From: a virus
Taxonomy: Duplodnaviria > Caudoviricetes
DNA: 64,000 bases
IMG/VR virus record: IMGVR_UViG_2687453619_000001
Location: 11,484 to 75,483 of that record
Strand: one strand, 5' to 3'
Of this stretch, positions 1-64,000 are shown in pieces (positions within the stretch are counted from its first letter, which is position 1; the number at the start of each line of letters is the position of its first letter). A program made the position numbers and the translations under genes. Below the pieces are notes generated by a model that saw only the letters and a list, made by a program, of their open reading frames with translations, was not told the DNA's origin and did not search any database.

Positions 1-48
1 CAGGCGACGTTTGCCTCCCAGCCAGGGGATGATAGGGCTTGCTTCCAT
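1..48 (-). CDS. DNA adenine methyltransferase (Dam/D12 class), N-terminal 16 codons, runs off window
   Basis: Manual translation MEASPIIPWLGGKRRL matches the PWxGGK N-terminal motif of D12-class adenine MTases; same position as the C5 MTase in prophage 2. Confidence 0.75.
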   Translation of the reverse strand, partial: MEASPIIPWLGGKRRL

Positions 49-205
49 GTGTTGCTCCAATGTCAGATGCTCGATGGCGTGCTGATATGGGGCGCATGGC
101 TCTCAGGTGATTTAACGTGCCGCATCGCGGGCATTTGATGGAGAGGGTGATGTATTCACCCTCTCCGAGTTTGCGGGAACAGTTCCCGCAACGAATATCG
201 TGCAT
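1..205 (-). CDS. com: Mu-like Com zinc-finger translational regulator (3' end off window)
   Basis: Manual translation MHDIRCGNCSRKLGEGEYITLSIKCPRCGTLN; C4 zinc finger, near-identical to 42775-42963; overlaps the MTase start. Confidence 0.85.
   Translation of the reverse strand, partial: MHDIRCGNCSRKLGEGEYITLSIKCPRCGTLNHLRAMRPISARHRASDIGATHGSKPYHPLAGRQTSP
66..80 (-). promoter_or_regulatory. Putative Com-binding RNA site
   Basis: Minus strand ACGCCATCGAGCATC, 17 nt before the MTase ATG; resembles the Mu mom Com target as I recall it. Confidence 0.55.
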
Positions 206-237
206 CTAGGTATACCGCTATAAATATGCTAGCCTTC

Positions 238-342
238 GGCCCACCTGTACAGGTAGCGCGGCCTTGGCCTTGCTGGCAGCCTCATCTGCTGGCACGGTGG
301 CGTGGTCGGTGTTAGTCGCACTGACCGCGTCGCCGCGTCTTA
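238..342 (+). ncRNA. Candidate structured RNA between com and gene V
   Basis: Hairpins 271-294 and 296-334 rich in G-U pairs on + strand; pairing-preserving changes in the copy at 42998-43102. Confidence 0.45.
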
Positions 343-387
343 AACCGTACTTTCTCACGCGCCCGTAGTGCGTGAAACATCGACAGA

Positions 388-408
388 GTTGATAAGCCGC
401 TTATCAAC
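388..408. promoter_or_regulatory. Late-promoter dyad upstream of V (putative Ogr-family activator site)
   Basis: GTTGATAAG-CCG-CTTATCAAC; same dyad at 32344-32376 and 43146-43172. Confidence 0.65.
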
Positions 409-454
409 CCTCTGCCAGGTGCGCGCCGATCCGCAACACGGCAACATGCTCAGC

Positions 455-1126
455 ATGACTGCCGACCTCCACGATTACTCCGAAAACGCACGACTGCTGC
501 ACAACCTGATTCGTTTGGGTACTGTTGCTCAGGTTGCGGGTGGCCGCGCCCGTGTGCGTCTGAGTCCCAAGCTGACAACAACCTGGTTGCGCTGGGTGAC
601 GCATCGTGCAGGCGACGCCCGCACCTGGTGGTCGCCATCGGTCGGGGAGCAGGTTGTTCTGTTGTCGCCTGGCGGCGATCTGACCGCCGGCGTCATTCTG
701 CAGGCGGTCTATTCTGATGCGTTCCCTGCGCCTTCCGACAATCCAGCCTTGCATTCGACGCATTACCCCGATGGTGCGGTTGTCCAATACGATTTTCAGG
801 CGCACACCCTGAGCGCAACGCTACCGGACGGCACCAGCGTGACCGTCGCGCCCGGTAAAGTCACGTCGAACGCCGAAGATACGGAATGCACCGGCAATCT
901 GCTGGTGCAAAAGAATCTGGTCGTCAACCAGAATCTGACTGTCAACGGCATGTCAGCCTTGAATGCCGGCATGAACGTCCAGGCCGGCAAGGAAGGCGGC
1001 GCGGCGGCTGTGATTCAGGGAATCTTACGCGCCACAGTAGACGTATTTGCCGGCAGCATCAGCCTGCTAAAACACCCGCACGGTGGTGTCAAAAAAGGCG
1101 AAGAAGAGTCAGGCGGTCCGAAATGA
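455..1126 (+). CDS. V: Baseplate spike protein gpV
   Basis: NLIRLGTV, WWSPSVGEQV, C-terminal HxH (KHPHGGV); start moved to ATG 455. Confidence 0.95.
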   Translation: MTADLHDYSENARLLHNLIRLGTVAQVAGGRARVRLSPKLTTTWLRWVTHRAGDARTWWSPSVGEQVVLLSPGGDLTAGVILQAVYSDAFPAPSDNPALHSTHYPDGAVVQYDFQAHTLSATLPDGTSVTVAPGKVTSNAEDTECTGNLLVQKNLVVNQNLTVNGMSALNAGMNVQAGKEGGAAAVIQGILRATVDVFAGSISLLKHPHGGVKKGEEESGGPK

Positions 1127-1461
1127 TGAACGCCCGCACAGGTCGCGCCATGTCCCGCCTCGCCCATATCCGCCAGTCGCTGGCCGATATCCTTACCACG
1201 CCCATCGGTTCCCGCGTCATGCGCCGCAACTATGGTTCCGAAGTACCGGAGCTGATCGACCAACCCTTGAACGGAGCCACGGTCCTACGCATCTATGCCG
1301 CCACCGCTTACGCTGTCCTGCACTGGGAGCGCCGCATTGCCTTGACCGGCGTGCAATTGCAACGCGGCGCTGATGGACAAGCCACGCTGCTTCTGGACGG
1401 AGTCACCAATGAACAGAGTGTGCAATTGGCCGTGCCTGTTGGTTCGGGAGCGACGCTATGA
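1123..1461 (+). CDS. W: Baseplate wedge gpW (GPW/gp25)
   Basis: HIRQSLADILTTPIGSRVMRRNYGS motif; true start inside track ORF 886..1461. Confidence 0.95.
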   Translation: MMNARTGRAMSRLAHIRQSLADILTTPIGSRVMRRNYGSEVPELIDQPLNGATVLRIYAATAYAVLHWERRIALTGVQLQRGADGQATLLLDGVTNEQSVQLAVPVGSGATL

Positions 1462-2348
1462 GCGCAGCTATCGACTTGTCGCAACTGCCGGCACCCAATG
1501 TCATCGAGCCGTTAGATTTTGAGACGATCCTGGCTCAGAACCTGGCCGACCTGGGCGCACAAGGCGTCAATCTGGACGAACTCACGGAATCCGACCCCGC
1601 CATCAAGGTGATCCAGCTCAACGCCTATCGTGAGTTGAAATTGCGCCAGCGCATCAACGAAGCCGCCCGCGCCCTGATGCTGGCGTATGCGATGAAATCG
1701 GACCTGGACCAGATCGGTGCGAACATGGACGTCCCGCGCTTGCAGATCTGGCCGGCAGATCCCGACAAGGGGACTGCTGCCGTCATGGAGGCCGATGAGG
1801 ATTACCGCCGGCGCATCCAGTTGGCGCCGCAAGGCATGTCCGTCGCAGGCCCGGAAGGGGCGTATGTGTTCCACGCCTTAAGCAGCGATGGTCGCGTGCG
1901 CAACGCGACGGCCACCAGCCCGACGCCAGGTCACGTGGTCGTGGCGATCTTGTCGCATGAGGGCGACGGTACGCCCTCGCAGGAACTGCTGGATATCGTC
2001 GCCACCCGTATGGCGGACGATGGCGTGCGGCCCTTGACTGATTACGTCACAGTCGTTGCCGCGCAAATTGTCCGCTACCAGGTACACGCCAAACTGTACA
2101 GCTTCTCAGGCCCTGATCCGACCGTTGTGCTGATTGAGGCGAACAAGCGCATGCAGAAGTATGCGAAGGAAGCGCACCAGCTGGGGCGCGTGCCGACCCA
2201 TTCCGGCATCGACGCGGCGGTACACGTTGCCGGCGTCGAGCGCGTCATCCTGGTGTCGCCGACCACAGATCCAGAGATTTCCAAGTTGGTGGCCTACTAC
2301 TGCGATGACATACAGATCGAGTACGGCGGCATTTGGGGCAAGGTATGA
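1458..2348 (+). CDS. J: Baseplate J protein
   Basis: IDLSQLPAP, SVAGPEGAY, VRPLTD motifs. Confidence 0.95.
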   Translation: MSAAIDLSQLPAPNVIEPLDFETILAQNLADLGAQGVNLDELTESDPAIKVIQLNAYRELKLRQRINEAARALMLAYAMKSDLDQIGANMDVPRLQIWPADPDKGTAAVMEADEDYRRRIQLAPQGMSVAGPEGAYVFHALSSDGRVRNATATSPTPGHVVVAILSHEGDGTPSQELLDIVATRMADDGVRPLTDYVTVVAAQIVRYQVHAKLYSFSGPDPTVVLIEANKRMQKYAKEAHQLGRVPTHSGIDAAVHVAGVERVILVSPTTDPEISKLVAYYCDDIQIEYGGIWGKV

Positions 2349-2902
2349 CCAAGAGAAAAATAAAATCCCTGTTGCCGCCCAAATCCACGCCGCTGGAGCG
2401 GGCGCTGGAAGCGGCCACGGCCCGGACCTCCGATGTGCCGGTCCCACTGCGCACCTTGCACAACCCGGACACCATCGATATCGATCTGCTGCCCTGGTTA
2501 GCCTGGCACTGGTCGGTCGATAGCTGGAAGTCCTACTGGACGGAAGAGGTACGGCGCGCCCGCGTGCGCAACGCCATGAAGATCCACCGCCAGAAGGGAA
2601 CGGCGAAGGCGGTCAAGGATGTGGTCGCGGCTTTCGGCGGCGCCATCCTGTTGCGCGAGTGGTGGCAAATGACGCCGATGGGCGAGCCGTACACGTTTGA
2701 CCTGGTGATGACGCTCACAGGCGCCGGCGGCCAGTCGGCCACGGCTGAATTTGTCGATGATGTGATCGCCGAGGTCCACCGCACGAAATCGATCCGTAGC
2801 CACTTTACGTTTACCCAGGGCATCGAGACGCAAGCCGCGATAGCTGTGGCAGCGACTGCCCGCCCTGTGATCTATGCCCGTTTAAATCTGACTGAAGCCT
2901 AA
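2345..2902 (+). CDS. I: Tail protein gpI
   Basis: SLLPP..TPLERAL, LLPWLAW, HRQKGT motifs. Confidence 0.95.
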   Translation: MTKRKIKSLLPPKSTPLERALEAATARTSDVPVPLRTLHNPDTIDIDLLPWLAWHWSVDSWKSYWTEEVRRARVRNAMKIHRQKGTAKAVKDVVAAFGGAILLREWWQMTPMGEPYTFDLVMTLTGAGGQSATAEFVDDVIAEVHRTKSIRSHFTFTQGIETQAAIAVAATARPVIYARLNLTEA

Positions 2903-2906
2903 CCCA

Positions 2907-5015
2907 ATGCCTGGACTCCAAATCATCATCACCAACGCCGGCCGCGCCGCCCTGGTCAATGCCGAACACAACGGCACGGCGCCGCTCAAGATTACTGAGA
3001 TCGGTATCACTGCCGCTGTCTTCACGGCGGGCAAAGAGACGACCGCCTTGCCGGGTGAAATCAAGCGCTTGTCAACCATTTCCGGCGAAGTCGTGGCGCC
3101 CGATACGCTCCACGTCACCATCCGCGACGATGGCGCCGACACCTATGCGGTGCGCGGCATTGGCTATTGGCTCAGCAATGGCGTCTTGCTGGGTGTCTAC
3201 AGCCAGCCCGAACCGATCTTGCAAAAGTCCACGCAGTCGATGATGCTGCTGGCCGCTGATGTGGTTTTTTCGGATATCAAGGCCACCTCTCTGACATTTG
3301 GTGACGCCAATTTTACTAACCCGCCGGCCACTACCGAGCGCCAGGGTGTGGTCGAGCTGGCGACCGGCGATGAGGCCGTCGCCGGCACGGACGGCACCCG
3401 CGCCGTGACGCCTGCCGGCCTGACGCCGGCCTTGGCGCAAGCCATCGCCAAACACCTGGCCGCCGCCGATCCGCATCAGCAATACCTGACCCAAGAACGC
3501 GGGAATGTGTTGTATTTCCGCAAGCTGCCGGCCTATACCAGCAGCGATACCGACTGCGACACCTTGCTGGACACTGGCGTGCGCGACGTGTCGGTTGCTA
3601 ATGACCGGGGCGTCATCGCCGCCACCAGGCTGCCCATGGGCGCCGATGGCTACGGCACGCTGACCACCGAGAACGGCGGCCAGTTCGTACACCAGGTCTA
3701 TACGGAAGCATCGATTAGACACCGTACCTGGCAGCGATCCGGCTACCTGGGCGCCACGCAGCCATTTAAGGGCAGTGACTGGAAGCTGTTGTGGGACTCC
3801 GTGACGTTCGATCCTGCGTCCAAGCAAGACAAGCTTCCCTTTACACCAGTCCAGCAAGGCACCGGCATCGGGCAGAAATCTAATGTCGTCAAAATCGGCT
3901 GGGTTGGCGACGTTCTGAAAGTCACGGTCGATGATCTCGATCTAGGCGCCGTGATATTTCAGGCGAATCTGGAAGCAGCGCTTAAAAATTATCTGCCGCT
4001 GGCCGGCGGCAGTGTTACTGGTCTCTTGCAAGTCTCCGGGTCCACCGGCGCCATTGGCAGCCTCGGCCCCGGCCGGCCATGCATTGAGGTGGCGTCAAGC
4101 GGCAAGTCCGATGATGCTTACATGACATTTCACAAGCCAGGTGCATACGCAACACACCTCGGACTAGACGCCAATAATGACCTATCCGTTGGCGGCTACT
4201 CAATGGGCGCGGTTTCCTACAAGCTGTGGCATGCCGGTAATTTCGACCCGGCGGCCAAGCAAAACAAACTTGGCTATACGCCCGTCCAGGAAGGCACCGG
4301 CGTCGGTCAGCTCCCTAACCGGGTAAAAATTGGCTGGGCCGCCGGCGATGGCCTGAAGGCCACCGTCGACGTCACCGACCAAGGCTATTTTGTATTTGCT
4401 AATCAGACTTTGCGCATGCGCTGGGTGGGGCAATCTGGTCAGCCGCCGTGGTTGTTGGGTGGCAGTAGCGCGGGCGATATATGCGTCTACAACCCGTCTG
4501 AATTCAGCGTCAAATATGCCACCGATAGCGCACGTTCGCAGAATGCCGAAAACATCAGCAACGGCAACAGCTATATGCGATTGCAGTGGTCCGACCCCGG
4601 CGGCCAGACCCTTTACGTATGGGGTAGCGACGGGCCGACCACAGCGCGCCTGTCGGTCGTCGGCAATCTCAGCGTCGGCAATGCGCGTACCTGGAGCGGT
4701 TTTCCGTTGCGCTTCGCAGAAAATCCCGGCGTCCAGCCCTATTACGTGCTGGGTATCGAGGCCGGTCACAGCGAGTTTTCTATCTACAACCGCACCTCGA
4801 TGTCGGTCGGCTCCTGCGTCTCCGCGATGTTTGCAAACCAGCTATCCGGCGCAGGACTGCAAAACCAAAGCATCGGCAGTTATATGTTGAACAAGAACTA
4901 CACCTCTCCCGAGGTCGCCGGTGCCTGGGAGCCGCGCGGCTATGCCTACGACTTCGGGTCGGGCGGCGACGGTGGTGTCGGTTCACGAGCAGCTTTATGG
5001 CAAAGGGTGGGGTAA
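2907..5015 (+). CDS. H: Tail fibre protein
   Basis: IITNAGRAAL N-terminus, ATTERQGVVELAT, internal FDPAxKQ..TPVQ.GTG repeats. Confidence 0.9.
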   Translation: MPGLQIIITNAGRAALVNAEHNGTAPLKITEIGITAAVFTAGKETTALPGEIKRLSTISGEVVAPDTLHVTIRDDGADTYAVRGIGYWLSNGVLLGVYSQPEPILQKSTQSMMLLAADVVFSDIKATSLTFGDANFTNPPATTERQGVVELATGDEAVAGTDGTRAVTPAGLTPALAQAIAKHLAAADPHQQYLTQERGNVLYFRKLPAYTSSDTDCDTLLDTGVRDVSVANDRGVIAATRLPMGADGYGTLTTENGGQFVHQVYTEASIRHRTWQRSGYLGATQPFKGSDWKLLWDSVTFDPASKQDKLPFTPVQQGTGIGQKSNVVKIGWVGDVLKVTVDDLDLGAVIFQANLEAALKNYLPLAGGSVTGLLQVSGSTGAIGSLGPGRPCIEVASSGKSDDAYMTFHKPGAYATHLGLDANNDLSVGGYSMGAVSYKLWHAGNFDPAAKQNKLGYTPVQEGTGVGQLPNRVKIGWAAGDGLKATVDVTDQGYFVFANQTLRMRWVGQSGQPPWLLGGSSAGDICVYNPSEFSVKYATDSARSQNAENISNGNSYMRLQWSDPGGQTLYVWGSDGPTTARLSVVGNLSVGNARTWSGFPLRFAENPGVQPYYVLGIEAGHSEFSIYNRTSMSVGSCVSAMFANQLSGAGLQNQSIGSYMLNKNYTSPEVAGAWEPRGYAYDFGSGGDGGVGSRAALWQRVG

Positions 5016-5611
5016 TGGCAAAAGTAAAAGCAAAACAAGCAATTGAGCAAGTAACAGACATTCCAGCGGAATCCGGCGAAATCGCCCAGGAGCTGCCGCC
5101 TATCGCAGAGCAAGCACCGCTTCCACCGGCGCGACCTCTTCTGTTCCCGGAATTGCAGCCTGCGGAGCCGCCAAAGCCGGTCGACCCGTTCGCTTATTCC
5201 GACATCAAGGACATTGTTCGGGTGGCGGCGGGCTATCAGTGCGCAGTGAAATTTCTTCATCGTGACGACTATCTTGCCTACCTGGCCTGTCCGGACGATG
5301 TGGAAGCGCATGGCCGCGCCATCCATGCGGAATGCGAAGCCCGCGCAGCAGACGGCGTACCAGACTACTTTCCGAGCGACGACGAGTTCCTGACCGTGGC
5401 GCAAGAACGCATGTCCGGCGAACTGCGCCGCGCCAATAGCGAAGTGACCAAGTATCAGGACCGCGTCGACGTGGACGACGCCAGCGACGCCGATATCGGC
5501 TTGCTGCTGGCCTGGAAGAAATACCGTGTTGCCTTGAACCGCATCCCGGACCAGGCCGGCTATCCGCACGTCATTACCTGGCCGGTTACACCGGACCCAG
5601 CCACCGTTTAA
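5015..5611 (+). CDS. Tail fibre assembly chaperone
   Basis: C-terminal LLAWKKYRVALNRI...ITWPVTP motif. Confidence 0.85.
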   Translation: MAKVKAKQAIEQVTDIPAESGEIAQELPPIAEQAPLPPARPLLFPELQPAEPPKPVDPFAYSDIKDIVRVAAGYQCAVKFLHRDDYLAYLACPDDVEAHGRAIHAECEARAADGVPDYFPSDDEFLTVAQERMSGELRRANSEVTKYQDRVDVDDASDADIGLLLAWKKYRVALNRIPDQAGYPHVITWPVTPDPATV

Positions 5612-5638
5612 TTATTTACCTCATTCACAGGAGAAGAT

Positions 5639-6811
5639 ATGCCTACTGATTACCACCATGGCGTGCGCGTCATCGAAAAGAACGACGGCACCCGTCCAAT
5701 CCGCACCATCAGCACCGCCGTTGTCGGCCTGGTCGCCACTGCCGAAGATGCCGACCCGGCCGTTTTCCCGCTCGACACGCCAGTCCTGCTGACCAACGTT
5801 CTTGCCGCCTTAGGTAAGGCCGGCACCAAGGGGACGCTGCGCCGCGCCCTGGACGCCATCGGCCTGCAGACAAAGCCTTTCACGGTGGTGGTGCGCGTGG
5901 CCGAAGGTAAGGATGAAGCCGAAACCACCTCTAATGTGATCGGCACCACAACCGCGGCCGGCAAATACACCGGCGTCAAGGCGCTGCTGGCGGCCCAGAG
6001 CAAGCTTGGGGTAAAACCGCGCATCCTGGGAGCACCAGGTCTGGACACCAAGGCCGTGACCAATGCCCTGGTAGCCGTCGCCCAGAAGCTGCGCGGTTTT
6101 ACCTATGCGGCAGCGCATGGCTGTTTGACTAAGGAAGACGCCGTGCTGTATCGGAAAGACTTCGGCCAGCGCGAGCTGATGCTGATCTGGCCCGATTTCG
6201 TGAGCTGGGATACCGCCACCAATGCGGACGCGAATATCTCGGCAGTAGCCTATGCCCTGGGCCTGCGCGCCAAACTGGACGAAGAGATCGGCTGGCACAA
6301 AACGCTGTCGAACATGGTCGTCAACGGCCCGACCGGCATTTCGGCGGATGTGTTCTGGGATCTGCAAGATCCTGCCACCGATGCCGGCTTCCTGAATAGC
6401 AAGGAAGTCACCACCCTGATCAACAGCGGCGGCTTCCGCTTCTGGGGTTCGCGCACTTGCGAAACGCCGGAATTCTTCTATTTTGAGAACTACACCCGCA
6501 CCGCCCAGGTGCTGGCCGACACCATTGCAGAAGCGCATATGACCTATGCCGACAAGCCCTTGCATCCGTCCCTGGCGAAAGACCTGGTCGAGAGCATCAA
6601 CGCGAAATTCCGCGATCTGATCAAGCAAGGCTATCTGATCGGCGGCAGCGCCTGGTGCGATGAACAGTTCAATAGCAAGGAAAATTTGAAGGATGGCCGG
6701 CTGACGATCGATTACGACTATACGCCCGTGCCGCCGCTGGAAAACCTGATGTTCCAGCAGCGCATCACTGACCGCTACCTGGCCGACTTCGCCGCCGCAG
6801 TCAACGCTTAA
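5639..6811 (+). CDS. FI: Tail sheath protein FI
   Basis: YHHGVRVIE, VKPRILGAPG, GFRFWGSRT motifs. Confidence 0.97.
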   Translation: MPTDYHHGVRVIEKNDGTRPIRTISTAVVGLVATAEDADPAVFPLDTPVLLTNVLAALGKAGTKGTLRRALDAIGLQTKPFTVVVRVAEGKDEAETTSNVIGTTTAAGKYTGVKALLAAQSKLGVKPRILGAPGLDTKAVTNALVAVAQKLRGFTYAAAHGCLTKEDAVLYRKDFGQRELMLIWPDFVSWDTATNADANISAVAYALGLRAKLDEEIGWHKTLSNMVVNGPTGISADVFWDLQDPATDAGFLNSKEVTTLINSGGFRFWGSRTCETPEFFYFENYTRTAQVLADTIAEAHMTYADKPLHPSLAKDLVESINAKFRDLIKQGYLIGGSAWCDEQFNSKENLKDGRLTIDYDYTPVPPLENLMFQQRITDRYLADFAAAVNA

Positions 6812-6838
6812 CCAATTACAGAAAGGGAGCATCACACC

Positions 6839-7348
6839 ATGGGTATGCCAAAGAAACTCAAGGCTTTTAACTTGTTCGACAACGGCAATTCCTATCACGG
6901 TGAGGTGGAGGAAATCACCTTGCCAAAACTCTCCCGCAAGATGGAAGAGTACCGCGCCGGCGGCATGACCGGCCCGATATCGGTGGATTTCGGTAACGAA
7001 GCCATCACGCTGGAATGGACCGCCGGCGGCATCATCCTGGAAGCCCTGCTGCAGTACGGCGCCCGCAGCCACAACGCCACTCAGCTGCGCTTCGCTGGTG
7101 CGTATGAGGATGACGACAGCGGCACCGTGTCTGCCGTGGAAATTGTCGTGCGTGGCCGCCACAAAGAAATCGACATGGGCAACGCCAAGGCCGCCGAAGA
7201 CACCAAGCAGAAATATACGACCGCCTGCAGCTACTACAAGCTGACCATCGATAACCGGACCATTTACGAATTCGACTTCATCAACGGCGTCGAAAAAATC
7301 GGCGGCGAGGATCGCAACGCCAATATTCGTCGGGCCATCGGACTTTAA
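6839..7348 (+). CDS. FII: Tail tube protein FII
   Basis: PKKLKAFNLF, LPKLSRKMEEYRAGGM, VRGRHKEID motifs. Confidence 0.97.
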   Translation: MGMPKKLKAFNLFDNGNSYHGEVEEITLPKLSRKMEEYRAGGMTGPISVDFGNEAITLEWTAGGIILEALLQYGARSHNATQLRFAGAYEDDDSGTVSAVEIVVRGRHKEIDMGNAKAAEDTKQKYTTACSYYKLTIDNRTIYEFDFINGVEKIGGEDRNANIRRAIGL

Positions 7349-7473
7349 TTTTCCCAAACCAAAAAAGCAACTATTGTAAAGATCGAGCTCATCATCAGTA
7401 TCACAATGAAGATCAAGATCCACACCAACCAATTTCCTTTTCCCACCTGTAAAACCTTTATTTAAAAGATTCT

Positions 7474-7824
7474 ATGAAAAACTCTACCACGAACGTACAA
7501 GAAAATATCGCCTCCGACATCGCCGCTTCCGGCGTGTATAAAACCGTCACCCTGGAAGAGCCGCTGACTCGTGGCGACACCTTGATCACCAGCGTCCAGA
7601 TCCGCAAGCCCGTAGCAGGTGAGCTACGCGGCGTCTCGCTGATGGATCTGGGTAATCTGGATGTCGTTTCCCTGCAGCGCGTCCTGCCGCGTATCACTCT
7701 GCCGACCTTGGCGCCGCATGACGTGGCGAAGCTGGATCTCGCGGACCTGATGGCGCTGGGCTCCGAGGTGGCCGTTTTTTTGCTGAAGAAAGCAGATCGT
7801 CCGGTGGTCTACCCGAATTCGTAG
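7474..7824 (+). CDS. E: Tail assembly chaperone gpE
   Basis: RKPVAGELRGVSL, LPRITLP motifs. Confidence 0.92.
   Translation: MKNSTTNVQENIASDIAASGVYKTVTLEEPLTRGDTLITSVQIRKPVAGELRGVSLMDLGNLDVVSLQRVLPRITLPTLAPHDVAKLDLADLMALGSEVAVFLLKKADRPVVYPNS
7775..7782 (+). promoter_or_regulatory. Programmed -1 frameshift site (E+E')
   Basis: TTTTTTTG near end of E; -1 frame is open into E'. Confidence 0.85.
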
Positions 7825-7832
7825 AAGATGCC

Positions 7833-7949
7833 ATGGCCGATATTGCGACGGTGTTTCACTGGCCGCCGCAGGCCATGAATGAACTGGATATTACGGACTT
7901 GATGGCCTGGCGTGAACGCGCCAGGTTGCGCAGTGGTGCGGAAGAATAG
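7833..7949 (+). CDS. gpE' extension
   Basis: Manual translation MADIATVFHWPPQAMNELDITDLMAWRERARLRSG. Confidence 0.88.
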   Translation: MADIATVFHWPPQAMNELDITDLMAWRERARLRSGAEE

Positions 7950-7961
7950 AGAGCCAATAGG

Positions 7962-10694
7962 ATGAATGACAAGCAACTACGGTTACAGGTGGTCTTTGCG
8001 GCGCTGGACAAGCTGACCGCGCCGCTAAAGAAGATCATGGGCGAATCCAACGCTTTGGGCCGCGCCATCAAGGCCAATAGTGACCGATTGAAGGAATTGA
8101 ACGCCCAGCAGAGGGATGTTGGGCGTTTCCGCGAATTGAGCGCCGGCGTGCAAGCCAGTTCGGGCAAATTGCGCGAGCTGCAGCAGCACGTCGGCGGCCT
8201 GGCGCAGAAGATGCGAGAGACGGAGCAGCCCACGCGCGCCATGACGCGGGAATTTAACGCCGCAGTGAAATCTGCCGGTGCGCTCAAGCGTGCCGGCCAG
8301 CAGCAGAGCGAACAGTTACAGGTACTGCGTGACCGCCTGTCCGGCGCCGGTATCGGCACCGACCGGCTATCGAAACATGAGCGCAGCCTACGGAGCGACA
8401 TTGCGGCCGCTAATGTCCAGCTGGCTGAACAGCAGAAGCGGCTAGCGGCGATTGCCGGCCATCAGCAGAAAGTCGCTGCAGCGGGTCAGTATGCCGGCAA
8501 GATGCGCACGGCTGCCGGAAATCTCGCCACTGCCGGAGTCGGTGCGACTGTCGCCGGCGGCGCTGTCGGTGTGCCGCTGGTGGCTGGCCTGCAGGAGGCG
8601 AAACAGTATCAGCAAGAGGTATCGCAATTCCGCAGTCTTGGCATTGGCGATGCAAAATTAAGAGAGGCTATCGGCTTTTCTAAAAAAATGAATATCAAGG
8701 GAAGCAGCGAACAAGACAATTTGAAAATGCTCAAGGAGGCCTATTCCATTACTCGCGATATGCATCATGCAGAAGAGATCACCCCGTTGCTGGCAAAAAT
8801 GAAATTCGGCATTGAATCCGTGATGATGAAGGGCGGGCATGGTGGCGGACACGGAGAGATGGCCGAAAACATGTTCATCGATTTGATCAAAACGGCCGAA
8901 CTGCGCGGATCCTTGAAGGACATGGAGTCCTTTAAAAATGCCGTCAATATGGCGACGCAGACTTACGTTGCCTCTGGTGGATTGGTCAAACCGGAGGAAT
9001 TGCTCAATACGATTAAAACAGGTGGCATTGCAGCAAAACAGCTAAATGACAAGAGTTTCTACTTTGGCTTACTGCATTCGATACAGGAAACTGGTGGATT
9101 TCGCTCTGGTACTGGGTTAATGAGCGCCTATACCAACTGGGCGCAAGGCCGGACGACGCAGCAATCGGCCGAAGAACTGGTCGGCCTGGGGATCATGAAA
9201 AAAGAATCGGTCCTATACGGGAAGGCAGGCCACGTCAAAAAAATCATGCCCAATGCCATGAAGCAAGCGGAGAAATACAAGACGGATCCATTCGCATTTT
9301 TGTTGGAAGACATTGTTCCAAAAATTCAGGCAGAGGGAAAACACACCGATAGCGAAATAGTGAGTCGCATCGGGGAATTATTTTCATCGCGTAAGGGCGG
9401 CGACTTGTTCGCTTCGATGTACCTGGAGCGCGAAAACATCAAGAAGCACATGGGCGCCGCGCCAAATGCATTCAATGTCGAGAAACTTTACAACGAAGCG
9501 GGTAACAACGTTACAGGTCAAGAAAACGACGCCACCGCAAAGCTGGCCAACCTGAAGCTGGCAATGGGCGAGAAGATCCTGCCGTTGTATTCCAGTGCTA
9601 TCGAGATCTTGATCAAAGCGCTGGAGGGATTGAACGGTTTTATGGAGCACAACCCGGCCACGGCCAAGGCGATGATTGTGGGCTTCGGCACACTGGCCGC
9701 CATCCTGGTGGTGCTGGGACCGCTGATGCTGGGCCTGGCTGCCTTGATCGGTCCCTATGCGATGTTGCACGTGCTGTTCGCCAAGATGGGCATTGCCGGC
9801 GGTGTGCTGACACCGATCCTGCGCGGCATCGGATCGGCCTTCCTCTGGCTGGGCCGCATGCTCCTGTTCGTCGGTCGGGCCTTTCTCATGAATCCGATAG
9901 GGCTGGCAGTGACCGCTATTGCCTTGGCTGCTTACCTGATTTATCAGTATTGGGAACCGATCAAGGGATTTTTTACGACCCTATGGGATGGCGTGGGCAA
10001 CGTTTTTAACCGTTCCTGGGAAGCTATCAAAGGATTCGCCGGCGGCTTGTGGGCGGACGTGCAGCAGGCGTTCGCCGGCGGTATCGGCGGCGTCAATACC
10101 CTGTTGTTGAACTGGTCCCCGCTCGGCTTGTTCTACCAGGTGTTCGCCGGCGTGTTGAGCTGGTTTGGCATCGAGCTGCCGGCCAAGTTTAGCGATTTCG
10201 GTCTGAACATCATGCAGGGGCTGGCCAATGGGATCACCGGCGCGCTGGGGTTCGTCAAATCGGCAATATCTGGCGCCAGCGACAGCGTTGTCGGCTGGTT
10301 CAAGGAAAAGCTGGGCATCCATAGCCCTAGCCGGGTATTCGCTGAGCTGGGCGATTTCACCATGCAAGGGCTGGCGTTCGGGTTACAGCGCAGCCAGGAC
10401 AGTCCGCTTGACCAGGTCGGCGGCCTTGCCAAACGGTTGACCCAGCTCGGCGCCGGCATCGCCATCGGCGCGACAGCCATGCCGGCGCTGTCCTTCGATA
10501 CACGCCCGCCCATGGCGCCGCGTGCCGCCGGCGCCGGCACGGTGATTCAGGGCGACACGATCACGATCTCCATTACCGCTGCGCCAGGTATGGATGAGCA
10601 GGCTATTGCCCGCGCCGTGATGCTGGCGATGGAGCAGCGAGACAGACAGAAGGCGGCGCGGCGTCGCTCCAGCCTGTCCGATTACGATAACTGA
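7962..10694 (+). CDS. T: Tail tape measure protein
   Basis: 910 aa helical protein; LMNPIGL and LGIHSPSRVF motifs; position after E/E'. Confidence 0.95.
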   Translation: MNDKQLRLQVVFAALDKLTAPLKKIMGESNALGRAIKANSDRLKELNAQQRDVGRFRELSAGVQASSGKLRELQQHVGGLAQKMRETEQPTRAMTREFNAAVKSAGALKRAGQQQSEQLQVLRDRLSGAGIGTDRLSKHERSLRSDIAAANVQLAEQQKRLAAIAGHQQKVAAAGQYAGKMRTAAGNLATAGVGATVAGGAVGVPLVAGLQEAKQYQQEVSQFRSLGIGDAKLREAIGFSKKMNIKGSSEQDNLKMLKEAYSITRDMHHAEEITPLLAKMKFGIESVMMKGGHGGGHGEMAENMFIDLIKTAELRGSLKDMESFKNAVNMATQTYVASGGLVKPEELLNTIKTGGIAAKQLNDKSFYFGLLHSIQETGGFRSGTGLMSAYTNWAQGRTTQQSAEELVGLGIMKKESVLYGKAGHVKKIMPNAMKQAEKYKTDPFAFLLEDIVPKIQAEGKHTDSEIVSRIGELFSSRKGGDLFASMYLERENIKKHMGAAPNAFNVEKLYNEAGNNVTGQENDATAKLANLKLAMGEKILPLYSSAIEILIKALEGLNGFMEHNPATAKAMIVGFGTLAAILVVLGPLMLGLAALIGPYAMLHVLFAKMGIAGGVLTPILRGIGSAFLWLGRMLLFVGRAFLMNPIGLAVTAIALAAYLIYQYWEPIKGFFTTLWDGVGNVFNRSWEAIKGFAGGLWADVQQAFAGGIGGVNTLLLNWSPLGLFYQVFAGVLSWFGIELPAKFSDFGLNIMQGLANGITGALGFVKSAISGASDSVVGWFKEKLGIHSPSRVFAELGDFTMQGLAFGLQRSQDSPLDQVGGLAKRLTQLGAGIAIGATAMPALSFDTRPPMAPRAAGAGTVIQGDTITISITAAPGMDEQAIARAVMLAMEQRDRQKAARRRSSLSDYDN

Positions 10695-10707
10695 AGGGAA
10701 TAATACG

Positions 10708-11235
10708 ATGATGATGGCCCTGGGCATGTTTGTCTTCAGCCTGCCGACTCTGGCCTACCAGGAGCTGCAGCGCAAAACCGACTGGAAGCACCCGAGCACC
10801 TCCCGGGTCGGCGCCCGCAATGCTCGCCAGTTCACCGGCAAGGGCGACGACACGATCACGTTGTCCGGCTGGATTGCGCCGGAGCTGACTGGCAGCGTCT
10901 ATTCGCTCGATGCCTTGCGCCTGATGGGGGACACGGGTAAATCGTGGATCCTCATTGCCGGCACCGGGCGGATTCTGGGATCCTACGTCATCACCGGCAT
11001 GACCGAGGGCCGCACGGTGCTGGCGCAGGATGGCGACGCCGGCAAGATTGAATTCTCGATCACCCTGGAGCGCACTGACGAGTCGGTGCTGGGCCTGCTC
11101 AATACCCTGGGCGACTTGGGCAGCATCAAGAATATGCTGAGCCTGGAGGGCATCAGCAACACCGCCAGCAATGCCATCAATACCGGCGTATCGACGTTTA
11201 ACAATGTCGCGGGTAGTGTGGGGAGCCTGTTCTGA
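10708..11235 (+). CDS. U: Tail protein gpU
   Basis: MMALGMFVFSL, QFTGKGDDTITLSG motifs. Confidence 0.93.
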   Translation: MMMALGMFVFSLPTLAYQELQRKTDWKHPSTSRVGARNARQFTGKGDDTITLSGWIAPELTGSVYSLDALRLMGDTGKSWILIAGTGRILGSYVITGMTEGRTVLAQDGDAGKIEFSITLERTDESVLGLLNTLGDLGSIKNMLSLEGISNTASNAINTGVSTFNNVAGSVGSLF

Positions 11236-12461
11236 TGGACTACCCGATCCCTGCTTTTAAGATCACGCTGGATGGCTTGGATATTACCGCCAAGTTCGCG
11301 CCGCGCCTGGTCAGTCTCGACCTGACCGAATGCCGTAGCGACAGCGCCGATGAGCTGAATATCACCCTGTCGGATACGGACGGCCAGCTTGCGCTGCCGT
11401 CCAAGGGCGCCAGAATCAACGTACAGATAGGCTGGCAAGCGTCCGGCCTGGTCGACAAGGGCGTCTTTACCGTCGATGAGATCGAGCATAGCGGCACGCC
11501 GGACGTGCTGACCTTGCGCGCCAGGACGGCCAGCTTGATCGATACTTTCCGCCAGCCGGTCGAGCGCAGCTTCCACGACACGACCTTGGGCGCAGTGATT
11601 GAGGTGATCGCGTTCCAGCAGGAGCTGAAAGCCGGTATTGCTGAGGCGCTGCGAGGTGTGAAGATTGCACATCTGGACCAGACCAGGGAGAGCGACGCGG
11701 CATTCCTGCGCCGGCTGGGTAAGAAGTACGACGCAGCCGCGACGGTCAAAAATGACACACTGCTATTCATGCCGGCTGGCCGCAGCAAGACGGCGTCGGG
11801 CCGCGACTTGCCGGTAATCCAGATCACGCGCAACCTGGGCGATCGGCACCGCTACCATAGCGCGGAGCGCGACAGCTACAGCGGCGTGCGCGTGTTCTGG
11901 CACGATGATCGGCACGGCCTGCGCCGCAGTGTCGTGGCCGGCGCACCAGGTAACAGCAAGCGGCTGCGCACGACCTATGCCAACGAGGCCGACGCCCGCA
12001 CGGCGGCCGTCGCCGAATGGCAGCGGATCCAGCGCGGCGCCGCCACCCTGGAATTGTCGCTTGCAATTGGCGATCCGGCGCTGATACCGCAATCGCCTGT
12101 GGAAGTCGTGGGGTTCAAAACCGATATTGACAATCAGGACTGGCTAACGGCCAAGGTCAGACACAGTCTTAGCGACGCCGGCTTGACCACCAGCATCGAG
12201 CTGGAGACTCGCACGGAGGAAGCTGAAGTCGAACGGGAGGATCAAGCCGATCCAGATCCTGGCATCACTGGCGTAGTCGCCAAATGGCGCGACAAGGTCA
12301 GCAAGAAGCAAGGGGAACAGCTTGCAGGATCTCGAAGCCATCCAAAAACACTACCGCATATTTATACAAGTAAGCAATCGGCTGTGCGCTCAGCAAAACT
12401 TGAGTGGGTAAAGATTCAGGAACGGCGGGAAATAATCGCGGAAAACCGCGAGGGGGAATGA
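11235..12461 (+). CDS. D: Baseplate hub / late control protein gpD
   Basis: DKGVFTVDEIEHSG, DQTRESDAAFLRRL motifs. Confidence 0.95.
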   Translation: MDYPIPAFKITLDGLDITAKFAPRLVSLDLTECRSDSADELNITLSDTDGQLALPSKGARINVQIGWQASGLVDKGVFTVDEIEHSGTPDVLTLRARTASLIDTFRQPVERSFHDTTLGAVIEVIAFQQELKAGIAEALRGVKIAHLDQTRESDAAFLRRLGKKYDAAATVKNDTLLFMPAGRSKTASGRDLPVIQITRNLGDRHRYHSAERDSYSGVRVFWHDDRHGLRRSVVAGAPGNSKRLRTTYANEADARTAAVAEWQRIQRGAATLELSLAIGDPALIPQSPVEVVGFKTDIDNQDWLTAKVRHSLSDAGLTTSIELETRTEEAEVEREDQADPDPGITGVVAKWRDKVSKKQGEQLAGSRSHPKTLPHIYTSKQSAVRSAKLEWVKIQERREIIAENREGE

Positions 12462-12592
12462 CTTTCTGAGGGGCAATCTGTATGATCTCGCCTCTTGTCG
12501 TTTTGTTAGCATTTCCCCTGCAAAACGATTTCTTGCGCTGATCAAATGAAACGCTGAATGAGAAGGTCAGGCGGAGCAGACTGTGCCTGACT

Positions 12593-13057
12593 TTAAGGAG
12601 CGTCCTTTTTTTTACGTCCCAATTGGATAGTGGTTTTACCCGTCATATTGTTGCCTTGAATGACTTGTGCTCTTTTCCCCGTGATTTTTCCGGCAGCTGC
12701 AGTAGTGTTGACCAACTGTGCTTGTTTCTCGCGCACAGCGGCTGATGGATCCGTTCCAAGACCGTCAATCATTCCGAGAACACTAACCTTGCCACGAATA
12801 TCGAGGCAGCGATAACCACGTAGCAACTCATCTTCATCTGCTGCAAGTTCAGCAGAGGACACCTGGCCAGTCAGCACGTACTGCACATCCACCCCTGCAG
12901 CCGCAATAAGAGCCAGATAGTCCCAATCCGGGCTTCTCTTCCCAGCTTCGTAATTAATTTGCGATAGACGTTGAACCCCACCAGCCAACGCCATTGCGTC
13001 CTGGCTGAGCTCCAATCTCTTTCTTTCTTCCCGTAGCCTAATACCAAATGCATTCAT
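12593..13057 (-). CDS. Immunity repressor (XRE HTH)
   Basis: RLREERKRLELSQ..YEAGKRSP HTH and DVQYVLTG motif; divergent from early operon. Confidence 0.9.
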   Translation of the reverse strand: MNAFGIRLREERKRLELSQDAMALAGGVQRLSQINYEAGKRSPDWDYLALIAAAGVDVQYVLTGQVSSAELAADEDELLRGYRCLDIRGKVSVLGMIDGLGTDPSAAVREKQAQLVNTTAAAGKITGKRAQVIQGNNMTGKTTIQLGRKKKDAP

Positions 13058-13073
13058 TTATTTTCATTTAATG

Positions 13074-13102
13074 TTTACATGTATGCGAGTGCATACTAAA
13101 AT
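13074..13102 (+). promoter_or_regulatory. Early promoter with palindromic operator in spacer
   Basis: TTTACA-N17-TAAAAT; spacer contains GTATGC-GAGT-GCATAC (13081-13096). Confidence 0.7.
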
Positions 13103-13136
13103 TGCGTCATTCGTAACGACTACAAATCATACCATT

Positions 13137-13337
13137 ATGAAAAAACCAGGCGTAATTCGACGCGCTCCTAAGTATGTTCTTGCTGATGCCATTGCCGTCC
13201 GTTTGGCTCCAGAGGAGCAGGCCATTGTGGAGGAGTGTGCCTATGAAGGGGCGGAATCCCGTGCCGCATTTCTCCGTCGCATGATCATGCTTGGTGTGAA
13301 GCAGCACAAGCGCAATCTCTCCAAAACAAAATCTTAA
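13137..13337 (+). CDS. Small regulator, probable ribbon-helix-helix (Cox-position gene)
   Basis: IAVRLAPEE..SRAAFLRRMI pattern; identical protein at 57868. Confidence 0.65.
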   Translation: MKKPGVIRRAPKYVLADAIAVRLAPEEQAIVEECAYEGAESRAAFLRRMIMLGVKQHKRNLSKTKS

Positions 13338-13416
13338 CCAGCAAGGACATCGCCATGGACCAATTACAGTCTACGTTTGTTGCTTCCCATCAGCACACAG
13401 TTCTGATTGCGGGGCA

Positions 13417-13701
13417 ATGATGAAGCGTCCAATGCAAATTGAACAAGCCTTGCGCAGTGCGCTGACTGGCCCCGGCCGCCAGGACGTACAGCACAAGGTC
13501 GGCTGGGATGATTCCCAGGTCAGCCGCTTTCTCAATGGCGGGCAGGGCATTGTCATCGACAAGATCGACCTGCTGGTGGCCGCAGTGGGCTTTGTCATGG
13601 TCACTTGCAAATATCTCGACGCTGTCTCTACTTTAGGCGAGGTCGGCATGCATTGCGAGTGCGCCCGACAGGGCCAGGGCGAGTGCTCCCGCCGTATCTA
13701 A
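13417..13701 (+). CDS. CII-like HTH regulator
   Basis: VGWDDSQVSRF HTH; identical protein at 58148. Confidence 0.6.
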   Translation: MMKRPMQIEQALRSALTGPGRQDVQHKVGWDDSQVSRFLNGGQGIVIDKIDLLVAAVGFVMVTCKYLDAVSTLGEVGMHCECARQGQGECSRRI

Positions 13702-13778
13702 TCGCACTACCGTTGTTTGCAGTTGTTTTAAACCGGCGTCAGGGGCCGATTGATGTATCAGGTAAAGAGATTGTCGAA

Positions 13779-14039
13779 ATGAGAAATATTGGACTGTGCT
13801 GTCCCTATTGTTCTACTACACCACGCGCCGTTAAAAGCCGTGTGCTGTCAACTTTGATGAAGGAGATCACCTATATGTGCCAGAACTCGGAATGCGGTTA
13901 CGCCTTTGTCGCCAGGCTGGAAGTCGCAAGAACCTTGTCTCTCTCTTCCTTCGTCAAGCCCGAGATCAAGGTTCCTCTATCCCAGCATATCAACTGGTCG
14001 GCTCTGCAGCAGATGAGCCTGAATTTATCGCCTGCCTGA
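13779..14039 (+). CDS. ogr: Ogr/Delta family late activator
   Basis: CPYC...YMCQNSECGYAF zinc finger; start moved to ATG 13779. Confidence 0.9.
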   Translation: MRNIGLCCPYCSTTPRAVKSRVLSTLMKEITYMCQNSECGYAFVARLEVARTLSLSSFVKPEIKVPLSQHINWSALQQMSLNLSPA

Positions 14040-14171
14040 GACATGCCGATGACCCACCGCCGCATCCTGGCGCCGCCGTAATCCTGGCCTAAGTCGCTTT
14101 CTCCCTGTTGTCTTTTGTCATGCCTGTAACCAGGCGTGCCGGATTCGCTCATTCTGAAATAAGGAAAACAC

Positions 14172-14366
14172 ATGAAACCCTACGTCGCTAAACAGATGGT
14201 GTATTCATTCCCGCGCTTGCCATGCCAGCGCTTGACGCGCATGCAGCGACTGCGGCGCTATGCCGCCATCAAGAAGGTCTGGGAGATATTCAGCTCCGGC
14301 CTGCTTTGCGGCTTCGTCCTGGCCGCTCCATCGCTGGCCGTGGCGCTCTCCTGGGTAAAGGACTGA
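14172..14366 (+). CDS. Hypothetical small membrane protein
   Basis: AAGGA RBS, C-terminal hydrophobic helix; conserved at 58904. Confidence 0.6.
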   Translation: MKPYVAKQMVYSFPRLPCQRLTRMQRLRRYAAIKKVWEIFSSGLLCGFVLAAPSLAVALSWVKD

Positions 14367-14369
14367 ACC

Positions 14370-14516
14370 ATGCCATTCGTTATCAAATTCATCGTCCGGC
14401 GAGAGTTGATTGCCAAGCTGACAGACGACTGGTTTCGCGCTAATTGCCCGACTTTCTTCGCATTGGTGTGTGCTGAATGTATCCAGGCCATGGGTGGCAT
14501 GGCGGGGGAGTGGTGA
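14370..14516 (+). CDS. Hypothetical 48-aa protein
   Basis: Manual ORF MPFVIKF...GGMAGEW filling the gap, TGATG coupling to next gene. Confidence 0.5.
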   Translation: MPFVIKFIVRRELIAKLTDDWFRANCPTFFALVCAECIQAMGGMAGEW

Positions 14517-14809
14517 TGGCGGCGTCGAATGTCAGTTTAGAGCAACTGCAGCGCGTCCACCACGCCTTGCGCATCACCATCCCGCTGCATGAAGTGTCGC
14601 CGCTGATGCTGACGACGCTGACCACCATTGCGCATTGCTGGCGCGACCGGATCCCGGCGCATCTGTGGTGGAATCCCGCCGAAGAGGCGCGGGGCAGCAT
14701 GAGCGAAGGGGAGTTCCAGCGGCTTTATACCTGCACCTTTGCCGCTGCACCCGATACCAAGCACCAACCGATTGACCTTAAACGCCGCGCCGCGGCTGAT
14801 TACGAATAA
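14516..14809 (+). CDS. Hypothetical phage protein
   Basis: C-terminal DLKRRAAAD; conserved at 59284. Confidence 0.65.
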   Translation: MAASNVSLEQLQRVHHALRITIPLHEVSPLMLTTLTTIAHCWRDRIPAHLWWNPAEEARGSMSEGEFQRLYTCTFAAAPDTKHQPIDLKRRAAADYE

Positions 14810-14813
14810 CACG

Positions 14814-17492
14814 ATGAACCCATCTTTACACGCCGACATCCTGAACCGCCTGTCCGAATTCAATTTCAAACAAGAGAAAGAGGGCTATCTGCGCGGCGGC
14901 ACCTGCCCAGGGTGCCAGAAAAAGGAACTGTATACCCACGCCAATAATCCGTGGGTGGTGCGATGCGGTCGCCTGAACAAATGCGGATACGAGGGCCACG
15001 TCAAGGAACTGTACCCGGATCTGTTCGATGACTGGAGCAAGCGCTACCAGACGCCGGAAGCAACCAACCCGCAAGCCGCTGCCGACGCCTACCTGCAGCA
15101 CGGGCGCGGCTTTACGCTATCCCGCGTACAGGGGTTGTACAAGCAGGAAAGCTATTTCGACAAGGATCTCAATATCGGTAGCGCCACGGTGCGTTTTGCG
15201 GTCGCTGACGGCTATTGGGAGCGCCTGATCGACAAGCCGCACCGCTTCGGCAAGAAGAAGGCGCGGTTTAGCTTCGGATCGCACTATCAAGGCAAATTCT
15301 GGTCGCATCCGGCACACAGCCTGCAGGCGGTCGAGGAGATCTGGATCGTGGAAGGCATTTTTGATGCCATCGCCCTGGAGCATCACGGCATCGCGGCCGT
15401 ATCGATCATGAGCTGCAACAATTACCCGCTGCAGTCGCTGCAGGATCTGCGCGACGCCCGTGGCAATCAGGATTGCCGCCTGGTGTGGGCGCTGGATGGC
15501 GATCACGCCGGCCGCAGCTTTACGCACAAGCACATCGAGCGGGCCAGGGCGGCCGGCTGGGAGTGCGCCGCCGCGCAGATCCCGCAGAACGGTAAGCTCA
15601 AACTGGACTGGAACGATCTGCACCAGCGCGACAAGCTGACCGAGGCCGATATCGAGAACTACCGCTATCACGGCTCCATCCTGATCGCCGAGCGGGCCAG
15701 CGACAAGGCGCTGCTGATCTACGGCAAGGAAGGCAAGACCGAATTCGACTTCGCTTTCCGTAACCGGCTGTACTGGTTCAATCTTGACCTGGTCGCCTAT
15801 AACAAGGAAATGGACCAGCTCGACAGCGACGGCTCGACTTCCATCCTGTCGGAAGCCGGCAAGCGGGAAAAGGCGCTCAATGCCTCCCATACGATACGCC
15901 CGATTGCCAACTGCAACCCGGTGGCGCTGTACTACCAGAAAAACGACATGACGGACGAAGCCTGGTATTACTTCCGGGTGGATTTTCCGCATGACGGCGC
16001 CTCGATCAAGAACACCTTCACCAGCTCGCAGATCTCCAGTTCGGCCGAATTCAAGAAGCGCCTGCTGGGTATCGCTCCTGGTGCAATGTTCAGTGGCACC
16101 AGCGCCATGCTGGACCGCATCATGGAGCGCGACCTGTTCCATATCAAACGGGTCGAAACCATCGACTTTATCGGTTACAGCAAGGAATACGGCTGCTATG
16201 TCCTGGACAACGTCGCCATCAAGGACGGGACGCTGCATGATGTCAACGGCGAGGATTTTTACGACCTGGGGCAACTTGCCGTGAAATCGCTGAACCGGTC
16301 GGTGTCGCTAACCATCAACCGGGATCCGGACGGCTACACTACCGAGTGGGTCAATCTGCTGTGGAAAGCCTTTGGCCCGAAGGGCATGGTCGCTCTGACA
16401 TTCTGGTTCGGATCCCTGTTCGCAGAGCAGATCCGGGCTGCACAAAGCTCCTATCCGTTCCTGGAGGTGGTCGGCAAGGCCGGCGCCGGCAAGTCCACGT
16501 TGATCGAGTTTCTGTGGAAGTTGTTCGGCCGCGCCGGCTACGAGGGTTTCGATCCGAGTAAATCCAGCCTGGCGGCCCGCGCCCGTAATTTCTCCCAGGT
16601 ATCCGGCTTGCCGGTGGTACTGATCGAGTCCGACCGGGAGCGTATGGACGGCGACAAGAGCCACGTGAAGTCATTCGATTGGGATGAGCTGAAAACTGCC
16701 TACAACGGCCGCTCAACCCGTGCACGGGGCATGAATACCGGCGGCAATGAAACCTATGAGCCGCCATTCCGTGGCGCCATCGTGATTTCGCAGAATAACC
16801 CGGTCAACGCCTCCGAGGCGATTCTGTCACGGATCGTCCACCTGTACTTCGACTTGACGACGCAGACGCCGGATTCCGGCGAGGCCGCTGACGCCCTGAA
16901 GTTCATGCCGGCCGAGAAAGTATCCGGCTTTATCCTGGCCGCGACCAAGCGCGAGAAGAAGATCATGGAAACCGTGGCTGAGCGCACGGCGATCTATCTG
17001 AAAGAGCTGCGCATGCGGCCGGAAATCAAGATGCCGCGCCTGGTGGAAACCCATGCGCAGATGCTTGCGCTGACAGACGCCCTGGGCCTGGTCATCAAGC
17101 TGACGCCTGAGCAGCAGAAAGCCATGCGTGAACAGATCATCACCATGGCCGGCGAACGCCAGCAGGTCATCAATGACGATCACACCCTGGTGCAGGAATT
17201 CTGGGAAGCCTTCGACTACCTGGACAGCAACGACATGCACCGCCTGAACCATTCCCGCGACCCGCAGCTGATCGCGGTCAACCTGAACCACTTTGTGCAG
17301 ATCGCCGCCGAGCGCCGTCAGCAGATCCCGGTGATCGGTGACCTCAAGAAGGTGCTACGCACCAGCCGCCGGCGGAAGTTCATGGAAGTGCGCGTGGTCA
17401 ACAGCCAAATCCGCGCCCGGGACAACCCTCTCGGCAGTAAATCAATGATGTGTTGGGTATTTCAAAACGATAAACAGGGGAACCAAGTATGA
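14814..17492 (+). CDS. Zinc-finger/TOPRIM primase fused to P-loop helicase (replication protein)
   Basis: CPGC..C.R.NKC, WIVEGIFDAIAL, ALDGD, DWND, Walker A GKAGAGKST. Confidence 0.92.
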   Translation: MNPSLHADILNRLSEFNFKQEKEGYLRGGTCPGCQKKELYTHANNPWVVRCGRLNKCGYEGHVKELYPDLFDDWSKRYQTPEATNPQAAADAYLQHGRGFTLSRVQGLYKQESYFDKDLNIGSATVRFAVADGYWERLIDKPHRFGKKKARFSFGSHYQGKFWSHPAHSLQAVEEIWIVEGIFDAIALEHHGIAAVSIMSCNNYPLQSLQDLRDARGNQDCRLVWALDGDHAGRSFTHKHIERARAAGWECAAAQIPQNGKLKLDWNDLHQRDKLTEADIENYRYHGSILIAERASDKALLIYGKEGKTEFDFAFRNRLYWFNLDLVAYNKEMDQLDSDGSTSILSEAGKREKALNASHTIRPIANCNPVALYYQKNDMTDEAWYYFRVDFPHDGASIKNTFTSSQISSSAEFKKRLLGIAPGAMFSGTSAMLDRIMERDLFHIKRVETIDFIGYSKEYGCYVLDNVAIKDGTLHDVNGEDFYDLGQLAVKSLNRSVSLTINRDPDGYTTEWVNLLWKAFGPKGMVALTFWFGSLFAEQIRAAQSSYPFLEVVGKAGAGKSTLIEFLWKLFGRAGYEGFDPSKSSLAARARNFSQVSGLPVVLIESDRERMDGDKSHVKSFDWDELKTAYNGRSTRARGMNTGGNETYEPPFRGAIVISQNNPVNASEAILSRIVHLYFDLTTQTPDSGEAADALKFMPAEKVSGFILAATKREKKIMETVAERTAIYLKELRMRPEIKMPRLVETHAQMLALTDALGLVIKLTPEQQKAMREQIITMAGERQQVINDDHTLVQEFWEAFDYLDSNDMHRLNHSRDPQLIAVNLNHFVQIAAERRQQIPVIGDLKKVLRTSRRRKFMEVRVVNSQIRARDNPLGSKSMMCWVFQNDKQGNQV

Positions 17493-17707
17493 GTCTAATT
17501 ACTCAAGCATTCATCGTTGAGCGGTTCGGCTTGCGGCTCAATGTTGAACAACTTGCCGGGCTGTTGGGTATAACAAAAGGAGCTCTTTATAATCAGTTGA
17601 GTGCAGGAACGTGTCCGGTCAAAACCTATATAGACGGTGGAAAGCGGTGGGCCGATTATCGAGACGTTGCTGAACATCTTGACGAGTGTCGGACATTAGC
17701 GGGATGA
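17489..17707 (+). CDS. Excisionase/AlpA-like HTH protein
   Basis: LNVEQLAGLLGITKGALYN winged HTH; near integrase. Confidence 0.7.
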   Translation: MSLITQAFIVERFGLRLNVEQLAGLLGITKGALYNQLSAGTCPVKTYIDGGKRWADYRDVAEHLDECRTLAG

Positions 17708-17769
17708 ACGATTGGAAAAAGAAGGCAAATGACGGGATGTTTGGACTAGCATGTGCTCTTTACATCGTT

Positions 17770-19026
17770 TCAATGGTGCTCATATGGATATTTTTGAATA
17801 TACATTTCGATGACAAGTTCTGCTCGCGTTGTATTTGGATTTTCTGCAAGCTTTTTACGTTTTTCAAAAGGGATCTTTGCGGCAAGTAGTTCGAATTCGA
17901 AGAACGTAAACTTGTGGTCGGTGTCGTCAAAAAAGAGGTGGGCAATTACCTCGTCCGCCGTTTTTCCATAGTTGTTTCCGCCTTCGAAAAAAACCTTCAG
18001 TAGATTTTCGTCAAGACTGAAAGTAGTACCAGCGGGTAGGGCAATTGACGTTCTCGGAACAAGTTTTTGAGATGGAATTTCCCTAGCATCGGGACGGTCG
18101 CCGACCGCAGCAATCGCCTGAAAATCAGCTAGCGCTTTTTGTGATTTGCGACCTAAGTATGGATTTATGACCCCATAGCTTGAGAAGCGTGTCGTTGTCG
18201 TTAGGGGATGTATCACTAGAGATGGAATGTGGATTTGCAGCCAACACAGAAGCACATTGCGACAATCGGTAAGAATTGGGGTTGTTATCGTGGGCTTGGC
18301 GATTTCAATCAATTTTTTTTGGACTACATCTCTAGCATGATCACTAGTCTGCCCGATTGTAAGCCCATTATGAGGAAACGCCGCCTTAGTAACGTCTGCA
18401 GCAATTATTCCATACGCTGCTTTCTTACCATGCTGGCTTGGCATCCGTGCCATTAGTTGTTTCTTCGCCTTTTTTAGATTTTGTTCCAAAGCGTTAGAGC
18501 CTGCAATTCTCTTGCACTCTAAATAGAATATGTGTTCAGGGGAGACTGCAACAACGTCGGTATCAGTCGAAAGGTCTACCTCACATCCCATCTGGCAGAA
18601 GTAGCTAGCTATTCGAAGCTCGAACTGGGTGTTACGTGACACTGTGTCGGTGTCCATTGCAGCAAAATCGCTTCCACTGACAATCATTCGAAGCTTATTG
18701 TCAATACCCGCTGGGATATGTGCTTTGAGGCCCTTAAGAATCCACATAAGTTCGTGTATTTCTCGTAGGACGTACATCTCCCAATCAATTTCACGTTCAA
18801 AGCGTGCATCGGATATATTTTTGAATATCTTGACAGCACTGACAGAATTCGCGGATTCGACGTGCTCAAGGTATTTTATGTAGCGCTCAATTCTCGTGTT
18901 ACGGGTATCAATTCCGCGAGATTCTAGAAGTTCTTGTACGTTCACAATATCCGCTAGGTGGTCGGAGAATCGCAACCCAGGAATGGAGTGGGTTGGCAGT
19001 GGGTAAGAATTTATGTCTTCAGTCAT
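17770..19026 (-). CDS. Hypothetical protein with PD-(D/E)xK-like nuclease motif
   Basis: FELRIASYF...TDVVA...FYLECKR; low GC cargo. Confidence 0.55.
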   Translation of the reverse strand: MTEDINSYPLPTHSIPGLRFSDHLADIVNVQELLESRGIDTRNTRIERYIKYLEHVESANSVSAVKIFKNISDARFEREIDWEMYVLREIHELMWILKGLKAHIPAGIDNKLRMIVSGSDFAAMDTDTVSRNTQFELRIASYFCQMGCEVDLSTDTDVVAVSPEHIFYLECKRIAGSNALEQNLKKAKKQLMARMPSQHGKKAAYGIIAADVTKAAFPHNGLTIGQTSDHARDVVQKKLIEIAKPTITTPILTDCRNVLLCWLQIHIPSLVIHPLTTTTRFSSYGVINPYLGRKSQKALADFQAIAAVGDRPDAREIPSQKLVPRTSIALPAGTTFSLDENLLKVFFEGGNNYGKTADEVIAHLFFDDTDHKFTFFEFELLAAKIPFEKRKKLAENPNTTRAELVIEMYIQKYPYEHH

Positions 19027-19189
19027 CTAGTCGACGTAATTTGTCTCATAGGATTTACGGAGTGCTCTTACTGCTCTCAAGCAAACGAGTGAAACACAAC
19101 CAGATATTTAATGATCATACTGGCAAATTGGCACGAGGTTATCTTCTGCGTCGCTTTTGTTCGATGTAAGATCTCCTGGAGGAGGCTGA

Positions 19190-20197
19190 CTATTCAGCTG
19201 TCTTCTTTTCCCGATGGAGATCCTCGGGCTTTAGATTGGTATACCGTCGTAAATGACGCCAATCTTTATGACCAGTTACCAGCGACACCTGCTGTATTTC
19301 GTAACCTTCTTCAAATAGCCGTGATGTACCTTCATGCCGCAGGTCATGGAAGTGTAGATCTGGAATGCCGAGCTCGTCGCAAGCTTCTTTGAAGTATTTT
19401 GATACGGTCTGTTCATGTACAGGAAATATGCGATCGTTATCCTGGGACTGCCGTTGCACAATGTCCCATGCGTCACCGAGCAGCGGTACCCACTGATCGT
19501 TCCCTTGCTTCTTTCGTGGATCTTTCCGATCACGCACCAGGACCAATTTTTTTTCTGAGTCTAAATCTGTCCAGCACAACTTGACAATTTCACCTCGCCG
19601 CATCGCAGTAGCGATCGCAAATCTGACCAGATCGCTATATGGCTGTTTAAGTTGATTTAGCAGACCGGCTATTTCATCCTCTGTTGGTCGGCGTTCCCGC
19701 TTGCCGCCCCCGCCAATGAGCCCTAGGTGATTCAAAAGGGGGCGGGCCTGGCCCGTGACGTCGGGAAGCGCTATTTTGAGGAACGACCCGGTATAGCGCA
19801 TTACAGTCCCAAGTTTGCTTAATTCCATATTGATGGTGTACGGACCGGCACCTTCTTCCTTCCTCATTTGGCAATATGAAACGAGATCCTGAGTCGAAAG
19901 CGCTCCTGCGCGCTTGTCCCCCAGTCCATCAGACAGGCGTCGAAGCATGTAATGTTCGTTGGCGGTATCGGCAATAGGGCGGGACTGATCTCGGAGCTCG
20001 CGATACGCTTGTATCACTTCATTAACACGAAGTACCCCCGGCTCTGCTACAATTTCGCCGCGGTCGATCTCGGCTTCGCGTTGTCGTGCCCATGCTTCGG
20101 CCTGGGCTTTGGTCTGGAATGTCTTGCACAATCCTTTATGGCCTTTACGACGTATAAGCGCACGCCAAGAAACGCCGATTTTTACTATGCTTGCCAT
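19190..20197 (-). CDS. int: Tyrosine integrase (intact)
   Basis: TAMRRGEI, HFHDLRH, TGHKDW..LRRY catalytic residues. Confidence 0.97.
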   Translation of the reverse strand: MASIVKIGVSWRALIRRKGHKGLCKTFQTKAQAEAWARQREAEIDRGEIVAEPGVLRVNEVIQAYRELRDQSRPIADTANEHYMLRRLSDGLGDKRAGALSTQDLVSYCQMRKEEGAGPYTINMELSKLGTVMRYTGSFLKIALPDVTGQARPLLNHLGLIGGGGKRERRPTEDEIAGLLNQLKQPYSDLVRFAIATAMRRGEIVKLCWTDLDSEKKLVLVRDRKDPRKKQGNDQWVPLLGDAWDIVQRQSQDNDRIFPVHEQTVSKYFKEACDELGIPDLHFHDLRHEGTSRLFEEGYEIQQVSLVTGHKDWRHLRRYTNLKPEDLHREKKTAE

Positions 20198-20227
20198 GTA
20201 TCACTCTCTATATCACTTTGTATCACT
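20197..20227. repeat. Three TRTATCACT direct repeats, putative arm-type integrase sites (prophage 1)
   Basis: TGTATCACT 20197, TATATCACT 20209, TGTATCACT 20219. Confidence 0.6.
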
Positions 20228-20305
20228 GACAGTCTGATACACGATTATATCGAATGAGTGCCTCATAGGAGGAATAGCTAAAATATCAATGGAAATATAT
20301 CCAAT

Positions 20306-20380
20306 CTCGCCATAGTTCAATGGATAGAACGAGTGCCTCCTAAGCGCTAGATACAGGTCCGATTCCTGTTGGCGGGACCA
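20306..20380 (+). tRNA. tRNA-Arg(CCT)
   Basis: Full cloverleaf: acceptor CTCGCCA/TGGCGGG, anticodon CCT 20339-20341, encoded CCA; T-loop reads TCCGATT. Confidence 0.93.
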
Positions 20381-20415
20381 GACAGCCCTTATTTCATGCG
20401 CCTTGCAGGGGATAT

Positions 20416-20435
20416 TGGCGTAATTCTGGCGTAAT
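20416..20435. repeat. Two TGGCGTAAT direct repeats, putative arm-type sites (prophage 2)
   Basis: Copies at 20416 and 20427, 35 bp after the tRNA 3' end. Confidence 0.5.
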
Positions 20436-20547
20436 CATAATAATTTGCCGCAGTCTGCTGGCCAGCGCGGAAAGTGTGGCGCTGAAGTGGCTGTTTCTCT
20501 CCCCCCAGACAAGCAAGTGCCGAAAATAAGGTACGCCTCGGGAAAAC

Positions 20548-20822
20548 GGTAACATTAGTAACCTTTTTTGAAAATCGGCCGCAAAGCATTGTCGCATAAG
20601 GCTTTGTCGGTTTCGATAAAAGGTAACTTCGGGGTAACCTAGGGGTAACATGGTTACCATAGTAGAAGGTAATATAGCTAAAAAATAATAGTTATATATA
20701 TCAATAATTTAGATGCAAGTTACCTTTTGGGTTACCAAAGATTACCTTTCAAAGGTAACTACCTAATTCTATATAAATCAGGCACTTACAAAGGGAAAAA
20801 CCGACAGGTTACCAAGGTTACC
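20548..20822. repeat. GGTAAC/GTTACC iteron array, putative replication origin
   Basis: 10 exact and 3 one-mismatch copies around an AT-rich core; IHF-like sites at 20699-20711 and 20776-20788. Confidence 0.7.
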
Positions 20823-21005
20823 TTTCCCCCGCGGTCAAACCTGAAATCGGCTTTTCTTTGCTTCCGTCCGTCCCTCGTTTTTACGCCTCCGCCTGCGTCG
20901 TTTTGCGTCACTTTTTTGCGACGTATTTGTGCCCTTCGCCGGCAGGTTTCTCCTATGTGCGTCACCTCTGGAAATTTGAGTCGAAAGCGACCAATTTAGC
21001 GGGCA

Positions 21006-21031
21006 GGCGTGGCGGGGGGATGACTGCGCGC
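21006..21031 (+). other. cos site 1
   Basis: GGCGTGGCGGGGGGATGAC-TGCGCGC, similar to P2 cos GGCGAGGCGGGGAAAGCAC-TGCGCGC. Confidence 0.8.
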
Positions 21032-21146
21032 GCCGACTCATAATGCCGGTTCTAGCCCTGCGTACCTTACTCGCAACAGTTGAAATTACTTGCAATATAA
21101 TTAATCTTCTGTAAAGATAGCCTCGAAGCAATTTTAGGGACTGGCT

Positions 21147-21764
21147 ATGGCAATGCGGAAGATTGTCGTTGTAGGCGACAAGACAACTACAAACGGTGTG
21201 ATCCTGCCGAATGCAAATTCAACTTTCTCTCTTGGCGACGCCGGACACAAGGCGGCGCTAATCGGTGGGCCGGTGCAATGTCTTGCCTGTAAGAGCGAGG
21301 GAGTCATTGCTAAGGCCGGAGGACCGCGCCGGATGCAATTTATGGGCGAGGTCGCACTGGAAGACGATATCGTCATTTGCGGCTGTCCTGTCCATCCGAA
21401 GCTCGTAGCGAGTCTCCATCAAACAATGACCTACGATGACGGCATAGAGTCATCAGGGCCCGTATCACCTCCTACAGGGGCCGGTGCAGCGTCTGCTGCC
21501 GTTGCAGCGGCTACAGCAGCTGCCTCTTCTGGCGGTACTCAAGATACCCAAGAAAAGCAAGGCAAGCGTTTCCTATTCCAAGATAGCGAAACTGGGAAGC
21601 CATTGGCGAACCGTGCATATCTTGCCAAAGTTGGCGGCGCTCAGCAGAGCGGCGTGACTGATGGTGATGGATACGCCAATGTTGATGCAGCGCCTGGAGA
21701 GGCGATTCAATTACATTTGATATTCCAAGCGCCAACAGGCGCATTGAAGCACGGAGAGGCTTGA
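21147..21764 (+). CDS. PAAR-domain protein with C-terminal adaptor-like extension
   Basis: VGDKTTTNG..CLAC..GEVALEDD..CGCP; tail DSETGKPLAN..GVTDGDGY. Confidence 0.85.
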   Translation: MAMRKIVVVGDKTTTNGVILPNANSTFSLGDAGHKAALIGGPVQCLACKSEGVIAKAGGPRRMQFMGEVALEDDIVICGCPVHPKLVASLHQTMTYDDGIESSGPVSPPTGAGAASAAVAAATAAASSGGTQDTQEKQGKRFLFQDSETGKPLANRAYLAKVGGAQQSGVTDGDGYANVDAAPGEAIQLHLIFQAPTGALKHGEA

Positions 21765-21765
21765 G

Positions 21766-22491
21766 ATGGGAACAGACGCGCATTACACGCCGACGCAGTG
21801 GGCAACTGCTTTTACAGAGTCAGACTACATATGCAAGCCGTTCAAGCTGGTTACTGTCAATGACAGAGCAGCTACCCGGGAAGCAATCATTACTCGTGTT
21901 CGACAGCAAGGCATGGAGTTCGTAGAGCGATCCAGCTGGGCCGCGCATAAGAACCGCTCAGAAAAAATGAAGGACGACTGGAATTACACCAAGATCGCCA
22001 TCCATCATGCCGGACGTAGCTTCTCCTGCGGGCCTGCCGCACTACAGTTGCAGGAAATCCAAGGCGAACAAATGCAACGTATCTCAGCGGACGATATTGG
22101 TTATCACTATGCCCTTGATTGTTTCGGAAACGTCTTTGAGGGCCGAGATATCCGGTTCAAGGGAGAGCATGTGCATAACTACAATACCGGCGTTATTGGC
22201 ATCGTCCTGCTGGAAAATTTGGCCGAACCGGAAGAAGGCGGCGATACCGTATCTGCCGTGAGAAAATTTTTTAGTGCAATGGGTGCAAATGAACAGCCTG
22301 CAGTACCGACAGCACAAAGCGAATCAGCTACAAAATTCATCGCCATATTGCGCGAATTCTTCGCCATTACTACCCTGGGTGGGCATAGAGAATTCCCTGG
22401 GCAGACTCGGGAAGGGAAGATTTGCCCCGGTAACGTAGGTCTATCTTTTGTGAAAAAAGCTCGTGCTGCCAGCGGACTTGCAGCGCCATAA
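21766..22491 (+). CDS. PGRP/T7-lysozyme-like N-acetylmuramoyl-L-alanine amidase
   Basis: IAIHHAG, DIGYHY, FEGR, GHREF, KICPG (H/H/C zinc ligands); no signal peptide. Confidence 0.88.
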   Translation: MGTDAHYTPTQWATAFTESDYICKPFKLVTVNDRAATREAIITRVRQQGMEFVERSSWAAHKNRSEKMKDDWNYTKIAIHHAGRSFSCGPAALQLQEIQGEQMQRISADDIGYHYALDCFGNVFEGRDIRFKGEHVHNYNTGVIGIVLLENLAEPEEGGDTVSAVRKFFSAMGANEQPAVPTAQSESATKFIAILREFFAITTLGGHREFPGQTREGKICPGNVGLSFVKKARAASGLAAP

Positions 22492-22508
22492 CGGAACAAC
22501 CAAATTCA

Positions 22509-22835
22509 ATGCAAAAACCATTCAATAGAAAAATCATTTACGTAGCGACTTTGGTCTTCGTACTGCTGATTGCTTGGCTGTTCACAGGATACGTGCGCTC
22601 GTATCTGGATGACGAACAGCAAACCTCATTTTTCATCAAGAAATTTCCTACCTTTCAATTGGAGTTTGTCGATCCTTTTGCTAATGAGGGCGATAGTCCT
22701 GCCATCGCTGACCTTTCCACCGTGGATAGAAAATCGCTTGTTGACTACTGCAAATATCGCTTTGGCGTAACGTCAGGCAGCGATGAAGCGCTGGATGACT
22801 GCGCTAAGAATATTCCCGGTTACTTGAAACAGTGA
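22509..22835 (+). CDS. Membrane-anchored protein, putative immunity protein
   Basis: N-terminal TM helix, two Cys, directly after the amidase. Confidence 0.55.
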   Translation: MQKPFNRKIIYVATLVFVLLIAWLFTGYVRSYLDDEQQTSFFIKKFPTFQLEFVDPFANEGDSPAIADLSTVDRKSLVDYCKYRFGVTSGSDEALDDCAKNIPGYLKQ

Positions 22836-22920
22836 TAGTGATAGTGCCAAGTCTCTAACCAAGCGGCATCATGAGGAAAGTGCATTTGACAAGGCCGGCA
22901 GGATTACTACACGCACTGGC

Positions 22921-23208
22921 TTAGTCAACGTTCCCGCGAATCAGTTTCTTAACGGCTTCGTACGTGTCTTCAACTTGCAGAGTCCGCACGGACCGAAACA
23001 CAGTTCCATCTCCGTTAAGCTCGGGGTCAACTTGGTCATCAGGTTCAAGTAGCGTGATTATGGTCTTGGCACCGAATTCCCCGTAATACTCGTGCATGTC
23101 TACAAAGGTAGTAATCTGATCGACTCGGATACTGCCTTTTCGCGTTGGAGCGCCTACCGATTCTTTGGAATCGCTGCGAATGGTTACTTCAATGAAGTGT
23201 GTGTTCAT
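22921..23208 (-). CDS. Hypothetical protein
   Basis: AAAGGTGA RBS before ATG 23208; last gene of SRAP cluster. Confidence 0.6.
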   Translation of the reverse strand: MNTHFIEVTIRSDSKESVGAPTRKGSIRVDQITTFVDMHEYYGEFGAKTIITLLEPDDQVDPELNGDGTVFRSVRTLQVEDTYEAVKKLIRGNVD

Positions 23209-23230
23209 GGTTTCACCTTTTCTTTGAAAA

Positions 23231-23914
23231 TTAGAACAATGTGCCGTTTGATTCGACACGTTTCGTCGTTGATTTTCTCGGGGGTGCTGGTGCCGGCGCA
23301 GCTTTCATCAGCGCGGGCGGGTATAGCTGGAGATATGCTCTAGCGCGTTCAGGATCAGTGCATTCTAACCAGTCGCTGTAGTCGGATTCCGGCACGATCA
23401 CCAATGACCGTTTTTCATCGTCTGGCTTGTGGAATCGCTTCATCAGTGGATGGTCGTCGGCATTGACTGTAATTTGCGTGAATGAGTGTGTTGTTGATCC
23501 ATCAGGCTCATGCCATACACGCCACATGCCGGCGACTGCAAACGACGCCTGATCAGCCATTCCAATGCTCCACCGAACGGCCGAGCCAGTCTCGTAACAA
23601 GGCTCATAGAACGATTCCATCGGGATTAGACAAAGCTGCGCCGCACGCCAGTACTTTGCAAAGCTCGGCTTTTGTCCTATCGTCTCGGCCCGCGCATTCA
23701 TGGTTGAGAATTTTTTGATACCTGGCGGAATATGTCGCTTTGGCACCATCGCATAGCTGGCTAGGATCACTTCGTTGCCGCCGGCACCGCGGCGAATTAT
23801 CGGGGCATCGTAGTCATTGTAAATTTCGTTCGGCCAGTCTAAGCCATTGGGCATCATGGCCTTGAAAATCGGCGGCAAACGGTCACGCGGCGTTGCATTG
23901 TAATTTGTACACAT
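23231..23914 (-). CDS. SOS response-associated peptidase (SRAP/YedK family)
   Basis: N-terminal MC, NARAET, FYEP, HPLMKRFHKP..EKRS. Confidence 0.9.
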   Translation of the reverse strand: MCTNYNATPRDRLPPIFKAMMPNGLDWPNEIYNDYDAPIIRRGAGGNEVILASYAMVPKRHIPPGIKKFSTMNARAETIGQKPSFAKYWRAAQLCLIPMESFYEPCYETGSAVRWSIGMADQASFAVAGMWRVWHEPDGSTTHSFTQITVNADDHPLMKRFHKPDDEKRSLVIVPESDYSDWLECTDPERARAYLQLYPPALMKAAPAPAPPRKSTTKRVESNGTLF

Positions 23915-23943
23915 AGTTCGACTCTCCATACAGCAGATGCGAT

Positions 23944-24285
23944 CTAGTCTATCAACACCGCCGCTTTTTGTTGCGTCGTCATTTCCAAAATTTTAATCCG
24001 CCAACTCTGCGCGAAGGTTTGCCCTGTGACCTCATCCTTCTGAAGACCACTTAAAAGCATGTGATCCTTGTAGATGCCAAGCACGGCCACATCCTGCAAG
24101 GGTGGCAGCGAATCAAATTCGCCATTCAGAAGACGCGCAACGTGATAAGTCCGCTCCGCCAAGTATTCACTCTTTTGGCGCTCAATGCGAAGTTCTCCGC
24201 ACAGACAATTCATTTTGCGCTTGTCCAGCGCTTTCTGGTCAAGGGTGCGCCCCTCATCCCAAAGGCTCTCCACTCTGACAAACAT
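23944..24285 (-). CDS. Hypothetical protein
   Basis: 113-aa ORF immediately upstream of SRAP, same strand. Confidence 0.65.
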   Translation of the reverse strand: MFVRVESLWDEGRTLDQKALDKRKMNCLCGELRIERQKSEYLAERTYHVARLLNGEFDSLPPLQDVAVLGIYKDHMLLSGLQKDEVTGQTFAQSWRIKILEMTTQQKAAVLID

Positions 24286-24373
24286 TTTTCACTCCAAATA
24301 TTTGATTTATAGAAACATGGAAAATTGACCCCGCAACAGCTAGCAGTACAGCGCCGGCAATGCGATAAGCGAA

Positions 24374-24685
24374 TCAATGAACCCTGTGAAATGCGTCGTA
24401 GATCATTGAAAACGCGCAGGCAATCGCACTTGATTCGCCAAAGTCGACCAGGTCATCATTCAGCGGATAGTTGAAAACCCCGGAGTGCCTAATCAAGTTG
24501 ATGTAGGCTGGCTGGAGGTCGTCGGCGCGGTTCAATTCGGCCAGCACTTCGCCTTCAATCGAATGGATTAACCGCCAGGTAAGCGGCTGCCCCTCGGTGC
24601 GGTGGCGGGTGACTATTATCGCAATAATTGGTTCTGCTCGAGCAATTACTGCATCAAATTCGTTCATGTTGGTAAGGCGCATCAT
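24374..24685 (-). CDS. Hypothetical protein
   Basis: GGAG RBS before ATG; first gene downstream of the SOS-box-like sites. Confidence 0.6.
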   Translation of the reverse strand: MMRLTNMNEFDAVIARAEPIIAIIVTRHRTEGQPLTWRLIHSIEGEVLAELNRADDLQPAYINLIRHSGVFNYPLNDDLVDFGESSAIACAFSMIYDAFHRVH

Positions 24686-24704
24686 TTTCTCCAAAGCACA
24701 AATA

Positions 24705-24722
24705 TACTGTATATATACAGTA
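24705..24722. promoter_or_regulatory. LexA-box-like perfect palindrome (2 bp short)
   Basis: TACTGTATATATACAGTA = CTGT-N6-ACAG rather than canonical N8. Confidence 0.45.
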
Positions 24723-24875
24723 TAAACGCTTATCGAGCTTTTGCAAAAATTCCGCGCAAAGTGCGTTATTTTGCGCCAAGCCGTTGCAGGTGGTTTCCCG
24801 GCGCACCCAGCACAGCTCGGGGGCTTGGCGTTTTTGCGAACTGCGTTAGAAGAAGTGCATTAAACGAAGCCGGCA

Positions 24876-24903
24876 GGCGCGGCGGGGGGGATGACGGCGC
24901 GCC
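24876..24903 (+). other. cos-like site 2
   Basis: GGCGCGGCGGGGGGGATGAC-GGCGCGCC; near-copy of site 1 with one extra G. Confidence 0.65.
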
Positions 24904-24923
24904 GACCGTCAAATGCTCCTATA

Positions 24924-24943
24924 TACTGTGTATGAACACAGTG
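24924..24943. promoter_or_regulatory. LexA (SOS) box
   Basis: TACTGT-GTATGAAC-ACAGTG, canonical CTGT-N8-ACAG. Confidence 0.7.
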
Positions 24944-25162
24944 TATTGCTAAAAATGCATTGGTAAATCATCTGTCCTAAATCTATGTCCCGAAAGAGGG
25001 GCCGCACGATGCTTTATAATTCAGCGGATTTGCCCGCCAGTGGGTTGGCGGCCAGGCAGAATGGCGTTACGCGTGATGGTAAATTTGGAATTTAAGGGGT
25101 AGCAAGGAAAAATCTTTATTCAACAATCAGTCGCCCTTGGGCACTCTGCCGTGAGAACAGGG

Positions 25163-26227
25163 ATGAAAAATCTAAAATATTGTGTGTTCGGAGATGTTGA
25201 TCTTGCAGATAAATTTTTCGATTCTTTAAAAGAAGACTATGCTGAGTTCAGTGATTGGTTCGAACGCAAAGCTGCAAGTCAGGAAATGGCCTACGTGTTC
25301 TATCGAGCGCGTGAAGAAATTGATGGTTTTTTGTACCTAAAGACTGAGGTTGGAGTTGTTGCAGACATCGTCCCACCATTAGCATATGGTCGCCATCTAA
25401 AAGTCGGCACACTGAAGATTAATGCTCATGGAACAAAGCTCGGCGAACGATTCATAAAAAAGATACTCGATCATGCGGTGCTTGACGGTGTTGATGATGT
25501 GTACGTAACCGTGTTCGAAAAACATGAGAATTTGATTGATCTCATTACCAGATATGGTTTTGAGAGACATGCAGAAAAGCAAGGGAGAAATGGCGTCGAA
25601 CTAGTGTTTCTCCGAAAAATGAAAGAGGCGCAAGGTGATGTTCTCAAAGACTATCCCTATATCTTGCCCGATCATGGAAACGCCTTTTTGCTTGGAATCT
25701 ACCCCCAATACCATACTCGATTTCTTCCCGATTCAAAATTGCACAATGAATCGTTTGACATACTAAAAGACGTTTCACACACCAATAGCATTCACAAGAT
25801 TTTCATTTCTGGAGTTGCCGCGACAGGCAAGCTAAGTGCTGGTGATATCTTGGTCATGTATCGCACAAATGATGGGAAGGGAGGGGGTAAGGCCTACTAT
25901 CGTTCCGTTGCCACATCAATATGCGTCGTTGAGGAAGCAAGAAAAATAAAAAGCTTCGATACGAAAGGTGAGTTTATGCGCTATGTTAAGCCGTACAGTG
26001 TTTTTGATAGTGCCGAATTGGAAGACTATTTTCATAATAAAAAGCGCCGCACAATAATTAAATTTACGTATAACGCAGCTTTGACTAAACGAATTATCCG
26101 TGGCAATTTGATCCAAGAAATTGGTATCTCCTCTAAGAGTCGCTGGGATTTTTTGAAGTTAACCAAAGAACAGCTGTATCAAATAATACAAGTTGGAGAA
26201 TTAAATGAGAATTTTATTATCAATTAA
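25163..26227 (+). CDS. GNAT acetyltransferase fused to PUA/ASCH-like domain
   Basis: LKVGTLKINAHGTKLGERFI..YVTVF..RYGF GNAT; C-terminal PQYHTRF..GDILVMYRT. Confidence 0.7.
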   Translation: MKNLKYCVFGDVDLADKFFDSLKEDYAEFSDWFERKAASQEMAYVFYRAREEIDGFLYLKTEVGVVADIVPPLAYGRHLKVGTLKINAHGTKLGERFIKKILDHAVLDGVDDVYVTVFEKHENLIDLITRYGFERHAEKQGRNGVELVFLRKMKEAQGDVLKDYPYILPDHGNAFLLGIYPQYHTRFLPDSKLHNESFDILKDVSHTNSIHKIFISGVAATGKLSAGDILVMYRTNDGKGGGKAYYRSVATSICVVEEARKIKSFDTKGEFMRYVKPYSVFDSAELEDYFHNKKRRTIIKFTYNAALTKRIIRGNLIQEIGISSKSRWDFLKLTKEQLYQIIQVGELNENFIIN

Positions 26228-26618
26228 GCCGGAATTTGCTGCAAAAATTTTAGCCGGCGACAAGCGGTTCGAATTCCGTAAGTCGGCATTTGCAAACGTG
26301 TCAGCTAGTTGCATCGTGATTTATGCAACTAAGCCCGTAGGAAAATTGGTAGGTGAATTTGATGTTGAAAAAGTCTATGTAGATGCACCTGAGAAGATAT
26401 GGGATCGCACTAAAAAATTTGCCGGAATTGCGAAAGAGCGTTACGACGAGTATTACAGTGGTCGAAGTAAGGCCGTTGCTATTGCTGTTGGTGAAGTTAG
26501 GAAATACAAAGTTCCGCTGGATTTGGCGTCGATTGGGGAGCGAATTGTTCCCCCGCAATCATTCAGATATTTACCATCAGATGATTTGAGCGCCGAAAAG
26601 CAGCTCGTGCTGGTATGA
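26205..26618 (+). CDS. ASCH domain protein
   Basis: LLSIKPEFAAKILAGDKRFEFRK (GxKxxExR), YATKPV, PPQSFRY. Confidence 0.88.
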   Translation: MRILLSIKPEFAAKILAGDKRFEFRKSAFANVSASCIVIYATKPVGKLVGEFDVEKVYVDAPEKIWDRTKKFAGIAKERYDEYYSGRSKAVAIAVGEVRKYKVPLDLASIGERIVPPQSFRYLPSDDLSAEKQLVLV

Positions 26619-26636
26619 AAATTCAAAATTCTTGAG

Positions 26637-27170
26637 GTGGCCGTGAAAACGACTATTTTGAATAGGGAATACCTTTGGAGGAATCCTGAAGAAAGCCTAT
26701 TGCTTCTTTCGGATACCAGAAAAATGTTGACTCGAATGTCAGATTTGTACCCGGATTTTAAAAAATGGTTCGATACTAAAGTTCGGGCGGGTGTCGACAA
26801 TGGGAGTAGATCAATTATTCTCGCCCATGCAAACGGTGTTTTAGCAGGTGTAGCAATTGTTAAGGATACAAAATTTGAGCAAAAACTCTGCTGCCTAAGG
26901 GTTGTAGAGGATTTTAATGGGTCTGGCCTCGGACTCAAGCTATTTGAGAAAGCTTTCGATGTATTGAAAAACGAAAACCCGTTGCTTTCCGTATCGGAGG
27001 AGCATTATGAGACTTTTGCGAAAATATTTCGTCACTATGGCTTCGAATTTGGTAAGGCCTACGACGAATTGTATCGGCCTAAGAAAATTGAACTTAGTTT
27101 TAATGGTCTCTTGGTTCCCGAAAATACATTACTTGAGAAGGCCACTGAGACAATTGATTGTTCGCTTTAA
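26637..27170 (+). CDS. GNAT acetyltransferase
   Basis: KLCCLRVVEDFNGSGLGLKLF acetyl-CoA motif, F..YGF. Confidence 0.8.
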   Translation: MAVKTTILNREYLWRNPEESLLLLSDTRKMLTRMSDLYPDFKKWFDTKVRAGVDNGSRSIILAHANGVLAGVAIVKDTKFEQKLCCLRVVEDFNGSGLGLKLFEKAFDVLKNENPLLSVSEEHYETFAKIFRHYGFEFGKAYDELYRPKKIELSFNGLLVPENTLLEKATETIDCSL

Positions 27171-28385
27171 AAGTGTTTGAAAGAGCGCTTTTTTGCGAAA
27201 CCAATCAAAAATATTTCCCGAAAAAATCAACAAAATAGCGATCAAGAGAATCAACAAAATAAGAAAAACGTTGTTAGTGTCGTCTCCACCCCAAGATCCA
27301 AAGAAATGTCCGCTTTTGAATTTTATGATTTCCCAGGCGCCGTTGCCAGCCATCCCAAAAACGAGACCTAGTCCAATAAATCGAAATATTTGTGAAGTGC
27401 TTGAGCTTGTACGAGAAAATCGTCCAAGCGCAACTAAATCCTTTACATGTCCTGCTTCGTTCCCGCCGCCTTTTATGGCTTTAGTCCACTGATAACCTAA
27501 GTAATTTCTAACTGAGCCATCAGTTGTTATTGGTGCGTTTACATTGCTTCTTACGTATTCATTCCACACATCTTCATCCATTAGTGAGCGGCAGCCGACA
27601 AAATTTTGCCCCTCGAATATGCACTCTTGGGAGCGATTTATGGTCAGAAAAAAATGGATTTTCTTAAACTTTGGAAAATGTGTATTCGAATCCCCCGCAA
27701 GAAGCTCGTCGGGAATACCTCTTCGCACGTTGATCCGGAAGTCGATGATTCGAGTCTCAATGAATGAACTTAATATATTTCTATCTGGCTGACAAAATGT
27801 CGCTTGATAGATGGCATGTGGGACGTTTTTTATCCGAAACCGTAGGTAAATTTTGGAGGATATTGATGCATATCCAGACAGCGCTGTGTCAGATAAATTT
27901 ATTCGTAAAATTGTCATCTCTCCCTCCCCGGTGAGTCTCGGAAAAACGGAGAAATGAGTAGAGTTTAAACGGAGCAATACGAATTCTGTTTTTTGTTCGG
28001 TCGAACTTTTCTTCGTCTGCTGATCATTGTCTTTTAGAAATGAGACGCTTGCAAAAGGTTCGTCGGCGCTTCCATCGTACCTGACAGCTTCATTAAATAT
28101 TGCGGCGATACTTTTTTCGCTGTTGAGCCGTGTGCCAAGATCCATTATCGCTTCAGCGCCTAATTTCCATGGGAGTACGACCTCGATGGCATTGACCTCG
28201 GCGCGGTTCGAAATCAAGATGCCTATGTCAATAAATGGCCGGCTCCCGACTTCCCATAAATTTACGTGAAGCTCATCAGCAGCAGCGTCAACGGGAGTTG
28301 ACGTTGAAACGTCGCCTTCGTTCGTCTGTCTTGCAACATATCTGACGATTATTCCGGAAAAAGGATGCACCGCGTACCCCCCCAC
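27129..28385 (-). CDS. Hypothetical protein, large soluble domain plus two C-terminal TM helices
   Basis: 418-aa ORF; hydrophobic FIGLGLVFGMAG and VFLILLILLIAILLIF; start uncertain. Confidence 0.7.
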   Translation of the reverse strand: MGGYAVHPFSGIIVRYVARQTNEGDVSTSTPVDAAADELHVNLWEVGSRPFIDIGILISNRAEVNAIEVVLPWKLGAEAIMDLGTRLNSEKSIAAIFNEAVRYDGSADEPFASVSFLKDNDQQTKKSSTEQKTEFVLLRLNSTHFSVFPRLTGEGEMTILRINLSDTALSGYASISSKIYLRFRIKNVPHAIYQATFCQPDRNILSSFIETRIIDFRINVRRGIPDELLAGDSNTHFPKFKKIHFFLTINRSQECIFEGQNFVGCRSLMDEDVWNEYVRSNVNAPITTDGSVRNYLGYQWTKAIKGGGNEAGHVKDLVALGRFSRTSSSTSQIFRFIGLGLVFGMAGNGAWEIIKFKSGHFFGSWGGDDTNNVFLILLILLIAILLIFSGNIFDWFRKKALFQTLLKRTINCLSGLLK

Positions 28386-28487
28386 TTAGTTATTGATTTT
28401 CAGCAAGCATAACACTTGAGGTAACTAAATTAGTGCTGAGTAATGATTTTCAATGTTTAGAGAGTAGCAATGAAAAGATGGGAGGCT

Positions 28488-29021
28488 TTAATTTGGTAAC
28501 TCGTCAAAAAAACTGTCCATGACCTTTGTGAACGAAATTTCAGTGGGCGCAAAAAGCACTTCAAGACGAATGTTTAAAGCTCTGCAGACTAATTCGGCTT
28601 GTTTTTTTTCTGCCGCGCTAAATGTGGCGATATTTTCTACCAAAAAATTTGCATCACGGTCCCCCAATCTCTTCTGCACGATCTCCGGACTATCTTCCAA
28701 TAAGACAATTCCATTAAGATTCAGCGCGGAAAAAATTTCAGGATCAATTGGCTGCAGCTTCCCCTCAAAATCTTTGAGGACAAAGTGGCCATCAAGTAGA
28801 AGTTCTCTTCCAGACGCATGAATTTTTTCTACGGCCTTGATTAATGCGGTCTGATTTTTATCTATGTCTCCTACCAATTTGTTTTTGGTCCAATTTGCAA
28901 CAAGAAGCTCCTCGCGGATGAGTGTACTTGCAGTTGCATGAATGATATTTTTGCCTGCAACGTATTTATCGCTGAGGTATGTTTTACCGACACCATGAAC
29001 ACCCGCAACAAATATGACCAT
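28488..29021 (-). CDS. Adenylate/NMP-kinase-like P-loop protein
   Basis: IFVAGVHGVGKT, LLLDGHF, RLGDRD lid. Confidence 0.8.
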   Translation of the reverse strand: MVIFVAGVHGVGKTYLSDKYVAGKNIIHATASTLIREELLVANWTKNKLVGDIDKNQTALIKAVEKIHASGRELLLDGHFVLKDFEGKLQPIDPEIFSALNLNGIVLLEDSPEIVQKRLGDRDANFLVENIATFSAAEKKQAELVCRALNIRLEVLFAPTEISFTKVMDSFFDELPN

Positions 29022-29249
29022 TTTATTTTTTCCTTGTTAGAAAGCCGCATTTCAAGAAAGGTAATGACGAAATTTTTCACCTGTTGCAAGTATTTTACAC
29101 AGATATCAATTGCGGCATTTTTACCGTATTTGCTTTTAAAGTGTGGCTTCATTTCGCGCAACAGCGATGATCCGACCCCCGTAGTGCGCGCCTCACAACC
29201 TGATGTATGGTGCGCAGTTCGATCGGTTTGAGCGCAATCGCGGTAAAAA

Positions 29250-29459
29250 TTAGCGCCCAGCACGGCGAAGCGCTGCTTTTTCCTTGTCGTAGTCATCGCG
29301 GCAATCCATATTGCAAAACAGAAGCGCCGGCGCGATCTGCTCGTCGCAAAAATGGCAGCGACCGTCACTTTCCAACATTTGCTGCTTTCTGACATGTGCC
29401 ATGGCGTTATGCACGTCTTTCTCAATGCGCCAGATGGCGCGGTCTGCGATGTCGCTCAT
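29250..29459 (-). CDS. TraR/DksA-like C4 zinc-finger protein
   Basis: N-terminal DIADRA, CHFC...FCNMDC; ATGA-coupled to portal. Confidence 0.6.
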   Translation of the reverse strand: MSDIADRAIWRIEKDVHNAMAHVRKQQMLESDGRCHFCDEQIAPALLFCNMDCRDDYDKEKAALRRAGR

Positions 29460-30520
29460 TGCTTGTTTCCCTCTCCTGTCAATAATTCGTATTTTTCAAA
29501 TTTCACGACCTCGATGCCTAGCCAATCGTTGAGCGCCATGAACTGAGATTGCAGCGGCACCAGCTCGTTGCGGGCAAATACCCGGGCGGCCGGTTCAATC
29601 GCGCCGAACCCGCCGGTATTGTTCGGCATGATTCCCATCAGCTGAGGCGGCACGCGATGGCCGGCCAGCACGTCGTCGCGGGTGACTCCCTTGATGTTGA
29701 AAAACTCATCCTTCGCCGCCACGTCTGATACCGGCAGGATCTGGATCCCGTCTTTCTTCCCGTTCGGCGCGTACATGAACAGATTGCGGAAATTGCCCGG
29801 CCCTTTGCTGTCGCGCATGGCCTGCCGCAAGTTGTCGACGTCTTTCACGTTGGCGGCCGGATCGGTCATGTAGAACACGAAGCCGGCGTGTGAGCCGTTC
29901 TTGTAATACTTGCGCCGGAACAGGGTGGCTGCCTCATTCAACCAGGCCGATTGCAGGGCGGAGAGGTATTGCGGCACGCCGTACACCTCCTGGTTCAGAT
30001 CCGGATCCATCAAATGAAAAACGGATCCCTTGTCGAAGGTATATTCCTGCTGCCATCCCGCCACAAAATAGTAGGTATCCAGATCCTTGCCGCGCCGCAT
30101 GTACTTCGCCAGGGAGTGCTTTAGCTGTAGGGGTTGGCGGCTAAGGCTGGCGCGCTTCTCCAGATAGCCATTGCCGAAGGTCAGGAAATCCAGCACGAAG
30201 CGTTTAAACGTATCCCGCGACAGGTACTTGTGCGGGATGAATGTCGAGGTCAGGATGTTGGTTTTAAAATAAATGGCGCTGCTGTGGTGGACGCTGGCGT
30301 GAAACGATTTCGCGAGACCCGCCAGGCTGACCGGCGGCTCGTACCACTTGCCGTTGAGCCAGCACTCAAAACAGTCCAGCACCTCGCTGTGATCGAGAAC
30401 CGGTGTCGGGTCGCCAAAGCTAAACGCCTCCATACCGCCGCCGGCGCGGGGTACGTCTGCCAGCGGCGCCGGCGGTGTCTCGGCATGCTGCGCGGCGCGC
30501 CGATGCTGCTTTCTGCTCAT
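29456..30520 (-). CDS. Q: Portal protein gpQ
   Basis: AFSFGDP, WYEPPVS, FRRKYYKNGSHAG, HRVPPQLMG. Confidence 0.97.
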   Translation of the reverse strand: MSRKQHRRAAQHAETPPAPLADVPRAGGGMEAFSFGDPTPVLDHSEVLDCFECWLNGKWYEPPVSLAGLAKSFHASVHHSSAIYFKTNILTSTFIPHKYLSRDTFKRFVLDFLTFGNGYLEKRASLSRQPLQLKHSLAKYMRRGKDLDTYYFVAGWQQEYTFDKGSVFHLMDPDLNQEVYGVPQYLSALQSAWLNEAATLFRRKYYKNGSHAGFVFYMTDPAANVKDVDNLRQAMRDSKGPGNFRNLFMYAPNGKKDGIQILPVSDVAAKDEFFNIKGVTRDDVLAGHRVPPQLMGIMPNNTGGFGAIEPAARVFARNELVPLQSQFMALNDWLGIEVVKFEKYELLTGEGNKQ

Positions 30521-32304
30521 GATGTATATAGCTCCATAAAGGATTGGGTGTTCTCGTTGGCGCCCTCGAATGGTTCGTGATCGAGTGCGTGCATGCAGGC
30601 CCACGCCAGGTCGGCATGGCCGGTTTCATCGGTACGGCCGGCGTCATAGGTGACTTGCCGCCCGCTCGTGGTGAGGGTTTTGCGGATGGTCATGAAGGAC
30701 TGCGCAATGTCGGTCCAGCCGGCGTCGAATTCCAGCCGCGCCTTGTTGACGATGTTTTGCGCCTTCAGCACCATCCGGGTTTTGACTTCCGGCGAGTAGT
30801 TGATCGCCGTCGCCAGCGGGAAGAACTGTTTCACCAGGGGGTACACGCCGACGCCCATGCCGGTGGTGTCGATGCCGATATAGGCGACGTTGTAGCGGGT
30901 CGTCATCTCCTTGATCGCCTTGGCCTGCGCCTCGAAGTCGATGCCGCGCCACTGGAAGCGCTCCAGGATGCGGAATTTGCCGCCGGCGACCAGGGGCGGG
31001 GCGATCACCACGCAGCCAGCGCTGTCGCCGGTCAATGAGGGGTCGTAGCCGATCCAGACCGGCCGGTCACCGAAGGGGCGGCTGGCGAACGGCTTATAGT
31101 CGTCCCAACTGACCCAGGAATCGATCATGCAGCGCTGCAAGGCCATCAACGGGAACACGGATTGCGTGTCGTCGATGAAGTTGCACATCAGCAGATTTTC
31201 AAACTGGTCCGGGCTGTACTCGAAATTGCGCAGCTCATCGATGTCGAACAGATTGCAACCGCCGCGCTCGGCGTCGAGGATGGTGACGATCTGGCGCCAC
31301 ATCTTGTCCTCACCTGTAAAGCCGCTGGACAGCTTCAAATGGCTGATATCGATGTCGACCTGGTCAGCCTTCGCCCGGCGCTTGTTGAACAGTTCGCCGG
31401 TCCAGAACGGATACGCCTGGTGCGTGATCGAGGAGGGCGTCGAAAAGTAGGTCTTGCGCCACTGCTTATGCAGCGCCATGCCTGACGCGACCTTGTTAAG
31501 CTCCTGGAAGTTGTGGGTCCAGAAAAACTCGTCAAAGTAGAAATTGCCGTGATAGCCCTGGGCGGTGCGCGCATTGGTCCCAAGGAAATACAAGTGGGCG
31601 CCGTTCGGCAGCACAATCGGGTCGCCGGCCAGCTCGATGCCGGCGGCCTCCTTGGCGAACTGGATGATGTACTGCTTAAAAACGTGTGCTTGCGCCTTGG
31701 ACGCTGACAGGAAGATCTGATTGCGGCCGGTTTGCATCGCGTCGGCCAGCGCCTCCCGGGCAAAGTACCAGGTCGCACCGATCTGGCGCGATTTTAAGAT
31801 CACCCGGGTTCTTTGGTCGCCGTTGCGATGCCATACCTTCTGGTAATCGAACAGGGAGTCCCTGAATGCCTCCAGTAGCTTGTCTTTCTGCTCCTCGCTG
31901 AAATCGTTCCTTGTCGGCTTCTTCTTTGGTTCGGCGTTACGGTTCGCCAGCTTCGGGTTCAGGTCGACTTCGTTGCCACCCGGCGCCTCATAGCGGCGCA
32001 CCCGGGCAGTCTGCACCACCTGGCGCATCAAGAGGTCTATTTCCTTGAAATCGCCGCCGGTCTTGGCGTCCTTGGTGATCAGCTGCACCAGGCGCGATTC
32101 CAGCGTGGCTTCGATCTTCTCCAGCGGAGTGGCTTTGTCCCATTCGTCGCGCTGTTTCCAGCTCTCGATGGTCGTGCGCTTCTGCAGCAGGTGTTTGGCA
32201 ATGGAGGTGACGCGCCAGCCTTGCCAGTACAGGTGCTTGGCAATGCGGCGCGGATCCACTTCGGGTTCTATTTCGGCAGGGTGTTCTTCGATCAATTCAG
32301 ACAT
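30517..32304 (-). CDS. P: Terminase ATPase subunit gpP
   Basis: LYWQGW, LKSRQIGATWYFAREA, YFDEFFW, GHADLAWA. Confidence 0.97.
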   Translation of the reverse strand: MSELIEEHPAEIEPEVDPRRIAKHLYWQGWRVTSIAKHLLQKRTTIESWKQRDEWDKATPLEKIEATLESRLVQLITKDAKTGGDFKEIDLLMRQVVQTARVRRYEAPGGNEVDLNPKLANRNAEPKKKPTRNDFSEEQKDKLLEAFRDSLFDYQKVWHRNGDQRTRVILKSRQIGATWYFAREALADAMQTGRNQIFLSASKAQAHVFKQYIIQFAKEAAGIELAGDPIVLPNGAHLYFLGTNARTAQGYHGNFYFDEFFWTHNFQELNKVASGMALHKQWRKTYFSTPSSITHQAYPFWTGELFNKRRAKADQVDIDISHLKLSSGFTGEDKMWRQIVTILDAERGGCNLFDIDELRNFEYSPDQFENLLMCNFIDDTQSVFPLMALQRCMIDSWVSWDDYKPFASRPFGDRPVWIGYDPSLTGDSAGCVVIAPPLVAGGKFRILERFQWRGIDFEAQAKAIKEMTTRYNVAYIGIDTTGMGVGVYPLVKQFFPLATAINYSPEVKTRMVLKAQNIVNKARLEFDAGWTDIAQSFMTIRKTLTTSGRQVTYDAGRTDETGHADLAWACMHALDHEPFEGANENTQSFMELYTS

Positions 32305-32343
32305 GCCGCAAGCGTATGCGTCGCGCGCGTGTAGCGGGGAAAG

Positions 32344-32376
32344 CAGAGGGTTGATATACGGCTTATCAACCCTCTG
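32344..32376. promoter_or_regulatory. Late-promoter dyad between divergent P and O
   Basis: CAGAGGGTTGATA-N7-TATCAACCCTCTG. Confidence 0.7.
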
Positions 32377-32445
32377 TTTGTTGTCGCATCCCGCGCCAAG
32401 GCCGACCATGGAGTCCTTATCCAGCACTCACACCGAGCCGACACC

Positions 32446-33297
32446 ATGTCAACAGCCAAACCGACTGCATCAACCAAATCAAAATTCTTCCGTGTCGCCG
32501 TCGAAGGCGCCACGACTGACGGCCGCGTGATCGACCGCTCTTTCATTGAGCAGATGGCCGCGACCTTCAATCAGCAACTCTACGGCGCCCGCGTCTGGTT
32601 GGAGCATCTGCGCAGCACCTTGCCGGATGGCCCCTTTAAAGCCTATGGCGATGTGCTGGCGGTGAAAGCGGAAGAGGTCATTCTCAACGGCGTCAAGAAG
32701 CTGGCCCTGTTTGCACAGATCTCGCCGACACCGGAGCTGGTGGCGATGAACAAGGCCCGCCAGAAGATCTACACCAGCATCGAGATCAATCCTAAATTTG
32801 CTGATACCGGCGAAGCCTACCTGGTCGGCCTGGCCGTGACCGACAGCCCGGCCAGCCTCGGCACCGAAATGCTGGCGTTCGCGGCACAGCATCCCGATGT
32901 CAACCCACTCGCCAGCCGCAAGCAAGATCCCGACAACCTGTTCACAGCGGCGGTGGAAACCGCACTGGAATTTGAAGACACCCCAACCGAACCCGAAGGA
33001 ATCAAATTGTCCGACACCGTCAAAGCCATCCTGAAGCGCTTTACCAATAAAACCGCCAAAGACCAGCTCCAGTTCGCCGATATCACCGAGGCCGTGTCCG
33101 AGCTGGCAACGCATGTCAGTGAGAGCGCTGAGCAGTATGCCGCTGCAGTGACGCGCATCGAAACGCTGGAAACGGCGCTGAAAGAGTCCAACGACGCTTT
33201 TGCCGCCTTCAAGCAGCAGGTTGACGGCACTGACGCCAACCCGACGCAGCGTCCGACAGCATCGGGCGGCGCCGGCGCGTTGCAAACCGATTTCTAA
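32446..33297 (+). CDS. O: Capsid scaffolding protein gpO
   Basis: FFRVAVEGATTDGR, GLAVTDSPASLGTE. Confidence 0.97.
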   Translation: MSTAKPTASTKSKFFRVAVEGATTDGRVIDRSFIEQMAATFNQQLYGARVWLEHLRSTLPDGPFKAYGDVLAVKAEEVILNGVKKLALFAQISPTPELVAMNKARQKIYTSIEINPKFADTGEAYLVGLAVTDSPASLGTEMLAFAAQHPDVNPLASRKQDPDNLFTAAVETALEFEDTPTEPEGIKLSDTVKAILKRFTNKTAKDQLQFADITEAVSELATHVSESAEQYAAAVTRIETLETALKESNDAFAAFKQQVDGTDANPTQRPTASGGAGALQTDF

Positions 33298-33357
33298 GCG
33301 ACGCAGCCGGCCGCCATATTCCAACTTTGAACCCATACCCGACAGGAGCATGACCAC

Positions 33358-34362
33358 ATGAGAAAAAACACCCGAATCGCCTATAACCAGTACGCGCAGC
33401 GCGTAGCGCAACTGAATGACGCCAGCAACGTTGTCGAGACGTTCAGTGTGGATCCCAGCATTCAGCAGAAGCTGGAAACCCGCATGCAGGAGTCCAGCGA
33501 ATTCCTGGGCAAGATCAATATCATAGGCGTGACCGAGCAAGAAGGCGAGAAGCTGGGTCTCGGCATTTCCGGCCCGACTGCCAGCCGCACCAATACCGAC
33601 AAAGGCGACCGAAAGACCCGCGACCTGTCCACCCTGGATAACCAGCGCTACCGCTGCGAAAAAACGAACTTCGATACGCATATCGGCTACGCCAAGCTCG
33701 ATGCCTGGGCGAAATTTCCCGACTTCCAGCAACGCATTGCCAACAACATCCTGCAGCGCCAGGCGCTGGACCGGATGATGATCGGTTTTAACGGCACCAC
33801 CATTGCCGCCGACACCGACCTGGTGAAATATCCGATGCTGCAGGATGTCAATAAGGGCTGGCTGCAGCACTACCGCGAACAAGCGCCCCAGCGCGTGCTG
33901 CACGAAGGTAAGACCCCCGGCAAGGTGGTCGTCGGCGCCGGCGGCGACTATGCCAACCTGGACGCCGTGGTGTACGACGCCATCACCTTGCTGGATCCTT
34001 GGTATCAACAAGACAGCGGCTTGGTCGCCATCGTCGGCCGTGGCCTGTTGCATGACAAGTATTTCCCCCTGGTGAACACCAAGCAGGCGCCGACCGAAAC
34101 CCTGGCAGCCGACATCGTCATCAGCCAGAAGAGAATCGGCGGCCTGCAGGCGGCCACCGTACCGTATTTCCCGGAACACGCCATCCTGATTACCCGCTTC
34201 GACAACCTGTCGATCTACTGGCAAGAGGGCGGCCGCAGGCGCCGGGTGGAAGATGTTCCCAAGCGTGACCGTATCGAAAACTACGAATCGTCCAATGATT
34301 CCTATGTGATCGAAGATCTCGGCCTGGGCGCTTTTGTCGAAAATCTTGAGCTGGTGGCCTGA
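33358..34362 (+). CDS. N: Major capsid protein gpN
   Basis: LDAWAKFPDFQ, ALDRMMIGFNG, QDVNKGWLQ, NLSIYWQ. Confidence 0.97.
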   Translation: MRKNTRIAYNQYAQRVAQLNDASNVVETFSVDPSIQQKLETRMQESSEFLGKINIIGVTEQEGEKLGLGISGPTASRTNTDKGDRKTRDLSTLDNQRYRCEKTNFDTHIGYAKLDAWAKFPDFQQRIANNILQRQALDRMMIGFNGTTIAADTDLVKYPMLQDVNKGWLQHYREQAPQRVLHEGKTPGKVVVGAGGDYANLDAVVYDAITLLDPWYQQDSGLVAIVGRGLLHDKYFPLVNTKQAPTETLAADIVISQKRIGGLQAATVPYFPEHAILITRFDNLSIYWQEGGRRRRVEDVPKRDRIENYESSNDSYVIEDLGLGAFVENLELVA

Positions 34363-34363
34363 G

Positions 34364-35080
34364 ATGCGTGAACTGTCTCCCGCCCAGCGGCACCGGGTTC
34401 GCGTACTGGCCGAGCGCGATGCCGCCAGCGCCGAACCCGGCGGCCCAACTTCCGGCTCTCAGTACGAGCTGCAGTTGTACCAGTTGGCCGAGGACCGGCG
34501 CCGCCTGAAAAACATCCAGTCGATCAAGAGCAAGATCGCACTGAAGGCGCAGTTGCTGCCGAAGTATCAGATCTGGGTCGACGGCGTGCTGGCGGCGGGG
34601 AAGGGCGGCCAGGACGATGTACTGACGACCATCCTGGTCTGGTCTATCGATGCCGGCGACTATGAGCGTGCCGTGCAGATCGCCAGCTATGCCGTGACGC
34701 ACAAGATGACATTGCCGGATCAGTACAACCGCGACATTCCGACCGTGCTGCTGGACGAGTTCTCTGAGGCGTTCCTGCACGGGAAGCTGGCCGAGGATCC
34801 GGCACTGGCGGTCAGGGTGCTGGCCCAGATCGAGCATCTGACTAAAGACAGCGACGTGCCGGACCAGGCCCGCGCCAAGCTGCACAAGGCGCTGGGCTAT
34901 GCGTTGCTGGTACAGGCCAATGACGGCGACGATAAGCGAGATCTGGCCGGTCTGTCTCTGGAATACGCCCAGGCAGCCTATGGCAGCCTGACCCGCGCCT
35001 TGGAGTTGTTTCAAGGCGTGGGCGTCAAGAAAGATATTGAAACCCTTGAACGTCGCTTGAAGAAAGCGACACAAGGCTAA
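34364..35080 (+). CDS. M: Terminase endonuclease subunit gpM
   Basis: SPAQRHR, QDDVL..ILVW.IDAGD, RAKLHKALG, GVKKDIE. Confidence 0.93.
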   Translation: MRELSPAQRHRVRVLAERDAASAEPGGPTSGSQYELQLYQLAEDRRRLKNIQSIKSKIALKAQLLPKYQIWVDGVLAAGKGGQDDVLTTILVWSIDAGDYERAVQIASYAVTHKMTLPDQYNRDIPTVLLDEFSEAFLHGKLAEDPALAVRVLAQIEHLTKDSDVPDQARAKLHKALGYALLVQANDGDDKRDLAGLSLEYAQAAYGSLTRALELFQGVGVKKDIETLERRLKKATQG

Positions 35081-35098
35081 ACGAGCACCCCCTGGCGC

Positions 35099-35159
35099 AC
35101 GGCGGCGCGGGTCGATTACCGATGCCTGGCATGTAGGTATGACGCCCGCCCACCGCCGT
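35099..35159 (+). other. Imperfect long hairpin between M and L
   Basis: ACGGCGG..GCGGG pairs with CCCGC..CCGCCGT. Confidence 0.45.
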
Positions 35160-35178
35160 TTTTTTGGAAGTTACCCCT

Positions 35179-35673
35179 ATGAGCTTTCTTGCTGTCGAGC
35201 CTTCGACACCCTCAACACCACCACCGCCGCCTGCTTCTCCCATTGTCGAAAACGATGGCTTCTATGTGGATATCCACTTGCCGCAGATGCGCGACGCGGT
35301 GCGCCTGGACGGCACCGTCACCGACGTGCGCCTGCGGGAGGCCGTGATCGCAGCCATCTTGCACGTCAATGACGAGCTGCGGGACTGGAAGCTGCTGCAG
35401 ATTGCTGCCGGCTACGCGTCGCTGGCGGCCGTGCCGGCGGACCGCATCGACCGCGAGAGCGTGCTAATTTCCCTCTATCGCCGCGCCGTCTACTGCAGCG
35501 CCAAAGCCGATCTGATCGAGCGCTACCGCGATTACGACAGCACGGCATCGTCGCTGTCCGATAAAAAGATGATGGAGGCGCTGGACAACGCACCAGGCGA
35601 CCAGCGGCGCAATGCCCATTGGGCCATTGCGGACATCATTGGCCGCTCTCACTTGACCGTTGAGCTGATCTGA
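35179..35673 (+). CDS. L: Head completion protein gpL
   Basis: RLDGTVTD.RL, LYRRAVY, ERYRDYD, TVELI. Confidence 0.93.
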   Translation: MSFLAVEPSTPSTPPPPPASPIVENDGFYVDIHLPQMRDAVRLDGTVTDVRLREAVIAAILHVNDELRDWKLLQIAAGYASLAAVPADRIDRESVLISLYRRAVYCSAKADLIERYRDYDSTASSLSDKKMMEALDNAPGDQRRNAHWAIADIIGRSHLTVELI

Positions 35674-35882
35674 TGGAGGTACGTGCTCAACAACATGACA
35701 CGTTGGATCTGCTGTGCTGGCGTCACCTGGGCGCGACCGCCAATGTAGTCGAGGCAGCACTAGAACTGAATCCCGGCTTGGCCGACTACGGGCCGATCCT
35801 GCCGCACGGCCTCCTGGTCACCTTGCCCGAACCAACAGCTACCCCCACTAAAACCGCCCAGGTCGTCAACCTCTGGGACTAA
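35673..35882 (+). CDS. X: Tail protein X
   Basis: DTLDLLCWRH, NPGLA, VNLWD. Confidence 0.93.
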   Translation: MEVRAQQHDTLDLLCWRHLGATANVVEAALELNPGLADYGPILPHGLLVTLPEPTATPTKTAQVVNLWD

Positions 35883-35898
35883 CCGCGAGATTCTCACT

Positions 35899-36255
35899 AT
35901 GGCAGAACCCAGCACCACCACCCTGGTCGTCACCAGTGCCGCCGGCATCGGCCTGTCAACGCTGTTCCCTGGCATTGACGGTAATGCGCTGATCGGCGCG
36001 TTCGCCGGCGCCACGCTGGTGGCGATCTCCAGCAAGAACCTGCCGGCCCTGCAACGCCTGGCGTATATGGTCATTTCCCTTGCCATCGGCTACCTGGCCG
36101 CGCCCGAGGCCATCAACAATACGCCGTTGAAGCAATCGGGTGTCGCCGCCTTCTTCGCGTCGGCGGCGGCCATTGCCCTGACGCTGCACGGCATCGATCT
36201 GATTAAAACCATTGAGCTGCCGGCCTGGCTGCGCAAGGGCGGTGACCATGACTAA
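35899..36255 (+). CDS. Holin/antiholin-type membrane protein
   Basis: MAEP..IGAFAGA, multiple TM helices, first in lysis cassette. Confidence 0.75.
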   Translation: MAEPSTTTLVVTSAAGIGLSTLFPGIDGNALIGAFAGATLVAISSKNLPALQRLAYMVISLAIGYLAAPEAINNTPLKQSGVAAFFASAAAIALTLHGIDLIKTIELPAWLRKGGDHD

Positions 36256-36514
36256 ATATCTGACCGTCCTGGCGTTGCTCTGTTACGCCAGCACCTGCCT
36301 GCGACTGCTGTGCTATCGGCGCGGCCTGGCGAATCACCGCTTGCATATCTCCCTGGTGGCCTGGTTTCTGATTGTCGCCACCGGCACTTCCGCCCTGGAG
36401 ATCCTGCTGGGCCACGGTCATCCCTCTTTCGGGCAGGCCGCCATCGCTTTGACTTTATGTGTCCTGGTGCATCGCGCCCAGGGTAACGTCGCCAACATCA
36501 TCAGAGGTATGTAA
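36248..36514 (+). CDS. Holin family protein
   Basis: Three hydrophobic segments, C-terminal RAQGNVA. Confidence 0.75.
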   Translation: MTKYLTVLALLCYASTCLRLLCYRRGLANHRLHISLVAWFLIVATGTSALEILLGHGHPSFGQAAIALTLCVLVHRAQGNVANIIRGM

Positions 36515-36978
36515 TGACCACCACAACAGCATTGACAGAGCATTTCACCCTGGAAGAATTCACGCGCAGCGACAAAGCGCGCTCCCTCTCTATCGATAAC
36601 GCGCCGGCGCCGGCCATCGTTGCCAACCTGCGGCGCTTGGCGAAGTTTAACGAGCTGGTGCGCCTGGAGCTGGGCGGCGCTGCCATGGTCATTTCCAGCG
36701 GCTACCGCTGCCTGGCACTGAACCGAGCGGTCGGCGGCGCCGGCAACAGCGCGCACCTGGACGGCCTGGCCTGCGACTTTACGGCGCCGGCATTCGGCAC
36801 ACCGATGGCGATCTGCCAGGCGCTGGATAAGTCATACCTGCAATTCGATCAGCTGATCTATGAGCGGGTCGGCGGCGCGGTATGGGTTCACCTGGGTATC
36901 GCGGTCGAAGGTAAAGCGCCGCGGCGCCAGGTGCTGACGATCGACAACCGCGGTACCCGGATCGGTCTATGGAGCTGA
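36514..36978 (+). CDS. Endolysin, peptidase M15 family
   Basis: HFTLEEF, SSGYRC..LN.AVGG, SAH..G.ACD, WVH. Confidence 0.92.
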   Translation: MTTTTALTEHFTLEEFTRSDKARSLSIDNAPAPAIVANLRRLAKFNELVRLELGGAAMVISSGYRCLALNRAVGGAGNSAHLDGLACDFTAPAFGTPMAICQALDKSYLQFDQLIYERVGGAVWVHLGIAVEGKAPRRQVLTIDNRGTRIGLWS

Positions 36979-37391
36979 TCGTCAAAAGTCTGATATCGGC
37001 CCTGTTTGTCGGTGCGCTGGGCCTGGTCATCTATGTGCAGCACAACGGCCTGAAAGCGGCGAAAGAGCGGGCAGAGCGTGCCGAACAGATCGCACGCGAC
37101 CGCGACGACACCATCAAGACCTTGACGGACGCGGCGGCCAGGGACAAGAAGGCCGCCGCGAAGCTACAAACCGCCCATGACCGGATCGCTACCACCCTCG
37201 CCGAGCGAGAAAACCTGATTGAAAGCCTGCAACATGAGAATCCCACGATACGCAGCTGGGCCGATACTCCTCTGCCTGACGCTATTGCCGGCCTGCGGCA
37301 GCATCCAGCCGCCACCGGCGCCGACGATTACCGTCAACGCCTGTCCAACAGTGACCCGCTGCCAACTGCCGGCGGCAGCGCCCAGGACTAA
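36969..37391 (+). CDS. lysB: i-spanin LysB
   Basis: N-terminal TM, coiled coil, WADTPLP. Confidence 0.88.
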   Translation: MELIVKSLISALFVGALGLVIYVQHNGLKAAKERAERAEQIARDRDDTIKTLTDAAARDKKAAAKLQTAHDRIATTLAERENLIESLQHENPTIRSWADTPLPDAIAGLRQHPAATGADDYRQRLSNSDPLPTAGGSAQD

Positions 37392-37512
37392 CGGCGCTAT
37401 GTTGCTCGACCTGGAGCGCGCAGAGGCGGCCTGGGGGATCTGTGCGGCCAAGGTGGACGCTATTGTCGATTGCCAGGAGGATGCCGAGCGTGTACAAGCC
37501 AAAAAGCCTTAG
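37234..37512 (+). CDS. lysC: o-spanin lipoprotein LysC
   Basis: Lipobox LLPAC, CP.VT.C.LP, CAAKVD; overlaps lysB. Confidence 0.88.
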   Translation: MRIPRYAAGPILLCLTLLPACGSIQPPPAPTITVNACPTVTRCQLPAAAPRTNGAMLLDLERAEAAWGICAAKVDAIVDCQEDAERVQAKKP

Positions 37513-37978
37513 GGCGCATCTCAAGGCCGCTATTGCGGATCTGACCCAGAACCCCGACAAGCTGCTGATATTCGCCGATGCCGGCAATACGGTTGCGACC
37601 GGGACGAAATCCCTGTCGTTTGAGTATAGGTATCAGCTCAACATCATTGTGACCGACTATAGCGGCGAACCCGACGCGATCATGGTGGCACTGCTGGCAT
37701 GGGTAGGGGTTCACCAGCGGGATCTGCTGGAGCATCCGGAGCTGCGCAAGACCGGTATCGGCTTTGATGTGGATTTCCACAATCATGAAACCGTTGATCT
37801 GTCGATCAAGCTGGCATTGACTGAGAGTGTAGTCGTCAAAGATGCCGGCGCTGGCCGGCTGGAGGTGCGACACCCTGGAGAACCTCAGTTGACGCCAGCC
37901 TATGCGAATGCTTTCTGGCAGGCTTATGCGGGTGATTCTCTCCTGGCGGAATGGCATACGCCGGCGGATCCGGTATGA
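37490..37978 (+). CDS. R: Tail completion protein gpR
   Basis: KP.SLRAHL, NPDKLLIF, SLSFEYRY; GTG start after AGGAGG. Confidence 0.92.
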   Translation: MYKPKSLRAHLKAAIADLTQNPDKLLIFADAGNTVATGTKSLSFEYRYQLNIIVTDYSGEPDAIMVALLAWVGVHQRDLLEHPELRKTGIGFDVDFHNHETVDLSIKLALTESVVVKDAGAGRLEVRHPGEPQLTPAYANAFWQAYAGDSLLAEWHTPADPV

Positions 37979-38439
37979 GCGGCAACTTACACGCCCTGGA
38001 GGCCTGGGCCAGCGCGCTGCTGGCCCAGCTCCAACCTGGTCAACGCCGGGTCGTCACGCGCAAAATCGCCCTGGACTTGCGCCGCAGCCAGGCGCAACGC
38101 ATCGCCAGCCAGCAGGCACCGGATGGTGCGACTTATCCGGCGCGGAAGAAGCGCAAGGATCTGCGAGGAAAAAAGGGAAGAATTAAGCGCCAGAAGACGG
38201 CAATGTTCGGGAAAATCCGCACGCAGCAATTCCTGAAAACCCAGCAGGACGAAAACCAGCTGGCGGTCGGATTCTTTGGGCGCGTGGCGCGAATCGCTCG
38301 TGTGCATCAGGACGGGCTGACGGACAAGATTGCAAAAAAAGGGCCGGAATATCATTATCCGGCCCGGCCATTACTTGGTTTTAGCGCGATTGACCAAGTA
38401 TTGATTCGAGATTCCCTGCTGCGTCATCTAGTGAAATAG
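37975..38439 (+). CDS. S: Virion morphogenesis protein gpS
   Basis: RIASQQAPDG, RIARVHQDG, YPARPLLG. Confidence 0.93.
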   Translation: MSGNLHALEAWASALLAQLQPGQRRVVTRKIALDLRRSQAQRIASQQAPDGATYPARKKRKDLRGKKGRIKRQKTAMFGKIRTQQFLKTQQDENQLAVGFFGRVARIARVHQDGLTDKIAKKGPEYHYPARPLLGFSAIDQVLIRDSLLRHLVK

Positions 38440-38534
38440 GCGCAGTATTCAATGGTGAAACACTTAACTTGAATGTGGAGTTCGGATCGGAGAAGACTAT
38501 AATCTTTCAAAATGTCAACTAATCGGGGGAAAGC

Positions 38535-39461
38535 ATGTCAGCGCTGGTTCTAGAACTGCAACGTGAGGCTTTGAACGCAACTGGTAGTGTGTCTAATCTA
38601 CTTCGCATGGCCTACACGGTAGCTCGTAAGCTTGATATTGCGGACTTTGAAGAGTGGATTGACTCTGAGCTAAATGGCTACAAGAGTGCTACCGCTATTC
38701 CTCCCTATCGCATGTTACGCGGGTCGCTAAGAGCACGGAATCCGTACAATGGCTGGATTCCCCTGTATGTTCAAAGTACAAAGGACGCTGAGCTTTTTTC
38801 AAAACGCTCTACTGGTCAATCTATTGGTGAGCTGGAAAGCCTGTTGTCAGGTGATAAAGGAAATTCCGGCGAGCTCATCGTGTATTTTTCGGCAGAAATG
38901 GAAAAAATGCTGATGGCGGGAATGTCAGGCCCAAGTATGCAACCGGCTCTCATGGTTATGAAGTCGCAAGTTAAAGGAATCATTGAAATTGTACGTAATA
39001 CTGTTTTGGAATGGTCGTTGAAACTGGAAAAAGCCGGGGTCTTGGGACAGGATATGACATTTTCTAGCGACGAAAAAGCGCGAGCTACTGCAGCTCCCAT
39101 TTCATATCAGGTTCAGAATCAGACCGTGATTCACAGCATGAATCAGTCACAGTTTCAACAGGGAACGACAGATTCCGTGCAGGCAATTGTGCAACAGCCG
39201 CTAGACGTGTCGGCAATCGCCGATATAGTTAAAGAGCTTCGAACTCATCTAGATTCATTCAACCTGGACAAAGCGACACACGAAGAGGTCCTAGCGGATA
39301 TTGCTACCATTGAAGCTCAACAAGGTTCCCCAAAGCCCCGAGCTGGGATTATTAAAGAAACGCTACGAAGCGTTCGCACAGTATTGGAAAGTACGATTAG
39401 CAATGCAGCAGGAACTGCATTGCCTGGTATTTTAGAGAAAATTGGGGGACTACTTTCATAA
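38535..39461 (+). CDS. AbiTii-domain protein
   Basis: LELQREAL..SNLLR.A..VARKL...WIDSELNGY N-terminal pattern; low GC. Confidence 0.75.
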   Translation: MSALVLELQREALNATGSVSNLLRMAYTVARKLDIADFEEWIDSELNGYKSATAIPPYRMLRGSLRARNPYNGWIPLYVQSTKDAELFSKRSTGQSIGELESLLSGDKGNSGELIVYFSAEMEKMLMAGMSGPSMQPALMVMKSQVKGIIEIVRNTVLEWSLKLEKAGVLGQDMTFSSDEKARATAAPISYQVQNQTVIHSMNQSQFQQGTTDSVQAIVQQPLDVSAIADIVKELRTHLDSFNLDKATHEEVLADIATIEAQQGSPKPRAGIIKETLRSVRTVLESTISNAAGTALPGILEKIGGLLS

Positions 39462-39554
39462 TCTGTCTCACTAACGATACTGTTTGGTCGAAATGATTGA
39501 AAGCTGAGCTGCATTTTCTATCGTTAGGATGGCCTTTACCAACAGGGGGAAGCT

Positions 39555-40292
39555 ATGTATTTTCATATCACGGGCACAAATGTGCGGTTGCTTGGTTCTG
39601 TGCATGTGTTTCCCCAAGCTAGACCGGATTTACCAACTTGGGTATCAGATGCATATGAATGGTCTGAATCTCTTGTCTTTGAATCAGACCCACCGACATT
39701 GCTACCCTTCTTTAAAGCGCAAGATGGCGTCGCGCTATCACAGAAGGTGCCCGCAAATATCTATGCTGAACTGGAAAAATTTTGGCCGCCTGAAGGTCCG
39801 CTTTCGCCTCTTAACGAATTGCAACCTTGGGCTGCAATGTTGGTCGCGTCAATGTTTCACATGCAAATGGCTGAGGGGGTAGATACCCGTTTTTTTCGAT
39901 CGGCGACCGAACAATCAAAGGCAATTCATTTTTTGGAAACGGCGCAGGATGTGGCGCTAGCATTTGGCTCGATTCCTTTAGTCGAGATACACGCAGGCCT
40001 TAAGGAGCTCGTTTCTGATTTATCTGAACCTCAACGCGTGTTTACGAACATGCACAATGCTTGGCTTACGCGTGATGTAGAAGCACTTTGGCTCGTTGCA
40101 AGTAAATTACCCATAATGAAATCTCAGGGAGCCCGGAACGCGGTGTTCGACTTTCGGAATCAAGCATGGGCACCTGTGATTCAACAGATGCTCGGAACTA
40201 CTAAACGGACTCTTGTCGTTGTGGGGGCGCTCCATCTATGTGGCCCTGGTAATCTTATCGACAGGCTTGGGCATAATGTTGAACAGGTTTAA
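39555..40292 (+). CDS. TraB/GumN (Tiki-like) family protein
   Basis: LLGSVH, GVD, LET, RNQAW, VVVGALHL.G motifs; no signal peptide. Confidence 0.8.
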   Translation: MYFHITGTNVRLLGSVHVFPQARPDLPTWVSDAYEWSESLVFESDPPTLLPFFKAQDGVALSQKVPANIYAELEKFWPPEGPLSPLNELQPWAAMLVASMFHMQMAEGVDTRFFRSATEQSKAIHFLETAQDVALAFGSIPLVEIHAGLKELVSDLSEPQRVFTNMHNAWLTRDVEALWLVASKLPIMKSQGARNAVFDFRNQAWAPVIQQMLGTTKRTLVVVGALHLCGPGNLIDRLGHNVEQV

Positions 40293-40321
40293 CCATTTGG
40301 ATGACCTCCTTGTAAGGAGCT

Positions 40322-40350
40322 AAAAAAAGGGACGCCAGTCGGCGTCCCTT
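40322..40350. terminator. Left copy of duplicated intrinsic terminator hairpin
   Basis: A7-GGGACGCC-AGTC-GGCGTCCC-TT. Confidence 0.8.
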
Positions 40351-41916
40351 CAGGTTGCTGACGAACCCACCATTTTTGGTGGGTTTTATTTTTTGTGGTG
40401 TGAGTTACTCTGCGAGACTAAAAAACAGGCGATCGGCAGAGGAAGGCGTCATGCAAGAGGAAATGGCGCATCAAGGTGTATATGCGGTCGAACTGGACGT
40501 TTAAAGAAGCTAAAAGCCGCGCCAGCAGCAGCGCGATCTTCTTCATATTCTGGCAAGCAGCTCCCAACAGGCACTGCTCCATGACTTTGCGTAGTCCGCG
40601 CATGCGGGCGTAACGATGGCAATGCAATTGCTTGGCGTCGGCAAAGCTGCGCTCTACCGTTTCCTTGCGCCGAGCATAAATACGCTTGCCCCATTCGGTA
40701 AGGCGCCTGGCGTTGACCGCTTCCTTGGCGCGCTCCCATACGTGCCGCACCACGACCTTCACGCCATTGGCGCTGTTGGTGCATTGTGTGCGCACAGGGC
40801 ATCGCTGGCAGACGGCCGCGTTCGATTTGTATTCGCGATAACCGATCCGGTTAGTCGTATTGTAGGGCAGCGCCTGACCTTGCGGACAGATGTACTCGTT
40901 GCGATACGCGTCATACTGGTATTGGCGTTTGTAGAAGGTCCCCGGTTTATGGTTGGGCGTGCGATACCCCATGATCCCGGCAATGCCGCGTTGTTCCAGT
41001 CCTTGGCATACCGCCGGCGTGAAGTAACCAGCATCCAGGCCCACCGCACTGACGGGAAAGCCAAAGTGGTGGCGTTGTCGGTCCAGTCGCCCCAGATACG
41101 GCACGCTGTCGTGTACCGACGCTGGCGTCGCATAGGTATCGGTGATGATGGCGTGCTTGGCGTCCACCGTACGGTGATCCAGGTAAAAGAACCCTTTCGG
41201 CTTGTCGTCACGCACCATGTAGCCGCTCTCAGGATCGGTGCGGCTGATCTTGATTTCCTTGGTCGGCGGCGTATCGTCGTCATCCCGCTTGAGCTGCTTC
41301 TTGCCATGCGCGGCACGGTCGGTATCCACAGCCGCATCGAGCTCGGCCAAATAGGTCGAGGGCGTTTGCTGCACTGTCACCACATCAAACTTACCCTTGT
41401 TGGCATTGGCCTTCAGGTGGGTGCTGTCGGTGTACAACACGCGGCCATCGACCATGCCTCGGCCCATCGCCTGGCGTACGATCTCATCGAAGATGGCCTG
41501 ATACACTGTGGTGTCGGTGAAGCGCCGACGCCGGTTCTGCGAGAACGTCGAGGCGTCCGGTACCTTGTCGGTGAGGCGGAAACCGGCAAACCAACGATAA
41601 GCCACGTTCACTTGTACTTCGCGCATCAACTGCCGCTCGCTGCGTACGCCAAACAGATAGCCAATGAACAACAGCTTGAATAGCACTACCGGATCGAGCG
41701 CCGGGCGGCCGTTATCGGCGCAGTACAGGTGCGCTACCTTCGCACGGATAAACTCAAAGTCGACCGCGGCAGCGATCTTGCGTAACAGATGATCACTGGG
41801 TACCAGACTCTCCAGTGTCACCATCTCCAGCTCGTGCTGGTACGGGGCAGGGATTTTTAGCATGCTCCCATTATAGAAAAAGCCTTCCAACTTCGGAAGG
41901 CTTTGTCAGCAACCTG
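40351..41916 (-). mobile_element. IS1182-family insertion sequence
   Basis: Terminal IR CAGGTTGCTGAC(G/A)AA; 24-bp flanking direct repeat. Confidence 0.9.
40418..41863 (-). CDS. IS1182-family transposase
   Basis: LVPSDHLLRKI, GRPALDP, TDSTHLKANA, LDAGY, RKETVERSFADAK. Confidence 0.93.
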   Translation of the reverse strand: MLKIPAPYQHELEMVTLESLVPSDHLLRKIAAAVDFEFIRAKVAHLYCADNGRPALDPVVLFKLLFIGYLFGVRSERQLMREVQVNVAYRWFAGFRLTDKVPDASTFSQNRRRRFTDTTVYQAIFDEIVRQAMGRGMVDGRVLYTDSTHLKANANKGKFDVVTVQQTPSTYLAELDAAVDTDRAAHGKKQLKRDDDDTPPTKEIKISRTDPESGYMVRDDKPKGFFYLDHRTVDAKHAIITDTYATPASVHDSVPYLGRLDRQRHHFGFPVSAVGLDAGYFTPAVCQGLEQRGIAGIMGYRTPNHKPGTFYKRQYQYDAYRNEYICPQGQALPYNTTNRIGYREYKSNAAVCQRCPVRTQCTNSANGVKVVVRHVWERAKEAVNARRLTEWGKRIYARRKETVERSFADAKQLHCHRYARMRGLRKVMEQCLLGAACQNMKKIALLLARLLASLNVQFDRIYTLMRHFLLHDAFLCRSPVF

Positions 41917-41945
41917 AAGGGACGCCAGTCGGCGTCCCTTTTTTT
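41917..41945. terminator. Right copy of duplicated intrinsic terminator hairpin
   Basis: AA-GGGACGCC-AGTC-GGCGTCCC-T7. Confidence 0.8.
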
Positions 41946-41963
41946 AGATTGATGCGGCGTACT

Positions 41964-42806
41964 CTACATTGATCTGATCAGGTGTTCAGCGATCCACTGC
42001 GCGACTTGCGGCACAACGGCGTTTCCGGCAGCATGAGTTTCTGCAAAGTTGGCCGCATCCAGTCCGCTGCAAAGCCCATGATCGTCAATCGTTCGCTGCC
42101 TGTGAGCCATCTGATCCCAGCCGTCGGCGGCAGCGATGAGGCCCGTACCGCTGATATTGATCTGCGCTGATGAACTCCCTGATAGAAGGGTAGGATATGC
42201 CCATGCGGCGATTTCGACGGGGTATTCTGCCGGGCGCGGCGGGCCTGAAAAAGTTCCCACTGGAGCGGCGTCAGCCAGCAGCTCAAAGGGAGGGTGTCTG
42301 CCAAGACCTGCGACCAAGAAAATTCTGCGGCGACGCGTGGGGACTCCGAAATATTGAGCATTAAGCACTCGCCAGCATCCCAGATACCCGCATTCGGCAA
42401 GGGCAGCGATGACTGTCTGGAAGTCTTCGCCATTGTTGCTATTGAGGAGCCCCGTGACGTTCTCAAGCACCAGCCATTGGGGCCGAAGCTCGTTGATGAT
42501 GCGGATGACCTCGAAGAAGAGGCCGGTGCGGCTACCGGCGAGTCCGCGGCGCTTACCCATGGCGCTGACGTCCTGGCAGGGGAATCCCCCGGTGATGACA
42601 TCGACCGGGCTGAGATTGGCCGCGCCGCAGAGCCGGACGTCGTTGTATTGCGTGGCTTGTGGAAAGCGGTCCCGGAGGACCGCCCTGCAGGTGGGGTCGA
42701 TTTCGACTTGCCATGAGGTGGTAAAGCCTGCTTGTTCAAATCCGAGATCGAATCCGCCGATGCCGGCGAACAGACTACCGATGGTTGGTTTTTGCTTGAC
42801 ATACAT
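41964..42806 (-). CDS. DNA cytosine-5 methyltransferase, alpha-like chain lacking motif IX
   Basis: LFAGIGG (I), GGFPCQD (IV), ENV (VI), TRRRRIF (VIII), GNAV (X); no motif IX in frame. Confidence 0.92.
   Translation of the reverse strand: MYVKQKPTIGSLFAGIGGFDLGFEQAGFTTSWQVEIDPTCRAVLRDRFPQATQYNDVRLCGAANLSPVDVITGGFPCQDVSAMGKRRGLAGSRTGLFFEVIRIINELRPQWLVLENVTGLLNSNNGEDFQTVIAALAECGYLGCWRVLNAQYFGVPTRRRRIFLVAGLGRHPPFELLADAAPVGTFSGPPRPAEYPVEIAAWAYPTLLSGSSSAQINISGTGLIAAADGWDQMAHRQRTIDDHGLCSGLDAANFAETHAAGNAVVPQVAQWIAEHLIRSM
41978..42802 (-). CDS. Alternative-frame MTase beta-like chain carrying motif IX (start uncertain: 42802 or internal, e.g. 42433)
   Basis: 274-codon open frame nested in the MTase; IRWLTGSERLTIMGFAADW at ~42059-42118. 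Confidence 0.7.
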   Translation of the reverse strand: MSSKNQPSVVCSPASADSISDLNKQALPPHGKSKSTPPAGRSSGTAFHKPRNTTTSGSAARPISARSMSSPGDSPARTSAPWVSAADSPVAAPASSSRSSASSTSFGPNGWCLRTSRGSSIATMAKTSRQSSLPLPNAGIWDAGECLMLNISESPRVAAEFSWSQVLADTLPLSCWLTPLQWELFQARRARQNTPSKSPHGHILPFYQGVHQRRSISAVRASSLPPTAGIRWLTGSERLTIMGFAADWMRPTLQKLMLPETPLCRKSRSGSLNT

Positions 42807-42963
42807 GAGAGCCCAATTGGTCAGATGCTCGATGGCATACTGGTGCGGGGCGCATGGCCCTCAAGTGATTTAGTGTGCCGCAACGTGGGCATTTGATGGA
42901 GAGGGCGATGTATTCACCCTCGCCGAGCTTACGAGAACAATTACCACAACGAATATCTTGCAT
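42775..42963 (-). CDS. com: Mu-like Com zinc-finger translational regulator
   Basis: DIRCGNCSRKL...IKCPRCGTLN; overlaps MTase start. Confidence 0.88.
   Translation of the reverse strand: MQDIRCGNCSRKLGEGEYIALSIKCPRCGTLNHLRAMRPAPVCHRASDQLGSHVCQAKTNHR
42824..42838 (-). promoter_or_regulatory. Putative Com-binding RNA site
   Basis: Minus strand ATGCCATCGAGCATC, 17 nt before MTase ATG. Confidence 0.6.
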
Positions 42964-42997
42964 CTAGGTATACCTGCATAAATATGCTAGGCTTCGG

Positions 42998-43102
42998 GCC
43001 GCCTGTGCACAGGTGGCGCGGCCCTGGGCCTTGCTTGCAGCCTCATCTGCAGGTACGGTGGTGTGGTCGGTGTTAGTAGCACTGACCGCGTCGCCGCGTC
43101 TT
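42998..43102 (+). ncRNA. Candidate structured RNA (copy 2)
   Basis: Same hairpins as 238-342 with pairing-preserving substitutions. Confidence 0.45.
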
Positions 43103-43145
43103 AACTCGTACTTTCTCACGCGCACGCGGCCTGCGAAACTGCGAC

Positions 43146-43172
43146 AGGGTTGATAAGCCGCTTATCAACCCT
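43146..43172. promoter_or_regulatory. Late-promoter dyad upstream of V
   Basis: AGGGTTGATAAG-CCG-CTTATCAACCCT. Confidence 0.7.
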
Positions 43173-43215
43173 CTGCCAGGTGCGCACAGATCTTCAACAC
43201 GGCAACATGCTCAGC

Positions 43216-43887
43216 ATGACTGCCGAACTCCCCGACTACTCCGAAAACGCACGACTGCTGCACAACCTGATTCGTTTGGGTACTGTTGCTCAGGTTGCGG
43301 GTGGCCGCGCCCGTGTGCGTCTGAGTCCCAAGCTGACAACAACCTGGTTGCGCTGGGTGACGCAACGTGCAGGCGACGCCCGCACCTGGTGGTCCCCATC
43401 GGTCGGGGAGCAGGTTGTTCTGTTGTCGCCTGGCGGCGATCTGACCGCCGGCGTCATTCTGCAGGCGGTCTATTCTGATGCGTTCCCTGCGCCTTCCGAC
43501 AATCCGGCCTTGCATTCGACGCATTACCCCGATGGTGCGGTTGTCCAATACGATTTTCAGGCGCACACCCTGAGCGCAACGCTACCGGACGGCACCAGCG
43601 TGACCGTCGCGCCCGGTAAAGTCACCTCGAACGCCGAAGATACGGAATGCACCGGCAACCTGCTGGTGCAAAAAAATCTGGTCGTCAATCAGAACCTGAC
43701 CGTCAACGGCATGTCGGCCTTGAATGCCGGCATGAACGTCCAGGCCGGCAGCAAAGGCGGTGCGGCGGCTGTGATCCAGGGGATCTTGCGCGCTACTGAA
43801 GACGTTATCGCCGGCGCCATCAGCCTAGTTAAACACCCGCACGGTGGCGTCAAAAAGGGCGAAGACGAATCAGGTGGTCCAAAATGA
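43216..43887 (+). CDS. V: Baseplate spike protein gpV
   Basis: Near-identical to 455-1126. Confidence 0.95.
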   Translation: MTAELPDYSENARLLHNLIRLGTVAQVAGGRARVRLSPKLTTTWLRWVTQRAGDARTWWSPSVGEQVVLLSPGGDLTAGVILQAVYSDAFPAPSDNPALHSTHYPDGAVVQYDFQAHTLSATLPDGTSVTVAPGKVTSNAEDTECTGNLLVQKNLVVNQNLTVNGMSALNAGMNVQAGSKGGAAAVIQGILRATEDVIAGAISLVKHPHGGVKKGEDESGGPK

Positions 43888-44222
43888 TGAACGCCCGTAC
43901 CGGCCGCGCCATGTCGCGCCTGGCCCATATCCGCCAGTCCCTGGCCGACATTCTCACCACCCCTATCGGTTCCCGCGTCATGCGCCGCACCTACGGCTCC
44001 GAAGTACCGGAGCTGATCGATCAGCCGCTGAACGGCGCCACGGTCCTGCGCATCTATGCCGCCACGGCTTATGCCGTGCTGCGCTGGGAGCAACGCATTG
44101 CCTTGATCGGCGTGCAATTGCAACGCGGCGCTGATGGACAAGCCACGCTGCTTCTGGACGGCGTCACCAATGAACAGAGTGTGCAATTGGCCGTGCCTGT
44201 TGGTTCGGGAGCGACGCTATGA
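43884..44222 (+). CDS. W: Baseplate wedge gpW
   Basis: Near-identical to 1123-1461. Confidence 0.95.
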   Translation: MMNARTGRAMSRLAHIRQSLADILTTPIGSRVMRRTYGSEVPELIDQPLNGATVLRIYAATAYAVLRWEQRIALIGVQLQRGADGQATLLLDGVTNEQSVQLAVPVGSGATL

Positions 44223-45109
44223 GCGCAGCTATCGACCTGTCGCAACTGCCGGCGCCCAATGTCATCGAGCCGTTAGATTTTGAGATGATCCTGGCTCAGA
44301 ACCTGGCCGACCTGGAAGCACAAGGCGTCAATCTGAACGAACTCACGGAATCCGACCCCGCCATCAAGGTGATCCAGCTTAACGCCTATCGTGAATTGAA
44401 ATTGCGCCAGCGCATCAACGAAGCCGCCCGCGCCCTGATGCTGGCCTATGCAATGAAATCGGACCTAGACCAGATCGGCGCGAACATGGACGTGCCGCGC
44501 TTGCAGATCTGGCCGGCAGATCCCGACAAGGGGATTGCTGCCGTCATGGAAGCGGATGACGACTACCGCCGCCGTATCCAGTTGGCGCCGCAAGGCATGT
44601 CCGTGGCAGGACCGGAAGGCGCCTATGTGTTCCATGCCCTGAGCGCGGACGGACGCGTGCGCAACGCGACGGCCACCAGCCCATCGCCCGGTCACGTGGT
44701 AGTAGCGATCTTGTCGCACGAAGGCGACGGCACGCCTTCCCAGGAGCTGCTGGACATAGTCGCCACCCGTATGGCGGACGATGGCGTACGGCCCTTGACT
44801 GATTACGTCACAGTCGTTGCCGCGCAAATTGTCCGCTACCAGGTACACGCCAAGCTGTACAGCTTCTCTGGCCCTGATCCGACCGTTGTGCTGATTGAGG
44901 CGAACAAGCGCATGCAGAAGTATGCGAAGGAAGCGCACCAGCTGGGGCGCGTGCCGACCCATTCCGGCATCGACGCGGCGGTACACGTTGCCGGCGTCGA
45001 GCGCGTCATCCTGGTTTCGCCGACCGCAGATCCAGAAATATCGAAGCTGGTGGCGTATTACTGCGACGACATACAGATCGAGTACGGCGGCATTTGGGGC
45101 AAGGTATGA
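44219..45109 (+). CDS. J: Baseplate J protein
   Basis: Near-identical to 1458-2348. Confidence 0.95.
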   Translation: MSAAIDLSQLPAPNVIEPLDFEMILAQNLADLEAQGVNLNELTESDPAIKVIQLNAYRELKLRQRINEAARALMLAYAMKSDLDQIGANMDVPRLQIWPADPDKGIAAVMEADDDYRRRIQLAPQGMSVAGPEGAYVFHALSADGRVRNATATSPSPGHVVVAILSHEGDGTPSQELLDIVATRMADDGVRPLTDYVTVVAAQIVRYQVHAKLYSFSGPDPTVVLIEANKRMQKYAKEAHQLGRVPTHSGIDAAVHVAGVERVILVSPTADPEISKLVAYYCDDIQIEYGGIWGKV

Positions 45110-45666
45110 CCAAGAGAAAAATAAAATCCCTGTTGCCGCCCAATTCCACGCCGCTGGAGCGAGCGCTGGAAGCGGCCACGGCCCGGACCTCCGATGTGCC
45201 GGTCCCACTGCGCACCTTGCACAACCCGGACACTATCGATATCGATCTGCTGCCCTGGTTAGCCTGGCACTGGTCGGTCGATAGCTGGAAATCCTACTGG
45301 ACGGAAGAGGTGCGGCGCGCCCGCGTGCGCAACGCCATGAAGATCCACCGCCAGAAGGGAACGGCCAAAGCAGTCAAGGACGTGGTGGCCGCCTTTGGCG
45401 GGTCCATCCTGCTGCGCGAGTGGTGGCAAAAAACGCCGATGGGTGAGCCGTACACCTTCGACCTGGTCATGACGCTATCCGGCGCCGGCGGCCAGTCGGC
45501 CACGGCTGAATTTGTGGACGACGTGATCGCCGAGGTGAACCGTACCAAGTCCATCAGAAGCCATTTTACGTTTACCCAGGGTATCGAGACGCAAGCCGCG
45601 ATTGCGGTGGTGGCGACTGCCCGGCCTGTGATCTATGCCCGTTTAAATCTGACTGAAGCAAAGTAA
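45106..45666 (+). CDS. I: Tail protein gpI
   Basis: Near-identical to 2345-2902. Confidence 0.95.
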   Translation: MTKRKIKSLLPPNSTPLERALEAATARTSDVPVPLRTLHNPDTIDIDLLPWLAWHWSVDSWKSYWTEEVRRARVRNAMKIHRQKGTAKAVKDVVAAFGGSILLREWWQKTPMGEPYTFDLVMTLSGAGGQSATAEFVDDVIAEVNRTKSIRSHFTFTQGIETQAAIAVVATARPVIYARLNLTEAK

Positions 45667-45671
45667 AACCT

Positions 45672-47780
45672 ATGCCTGGACTCCAAATCATCATCACCAA
45701 TGCTGGCCGCGCCGCCTTAGTCAATGCCGAGCACAACGGCACGGCGCCGCTCAAGATTACCGAAATCGGTATCACTGCCGCTGTCTTCACGGCAGGTAAA
45801 GAGACGACCGCCTTGCCGGATGAAATCAAGCGCTTGTCAACCATTTCCGGCGAAGTCGTGGCGCCCGATACGCTCCACGTCACCATCCGCGACGATGGCG
45901 CCGACACCTATACGGTGCGCGGCATTGGCTATTGGCTCTCCAATGGCGTCTTGCTGGGTGTCTACAGCCAGCCCGAACCGATCTTGCAAAAGTCCACGCA
46001 GTCGATGCTGCTGCTGGCCGCTGATGTGGTTTTTACCGATATCAAAGCCACCTCGCTGACCTTCGGCGATGCCAATTTCACGAACCCGCCGGCGACTGTC
46101 GAGCGCCAGGGCGTGGTCGAGCTGGCGACCCCAACTGAGACCGTCGCTGGCACAGACGGCACCCGCGCCGTCACGCCGGAAGGGCTGACGCCGGCCTTGG
46201 CGCAGGCCATCGCCAAACACCTGGTCGCAGTTGATCCGCATCAGCAATACCTGACCTCAGAACGCGGCAACACGTTGTATTTCCATAAGCTACCAGCCGT
46301 TACCGATAGTGATACCCATTGCGATACCTTACTGGACACCGGCGTGCGCGATGTGTCGGTCGCCAATGATCGCGGCGTCATTGCCGCCACCGGCCTACCT
46401 ATGGGCGCCGATGGCTATGGCACCCTGACCACCGAGAACGGCGGCCAGTTCGTGCACCAGGTCTATACCGAAGGCACCACCGCACGCAGAACCTGGCAGC
46501 GCACCGGCTACCTGGGCGCACCGCTGCCATTCATTGGGCGCGACTGGAAGTTGCTCTGGGATTCCGTGACGTTCGACCCCGCTTCCAAACAAGACAAGCT
46601 GCCCTTTACACCGGTCCAGCAAGGCACCGGCATCGGGCAGAAATCCAATGTCGTAAAAATTGGCTGGTCGGGCGGAAACCTGAAAGTCACCGTCGACGAT
46701 ACCGACATGGGCGCCGTGATATTCCAGGCGAATCTGGAAGCAGCGCTTAAAAATTATCTACCGCTGACTGGCGGCAGTGTTACTGGCCTCTTGCAAGTTT
46801 CCGGGTCCACTGGCGCCATTGGCAGCCTCGGCCCCGGCCGGCCATGCATCGAGGTGGCGTCAAGCGGCAAGTCCGATGATGCTTACATGACCTTTCACAA
46901 GCCAGGTGCGTACGCAACACACCTCGGGCTAGACGCCAATAATGACCTATCCGTTGGCGGCTACTCAATGGGCGCGGTTTCCTACAAGCTGTGGCACGCC
47001 GGTAATTTCGATCCAGCGGCCAAGCAAAACAAACTTGGCTATACGCCCGTCCAGGAAGGCACCGGCGTCGGTCAGCTCCCTAACCGGGTAAAAATTGGCT
47101 GGGCAGCCGGCGATGGCCTGAAGGCCACCGTCGACGCCACCGACCAGGGCTATTTTGTATTTGCTAATCAGACTTTGCGCATGCGCTGGGTGGGGCAATC
47201 TGGTCAGCCGCCGTGGTTGTTGGGTGGTAGTAGCGCGGGCGATATATGCGTCTACAACCCGTCTGAATTCAGCGTCAAATATGCCACCGATAGCGCACGT
47301 TCGCAGAATTCCGAAAACATCAGCAACGGCAACAGCTATATGCGGCTCCAGTGGTCTGATCCCGGCGGCCAGACCCTTTACGTATGGGGTAGCGACGGGC
47401 CGACCACAGCGCGCCTGTCGGTCGTCGGTAATCTCAGCGTCGGTAATGCGCGTACCTGGAGCGGCTTCCCGTTGCGCTTTGCAGAAAATCCCGGCGCCCA
47501 GCCCTATTACGTGCTGGGTATCGAGGCCGGTCACAGCGAGTTTTCTATCTACAACCGAACATCGATGGCGGTCGGCTCCTGCGTCTCAGCAATGTATGCA
47601 AACCAGCTGTCTGGCGCAGGACTGCAAAGCCAAGGTATCGGCGGTTACATCATGAACAAGAACTACACCTCTCCCGAGGTCGCCGGCGCCTGGGAGTTGC
47701 GCGGCTATGCCTACGACTTCGGGTCGGGCGGCGACGGTGGTGTCGGTTCACGAGCAGCTTTATGGCAAAGGGTGGGGTAA
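45672..47780 (+). CDS. H: Tail fibre protein
   Basis: 702 aa, colinear with 2907-5015. Confidence 0.9.
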   Translation: MPGLQIIITNAGRAALVNAEHNGTAPLKITEIGITAAVFTAGKETTALPDEIKRLSTISGEVVAPDTLHVTIRDDGADTYTVRGIGYWLSNGVLLGVYSQPEPILQKSTQSMLLLAADVVFTDIKATSLTFGDANFTNPPATVERQGVVELATPTETVAGTDGTRAVTPEGLTPALAQAIAKHLVAVDPHQQYLTSERGNTLYFHKLPAVTDSDTHCDTLLDTGVRDVSVANDRGVIAATGLPMGADGYGTLTTENGGQFVHQVYTEGTTARRTWQRTGYLGAPLPFIGRDWKLLWDSVTFDPASKQDKLPFTPVQQGTGIGQKSNVVKIGWSGGNLKVTVDDTDMGAVIFQANLEAALKNYLPLTGGSVTGLLQVSGSTGAIGSLGPGRPCIEVASSGKSDDAYMTFHKPGAYATHLGLDANNDLSVGGYSMGAVSYKLWHAGNFDPAAKQNKLGYTPVQEGTGVGQLPNRVKIGWAAGDGLKATVDATDQGYFVFANQTLRMRWVGQSGQPPWLLGGSSAGDICVYNPSEFSVKYATDSARSQNSENISNGNSYMRLQWSDPGGQTLYVWGSDGPTTARLSVVGNLSVGNARTWSGFPLRFAENPGAQPYYVLGIEAGHSEFSIYNRTSMAVGSCVSAMYANQLSGAGLQSQGIGGYIMNKNYTSPEVAGAWELRGYAYDFGSGGDGGVGSRAALWQRVG

Positions 47781-48379
47781 TGGCAAAAGTAAAAACAAAA
47801 CAAGCAATCGAGCAAGTGACCGCAATTCCAGCAGCAGCACCAGGAGACATTGTCCAGGAGCTGCCGCCTATCGCAGAGCAAGCACCGCTTCCGCCGGCGC
47901 GGCCTCTTATGTTTCCGGAATTGCAGCCTGCGGAGCCGCCAAAGCCGGCCGACCCGTTCGCTTATTCCGACATCAAGGACATTGTCCGGGTGGCGGCGGG
48001 CTATCAGTGCGCAGTGAAATTTCTTCATCGTGACGACTATCTTGCCTACCTGGCCTGTCCGGATGATGTGGAAGCGCATGGCCGCGCCATCCATGCGGAA
48101 TGCGAAGCCCGCGCAGCAGACGGCGTACCAGACTACTTTCCGAGCGACGACGAGTTCCTGACCGTGGCGCAAGAACGCATGTCCGGCGAACTGCGCCGCG
48201 CCAATAGCGAAGTGACCAAGTATCAGGACCGCGTCGACGTGGACGACGCCAGCGACGCCGATATCGGCTTGCTGCTGGCCTGGAAGAAATACCGCGTTGC
48301 CTTGAACCGCATCCCGGACCAGGCCGGCTATCCGCACGTCATTACCTGGCCGGTTACACCGGACCCAGCCACCGTTTAA
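47780..48379 (+). CDS. Tail fibre assembly chaperone
   Basis: WKKYRVALNR..WP motif. Confidence 0.85.
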   Translation: MAKVKTKQAIEQVTAIPAAAPGDIVQELPPIAEQAPLPPARPLMFPELQPAEPPKPADPFAYSDIKDIVRVAAGYQCAVKFLHRDDYLAYLACPDDVEAHGRAIHAECEARAADGVPDYFPSDDEFLTVAQERMSGELRRANSEVTKYQDRVDVDDASDADIGLLLAWKKYRVALNRIPDQAGYPHVITWPVTPDPATV

Positions 48380-48406
48380 TTATTTACCTCATTCACAGGA
48401 GAAGAT

Positions 48407-49579
48407 ATGCCTACTGATTACCACCATGGCGTGCGCGTCATCGAAAAGAACGACGGCACCCGCCCGATCCGCACCATCAGCACCGCCGTCATCGGCCTGG
48501 TCGCCACCGCCGAAGATGCCGACCCGGCTGTTTTCCCGCTCGATACGCCGGTCCTGCTGACCAACGTTCTTGCCGCCATAGGTAAGGCCGGCACCAAGGG
48601 GACGCTGCGGCGCGCCCTGGACGCCATCGGCCTGCAGACTAAACCGTTTACGGTGGTGGTGCGTGTCGCCGAAGGCAAGGACGAAGCCGAAACCACCTCT
48701 AATGTGATCGGCACCACAACCGCGGCCGGCAAGTACACCGGCGTCAAGGCGCTGCTGGCGGCGCAGGCCAAGCTGGGCGTCAAGCCGCGCATCCTGGGCG
48801 CGCCAGGGCTGGATACCAAGGCCGTGACGAACGCCCTGGTCGCCGTTGCCCAGAAGCTGCGCGCTTTTACCTATGCGGCCGCGCATGGCTGTTTGACCAA
48901 GGAAGACGCCGTGTTGTACCGGAAAGACTTCGGCCAGCGCGAACTGATGCTGATCTGGCCCGATTTCGTGAGCTGGGATACCGCCACCAATGCGGACGCC
49001 AATATTTCCGCAGTGGCTTACGCTCTGGGCCTGCGCGCCAAGATTGACGAGGAGGTAGGCTGGCACAAGTCCCTCTCCAATATTGTCGTCAACGGGCCGA
49101 CCGGTATCTCTGCGGACGTGTTCTGGGATCTGCAGGATCCTGCCACCGATGCCGGCTTCCTGAACAGCAAGGAAGTCACCACCCTGATTAACAGCGGCGG
49201 CTTCCGCTTCTGGGGTTCGCGCACTTGCGAAATGCCGGAATTCTTCTATTTTGAGAACTACACCCGTACCGCCCAGGTGCTGGCCGACACCATTGCAGAA
49301 GCGCATATGACCTATGCCGACAAGCCCTTGCATCCGTCCTTGGCAAAAGACCTGGTCGAGAGCATCAACGCCAAATTCCGCGACCTGATCAAGCAAGGCT
49401 ATCTGATCGGCGGCAGCGCCTGGTGCGACGAACAGTTCAACAGCAAAGAGAATTTGAAGGATGGCCGGTTGACGATCGATTACGACTACACGCCGGTTCC
49501 GCCTCTGGAAAACCTGATGTTCCAGCAGCGCATCACCGACCGCTACCTGGCCGACTTCGCCGCCGCCGTCAACGCCTAA
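48407..49579 (+). CDS. FI: Tail sheath protein FI
   Basis: Near-identical to 5639-6811. Confidence 0.97.
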   Translation: MPTDYHHGVRVIEKNDGTRPIRTISTAVIGLVATAEDADPAVFPLDTPVLLTNVLAAIGKAGTKGTLRRALDAIGLQTKPFTVVVRVAEGKDEAETTSNVIGTTTAAGKYTGVKALLAAQAKLGVKPRILGAPGLDTKAVTNALVAVAQKLRAFTYAAAHGCLTKEDAVLYRKDFGQRELMLIWPDFVSWDTATNADANISAVAYALGLRAKIDEEVGWHKSLSNIVVNGPTGISADVFWDLQDPATDAGFLNSKEVTTLINSGGFRFWGSRTCEMPEFFYFENYTRTAQVLADTIAEAHMTYADKPLHPSLAKDLVESINAKFRDLIKQGYLIGGSAWCDEQFNSKENLKDGRLTIDYDYTPVPPLENLMFQQRITDRYLADFAAAVNA

Positions 49580-49606
49580 CCAATTACAGAAAGGGAGCAT
49601 CACACC

Positions 49607-50116
49607 ATGGGTATGCCAAAGAAACTCAAGGCTTTTAACTTGTTCGACAACGGCAATTCCTATCACGGCGAGGTGGAGGAAATCACCTTGCCGAAACTCT
49701 CCCGCAAGATGGAGGAGTACCGCGCCGGCGGCATGACCGGTCCGATTTCGGTGGATTTCGGTAATGAAGCCATCACCCTGGAATGGACCGCCGGCGGCAT
49801 CATCCTAGAAGCCCTGCTGCAGTACGGCGCCCGCAGCCACAATGCCACCCAGCTGCGCTTCGCCGGCGCCTATGAAAACGAAGATGACGGCACCGTGTCC
49901 GCCGTGGAAATCGTCGTGCGCGGCCGCCACAAGGAAATCGACATGGGCAACGCCAAGGCCGCCGAAGACACCAAGCAGAAATATACGACCGCCTGCAGCT
50001 ACTACAAGCTAACCATCGATAACCGAGTCATTTACGAGTTCGACTTCATCAATGGCGTTGAAAAAATCGGCGGCGAGGATCGTAACGCCTCTATTCGCCG
50101 CGCCATCGGCCTGTAA
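49607..50116 (+). CDS. FII: Tail tube protein FII
   Basis: Near-identical to 6839-7348. Confidence 0.97.
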   Translation: MGMPKKLKAFNLFDNGNSYHGEVEEITLPKLSRKMEEYRAGGMTGPISVDFGNEAITLEWTAGGIILEALLQYGARSHNATQLRFAGAYENEDDGTVSAVEIVVRGRHKEIDMGNAKAAEDTKQKYTTACSYYKLTIDNRVIYEFDFINGVEKIGGEDRNASIRRAIGL

Positions 50117-50182
50117 GCCAGGTCAAGAACAACCCCAACCCCTTTTTATTTTTTACTTATAAAACCTTTACTTCAATCTCTT

Positions 50183-50533
50183 ATGAAAAACGCCACCATG
50201 AATACGCAAGAAAATATCGCCTCCGACATCACCGCTTCCGGCGTGTATAAAACCGTCACCCTGGAAGAGCCGCTGACCCGTGGCGACACCCTGATCACCA
50301 GCGTCCAGATCCGCAAGCCCGTGGCGGGAGAGCTGCGCGGCGTCTCGCTGATGGATCTGGGTAATCTGGATGTCGTTTCCCTGCAGCGCGTCCTGCCGCG
50401 CATCACTGTGCCGACCTTGGCGCCGCATGACGTGGCGAAGCTGGATCTCGCGGACCTGATGGCGCTGGGTTCCGAGGTGGCCGTTTTTTTGCTGAAGAAA
50501 GCAGATCGTCCGGTGGTCTACCCGAATTCGTAG
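50183..50533 (+). CDS. E: Tail assembly chaperone gpE
   Basis: Near-identical to 7474-7824; slippery TTTTTTTG at 50484-50491. Confidence 0.92.
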   Translation: MKNATMNTQENIASDITASGVYKTVTLEEPLTRGDTLITSVQIRKPVAGELRGVSLMDLGNLDVVSLQRVLPRITVPTLAPHDVAKLDLADLMALGSEVAVFLLKKADRPVVYPNS

Positions 50534-50541
50534 AAGATGCG

Positions 50542-50658
50542 ATGGCCGATATTGCGACGGTGTTTCACTGGCCGCCGCAGGCCATGGAGGAACTAGGTAT
50601 TACGGACTTGATGGCCTGGCGCGAACGCGCCAGGGTGCGCAGTGGTGCGGAAGAATAG
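50542..50658 (+). CDS. gpE' extension
   Basis: MADIATVFHWPP in the -1 frame of E. Confidence 0.88.
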   Translation: MADIATVFHWPPQAMEELGITDLMAWRERARVRSGAEE

Positions 50659-50670
50659 AGAGTCAAAAGG

Positions 50671-53403
50671 ATGAATGACAAGCAACTGCGGTTACAGGTG
50701 GTCTTTGCGGCGCTGGACAAGCTGACCGCGCCGTTAAAGAAGATCATGGGCGAATCGAACGCCCTGGGCAAAGCCATCAAGGCCAATAGTGACCGATTGA
50801 AGGAATTGAACGCCCAGCAGCGGGATGTTGGGCGGTTCCGCGAATTGAGCGCCGGCGTGCAAGCCAGTTCGGGCAAATTGCGCGAGCTGCAGCAGCACAT
50901 CGGCGGCCTGGCCCAAAAGATGCGAGAGACGGCGCAGCCCACGCGCGCCATGACACGGGAATTTGACGCAGCAGTGAAATCTGCCGGCGCGCTCAAGCGT
51001 GCAGGCCTGCAGCAGAGTGAACAATTGCAGGTTCTGCGTGACCGCCTATCCGGCGCCGGCATTGGCACCGACCGGCTATCGAAATATGAGCGCAACTTGC
51101 GGAGCGATATTGCTGGCGCGAATGTCCAGCTGGCCGAGCAGCAGAAGCGGTTAGCGGCGATTGCCGGCCATCAGCAGAAAGTCGTCGCAGCGGGTCAGTA
51201 TGCCGGCAAGCTGCGCACGACTGCCGGCAATGTCGCCACTGCCGGCGTCGGTGCGACCGTCGCCGGCGGTGCTGTCGGTGCGCCGCTGGTGGCTGGTCTG
51301 CAGGAGGCGAAGCAGTACCAGCAAGAGGTATCCCAATTTCGCAGTCTTGGCATTGGCGATGCAAAATTAAAAGAGGCCATTAATTTTTCTAAAAAAATGA
51401 ATATCAAGGGAAGCAGTGAACAAGACAATTTGAAAATGCTCAAGGAGGCCTATTCCATTACCCGCGATATGCATCATGCAGAAGAGATCACCCCGTTGCT
51501 GGCAAAAATGAAATTCGGCATTGAATCCGTGATGATGAAGGGCGGGCATGGTGGCGGACACGGAGAGATGGCCGAAAACATGTTCATCGATTTGATCAAA
51601 ACGGCCGAACTGCGCGGATCCTTGAAGGACATGGAGTCCTTTAAAAATGCCGTCAATATGGCGACGCAGACTTACGTTGCCTCTGGTGGATTGGTCAAAC
51701 CGGAGGAATTGCTCAATACGATTAAAACAGGTGGCATTGCAGCAAAACAGCTAAATGACAAGAGTTTCTACTTTGGCTTGCTGCATTCGATACAGGAAAC
51801 TGGTGGATTTCGCTCTGGTACTGGGTTAATGAGCGCCTATACCAACTGGGCGCAAGGCCGGACGACGCAGCAATCGGCCGAAGAACTGGTCGGCCTTGGG
51901 ATCATGAAAAAAGAATCGGTCCTATACGGGAAGGCAGGCCACGTCAAAAAAATCATGCCCAATGCCATGAAGCAAGCGGAGAAATACAAGACGGATCCAT
52001 TCGCATTTTTGTTGGAAGACATTGTTCCAAAAATTCAGGCAGAGGGAAAACACACCGATAGCGAAATAGTGAGTCGCATCGGGGAATTATTCTCGTCACG
52101 CAAGGGCGGGGACTTGTTCGCTTCGATGTACCTGGAGCGCGAAAATATCAAGAAGCACATGGGCGCCGCGCCAAATGCATTCAATGTCGAGAAACTTTAT
52201 AACGAAGCGGGCAACAACGTTACAGGTCAAGAAAACGACGCCACCGCAAAACTGGCTAACTTGAAGCTGGCAATGGGCGAGAAGATCCTGCCGTTGTATT
52301 CCAGCGCCATCGAGATCGTGACCAAAGCGCTGGAAGGTTTAAATGGTTTCATGGACCGTAACCCGGTCACGGCCAAGGCGATGATTGTGGGCTTCGGCGT
52401 ACTTGCCGGCATCCTGGTGGTGCTGGGGCCGCTGATGCTGGGCCTGGCTGCCTTAATCGGTCCCTATGCGATGTTGCACATGCTGTTCGCCAAGATGGGC
52501 ATTGCCGGTGGTGTGCTGACACCGATCCTGCGCGGCATCGGATCGGCCTTCCTCTGGCTGGGCCGCATGCTCCTGTTCGTCGGTCGGGCCTTCCTCATGA
52601 ATCCGATAGGGCTGGCAGTGACCGCTATTGCCTTGGCTGCTTACCTGATCTATCAGTATTGGGAACCGATCAAGGGATTTTTTACGACCCTATGGCATGG
52701 CGTGGGCAACGTCTTTAACCGTGCCTGGGAAGCTATCAAAGGATTCGCCGGCGGCTTGTGGGCGGACGTGCAGCAGGCGTTCGCCGGCGGTATCGGCGGC
52801 GTCAATACCCTGCTGTTGAACTGGTCCCCGCTCGGCTTGTTCTACCAGGTGTTCGCCGGCGTGTTGAGCTGGTTTGGCATCGAGCTGCCGGCCAAGTTTA
52901 GCGATTTCGGTCTGAACATCATGCAGGGGCTGGCTAATGGGATCACCGGCGCGCTGGGGTTCGTCAAATCGGCAATATCTGGCGTCAGCGACAGCGTCGT
53001 CGGCTGGTTCAAGGAAAAACTGGGCATTCATAGCCCTAGCCGGGTATTCGCAGAGCTGGGTGATTTCACCATGCAAGGGCTGGCGGTCGGGTTACAGCGT
53101 AGCCAGGACAGTCCGCTTGACCAGGTCGGCGGCCTTGCTAAACGGTTGACCCAGCTCGGCGCCGGCATCGCCATCGGCGCGACAGCCATGCCGGCGCTGT
53201 CCTTCGACACGCGACCGCCGATGGCGCCGCGTGCCGCCGGCGCCGGCACGGTGATTCAGGGCGACACGATCACGATCTCCATTACCGCTGCGCCAGGTAT
53301 GGATGAGCAGGCTATTGCCCGCGCCGTGATGCTTGCGATGGAGCAGCGAGACAGACAGAAAGCGGCACGGCGGCGCTCCAGCCTGTCCGACTACGATAAC
53401 TGA
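50671..53403 (+). CDS. T: Tail tape measure protein
   Basis: 910 aa, colinear with 7962-10694. Confidence 0.95.
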   Translation: MNDKQLRLQVVFAALDKLTAPLKKIMGESNALGKAIKANSDRLKELNAQQRDVGRFRELSAGVQASSGKLRELQQHIGGLAQKMRETAQPTRAMTREFDAAVKSAGALKRAGLQQSEQLQVLRDRLSGAGIGTDRLSKYERNLRSDIAGANVQLAEQQKRLAAIAGHQQKVVAAGQYAGKLRTTAGNVATAGVGATVAGGAVGAPLVAGLQEAKQYQQEVSQFRSLGIGDAKLKEAINFSKKMNIKGSSEQDNLKMLKEAYSITRDMHHAEEITPLLAKMKFGIESVMMKGGHGGGHGEMAENMFIDLIKTAELRGSLKDMESFKNAVNMATQTYVASGGLVKPEELLNTIKTGGIAAKQLNDKSFYFGLLHSIQETGGFRSGTGLMSAYTNWAQGRTTQQSAEELVGLGIMKKESVLYGKAGHVKKIMPNAMKQAEKYKTDPFAFLLEDIVPKIQAEGKHTDSEIVSRIGELFSSRKGGDLFASMYLERENIKKHMGAAPNAFNVEKLYNEAGNNVTGQENDATAKLANLKLAMGEKILPLYSSAIEIVTKALEGLNGFMDRNPVTAKAMIVGFGVLAGILVVLGPLMLGLAALIGPYAMLHMLFAKMGIAGGVLTPILRGIGSAFLWLGRMLLFVGRAFLMNPIGLAVTAIALAAYLIYQYWEPIKGFFTTLWHGVGNVFNRAWEAIKGFAGGLWADVQQAFAGGIGGVNTLLLNWSPLGLFYQVFAGVLSWFGIELPAKFSDFGLNIMQGLANGITGALGFVKSAISGVSDSVVGWFKEKLGIHSPSRVFAELGDFTMQGLAVGLQRSQDSPLDQVGGLAKRLTQLGAGIAIGATAMPALSFDTRPPMAPRAAGAGTVIQGDTITISITAAPGMDEQAIARAVMLAMEQRDRQKAARRRSSLSDYDN

Positions 53404-53416
53404 AGGGAATAATACG

Positions 53417-53944
53417 ATGATGATGGCCCTGGGCATGTTTGTCTTCAGCCTGCCGACCCTGGCCTACCAGGAGCTGCAGCGCAAAACCGACTGGAAGCAC
53501 CCGAGTACGTCGCGGGTCGGCGCCCGCAATGCCCGCCAGTTCACCGGCAAGGGTGACGACACGATCACGCTGTCCGGCTGGATCGCACCGGAACTGACCG
53601 GCAGCGTGTATTCGCTGGATGCCTTGCGCCTGATGGGCGATACCGGTAAATCGTGGATCCTGATTGCCGGCACCGGGCGGATCCTAGGATCCTACGTCAT
53701 CACCGGCATGACGGAAGGCCGCACGGTGCTGGCGCAGGATGGCGACGCCGGCAAGATCGAGTTCTCGATCACCCTGGAGCGTACCGACGAATCGGTATTG
53801 GGCTTGCTCAATACCCTGGGCGACCTTGGCAGCATCAAAAACATGCTCAGTCTGGAGGGCATCAGCAACAGCGCCAGCAACGCCATGAATGCCGGCCTGT
53901 CAACGTTTGACAATGTCGCGGGCAGCGTGGGGAGCTTGTTCTGA
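53417..53944 (+). CDS. U: Tail protein gpU
   Basis: Near-identical to 10708-11235. Confidence 0.93.
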   Translation: MMMALGMFVFSLPTLAYQELQRKTDWKHPSTSRVGARNARQFTGKGDDTITLSGWIAPELTGSVYSLDALRLMGDTGKSWILIAGTGRILGSYVITGMTEGRTVLAQDGDAGKIEFSITLERTDESVLGLLNTLGDLGSIKNMLSLEGISNSASNAMNAGLSTFDNVAGSVGSLF

Positions 53945-55209
53945 TGGACTACCCGACTCCTGCTTTCAAAATCACACTGGACGGCCAGGACATTACCGCT
54001 AAGTTTGCGCCTCGCCTGGTCAGTCTCGACCTGACCGAATGCCGTAGCGACAGCGCCGACGAACTGAGTATCACCCTATCCGATACAGACGGCCAGCTTG
54101 CGATACCAAGCAAGGGCGCCAGGATCAACGTACAGATCGGCTGGAAGGAATCCGGCCTGGTCGACAAGGGCGTATTTACCGTCGATGAGATCGAGCATAG
54201 CGGCGCGCCGGATCTGCTGACCCTGCGCGCCAGGACGGCCAGCCTGATCGATACCTTCCGCCAGCCGGTGGATCGCAGCTTCCACGATACGACCTTGGGC
54301 GCAGTGATCGAGGTGATTGCGTTTCAGCAGGAGCTGAAAGCTGGCATTGCCGAGGCGCTGCGAGGTGTCAAGATCGCGCATCTGGACCAGACCAGGGAGA
54401 GCGACGCGGCATTCCTGCGTCGGCTTGGGAAAAAATACGATGCTGCCGCGACCGTCAAGAACGACACGCTGCTGTTCATGCCCGCGGGCCGCAGCAAGAC
54501 CGCGTCGGGCCGCGACTTGCCTATGATGCGCATCACGCGCAATCTGGGCGACCGGCACCGCTACCACAGTGCCGAGCGCGACAGCTATAGTGGCGTGCGC
54601 GTGTTCTGGCATGACGACCGGCACGGCATGCGTCGAAGTGTTGTGGCCGGCGCACCAGGTAACAGCAAGCGGTTGCGCACGACCTATGCCAATGAAGCCG
54701 ACGCCCGCACGGCGGCCGTCGCCGAATGGCAGCGGATCCAGCGCGGCGCCGCTACCCTGGAGCTATCGCTGGCGCTCGGCAATCCCGCGTTGATGCCGCA
54801 ATCCCCGGTGACGGTCGCAGGCTTCAAAACTGAGATTGATCACCAGGATTGGTTGACGGCCAAGGTTACGCACAGCATCAGTGACACTGGTTTTACCAGC
54901 GGCGTCGAGCTGGAAACGCGCTCCGAGGAAGCCGAAGCCGAACGGGAGGATCAAGTCGATCCAGATCCGGGTATTACCGGCGTGTTCGCGAAGTGGCGCG
55001 ATGTTGCAACGAAGAAGAGCGGCCAAGAATTTTCGCCGTCGAGCGGCAAGGGCAAACATGCGGCGCCGGCGGCTGGCGCAACGGTCAACACAAAAACGCT
55101 GCAGCACGTCTACGCCAATAAGCAAACCGCCGTACGCGCCGCAAAACTTGAATGGGAGAAAATTCAGGAGCGGCGCGAGATCATCAAGGAAAATCGTGAT
55201 GTTCATTAA
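53944..55209 (+). CDS. D: Baseplate hub / late control protein gpD
   Basis: Homologous to 11235-12461, divergent C-terminus. Confidence 0.95.
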   Translation: MDYPTPAFKITLDGQDITAKFAPRLVSLDLTECRSDSADELSITLSDTDGQLAIPSKGARINVQIGWKESGLVDKGVFTVDEIEHSGAPDLLTLRARTASLIDTFRQPVDRSFHDTTLGAVIEVIAFQQELKAGIAEALRGVKIAHLDQTRESDAAFLRRLGKKYDAAATVKNDTLLFMPAGRSKTASGRDLPMMRITRNLGDRHRYHSAERDSYSGVRVFWHDDRHGMRRSVVAGAPGNSKRLRTTYANEADARTAAVAEWQRIQRGAATLELSLALGNPALMPQSPVTVAGFKTEIDHQDWLTAKVTHSISDTGFTSGVELETRSEEAEAEREDQVDPDPGITGVFAKWRDVATKKSGQEFSPSSGKGKHAAPAAGATVNTKTLQHVYANKQTAVRAAKLEWEKIQERREIIKENRDVH

Positions 55210-55306
55210 ATACAATAGTGACGGTTTCTATGCGTTTTCTGCTCACCTTGTCGCAAGTGGCGAATGAGTATATGTGCAATGTACTAGATGCTGAGGAATC
55301 ACCAAA

Positions 55307-56728
55307 TCACATAGGCAACGATGGCGGTGAGGTGGAATCTAGAACGGGCCAGCCTTTTGTGCTGTAGTCAGTTATCTTCCCCTCATATTTTATTGCCAAT
55401 AGCGACAATTTGTTCAGAAGGGTGCAAGCTTTGTACACACTGTCAAGCAAGGTTTGAATCTCTTCAAGTGGCGCGTGCAAATTCCCGTGAGCCGAAGCAT
55501 TCCGTAGGCCTTTCCACGCTGTAATCTCTTCGGAAGTTATTTTTCCTTCTTCTTGTAACGCATAGAGTTTATCGATTGCACGACTGCTTTTCATGCCGCC
55601 AACGATGCTAAGCGCGCGGGTCCGGATTGTCTCGGTGGCCCCTGATGATTTGATTGCTGCAAAAAGTTTATCTACTTCAGCTAATGTCGCGGGAGGCGCA
55701 GCACCAAGATTCGGGAAAGTATCTTGCGTCAGGCCTTCAACTGTTACGCTCACCAGAAGCGCGATAGCGTCCAGCGAAACATTTTTCAGGCTATATAGTG
55801 GGTACAACTTAGACGAAATAGGTGAAAATTCTTCGCCTGCCGACGCAGCCAAGGTGTTTTTTAGGTAGGCGTTCAGGAGTTTATAGAAATCGTTGGCGTC
55901 ACCAGGGCGAGCGCCTAACGGTGGCGGAAATAGTCCGATTTCGGCGGGGGATGCTTTGGCGAATTCCATAATTCGGACGCCACCAGAGGTACTATCACTG
56001 ACTGAGAATGATTTTGGACTGGCGGTTAAGAAGCGAACAGTCTCGACAAGTTTGGATGGATAATTTTGTGGGAACTTGATGTCGGTCTTTGCCTTTACAA
56101 TGAGCTCACAAAACTGCTCAGGTGCATTCGCTTTGCTATAGACAATGACTGCACTTTCGATCTCTCCTTGGGATACCGAGCGGTCCGAGCGCGAACTGCT
56201 TTCGCTCGCGCTCTTAGTCTCAATGATTTTCATTGAGTTAAGCGGGAAATCGAGTTCGTCTAAAAACAACATCTGCACGTAATCTGTTGTGTTCGTCGTG
56301 GTCGACACGCATCGTATCCAATTGCATTCGATGGTAACAATGGCGCAGTTTTTGGAAGGGACTTCAGTCACTTCGACGACAGGGTTGCCCCATTCGTTTC
56401 CGTCGACATCAACAGCGGTAAGTGCGAAATAGTGGCTGGCGGATAAAATTTCGCCGGACTTTATCAGGCTCGCCGCGACTAATTTGTCCCAAGCAGATTG
56501 GACGGGCCTATCTGTGTCGAATATAACCAATCGAGAAGTAATCCCTTTCCGAAAATCTATCTCAATTGCGCCTGCACAACGCCAGATTCGAGGTGTATCC
56601 GTTCCATTCTGAACGAGCCTAATTTCCCGGCAATCCAATGTAAAACCCTCAGCTGCAGTGGCGCGAAGCTTATTGGTGTCAATATTGAGCGGTGGCATTT
56701 TGTCTCCAAGGATTTGTGCGTCGTCCAC
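55307..56728 (-). CDS. HEPN-motif protein (ApeA-like architecture)
   Basis: Beta-rich N-terminus; C-terminal helical region with VTVEGL and LRNASAHG (RxxxxH). Confidence 0.65.
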   Translation of the reverse strand: MDDAQILGDKMPPLNIDTNKLRATAAEGFTLDCREIRLVQNGTDTPRIWRCAGAIEIDFRKGITSRLVIFDTDRPVQSAWDKLVAASLIKSGEILSASHYFALTAVDVDGNEWGNPVVEVTEVPSKNCAIVTIECNWIRCVSTTTNTTDYVQMLFLDELDFPLNSMKIIETKSASESSSRSDRSVSQGEIESAVIVYSKANAPEQFCELIVKAKTDIKFPQNYPSKLVETVRFLTASPKSFSVSDSTSGGVRIMEFAKASPAEIGLFPPPLGARPGDANDFYKLLNAYLKNTLAASAGEEFSPISSKLYPLYSLKNVSLDAIALLVSVTVEGLTQDTFPNLGAAPPATLAEVDKLFAAIKSSGATETIRTRALSIVGGMKSSRAIDKLYALQEEGKITSEEITAWKGLRNASAHGNLHAPLEEIQTLLDSVYKACTLLNKLSLLAIKYEGKITDYSTKGWPVLDSTSPPSLPM

Positions 56729-56810
56729 AGTCTTTGGGAGGCCGTGGTGTGTATGGGGGACGGGAAAAGCGCAGCTGGTGTCGAATCATTCTGAAGATCG
56801 CAGCTAGAAA

Positions 56811-57230
56811 TTACATGAGTACTGGTGGACGTGAACGAGGGCGGGAAGCTTCGCCCCAATAGGTATTGCTAGCGCCCCCATCCCAAAAACATTCTTGGTA
56901 GCTACCATCTTCAATTTTTATTTTTGCACCGACAGAATATGTGCCGGTATCCCAACGGCAGTATCTTTCCATCATCGTTGGTTCGGTTTCCGTTGCCGCA
57001 TTGGCTCGATCATCGACTAGTACAAAACCGCCTACACTCAGAACAACGATTAGCGCGGCCATGCCAATGTGTTTGCGCTGCTGTGCGCGGTCGGAAGTCG
57101 GATTACATCGTACACATTCGGGGCTGTTGATTGTTGGTCGCCAATAGTAGGATGATGTGCTGTTTTCTGGCGTTAGCGATACCTGTCTGACTTTGCTATC
57201 TAGACCCGTATGAAAATCACCCATGATCAA
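56811..57230 (-). CDS. Single-TM protein with small Cys-containing exported domain
   Basis: TM IGMAALIVVLSVGGFVLV; CRWDTGTYSVGA..QEC; start uncertain. Confidence 0.55.
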   Translation of the reverse strand: MIMGDFHTGLDSKVRQVSLTPENSTSSYYWRPTINSPECVRCNPTSDRAQQRKHIGMAALIVVLSVGGFVLVDDRANAATETEPTMMERYCRWDTGTYSVGAKIKIEDGSYQECFWDGGASNTYWGEASRPRSRPPVLM

Positions 57231-57283
57231 TTGCCCAACTGCCAGCGAGATGGCCGTGTCTTTTCTGGTCCACCATTTGCGGC

Positions 57284-57805
57284 TTACTCCTCCAGAGGTT
57301 TCTTCTTCTTTTTTTTATCGCCAACATTGAACGTCATCGGCGCGGCATAGTTTTGAGTACCATGATTGACAGTGGCGTTACCCGATATTTTGGTTTTTCC
57401 ACCTTGAATGACTTGGGCGTTTGCTCCAGTAATGGTGTTTGCAAATGATGACGGTTTCTCAGTTTTTTGTTTTGCGGGAGGCGGTGCAAGACCTTCTGCC
57501 ATACCGAGCATGCCCGCTTTTCCCCGAATGTCTAAAGTGCGATATGTCGTTACCAGCTCCTCCTCATCCGGCGTCAAAGCATGGGCTGAGCGCTTTCCTG
57601 TCAGTACGTATTGAACATCGCCACCTATCGCAGCAAAGGCGACCAGCACATCGCCGCCAGGCACTGCCTGCCCACGTTCATACCTGCCCGACATCTCTAC
57701 ATGTACGCCGACTTGTTCGGCCATTTTGTGCTGAGTAAATCCCATTCGCTTGCGCTCCTCACGCATGCGCTCCCCGCAAAACTCATTAAATGTTGCATTA
57801 TTCAT
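57284..57805 (-). CDS. Immunity repressor (XRE HTH)
   Basis: RMREERKRMGFTQ..YERGQAVP, DVQYVLTG. Confidence 0.9.
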   Translation of the reverse strand: MNNATFNEFCGERMREERKRMGFTQHKMAEQVGVHVEMSGRYERGQAVPGGDVLVAFAAIGGDVQYVLTGKRSAHALTPDEEELVTTYRTLDIRGKAGMLGMAEGLAPPPAKQKTEKPSSFANTITGANAQVIQGGKTKISGNATVNHGTQNYAAPMTFNVGDKKKKKKPLEE

Positions 57806-57833
57806 TGTTTTTAAAACTTTAAAGTAGTATAGT
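57805..57833 (+). promoter_or_regulatory. Early promoter with palindrome in spacer
   Basis: TTGTTT-N17-TATAGT; ACTTTAAAGT at 57816-57825. Confidence 0.55.
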
Positions 57834-57867
57834 TGCGTTATCCCTAACGACTACAAATCATACCATT

Positions 57868-58068
57868 ATGAAAAAACCAGGCGTAATTCGACGCGCTCCT
57901 AAATATGTTCTTGCTGATGCCATCGCAGTCCGTTTGGCCCCAGAGGAGCAGGCCATTGTGGAGGAATGTGCTTATGAAGGGGCAGAATCCCGTGCCGCAT
58001 TTCTCCGTCGCATGATCATGCTTGGCGTGAAGCAGCACAAGCGCAATCTCTCCAAAACAAAATCCTAA
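57868..58068 (+). CDS. Small regulator, probable ribbon-helix-helix
   Basis: Identical protein to 13137-13337 with synonymous changes. Confidence 0.65.
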   Translation: MKKPGVIRRAPKYVLADAIAVRLAPEEQAIVEECAYEGAESRAAFLRRMIMLGVKQHKRNLSKTKS

Positions 58069-58147
58069 CCAGCAAGGACATCGCCATGGACCAATTACAG
58101 TCTACGTTTGTTGCTTCCCATCAGCACACAGTTCTTATTGCGGAGCA

Positions 58148-58432
58148 ATGATGAAGCGCCCAATGCAAATTGAACAAGCCTTGCGCAGTGCGCTGACTGG
58201 CCCCGGCCGTCAGGACGTACAGCACAAGGTCGGCTGGGATGACTCCCAGGTCAGCCGTTTCCTCAATGGTGGGCAGGGCATCGTCATCGACAAGATCGAC
58301 CTGCTGGTGGCCGCCGTGGGCTTTGTCATGGTCACTTGCAAATACCTCGATGCTGTTTCCACTTTAGGCGAGGTCGGCATGCATTGCGAGTGCGCCCGAC
58401 AAGGCCAGGGCGAATGCTCTCGCCGCATCTAA
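58148..58432 (+). CDS. CII-like HTH regulator
   Basis: Identical protein to 13417-13701. Confidence 0.6.
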   Translation: MMKRPMQIEQALRSALTGPGRQDVQHKVGWDDSQVSRFLNGGQGIVIDKIDLLVAAVGFVMVTCKYLDAVSTLGEVGMHCECARQGQGECSRRI

Positions 58433-58510
58433 TCGTATTACCGTTGTTTGCAGTTGTTTCAAACCGGCGTCAGGGGCCGATTGATGTATCAGGTAAAGAG
58501 ATCGTCGAAA

Positions 58511-58771
58511 ATGAGAAATATTGGAATGTGCTGTCCCTTTTGTTCTACCTCGCCACGCGCTGTTAAAAGCCGTGTGCTGTCGTCGCTGATGAAAGAGATT
58601 ACCTATCAATGCCAAAACCCGTATTGCGGCTATGCCTTTGTCGCCAGGCTGGAGATCGCTCGGACACTGTCCGTTTCTTCTATCGTCAAGCCCGAGATCC
58701 GGGTTCCGCTATCGCAGCATATTAACTGGTCGGCTCTGCAGCAGATGAGCCTGAATTTAATGCCTGCCTGA
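58511..58771 (+). CDS. ogr: Ogr/Delta family late activator
   Basis: CPFC...YQCQNPYCGYAF. Confidence 0.9.
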   Translation: MRNIGMCCPFCSTSPRAVKSRVLSSLMKEITYQCQNPYCGYAFVARLEIARTLSVSSIVKPEIRVPLSQHINWSALQQMSLNLMPA

Positions 58772-58903
58772 GACATGCCAATGACCCACCACCGCGTCCT
58801 GGCGCCGCCGTAATCCCGGCCTAAGTCGCTTTCTCCCTGTTGTCTTTTGTCATGCCTGTTACCAGGCATGCCGGATTCGCTCATTCTGAAATAAGGAAAA
58901 CAC

Positions 58904-59098
58904 ATGCAACCCTATGTCGCTAAACAGATGGTGTATTCATTCCCCCGCTTGCCATGCCAGCGCTTGACGCGCATGCAGCGACTGCGGCGCTATGCCGCTA
59001 TCAAGAAGGTCTGGGAGATATTCAGCTCTGGCCTGCTCTGCGGCTTCGTCCTGGCTGCGCCGTCGCTGGCCGTGGCGCTCTCCTGGGTAAAGGACTGA
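58904..59098 (+). CDS. Hypothetical small membrane protein
   Basis: Near-identical to 14172-14366. Confidence 0.6.
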   Translation: MQPYVAKQMVYSFPRLPCQRLTRMQRLRRYAAIKKVWEIFSSGLLCGFVLAAPSLAVALSWVKD

Positions 59099-59101
59099 GC
59101 C

Positions 59102-59284
59102 ATGTCCACGCACACCGATTTATTAGCACTCACTAATCAACAAATTTTTGCACTTGGATTTCATTCAATGATTCGTGAATACGTCATCTGCTGGAATCTG
59201 GGACTTGTTCGGGCGTCGATCGCTCTTGATCCGGTTATCGCAGCTCGCCTGCACTCTTTGGGCGGCATGGCGGGGGAATGGTGA
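59102..59284 (+). CDS. Hypothetical 60-aa protein
   Basis: Same slot as 14370-14516; shares only C-terminal GGMAGEW. Confidence 0.5.
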   Translation: MSTHTDLLALTNQQIFALGFHSMIREYVICWNLGLVRASIALDPVIAARLHSLGGMAGEW

Positions 59285-59577
59285 TGACCATGCCCAATGT
59301 CAGTTTAGAGCAGTTGCAGCGCGTCCACCACGCCTTGCGCATCACCATTCCGCTCCACGAAGTGTCGCCGTTGATGCTGACGACCTTGACCACCATAGCG
59401 CACTGCTGGCGCGACCGGATCCCGGCGCATCTGTGGCGGGATCCCGCCGAAGAGGCGCGGGGCAGCATGAGCGAACGGGAATTCCAGCGACTTTATACCT
59501 GCAGCTTTGCTGCCGCACCAAATACCAAGCACCAACCGATTGACCTCAAACGCCGCGCCGCGGCTGATTACGAATAA
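59284..59577 (+). CDS. Hypothetical phage protein
   Basis: Near-identical to 14516-14809. Confidence 0.65.
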   Translation: MTMPNVSLEQLQRVHHALRITIPLHEVSPLMLTTLTTIAHCWRDRIPAHLWRDPAEEARGSMSEREFQRLYTCSFAAAPNTKHQPIDLKRRAAADYE

Positions 59578-59581
59578 CACG

Positions 59582-62254
59582 ATGAACCCATCTTTACACG
59601 CCGACATCCTGAGCCGCCTGTCCGAATTCAATTTCAAACAAGAGAAAGAGGGCTATCTGCGCGGGGGCACCTGCCCAGGGTGTCAGAAAAAAGAGCTGTA
59701 CACCCACGCGAACAATCCGTGGGTGGTGCGATGCGGCCGCCTAAATAAATGCGGCTACGAGGGCCACGTCAAGGAACTGTATCCGGATCTGTTTGACGAC
59801 TGGAGCAAGCGCTACCAGACGCCGGAAGCGACCAACCCGCAAGCCGCTGCCGACGCCTACATGCAGCACGGGCGCGGTTTTACTATATCCCGCGTACAGG
59901 GGTTGTACAAGCAGGAAAGCTATTTCGACAAGGATCTCAATATCGGTAGCGCCACGGTGCGTTTTGCGGTCGCTGACGGCTATTGGGAGCGCCTGATCGA
60001 CAAGCCGCACCGCTTCGGCAAGAAGAAGGCGCGGTTTAGCTTCGGATCGCACTATCAAGGCAAATTCTGGTCGCATCCGGCACACAGCCTGCAGGCGGTC
60101 GAGGAGATCTGGATCGTGGAAGGCATTTTTGATGCCATCGCCCTGGAGCATCACGGCATCGCGGCCGTATCGATCATGAGCTGCAACAATTACCCGCTGC
60201 AGTCGCTGCAGGATCTGCGCGACGCCCGTGGCAATCAGGATTGCCGCCTGGTGTGGGCGCTGGATGGCGATCACGCCGGCCGCAGCTTTACGCACAAGCA
60301 CATCGAGCGGGCCAGGGCGGCCGGCTGGGAGTGCGCCGCCGCGCAGATCCCGCAGAACGGTAAGCTCAAACTGGACTGGAACGATCTGCACCAGCGCGAC
60401 AAGCTGACCGAGGCCGATATCGAGAACTACCGCTATCACGGCTCCATCCTGATCGCCGAGCGGGCCAGCGACAAGGCGCTGCTGATCTACGGCAAGGAAG
60501 GCAAGACCGAATTCGACTTCGCTTTCCGTAACCGGCTGTACTGGTTCAATCTTGACCTGGTCGCCTATAACAAGGAAATGGACCAGCTCGACAGCGACGG
60601 CTCGACTTCCATCCTGTCGGAAGCCGGCAAGCGGGAAAAGGCGCTCAATGCCTCCCATACGATACGCCCGATTGCCAACTGCAACCCGGTGGCGCTGTAC
60701 TACCAGAAAAACGACATGACGGACGAAGCCTGGTATTACTTCCGGGTGGATTTTCCGCATGACGGCGCCTCGATCAAGAACACCTTCACCAGCTCGCAGA
60801 TCTCCAGTTCGGCCGAATTCAAGAAGCGCCTGCTGGGTATCGCTCCTGGTGCAATGTTCAGTGGCACCAGCGCCATGCTGGACCGCATCATGGAGCGCGA
60901 CCTGTTCCATATCAAACGGGTCGAAACCATCGACTTTATCGGTTACAGCAAGGAATACGGCTGCTATGTCCTGGACAACGTCGCCATCAAGGACGGGACG
61001 CTGCATGATGTCAACGGCGAGGATTTTTACGACCTGGGGCAACTTGCCGTGAAATCGCTGAACCGGTCGGTGTCGCTAACCATCAACCGGGATCCGGACG
61101 GCTACACTACCGAGTGGGTCAATCTGCTGTGGAAAGCCTTTGGCCCGAAGGGCATGGTCGCTCTGACATTCTGGTTCGGATCCCTGTTCGCAGAGCAGAT
61201 CCGGGCTGCACAAAGCTCCTATCCGTTCCTGGAGGTGGTCGGCAAGGCCGGCGCCGGCAAGTCCACGCTGATCGAGTTTCTGTGGAAGTTGTTCGGCCGC
61301 GCCGGCTACGAGGGTTTCGATCCGAGCAAATCCAGCCTGGCCGCCCGCGCCCGTAACTTCTCCCAGGTATCCGGTTTGCCGGTGGTGCTGATCGAGTCCG
61401 ACCGGGAGCGCATGGACGGTGACAAGAGTCATGTGAAGTCATTCGATTGGGATGAGCTGAAAACCGCCTACAACGGCCGCTCAACACGTGCACGGGGCAT
61501 GAATACCGGCGGCAATGAAACCTACGAGCCGCCGTTCCGTGGCGCCATCGTGATTTCGCAGAATAACCCGGTCAACGCCTCCGAGGCGATTCTGTCACGG
61601 ATCGTCCACCTGTATTTCGATCTGACGACACAGACGCCGGAATCCGGTGAGGCCGCCGACGCCCTGAAGTTCATGCCGGCCGAGAAAGTGTCCGGATTTA
61701 TCCTGGCCGCGACCAAACGCGAGAAGAAGATCATGGAAACCGTGGCCGAGCGCACGGCGGTCTATTTGAAAGAACTGCGCATGCGGCCGGAAATCAAGAT
61801 GCCGCGCCTGGTGGAAACTCACGCACAGATGCTGGCGCTGACGGACGCTCTGGGCCTGGTCATCAAGCTGACGCCTGAGCAGCAGAAGGCCATGCGTGAA
61901 CAGATCATCACCATGGCCGGCGAACGCCAGCAGGTGATCAATGACGATCACACCCTGGTGCAGGAGTTCTGGGAGGCGTTTGACTACCTGGACAGCAACG
62001 ACATGCACCGCCTGAACCATTCCCGCGACCCGCAGCTGATCGCCGTCAATCTGAACCACTTTGTGCAGATCGCCGCCGAACGCCGCCAGCAGATCCCGGT
62101 GATCGGTGATCTCAAGAAGGTACTTCGCACCAGCCGCCGGCGCAAGTTCCTCGACGTGCGTGTGGTCAACAGCCAGATCCGCGCCCGAGACAACGCTCTG
62201 GGCAGCACGGCGATGAAGTGCTGGGTGTTCCAAAACGATAAACCGACCAACTAA
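59582..62254 (+). CDS. Zinc-finger/TOPRIM primase-helicase
   Basis: Near-identical to 14814-17492. Confidence 0.92.
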   Translation: MNPSLHADILSRLSEFNFKQEKEGYLRGGTCPGCQKKELYTHANNPWVVRCGRLNKCGYEGHVKELYPDLFDDWSKRYQTPEATNPQAAADAYMQHGRGFTISRVQGLYKQESYFDKDLNIGSATVRFAVADGYWERLIDKPHRFGKKKARFSFGSHYQGKFWSHPAHSLQAVEEIWIVEGIFDAIALEHHGIAAVSIMSCNNYPLQSLQDLRDARGNQDCRLVWALDGDHAGRSFTHKHIERARAAGWECAAAQIPQNGKLKLDWNDLHQRDKLTEADIENYRYHGSILIAERASDKALLIYGKEGKTEFDFAFRNRLYWFNLDLVAYNKEMDQLDSDGSTSILSEAGKREKALNASHTIRPIANCNPVALYYQKNDMTDEAWYYFRVDFPHDGASIKNTFTSSQISSSAEFKKRLLGIAPGAMFSGTSAMLDRIMERDLFHIKRVETIDFIGYSKEYGCYVLDNVAIKDGTLHDVNGEDFYDLGQLAVKSLNRSVSLTINRDPDGYTTEWVNLLWKAFGPKGMVALTFWFGSLFAEQIRAAQSSYPFLEVVGKAGAGKSTLIEFLWKLFGRAGYEGFDPSKSSLAARARNFSQVSGLPVVLIESDRERMDGDKSHVKSFDWDELKTAYNGRSTRARGMNTGGNETYEPPFRGAIVISQNNPVNASEAILSRIVHLYFDLTTQTPESGEAADALKFMPAEKVSGFILAATKREKKIMETVAERTAVYLKELRMRPEIKMPRLVETHAQMLALTDALGLVIKLTPEQQKAMREQIITMAGERQQVINDDHTLVQEFWEAFDYLDSNDMHRLNHSRDPQLIAVNLNHFVQIAAERRQQIPVIGDLKKVLRTSRRRKFLDVRVVNSQIRARDNALGSTAMKCWVFQNDKPTN

Positions 62255-62273
62255 CCAAAGGAAAATTTCTGAC

Positions 62274-62462
62274 ATGAAAATTCTGTTTTTAACCTGCTTG
62301 TACACAATGATGATTTTTTCTGTCTATGGCATATCGGTATGCGCAAAATCGTTGCTCTCGAAATTTTTGATTCGATTAAGTACGTTAGATAGCTGGATCG
62401 TTGGCGCTCTTGCTGTTCTGGGTCTGATCGTCGGCGTCTATTGCGGGGTGTCCCGTGATTAA
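62274..62462 (+). CDS. Small membrane protein
   Basis: Two hydrophobic segments; prophage-2 specific. Confidence 0.45.
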   Translation: MKILFLTCLYTMMIFSVYGISVCAKSLLSKFLIRLSTLDSWIVGALAVLGLIVGVYCGVSRD

Positions 62463-62667
62463 GAGTACTGTTGTCGGCGTTATTTCGGTTGGTGACCGAG
62501 TGCAATTTGAGAATGATCATGGGCCGCAAGCCGGCAAGGTGATTGGGATTCAACGAAATATCGCCAATGCCCAGCCGTTTGCAATTGTAGAGATTGACGA
62601 TATATTGCCCGGAATTCTGGTCTCAGTCGCTACAACCGAACTTGAGTTAATAGGGGCGACTGCATGA
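62455..62667 (+). CDS. Hypothetical protein (SH3-like pattern)
   Basis: VGDRVQF..GKVIGI; overlap-coupled to both neighbours. Confidence 0.5.
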   Translation: MIKSTVVGVISVGDRVQFENDHGPQAGKVIGIQRNIANAQPFAIVEIDDILPGILVSVATTELELIGATA

Positions 62668-62987
62668 ACAATGAAAATTCACTGCTTATTCAGTATATGG
62701 AGCGTTTGACTGTTGCGCTTGAGACAAAGGACGTACCTAAATTATGGAGTCAAGAACAAATCGCCAACTGGTTGGGATTATCTGAAAGTACGGTTGCTAA
62801 CCGTGTAGTGTCGCGTCCCAACTTCCCCTCGCCAACATTGCCGACTGGCGCTGGTGAGGGAAAGAAGCGATGGTTCGCGGACGAGGTCATTGATTGGGCC
62901 AGATGTAATCGGGGAGTGCTTCCAAAATCACGATCTAAACGCGATCAATCAAGTCGCGATGCAATATCTGTCGCTGTAGCGTTGTAA
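62664..62987 (+). CDS. Excisionase/AlpA-like HTH protein
   Basis: LWSQEQIANWLGLS..FPSP..RWFADEVIDW. Confidence 0.75.
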   Translation: MNNENSLLIQYMERLTVALETKDVPKLWSQEQIANWLGLSESTVANRVVSRPNFPSPTLPTGAGEGKKRWFADEVIDWARCNRGVLPKSRSKRDQSSRDAISVAVAL

Positions 62988-63661
62988 TAAATCATTAGGC
63001 TCTTGGGATCCCGATGCCCGATCATTCGAGCGAGGTCAAGCACGTCAAGTTTGCGGGCCAAACGTGTAATCGCCTCGTGTCGGGTATCGTGAAATTTAAG
63101 CGTTTTTATTGATGGAAGGGCAGACGATGCCCTTCGCCTAGCGCGACGAAACAAGGTATCTCTTGTACTGTTCGAAAATCCAAAGCAAAGATCGCCATCT
63201 CGGGGTAGTGTTTCCAATAGCATCTTTGCCCGGCTCGACAATGGTACGTTTCTAGGATCCCCATTCTTGGTGATATCCAAGCGCACGTAACGTCGATCCA
63301 AAAAGACGTTGTCCCAAGTTAAGCGGCAAATCTCACCAGCACGCATCGCCGTTTCTATTGCAAAAAGAAATGCAGTTCCGATGCGCGGAGTAATGGTCTT
63401 GGGTTCTTCTCCCTCGCGATAGTTCAGCTCATTCAATATTGCTTCTATCTCTTCTCCAGCAATTAGACGATCTCTCGGCCTTGGATTCTTGGGGCGTTTG
63501 GTTTCTCGGACAGGATTGATATTGCAGTATTTCCACTCCCTTCGTGATTCTTCGAAGACGGCAGACAAGAAATTCAAATCCCGATTGACCGTGCTATTAG
63601 CGACTCTCTTTAGCTCATTGTCGCGCCATTTCTTGATGTGATCGGACGTGATCGTGTCCAT
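62945..63661 (-). pseudogene. int: Tyrosine integrase, 5' part cut off by IS3-family element
   Basis: TAMRAGEI, FHDTRH, GHRD..LMIYY present; N-terminal domain missing at the IS boundary. Confidence 0.85.
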
Positions 63662-64000
63662 AGGTAATCCCCCCACAAAAAAGCATCAGTTAAAAGTAGA
63701 ATTTTCTTAAATGCGATTTTGAGGAAGTTTTACATGAAGACATCACGCTTTACCGAAAGTCAGATCATCAACATCTTGAAGCAGGCCGAGGCCGGCACGC
63801 CAGTGCCGGAGCTTTGTCGTGAGCATGGGATGAGTTCAGCCTCGTTCTACAAGTGGCGGAGCAAATACGGTGGCATGGACGCGTCGATGATGACGCGGAT
63901 GAAAGAGTTGGAAGATGAGAACCGTCGGCTCAAGAAGATGTACGCCGAAGAGAAGCTCAAGGCCGAGATCATTTCGGAGGCGATGCAAAAAAAGTGGTGA
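63662..64000 (+). mobile_element. IS3-family (IS407-like) element, left part; boundary approximate
   Basis: orfA plus A7G frameshift motif at 63987-63994. Confidence 0.85.
63734..64000 (+). CDS. IS3-family transposase OrfA
   Basis: RFTESQII.ILK, LCREHG.S..SFYKWRSKYGG, LEDENRRLKK. Confidence 0.93.
   Translation: MKTSRFTESQIINILKQAEAGTPVPELCREHGMSSASFYKWRSKYGGMDASMMTRMKELEDENRRLKKMYAEEKLKAEIISEAMQKKW

Follow-up and report, generated by a model that had tools for sequence, protein, structure and literature searches.

A five-gene prophage cassette is an extended form of the GNAT-EVE and ASCH module (PADLOC candidate PDC-M11)

Operons in which a GNAT-EVE fusion, with or without an N-terminal PIN domain, is accompanied by an ASCH protein and an AAA_17 protein have been described computationally, after Iyer et al. 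2013, as predicted toxin-antitoxin (TA) systems (Bell et al. 2020). Passages of the same article describe GNAT-EVE as common in prophages of beta- and gammaproteobacteria, and PIN-bearing relatives are reported, in passages of the literature, to be embedded in restriction-modification loci. Among the 145 PDC candidates of PADLOC, which are predictions, PDC-M11 is a two-gene definition judging by its model names (M11A and M11B). Moreover, an overlapping gene pair carried as prophage cargo is annotated as toxin GevT and antitoxin GevA in Escherichia phage PhiR47_2, a coliphage (GenBank PV340567.1), where the locus has two genes only and lies directly after cI of the lambdoid phage. The paper behind this annotation was not found in a literature search, and no experiment on any member of the cassette was found in the searchable literature.

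The window, i.e. the whole stretch of 64,000 nucleotides that was analysed (IMG/VR record IMGVR_UViG_2687453619_000001, positions 11,484 to 75,483), contains at 25163-29021 an island that is an extended five-gene form of this module. The initial annotation had described five ORFs there, and both the ORF list of the window and domain searches bore out the ORFs and their domains. The features are as follows:

25163-26227, + strand: g1, GNAT-EVE/PUA-like fusion, PDC-M11A, GevT-like; the ORF spans 25151-26227, with 358 aa from GTG 25151 and 354 aa from ATG 25163
26205-26618, + strand: g2, stand-alone ASCH protein, 137 aa, PDC-M11B, GevA-like, overlapping g1 by 23 nt
26637-27170, + strand: g3, predicted stand-alone GNAT acetyltransferase, 177 aa
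27129-28385, - strand: g4, 418 aa, predicted beta-rich cytoplasmic domain (about 1-328), Gly-rich helix (about 333-354) and TM helix (about 371-391)
28488-29021, - strand: g5, predicted AAA_17 P-loop, NMP-kinase-like NTPase, 177 aa, upstream of g4
27129-27170, either strand: overlap of the convergent 3' ends of g3 and g4, 42 bp
24926-24941, either strand: LexA-type box CTGT-N8-ACAG, 222 bp before the ATG of g1, context only

Homologues of g1 begin at ATG 25163, giving 354 aa, and the true start of g4 is likely 28370, as suggested by the database copy P0001, which has 413 aa. The 42-bp overlap of g3 and g4 was found as described; in relatives, ORF coordinates put this junction anywhere between a gap of 17 bp and an overlap of 38 bp. 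The block is indeed AT-rich, with a GC content of 0.38-0.45 over 25000-29249 versus 0.56-0.61 in the portal/terminase region. The neighbouring portal gene (29456-30604; large terminase at 30517-32427) has its nearest relatives in P2-like phages, in agreement with the phage type first proposed, and the cassette is low-GC cargo that adjoins the head genes in a P2-like prophage. No match was obtained when a cos site was searched for. The LexA box annotated about 220 bp upstream is present, but its count is not beyond chance, judged by count alone (1 site in the window versus 0.49 expected, and at least 1 in 40 of 100 shuffles), and it was missing in all 11 other five-gene loci examined, i.e. it is not conserved with the cassette.

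The core of the island consists of g1 and g2. In Pfam, g1 gave a weak GNAT match under the cut-off; it matched PADLOC model PDLC04419 (PDC-M11A) at 1.7e-141, with residues 4-358 on positions 8-357 of the 357-position profile, and phrog_6345 of PHROGs at 7.8e-146. The annotated fusion of GNAT with a PUA/ASCH-like domain was confirmed by an AlphaFold2 model (pLDDT 88.5), in which an N-terminal GNAT fold precedes a C-terminal PUA-like barrel, and by Foldseek searches, in which the N-terminal half matched GNAT folds (PaiA, Naa50) and the C-terminal half matched ZmASCH/EVE-like folds, with ZmASCH (TM 0.73-0.75) and 2g2x/2ar1 on top. Pfam EVE was matched in the relatives L024 and L026, not in g1 itself. 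Since g1 begins directly with the GNAT domain, an N-terminal PIN being absent according to Pfam and the model, it is of the prophage subtype of GNAT-EVE that lacks PIN. Relatives without g3 and g4 carry a PIN domain at the N-terminus of g1 (L024, L025 and L028), and a GNAT-EVE-ASCH fusion occurs in L026. The protein collection held 2274 relatives of g1. Motif A of g1 reads N-A-H-G-T-K-L-G and is non-canonical; Matelska et al. 2017 argued that GNAT-like domains linked to PIN may be inactive.

For g2, matches to Pfam ASCH (7e-6) and to PADLOC model PDLC04425 (PDC-M11B, 5.3e-47) were obtained, and the GxKxxExR motif is visible in the translation, as the annotation of a stand-alone ASCH protein had it. 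The closest solved relative is ZmASCH of Zymomonas mobilis (PDB 5gus/5guq; E 5.6e-13 over residues 4-127 for 5gus), which according to the molecule name in the record represents the ASCH portion of a protein of HTH-ASCH type, unlike the stand-alone g2. Its conserved nucleic-acid-binding residues Tyr47 and Ser128 correspond to Y40 and S119 of g2. The activity reported for ZmASCH is weak Mg-dependent cleavage of ssRNA and binding of ssDNA and ssRNA, not deacetylation. Deacetylation of N4-acetylcytidine is reported in passages of the literature for ASCH enzymes, including other clades, and by analogy with these the same chemistry is possible for g2. The TmcA/NAT10 and YqfB pair combines a helicase-GNAT writer of TmcA type with an ASCH amidohydrolase of the YqfB clade. 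Among solved proteins, g2 is nearest to ZmASCH; YqfB was not among the PDB sequence matches of g2 at E<=1, and none of the five proteins matched a TmcA-type family in Pfam or NCBIfam.

The view that the island is undescribed and not a named system is not upheld for g1 and g2, which match the models of candidate PDC-M11 over their full length and, as adjacent and overlapping genes, make up the PDC-M11A/B pair. The two genes are likewise homologues of GevT/GevA, also an overlapping prophage pair: g1 is 49% identical to the GevT gene over 100% of its length (tblastn), and g2 shows 58% identity to the ASCH gene found in those prophage copies that occur most often; these copies share g1 identity and layout with GevT/GevA. 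With the operon in the passages of Bell et al. 2020 the island shares the GNAT-EVE fusion (g1), the second PUA-like protein of ASCH type (g2), the optional AAA_17 protein (g5) and the PIN-less prophage habitat. Passages of that article contain neither a membrane protein nor a second stand-alone GNAT, and the word 'transmembrane' occurs 0 times in its main text. Here, three genes beyond the two of PDC-M11 are conserved; in PADLOC, the match of g3 is confined to the GNAT portion of a single M11A model (5e-7), and g4 matches none. What is already known is therefore the GNAT-EVE and ASCH core, with or without AAA_17, and what is new is the conserved addition of g3 and g4, a description of which was not found in the literature.

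The assignment of g3 as a second GNAT was supported by Pfam Acetyltransf_10 (8.7e-6), and the protein matched phrog_13728 at 5e-25. Its acetyl-CoA motif (motif A), (Q/N)-G-S-G-x-G, is kept in 12 aligned homologues. A word search returned only 17 relatives, several of which share contigs with relatives of g4, and g3 adjoins g4 in every locus where the contig lets the neighbour be seen; in L012 and L023 the two genes overlap by 4 nt.

No family was matched by g4 in Pfam, PHROGs, NCBIfam or PADLOC. Two C-terminal TM helices had been annotated: its AlphaFold2 model (pLDDT 86.4, pTM 0.82) does contain two helices (330-359 and 368-387), but hydropathy backs one strong TM segment at about 371-391, the Gly-rich first helix lying under the hydropathy threshold of 1.6 in the window copy. 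The best TM-scores were 0.28 in the PDB and 0.26 in a viral library, neither being convincing, and only 'hypothetical protein' clusters were matched in the Atlas; the fold therefore gave no functional lead. Relatives are plentiful (128 close and 552 representative), and 11 residues are invariant in all of 30 sequences, the most distant having 22% identity (H40, G55, P72, F97, N98, Y180, R182, R184, N219, Y298 and W300). These conserved, Arg/His/Trp-rich positions suggest binding of a ligand. We regard g4 as an unnamed family in which a beta-rich domain, predicted to lie in the cytoplasm, is tethered by a conserved, Gly-rich membrane helix at the C-terminus. It was not found in lytic phage records.

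The P-loop protein g5 is NMP-kinase-like as annotated, with a match to Pfam AAA_17 at 2.1e-14 and weak adenylate-kinase matches; in PADLOC, only a weak VakA match was obtained. The motifs GxHGxGK[ST] (Walker A), LDGHF and RLxxRD, and with them Walker A/B, are kept in 17 homologues. The gene is on the opposite strand from g1 in the window and upstream of g1 in L033 and in 8 of the 9 five-gene genome loci described below, and in L025 ASCH and AAA_17 are fused.

The five genes recur elsewhere as a unit. Of 12 genome loci reached by way of g4, nine carry the complete set (Methylophilus, four Pseudomonas, Erwinia, Morganella and two Janthinobacterium copies), as does one of seven regions fetched from g1 (L023), there in yet another order. 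In a distant branch of g4 (26-36% identical to g4), 21 of 30 metagenome loci have a g1>g2>g4>g3 operon, a four-gene form without the kinase, and in the remaining nine the only genes missing are those cut off by the end of the contig. Gene order varies, with at least four arrangements seen: g1>g2>g3> <g4<g5, g5>g1>g2>g3> <g4, g4>g3> <g5<g2<g1 and g1>g2>g4>g3. In locus L145, the contig breaks off after g4, g3 and g2. Among 401 Pseudomonadota genomes, the g4 profile matched in 2, one of which, the centre genome G002, had been selected for bearing the cassette; both matches lie beside M11A, which itself was found in 9 genomes. The five genes are one conserved mobile cassette, in which g3 and g4 form an inseparable pair found, in the examined loci, almost only inside such cassettes. 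Of the 80 prophage and viral loci, 71 have g1 and g2 alone, 7 have the kinase in addition and 1 has all five; g1 and g2 are the core pair, alone in most prophages, and g5 is a frequent accessory. Because most prophage copies have only this pair, the circuit of writer, kinase, reader and eraser initially proposed, with its putative acetylated-nucleotide signal, is not an obligatory set of five, and the four-gene form does without the kinase as well.

The g1 proteins of 9 of the 10 five-gene loci fall into one clade (SH-aLRT 98, quick tree). The five-gene form is, judging by these sequences, essentially one clade, and part of the co-occurrence is therefore shared descent, not repeated assembly. 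Of the nine genome loci with all five genes, three (L008, L009 and L010) are decayed by frameshifts. L007 has an ASCH-like gene with g4 and g3, without GNAT-EVE, and genome L011 has a g4-like gene without an M11A match. The flanks contain integrases, primases and a relaxase; two of ten flanking proteins matched PADLOC, namely a type IIG restriction-modification enzyme and a mad8-like protein. Relatives thus lie on integrative elements, and one lies beside the type IIG restriction enzyme.

Taken together, the cassette is read here as a prophage module for defence or exclusion that is TA-like and works by abortive infection, with a probability of roughly 0.55. This reading is preferred because of the identity of the core (the PADLOC matches, the fold of g1, the GevT identity and the operons in passages of Bell et al. 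2020), because motifs of catalytic type are conserved (motif A of g3, Walker A/B of g5 and the nucleic-acid-binding residues shared by g2 and ZmASCH), because the five genes recur as one unit, with fusions among their relatives and invariant residues in g4, because of the mobile and defence-related flanks, and because ASCH enzymes are reported to deacetylate N4-acetylcytidine. The EVE reader barrel of g1 would find a modified RNA base, most likely in tRNA or aminoacyl-tRNA, and g1 would acetylate that RNA, whereupon translation would stop; g2 would bind the same single-stranded nucleic acid, remove the mark or process the RNA, and act as antidote in uninfected cells. This writer/eraser logic is put forward tentatively. 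In the five-gene subtype, g4 might be a second arm, membrane-damaging or membrane-localising, controlled by g3 through acetylation or direct binding, and other branches might use the g1-fused PIN nuclease in its place; such swapping is considered because the relatives without g3 and g4 carry that N-terminal PIN, and this part is doubtful. Just as speculatively, g5 might share a nucleotide or RNA substrate with the ASCH protein and work alongside it, or else might serve as an ATP-dependent switch.

Counted against this reading were the motif A of g1 and the perhaps inactive PIN-linked GNAT-like domains, the weak nuclease and binding activity reported for ZmASCH together with the lack of a YqfB match, the fact that most copies need none of g3, g4 and g5, and the shared descent implied by the essentially single clade of the five-gene form. 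The toxin/antitoxin label goes back to GenBank annotation, and PDC-M11 is itself a prediction. The decayed copies, the linkage exceptions L007 and L011, the 2 of 10 flanking proteins and the fold of g4 were weighed on the same side.

Two further groups of systems were considered and rejected. The type II GNAT toxins AtaT, TacT, KacT and ItaT, which we take to be single GNAT domains with antitoxins of RHH/DUF1778 type, offer the analogy of an acetyltransferase proposed to poison translation via charged tRNA, but in the cassette a reader barrel is joined to the GNAT domain of g1, which is accompanied by ASCH, GNAT, P-loop and membrane proteins, and no RHH/DUF1778-type family was matched in Pfam or NCBIfam. 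These toxins are cited in passages of Bell et al. 2020. With CBASS and Pycsar, the analogy first proposed, the cassette shares a soluble domain joined to a C-terminal membrane segment and a mobile multi-gene layout; it differs in having no cyclase or signal-sensor component matched in PADLOC among the five proteins and no known nucleotide-sensor domain, g4 having neither a Pfam domain nor a matched fold.

A pure addiction (TA) module, which would stabilise the prophage or island and have no role against other phages, is an unlikely account of the cassette. The annotation of homologues as toxin and antitoxin, the TA system predicted in passages of Bell et al. 2020, the constant location on mobile elements and the overlap of g1 and g2, as often found in TA pairs, speak for it, but lambdoid copies lie directly after cI, where lambda carries rexAB. 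Addiction would also not call for three accessory genes, one of them encoding a membrane protein, PIN-bearing relatives sit inside restriction-modification loci, and addiction and defence are not mutually exclusive.

It is improbable that the genes serve the phage by modification, g1 and/or g3 acetylating bases of phage or host DNA or RNA and so evading or subverting host restriction, with ASCH and EVE as readers and g4 and g5 for localisation and nucleotide supply. A phage-serving modification of nucleic acids was reportedly suggested by Iyer et al. in 2013. The cassette adjoins the packaging genes, and g5 and g4 are co-directional with the portal operon, no terminator-like site being predicted between them; EVE and ASCH are described in passages of the literature as readers of modified bases, and the possibility is stated for prophage GNAT-EVE in passages of Bell et al. 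2020. Many copies, however, are on islands or chromosomal loci without a phage, the g1 homologue is annotated as a toxin in GenBank, and no conserved DNA-binding or replication partner accompanies the genes.

There is only a slim chance that g4 is a superinfection-exclusion protein blocking DNA entry at the inner membrane, modified by g3 and with a regulatory link to g1 and g2. Such a role would suit a prophage protein that is predicted to be anchored in the membrane, has a large cytoplasmic part and is missing from lytic phage records, but g4 is strictly embedded in an enzyme operon, occurs also on non-phage islands and has conserved residues that suggest ligand binding.

Two unrelated cargo modules (g1-g3 and g5-g4) sharing a prophage hotspot, as the opposite strands and the many prophages with g1 and g2 alone might indicate, are very improbable and already contradicted by the linkage of g3 and g4 to g1 and g2 in 9 of 12 loci, in 21 of 30 and in others, with at least four orders, by co-directional operons that place g4 between g2 and g3, and by the kinase upstream of g1 or fused to ASCH.

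The ORF call in the window returned five open reading frames at the places assigned to them in the initial annotation, arranged as two convergent units:

25163-26227, plus strand: g1, GNAT-EVE/PUA-like fusion protein, 354 aa (frame open from GTG 25151)
26205-26618, plus strand: g2, ASCH protein, 137 aa
26637-27170, plus strand: g3, second, stand-alone GNAT, 177 aa
27129-28385, minus strand: g4, membrane-anchored protein of an unnamed family, 418 aa
28488-29021, minus strand: g5, AAA_17 kinase-like P-loop NTPase (the kinase), 177 aa

The ATG codon of g1 corresponds to the first residue of the consensus of its homologues. The g1 and g2 frames overlap by 23 nt and the convergent g3 and g4 by 42 bp. 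The GC content of the island block is 0.38-0.45, as compared to 0.56-0.61 in the portal and terminase genes on its right; the portal gene is closest to those of P2-like phages (485 matching records, top match 64% identical, in Ralstonia prophages). Megablast of the island gave no match, either in E. coli genomes or in phages, blastn of 24740-24960 against phages did not reveal a cos site, and the Rfam search over 19000-30000 matched a tRNA alone.

The g1 protein was matched over its full length by PADLOC PDC-M11A (1.7e-141), a component of the candidate system PDC-M11, and also by phrog_6345, while Pfam detected the GNAT part only, below threshold. In the AlphaFold2 model of g1 (30 homologues, pLDDT 88.5) a GNAT fold is followed by a PUA-like barrel, for which the top PDB matches were the Zymomonas ASCH protein (TM 0.73-0.75 by target) and the EVE-like structures 2g2x and 2ar1. 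For g2, matches to PDC-M11B (5.3e-47), to Pfam ASCH and, by sequence, to the Zymomonas mobilis ASCH structure ZmASCH (5gus/5guq; E 5.6e-13) were obtained, and the nucleic-acid-binding ZmASCH residues Tyr47 and Ser128 are kept as Y40 and S119 in g2 and its homologues. The acetyl-CoA loop (Q/N)-G-S-G-x-G of the GNAT protein g3 is kept in 12 homologues. Similarity between g1 and g3 was not significant in BLASTP (E 0.24), and phrog_13728 was matched by both. The AAA_17 P-loop protein g5 shows faint adenylate-kinase similarity and retains the Walker A, LDGHF and RLxxRD motifs.

Proteins of the g1 type were described as (PIN)-GNAT-EVE proteins by Bell, Wolf and Koonin (2020), who report an ASCH protein in nearly all such operons, often an AAA_17 ATPase, and a PIN-less form commonly carried by beta- and gammaproteobacterial prophages. 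The same authors predict a toxin-antitoxin system with aminoacyl-tRNA as a possible target, attribute the first description and the idea of nucleic-acid acetylation to Iyer et al. (2013), and state that no module had been characterised at that time. Matelska et al. (2017) assign the PIN parts to PIN_15/PIN_17, and the activity of the linked GNAT-like domain is doubted there because of a degenerate motif A. According to the preprint of Payne et al. (2024), the PDC systems of PADLOC are 145 untested candidates that were found through their embedding in BREX, DISARM or type I RM loci. A homologous pair, located directly 3' of cI, is annotated as GevT toxin and GevA antitoxin in GenBank PV340567.1. 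The literature search for GevT/GevA in this sense did not return a paper. The phage of this record, Escherichia phage PhiR47_2, may stem from Brenes and Laub 2025. Neither a membrane protein nor a second stand-alone GNAT in these operons is mentioned in the portions of the literature text that were searched. The proposal of an undescribed system holds for the extension by g3 and g4 and for the five-gene composition, and fails for the g1+g2 core, which is already covered by PDC-M11 and by GNAT-EVE plus ASCH. The five-gene island is rated as a variant of a known, uncharacterised candidate system.

Linkage of the five genes was analysed from three starting points, namely g4, g1 and distant g4 relatives. 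For the g4 start, one genome per species was scanned, which yielded 12 loci, and the five window proteins were searched in these by tblastn. All five genes were found in nine of them (L001-L006, L008, L009 and L010), in agreement with the predicted co-occurrence. Split tblastn matches in several genes at once indicate frameshifts in L008, L009 and L010 and hence decayed cassettes; L008 and L010 are two decayed copies in one Janthinobacterium genome and L009 is from Morganella. The remaining three loci are a Ralstonia MAG with an ASCH-like ORF, g4 and g3 only and without GNAT-EVE (L007:5336-7751), a Serratia contig that carries a g4-like gene next to a divergent P-loop gene of the AAA_28 type and ends 328 bp past g4, its genome giving no M11A match (L011:4946-7203), and a contig beginning within g1 with the order g1>g2>g4>g3 (L012). 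Apart from the window, L001 is the only one of these loci with the kinase gene before g4; in the other eight of the nine it precedes g1.

For the g1 start, phylum searches were centred on G002, the genome of L002, and 401 Pseudomonadota genomes were sampled. The M11A model PDLC04419 matched 9 of the 401 genomes and the g4 profile matched two; both g4-profile matches adjoin M11A, one of them being the centre genome G002, which had been picked for carrying the cassette. Among the seven regions obtained, L023 contains the complete set of five, arranged in a third order (g4>g3> <g5<g2<g1), and the other six contain g1 and g2 with or without the kinase. In L024, L025, L027 and L028 the g1 protein has 492-530 aa with an N-terminal extension that reads as PIN type by its motifs (Pfam PIN matches in L024 and L028, both under the cut-off), and L029 is truncated by the contig start. 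Two natural fusions were found, a 325-aa ASCH plus AAA_17 protein (L025:9181-10158) and a 638-aa GNAT-EVE-ASCH protein with Pfam GNAT, EVE and ASCH matches and the same N-terminal PIN-type motif (L026:1234-3150). IMG/VR contains 150 stretches with a gene for a g1 relative, and 80 loci were kept: 71 with g1+g2 only, seven with g1+g2 and the kinase, one with all five genes and one cut after g1. These 80 loci include many near-identical prophages, one g1 sequence being common to 21. Scans of viral contigs with g1 alone or with single distant g4 relatives as query gave no match.

For the third start, an alignment of nine sequences 26-36% identical to g4 was used, and 30 metagenome loci were retrieved, including copies (L127-L129 and L132; L136 and L137). 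The order g1>g2>g4>g3 on one strand was present in 21 of the 30, the other nine being incomplete only at contig ends, and the kinase was found in none of the 30. The g4 and g3 frames share 4 nt in L012 and also in L023, and L145 is an additional, contig-cut example of the linkage. A word-limited search with g3 gave 17 relatives, several of which lie on contigs equal in size to those of g4 relatives.

After omission of the loci in which g1 is broken or cut (L008, L010, L012 and L029) or missing (L007 and L011), 68 distinct g1 proteins were placed in a quick maximum-likelihood tree. One clade of this tree holds nine of the ten five-gene rows (SH-aLRT 98), and the g1 of L023 lies outside this clade on a long branch. 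The five-gene form therefore arose once or twice, and was afterwards held together through divergence to 53-65% identity in g1 and 42-49% in g4, through transfer between beta- and gammaproteobacterial families and through several rearrangements. The explanation that two neighbouring modules merely adjoin each other was rejected, since the five genes are kept together through this divergence, transfer and rearrangement. The data further show g3, g4 and g5 to be accessories of a self-sufficient g1+g2 core. The surroundings of the cassettes are those of mobile elements: integrases, primases and a relaxase occur in the flanks, as do a mad8-like gene and a gene for a type IIG restriction enzyme.

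A LexA-type site (CTGT-N8-ACAG) is indeed located upstream of the island, at 24926-24941 and 222 bp 5' of g1; its count in the 64 kb, one against 0.49 expected, is within chance. In 21 of 80 prophage loci (L033-L112), a site of this kind occurs no more than 600 bp 5' of the g1 homologue. Control by the SOS response as part of the system was rejected because a LexA-type box is absent from all 11 other five-gene loci searched.

The g4 protein gave no match in Pfam, PHROGs, NCBIfam or PADLOC, its tblastn search against phage records was likewise negative, and Pfam did not match ten distant relatives. In the protein collection 128 relatives of similar length were found, all annotated as 'hypothetical', the ESM Atlas search returned unnamed clusters only, and an exhaustive search yielded 552, 193 and 39 representatives of 50% clusters at E<=1e-3, 1e-10 and 1e-30, respectively. 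In the model of g4 (pLDDT 86.4, pTM 0.82), a beta-rich domain that extends to residue 328 or so precedes three helices (330-359, 368-387 and 389-417). By hydropathy a single strong membrane segment is present at about 371-391, N-terminal to which lies the Gly-rich helix FIGLGLVFGMAGNGAW; the latter is the better conserved of the two family-wide and in most relatives is hydrophobic enough for a membrane segment. Since g4 has no N-terminal hydrophobic stretch, we infer that its large domain is cytoplasmic. In Foldseek comparisons of the model with the PDB and a viral library, the TM-score by query reached no more than 0.28 and 0.26, respectively, which was counted as no match; the hits, at rmsd values of 9-25 Å, were pentameric channels, N-domains of aminopeptidases and ribophorin. 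The invariant residues, among them H40, N98, Y180, R182, R184, N219, Y298 and W300, suggest that g4 has a pocket in which an anionic, aromatic ligand, for example a nucleotide or an RNA end, could bind.

What the data establish for the cassette is its architecture, its linkage, its conserved motifs and its mobile context; its mechanism remains a matter of inference. The g1 protein could be an RNA-directed acetyltransferase that is guided by its reader barrel and would be harmful if unopposed, and g2 may bind the single-stranded substrate of g1 and undo or pre-empt the damage. The role of g2 as an eraser is favoured by reports of ASCH enzymes that deacetylate N4-acetylcytidine and of operons combining ASCH and acetyltransferase genes, but its nearest solved relative, ZmASCH, is a weak RNase and not a deacetylase. 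The kinase, fused to ASCH in one case, probably shares the substrate of g2 or serves as an ATP switch. Output modules seem to alternate between branches, some having the PIN domain fused to g1 and others g3+g4; g4 is therefore read as a putative membrane effector or anchor under the control of g3, and the arrangement suggests that the conserved core is a sensor or regulator and the variable parts are effectors. A more specific version, which we consider unlikely, is that g3+g4 form an acetylation-gated membrane arm of an immune module: g4 would sense an acetylated nucleotide or RNA made by the GNAT proteins, or be switched by g3-dependent acetylation, whereupon it would assemble through its Gly-rich helix and collapse the membrane, with ASCH and the NTPase clearing the signal in uninfected cells.

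The GNAT-EVE/ASCH pair is among the commonest uncharacterised cargo modules of prophages, with 2274 g1 relatives and 150 viral-contig matches. The extended form offers two experimental handles: its additional acetyltransferase, whose cofactor motif is canonical, and a membrane-anchored partner of its own, which belongs to a large unnamed family with 552 representative relatives. Should the cassette acetylate nucleic acids, with an ASCH protein as the opposing eraser, the module would link N4-acetylcytidine biology to the conflict between phages and bacteria, and an acetylation-gated g3+g4 arm, if true, would be the first signalling pathway in phage defence based on an acetyl mark.

Several further features were recorded around the island. 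In the interval that separates the tRNA from the island, 21147-22491 encodes a PAAR-motif protein (205 aa) and, immediately after it, an Amidase_2 protein (241 aa), neither of which had a PADLOC match. On the left side of the island, 23231-23929 holds a gene for an SOS-response-associated peptidase (SRAP), and 29250-29459, between the island and the portal gene, one for a DksA-like zinc-finger protein. The perfect 18-nt palindrome TACTGTATATATACAGTA at 24705-24722 is LexA-like, but with a 6-nt instead of an 8-nt spacer; it is located just upstream of a DUF2471 gene (24374-24694, minus strand), in overlap with a -10 element predicted on the minus strand, and is a possible operator. Further to the left, a Toprim primase-like gene (14739-17492, 917 aa), an unnamed gene (17770-19026, 418 aa) and an integrase gene (19190-20197) adjoining tRNA-Arg(CCT) (20306-20380) were found, and the region 14739-20380 may represent a second integrative element or a prophage boundary. 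A comparable pair of Toprim and integrase-like genes lies 5' of the five-gene cassette in the prophage locus L033.
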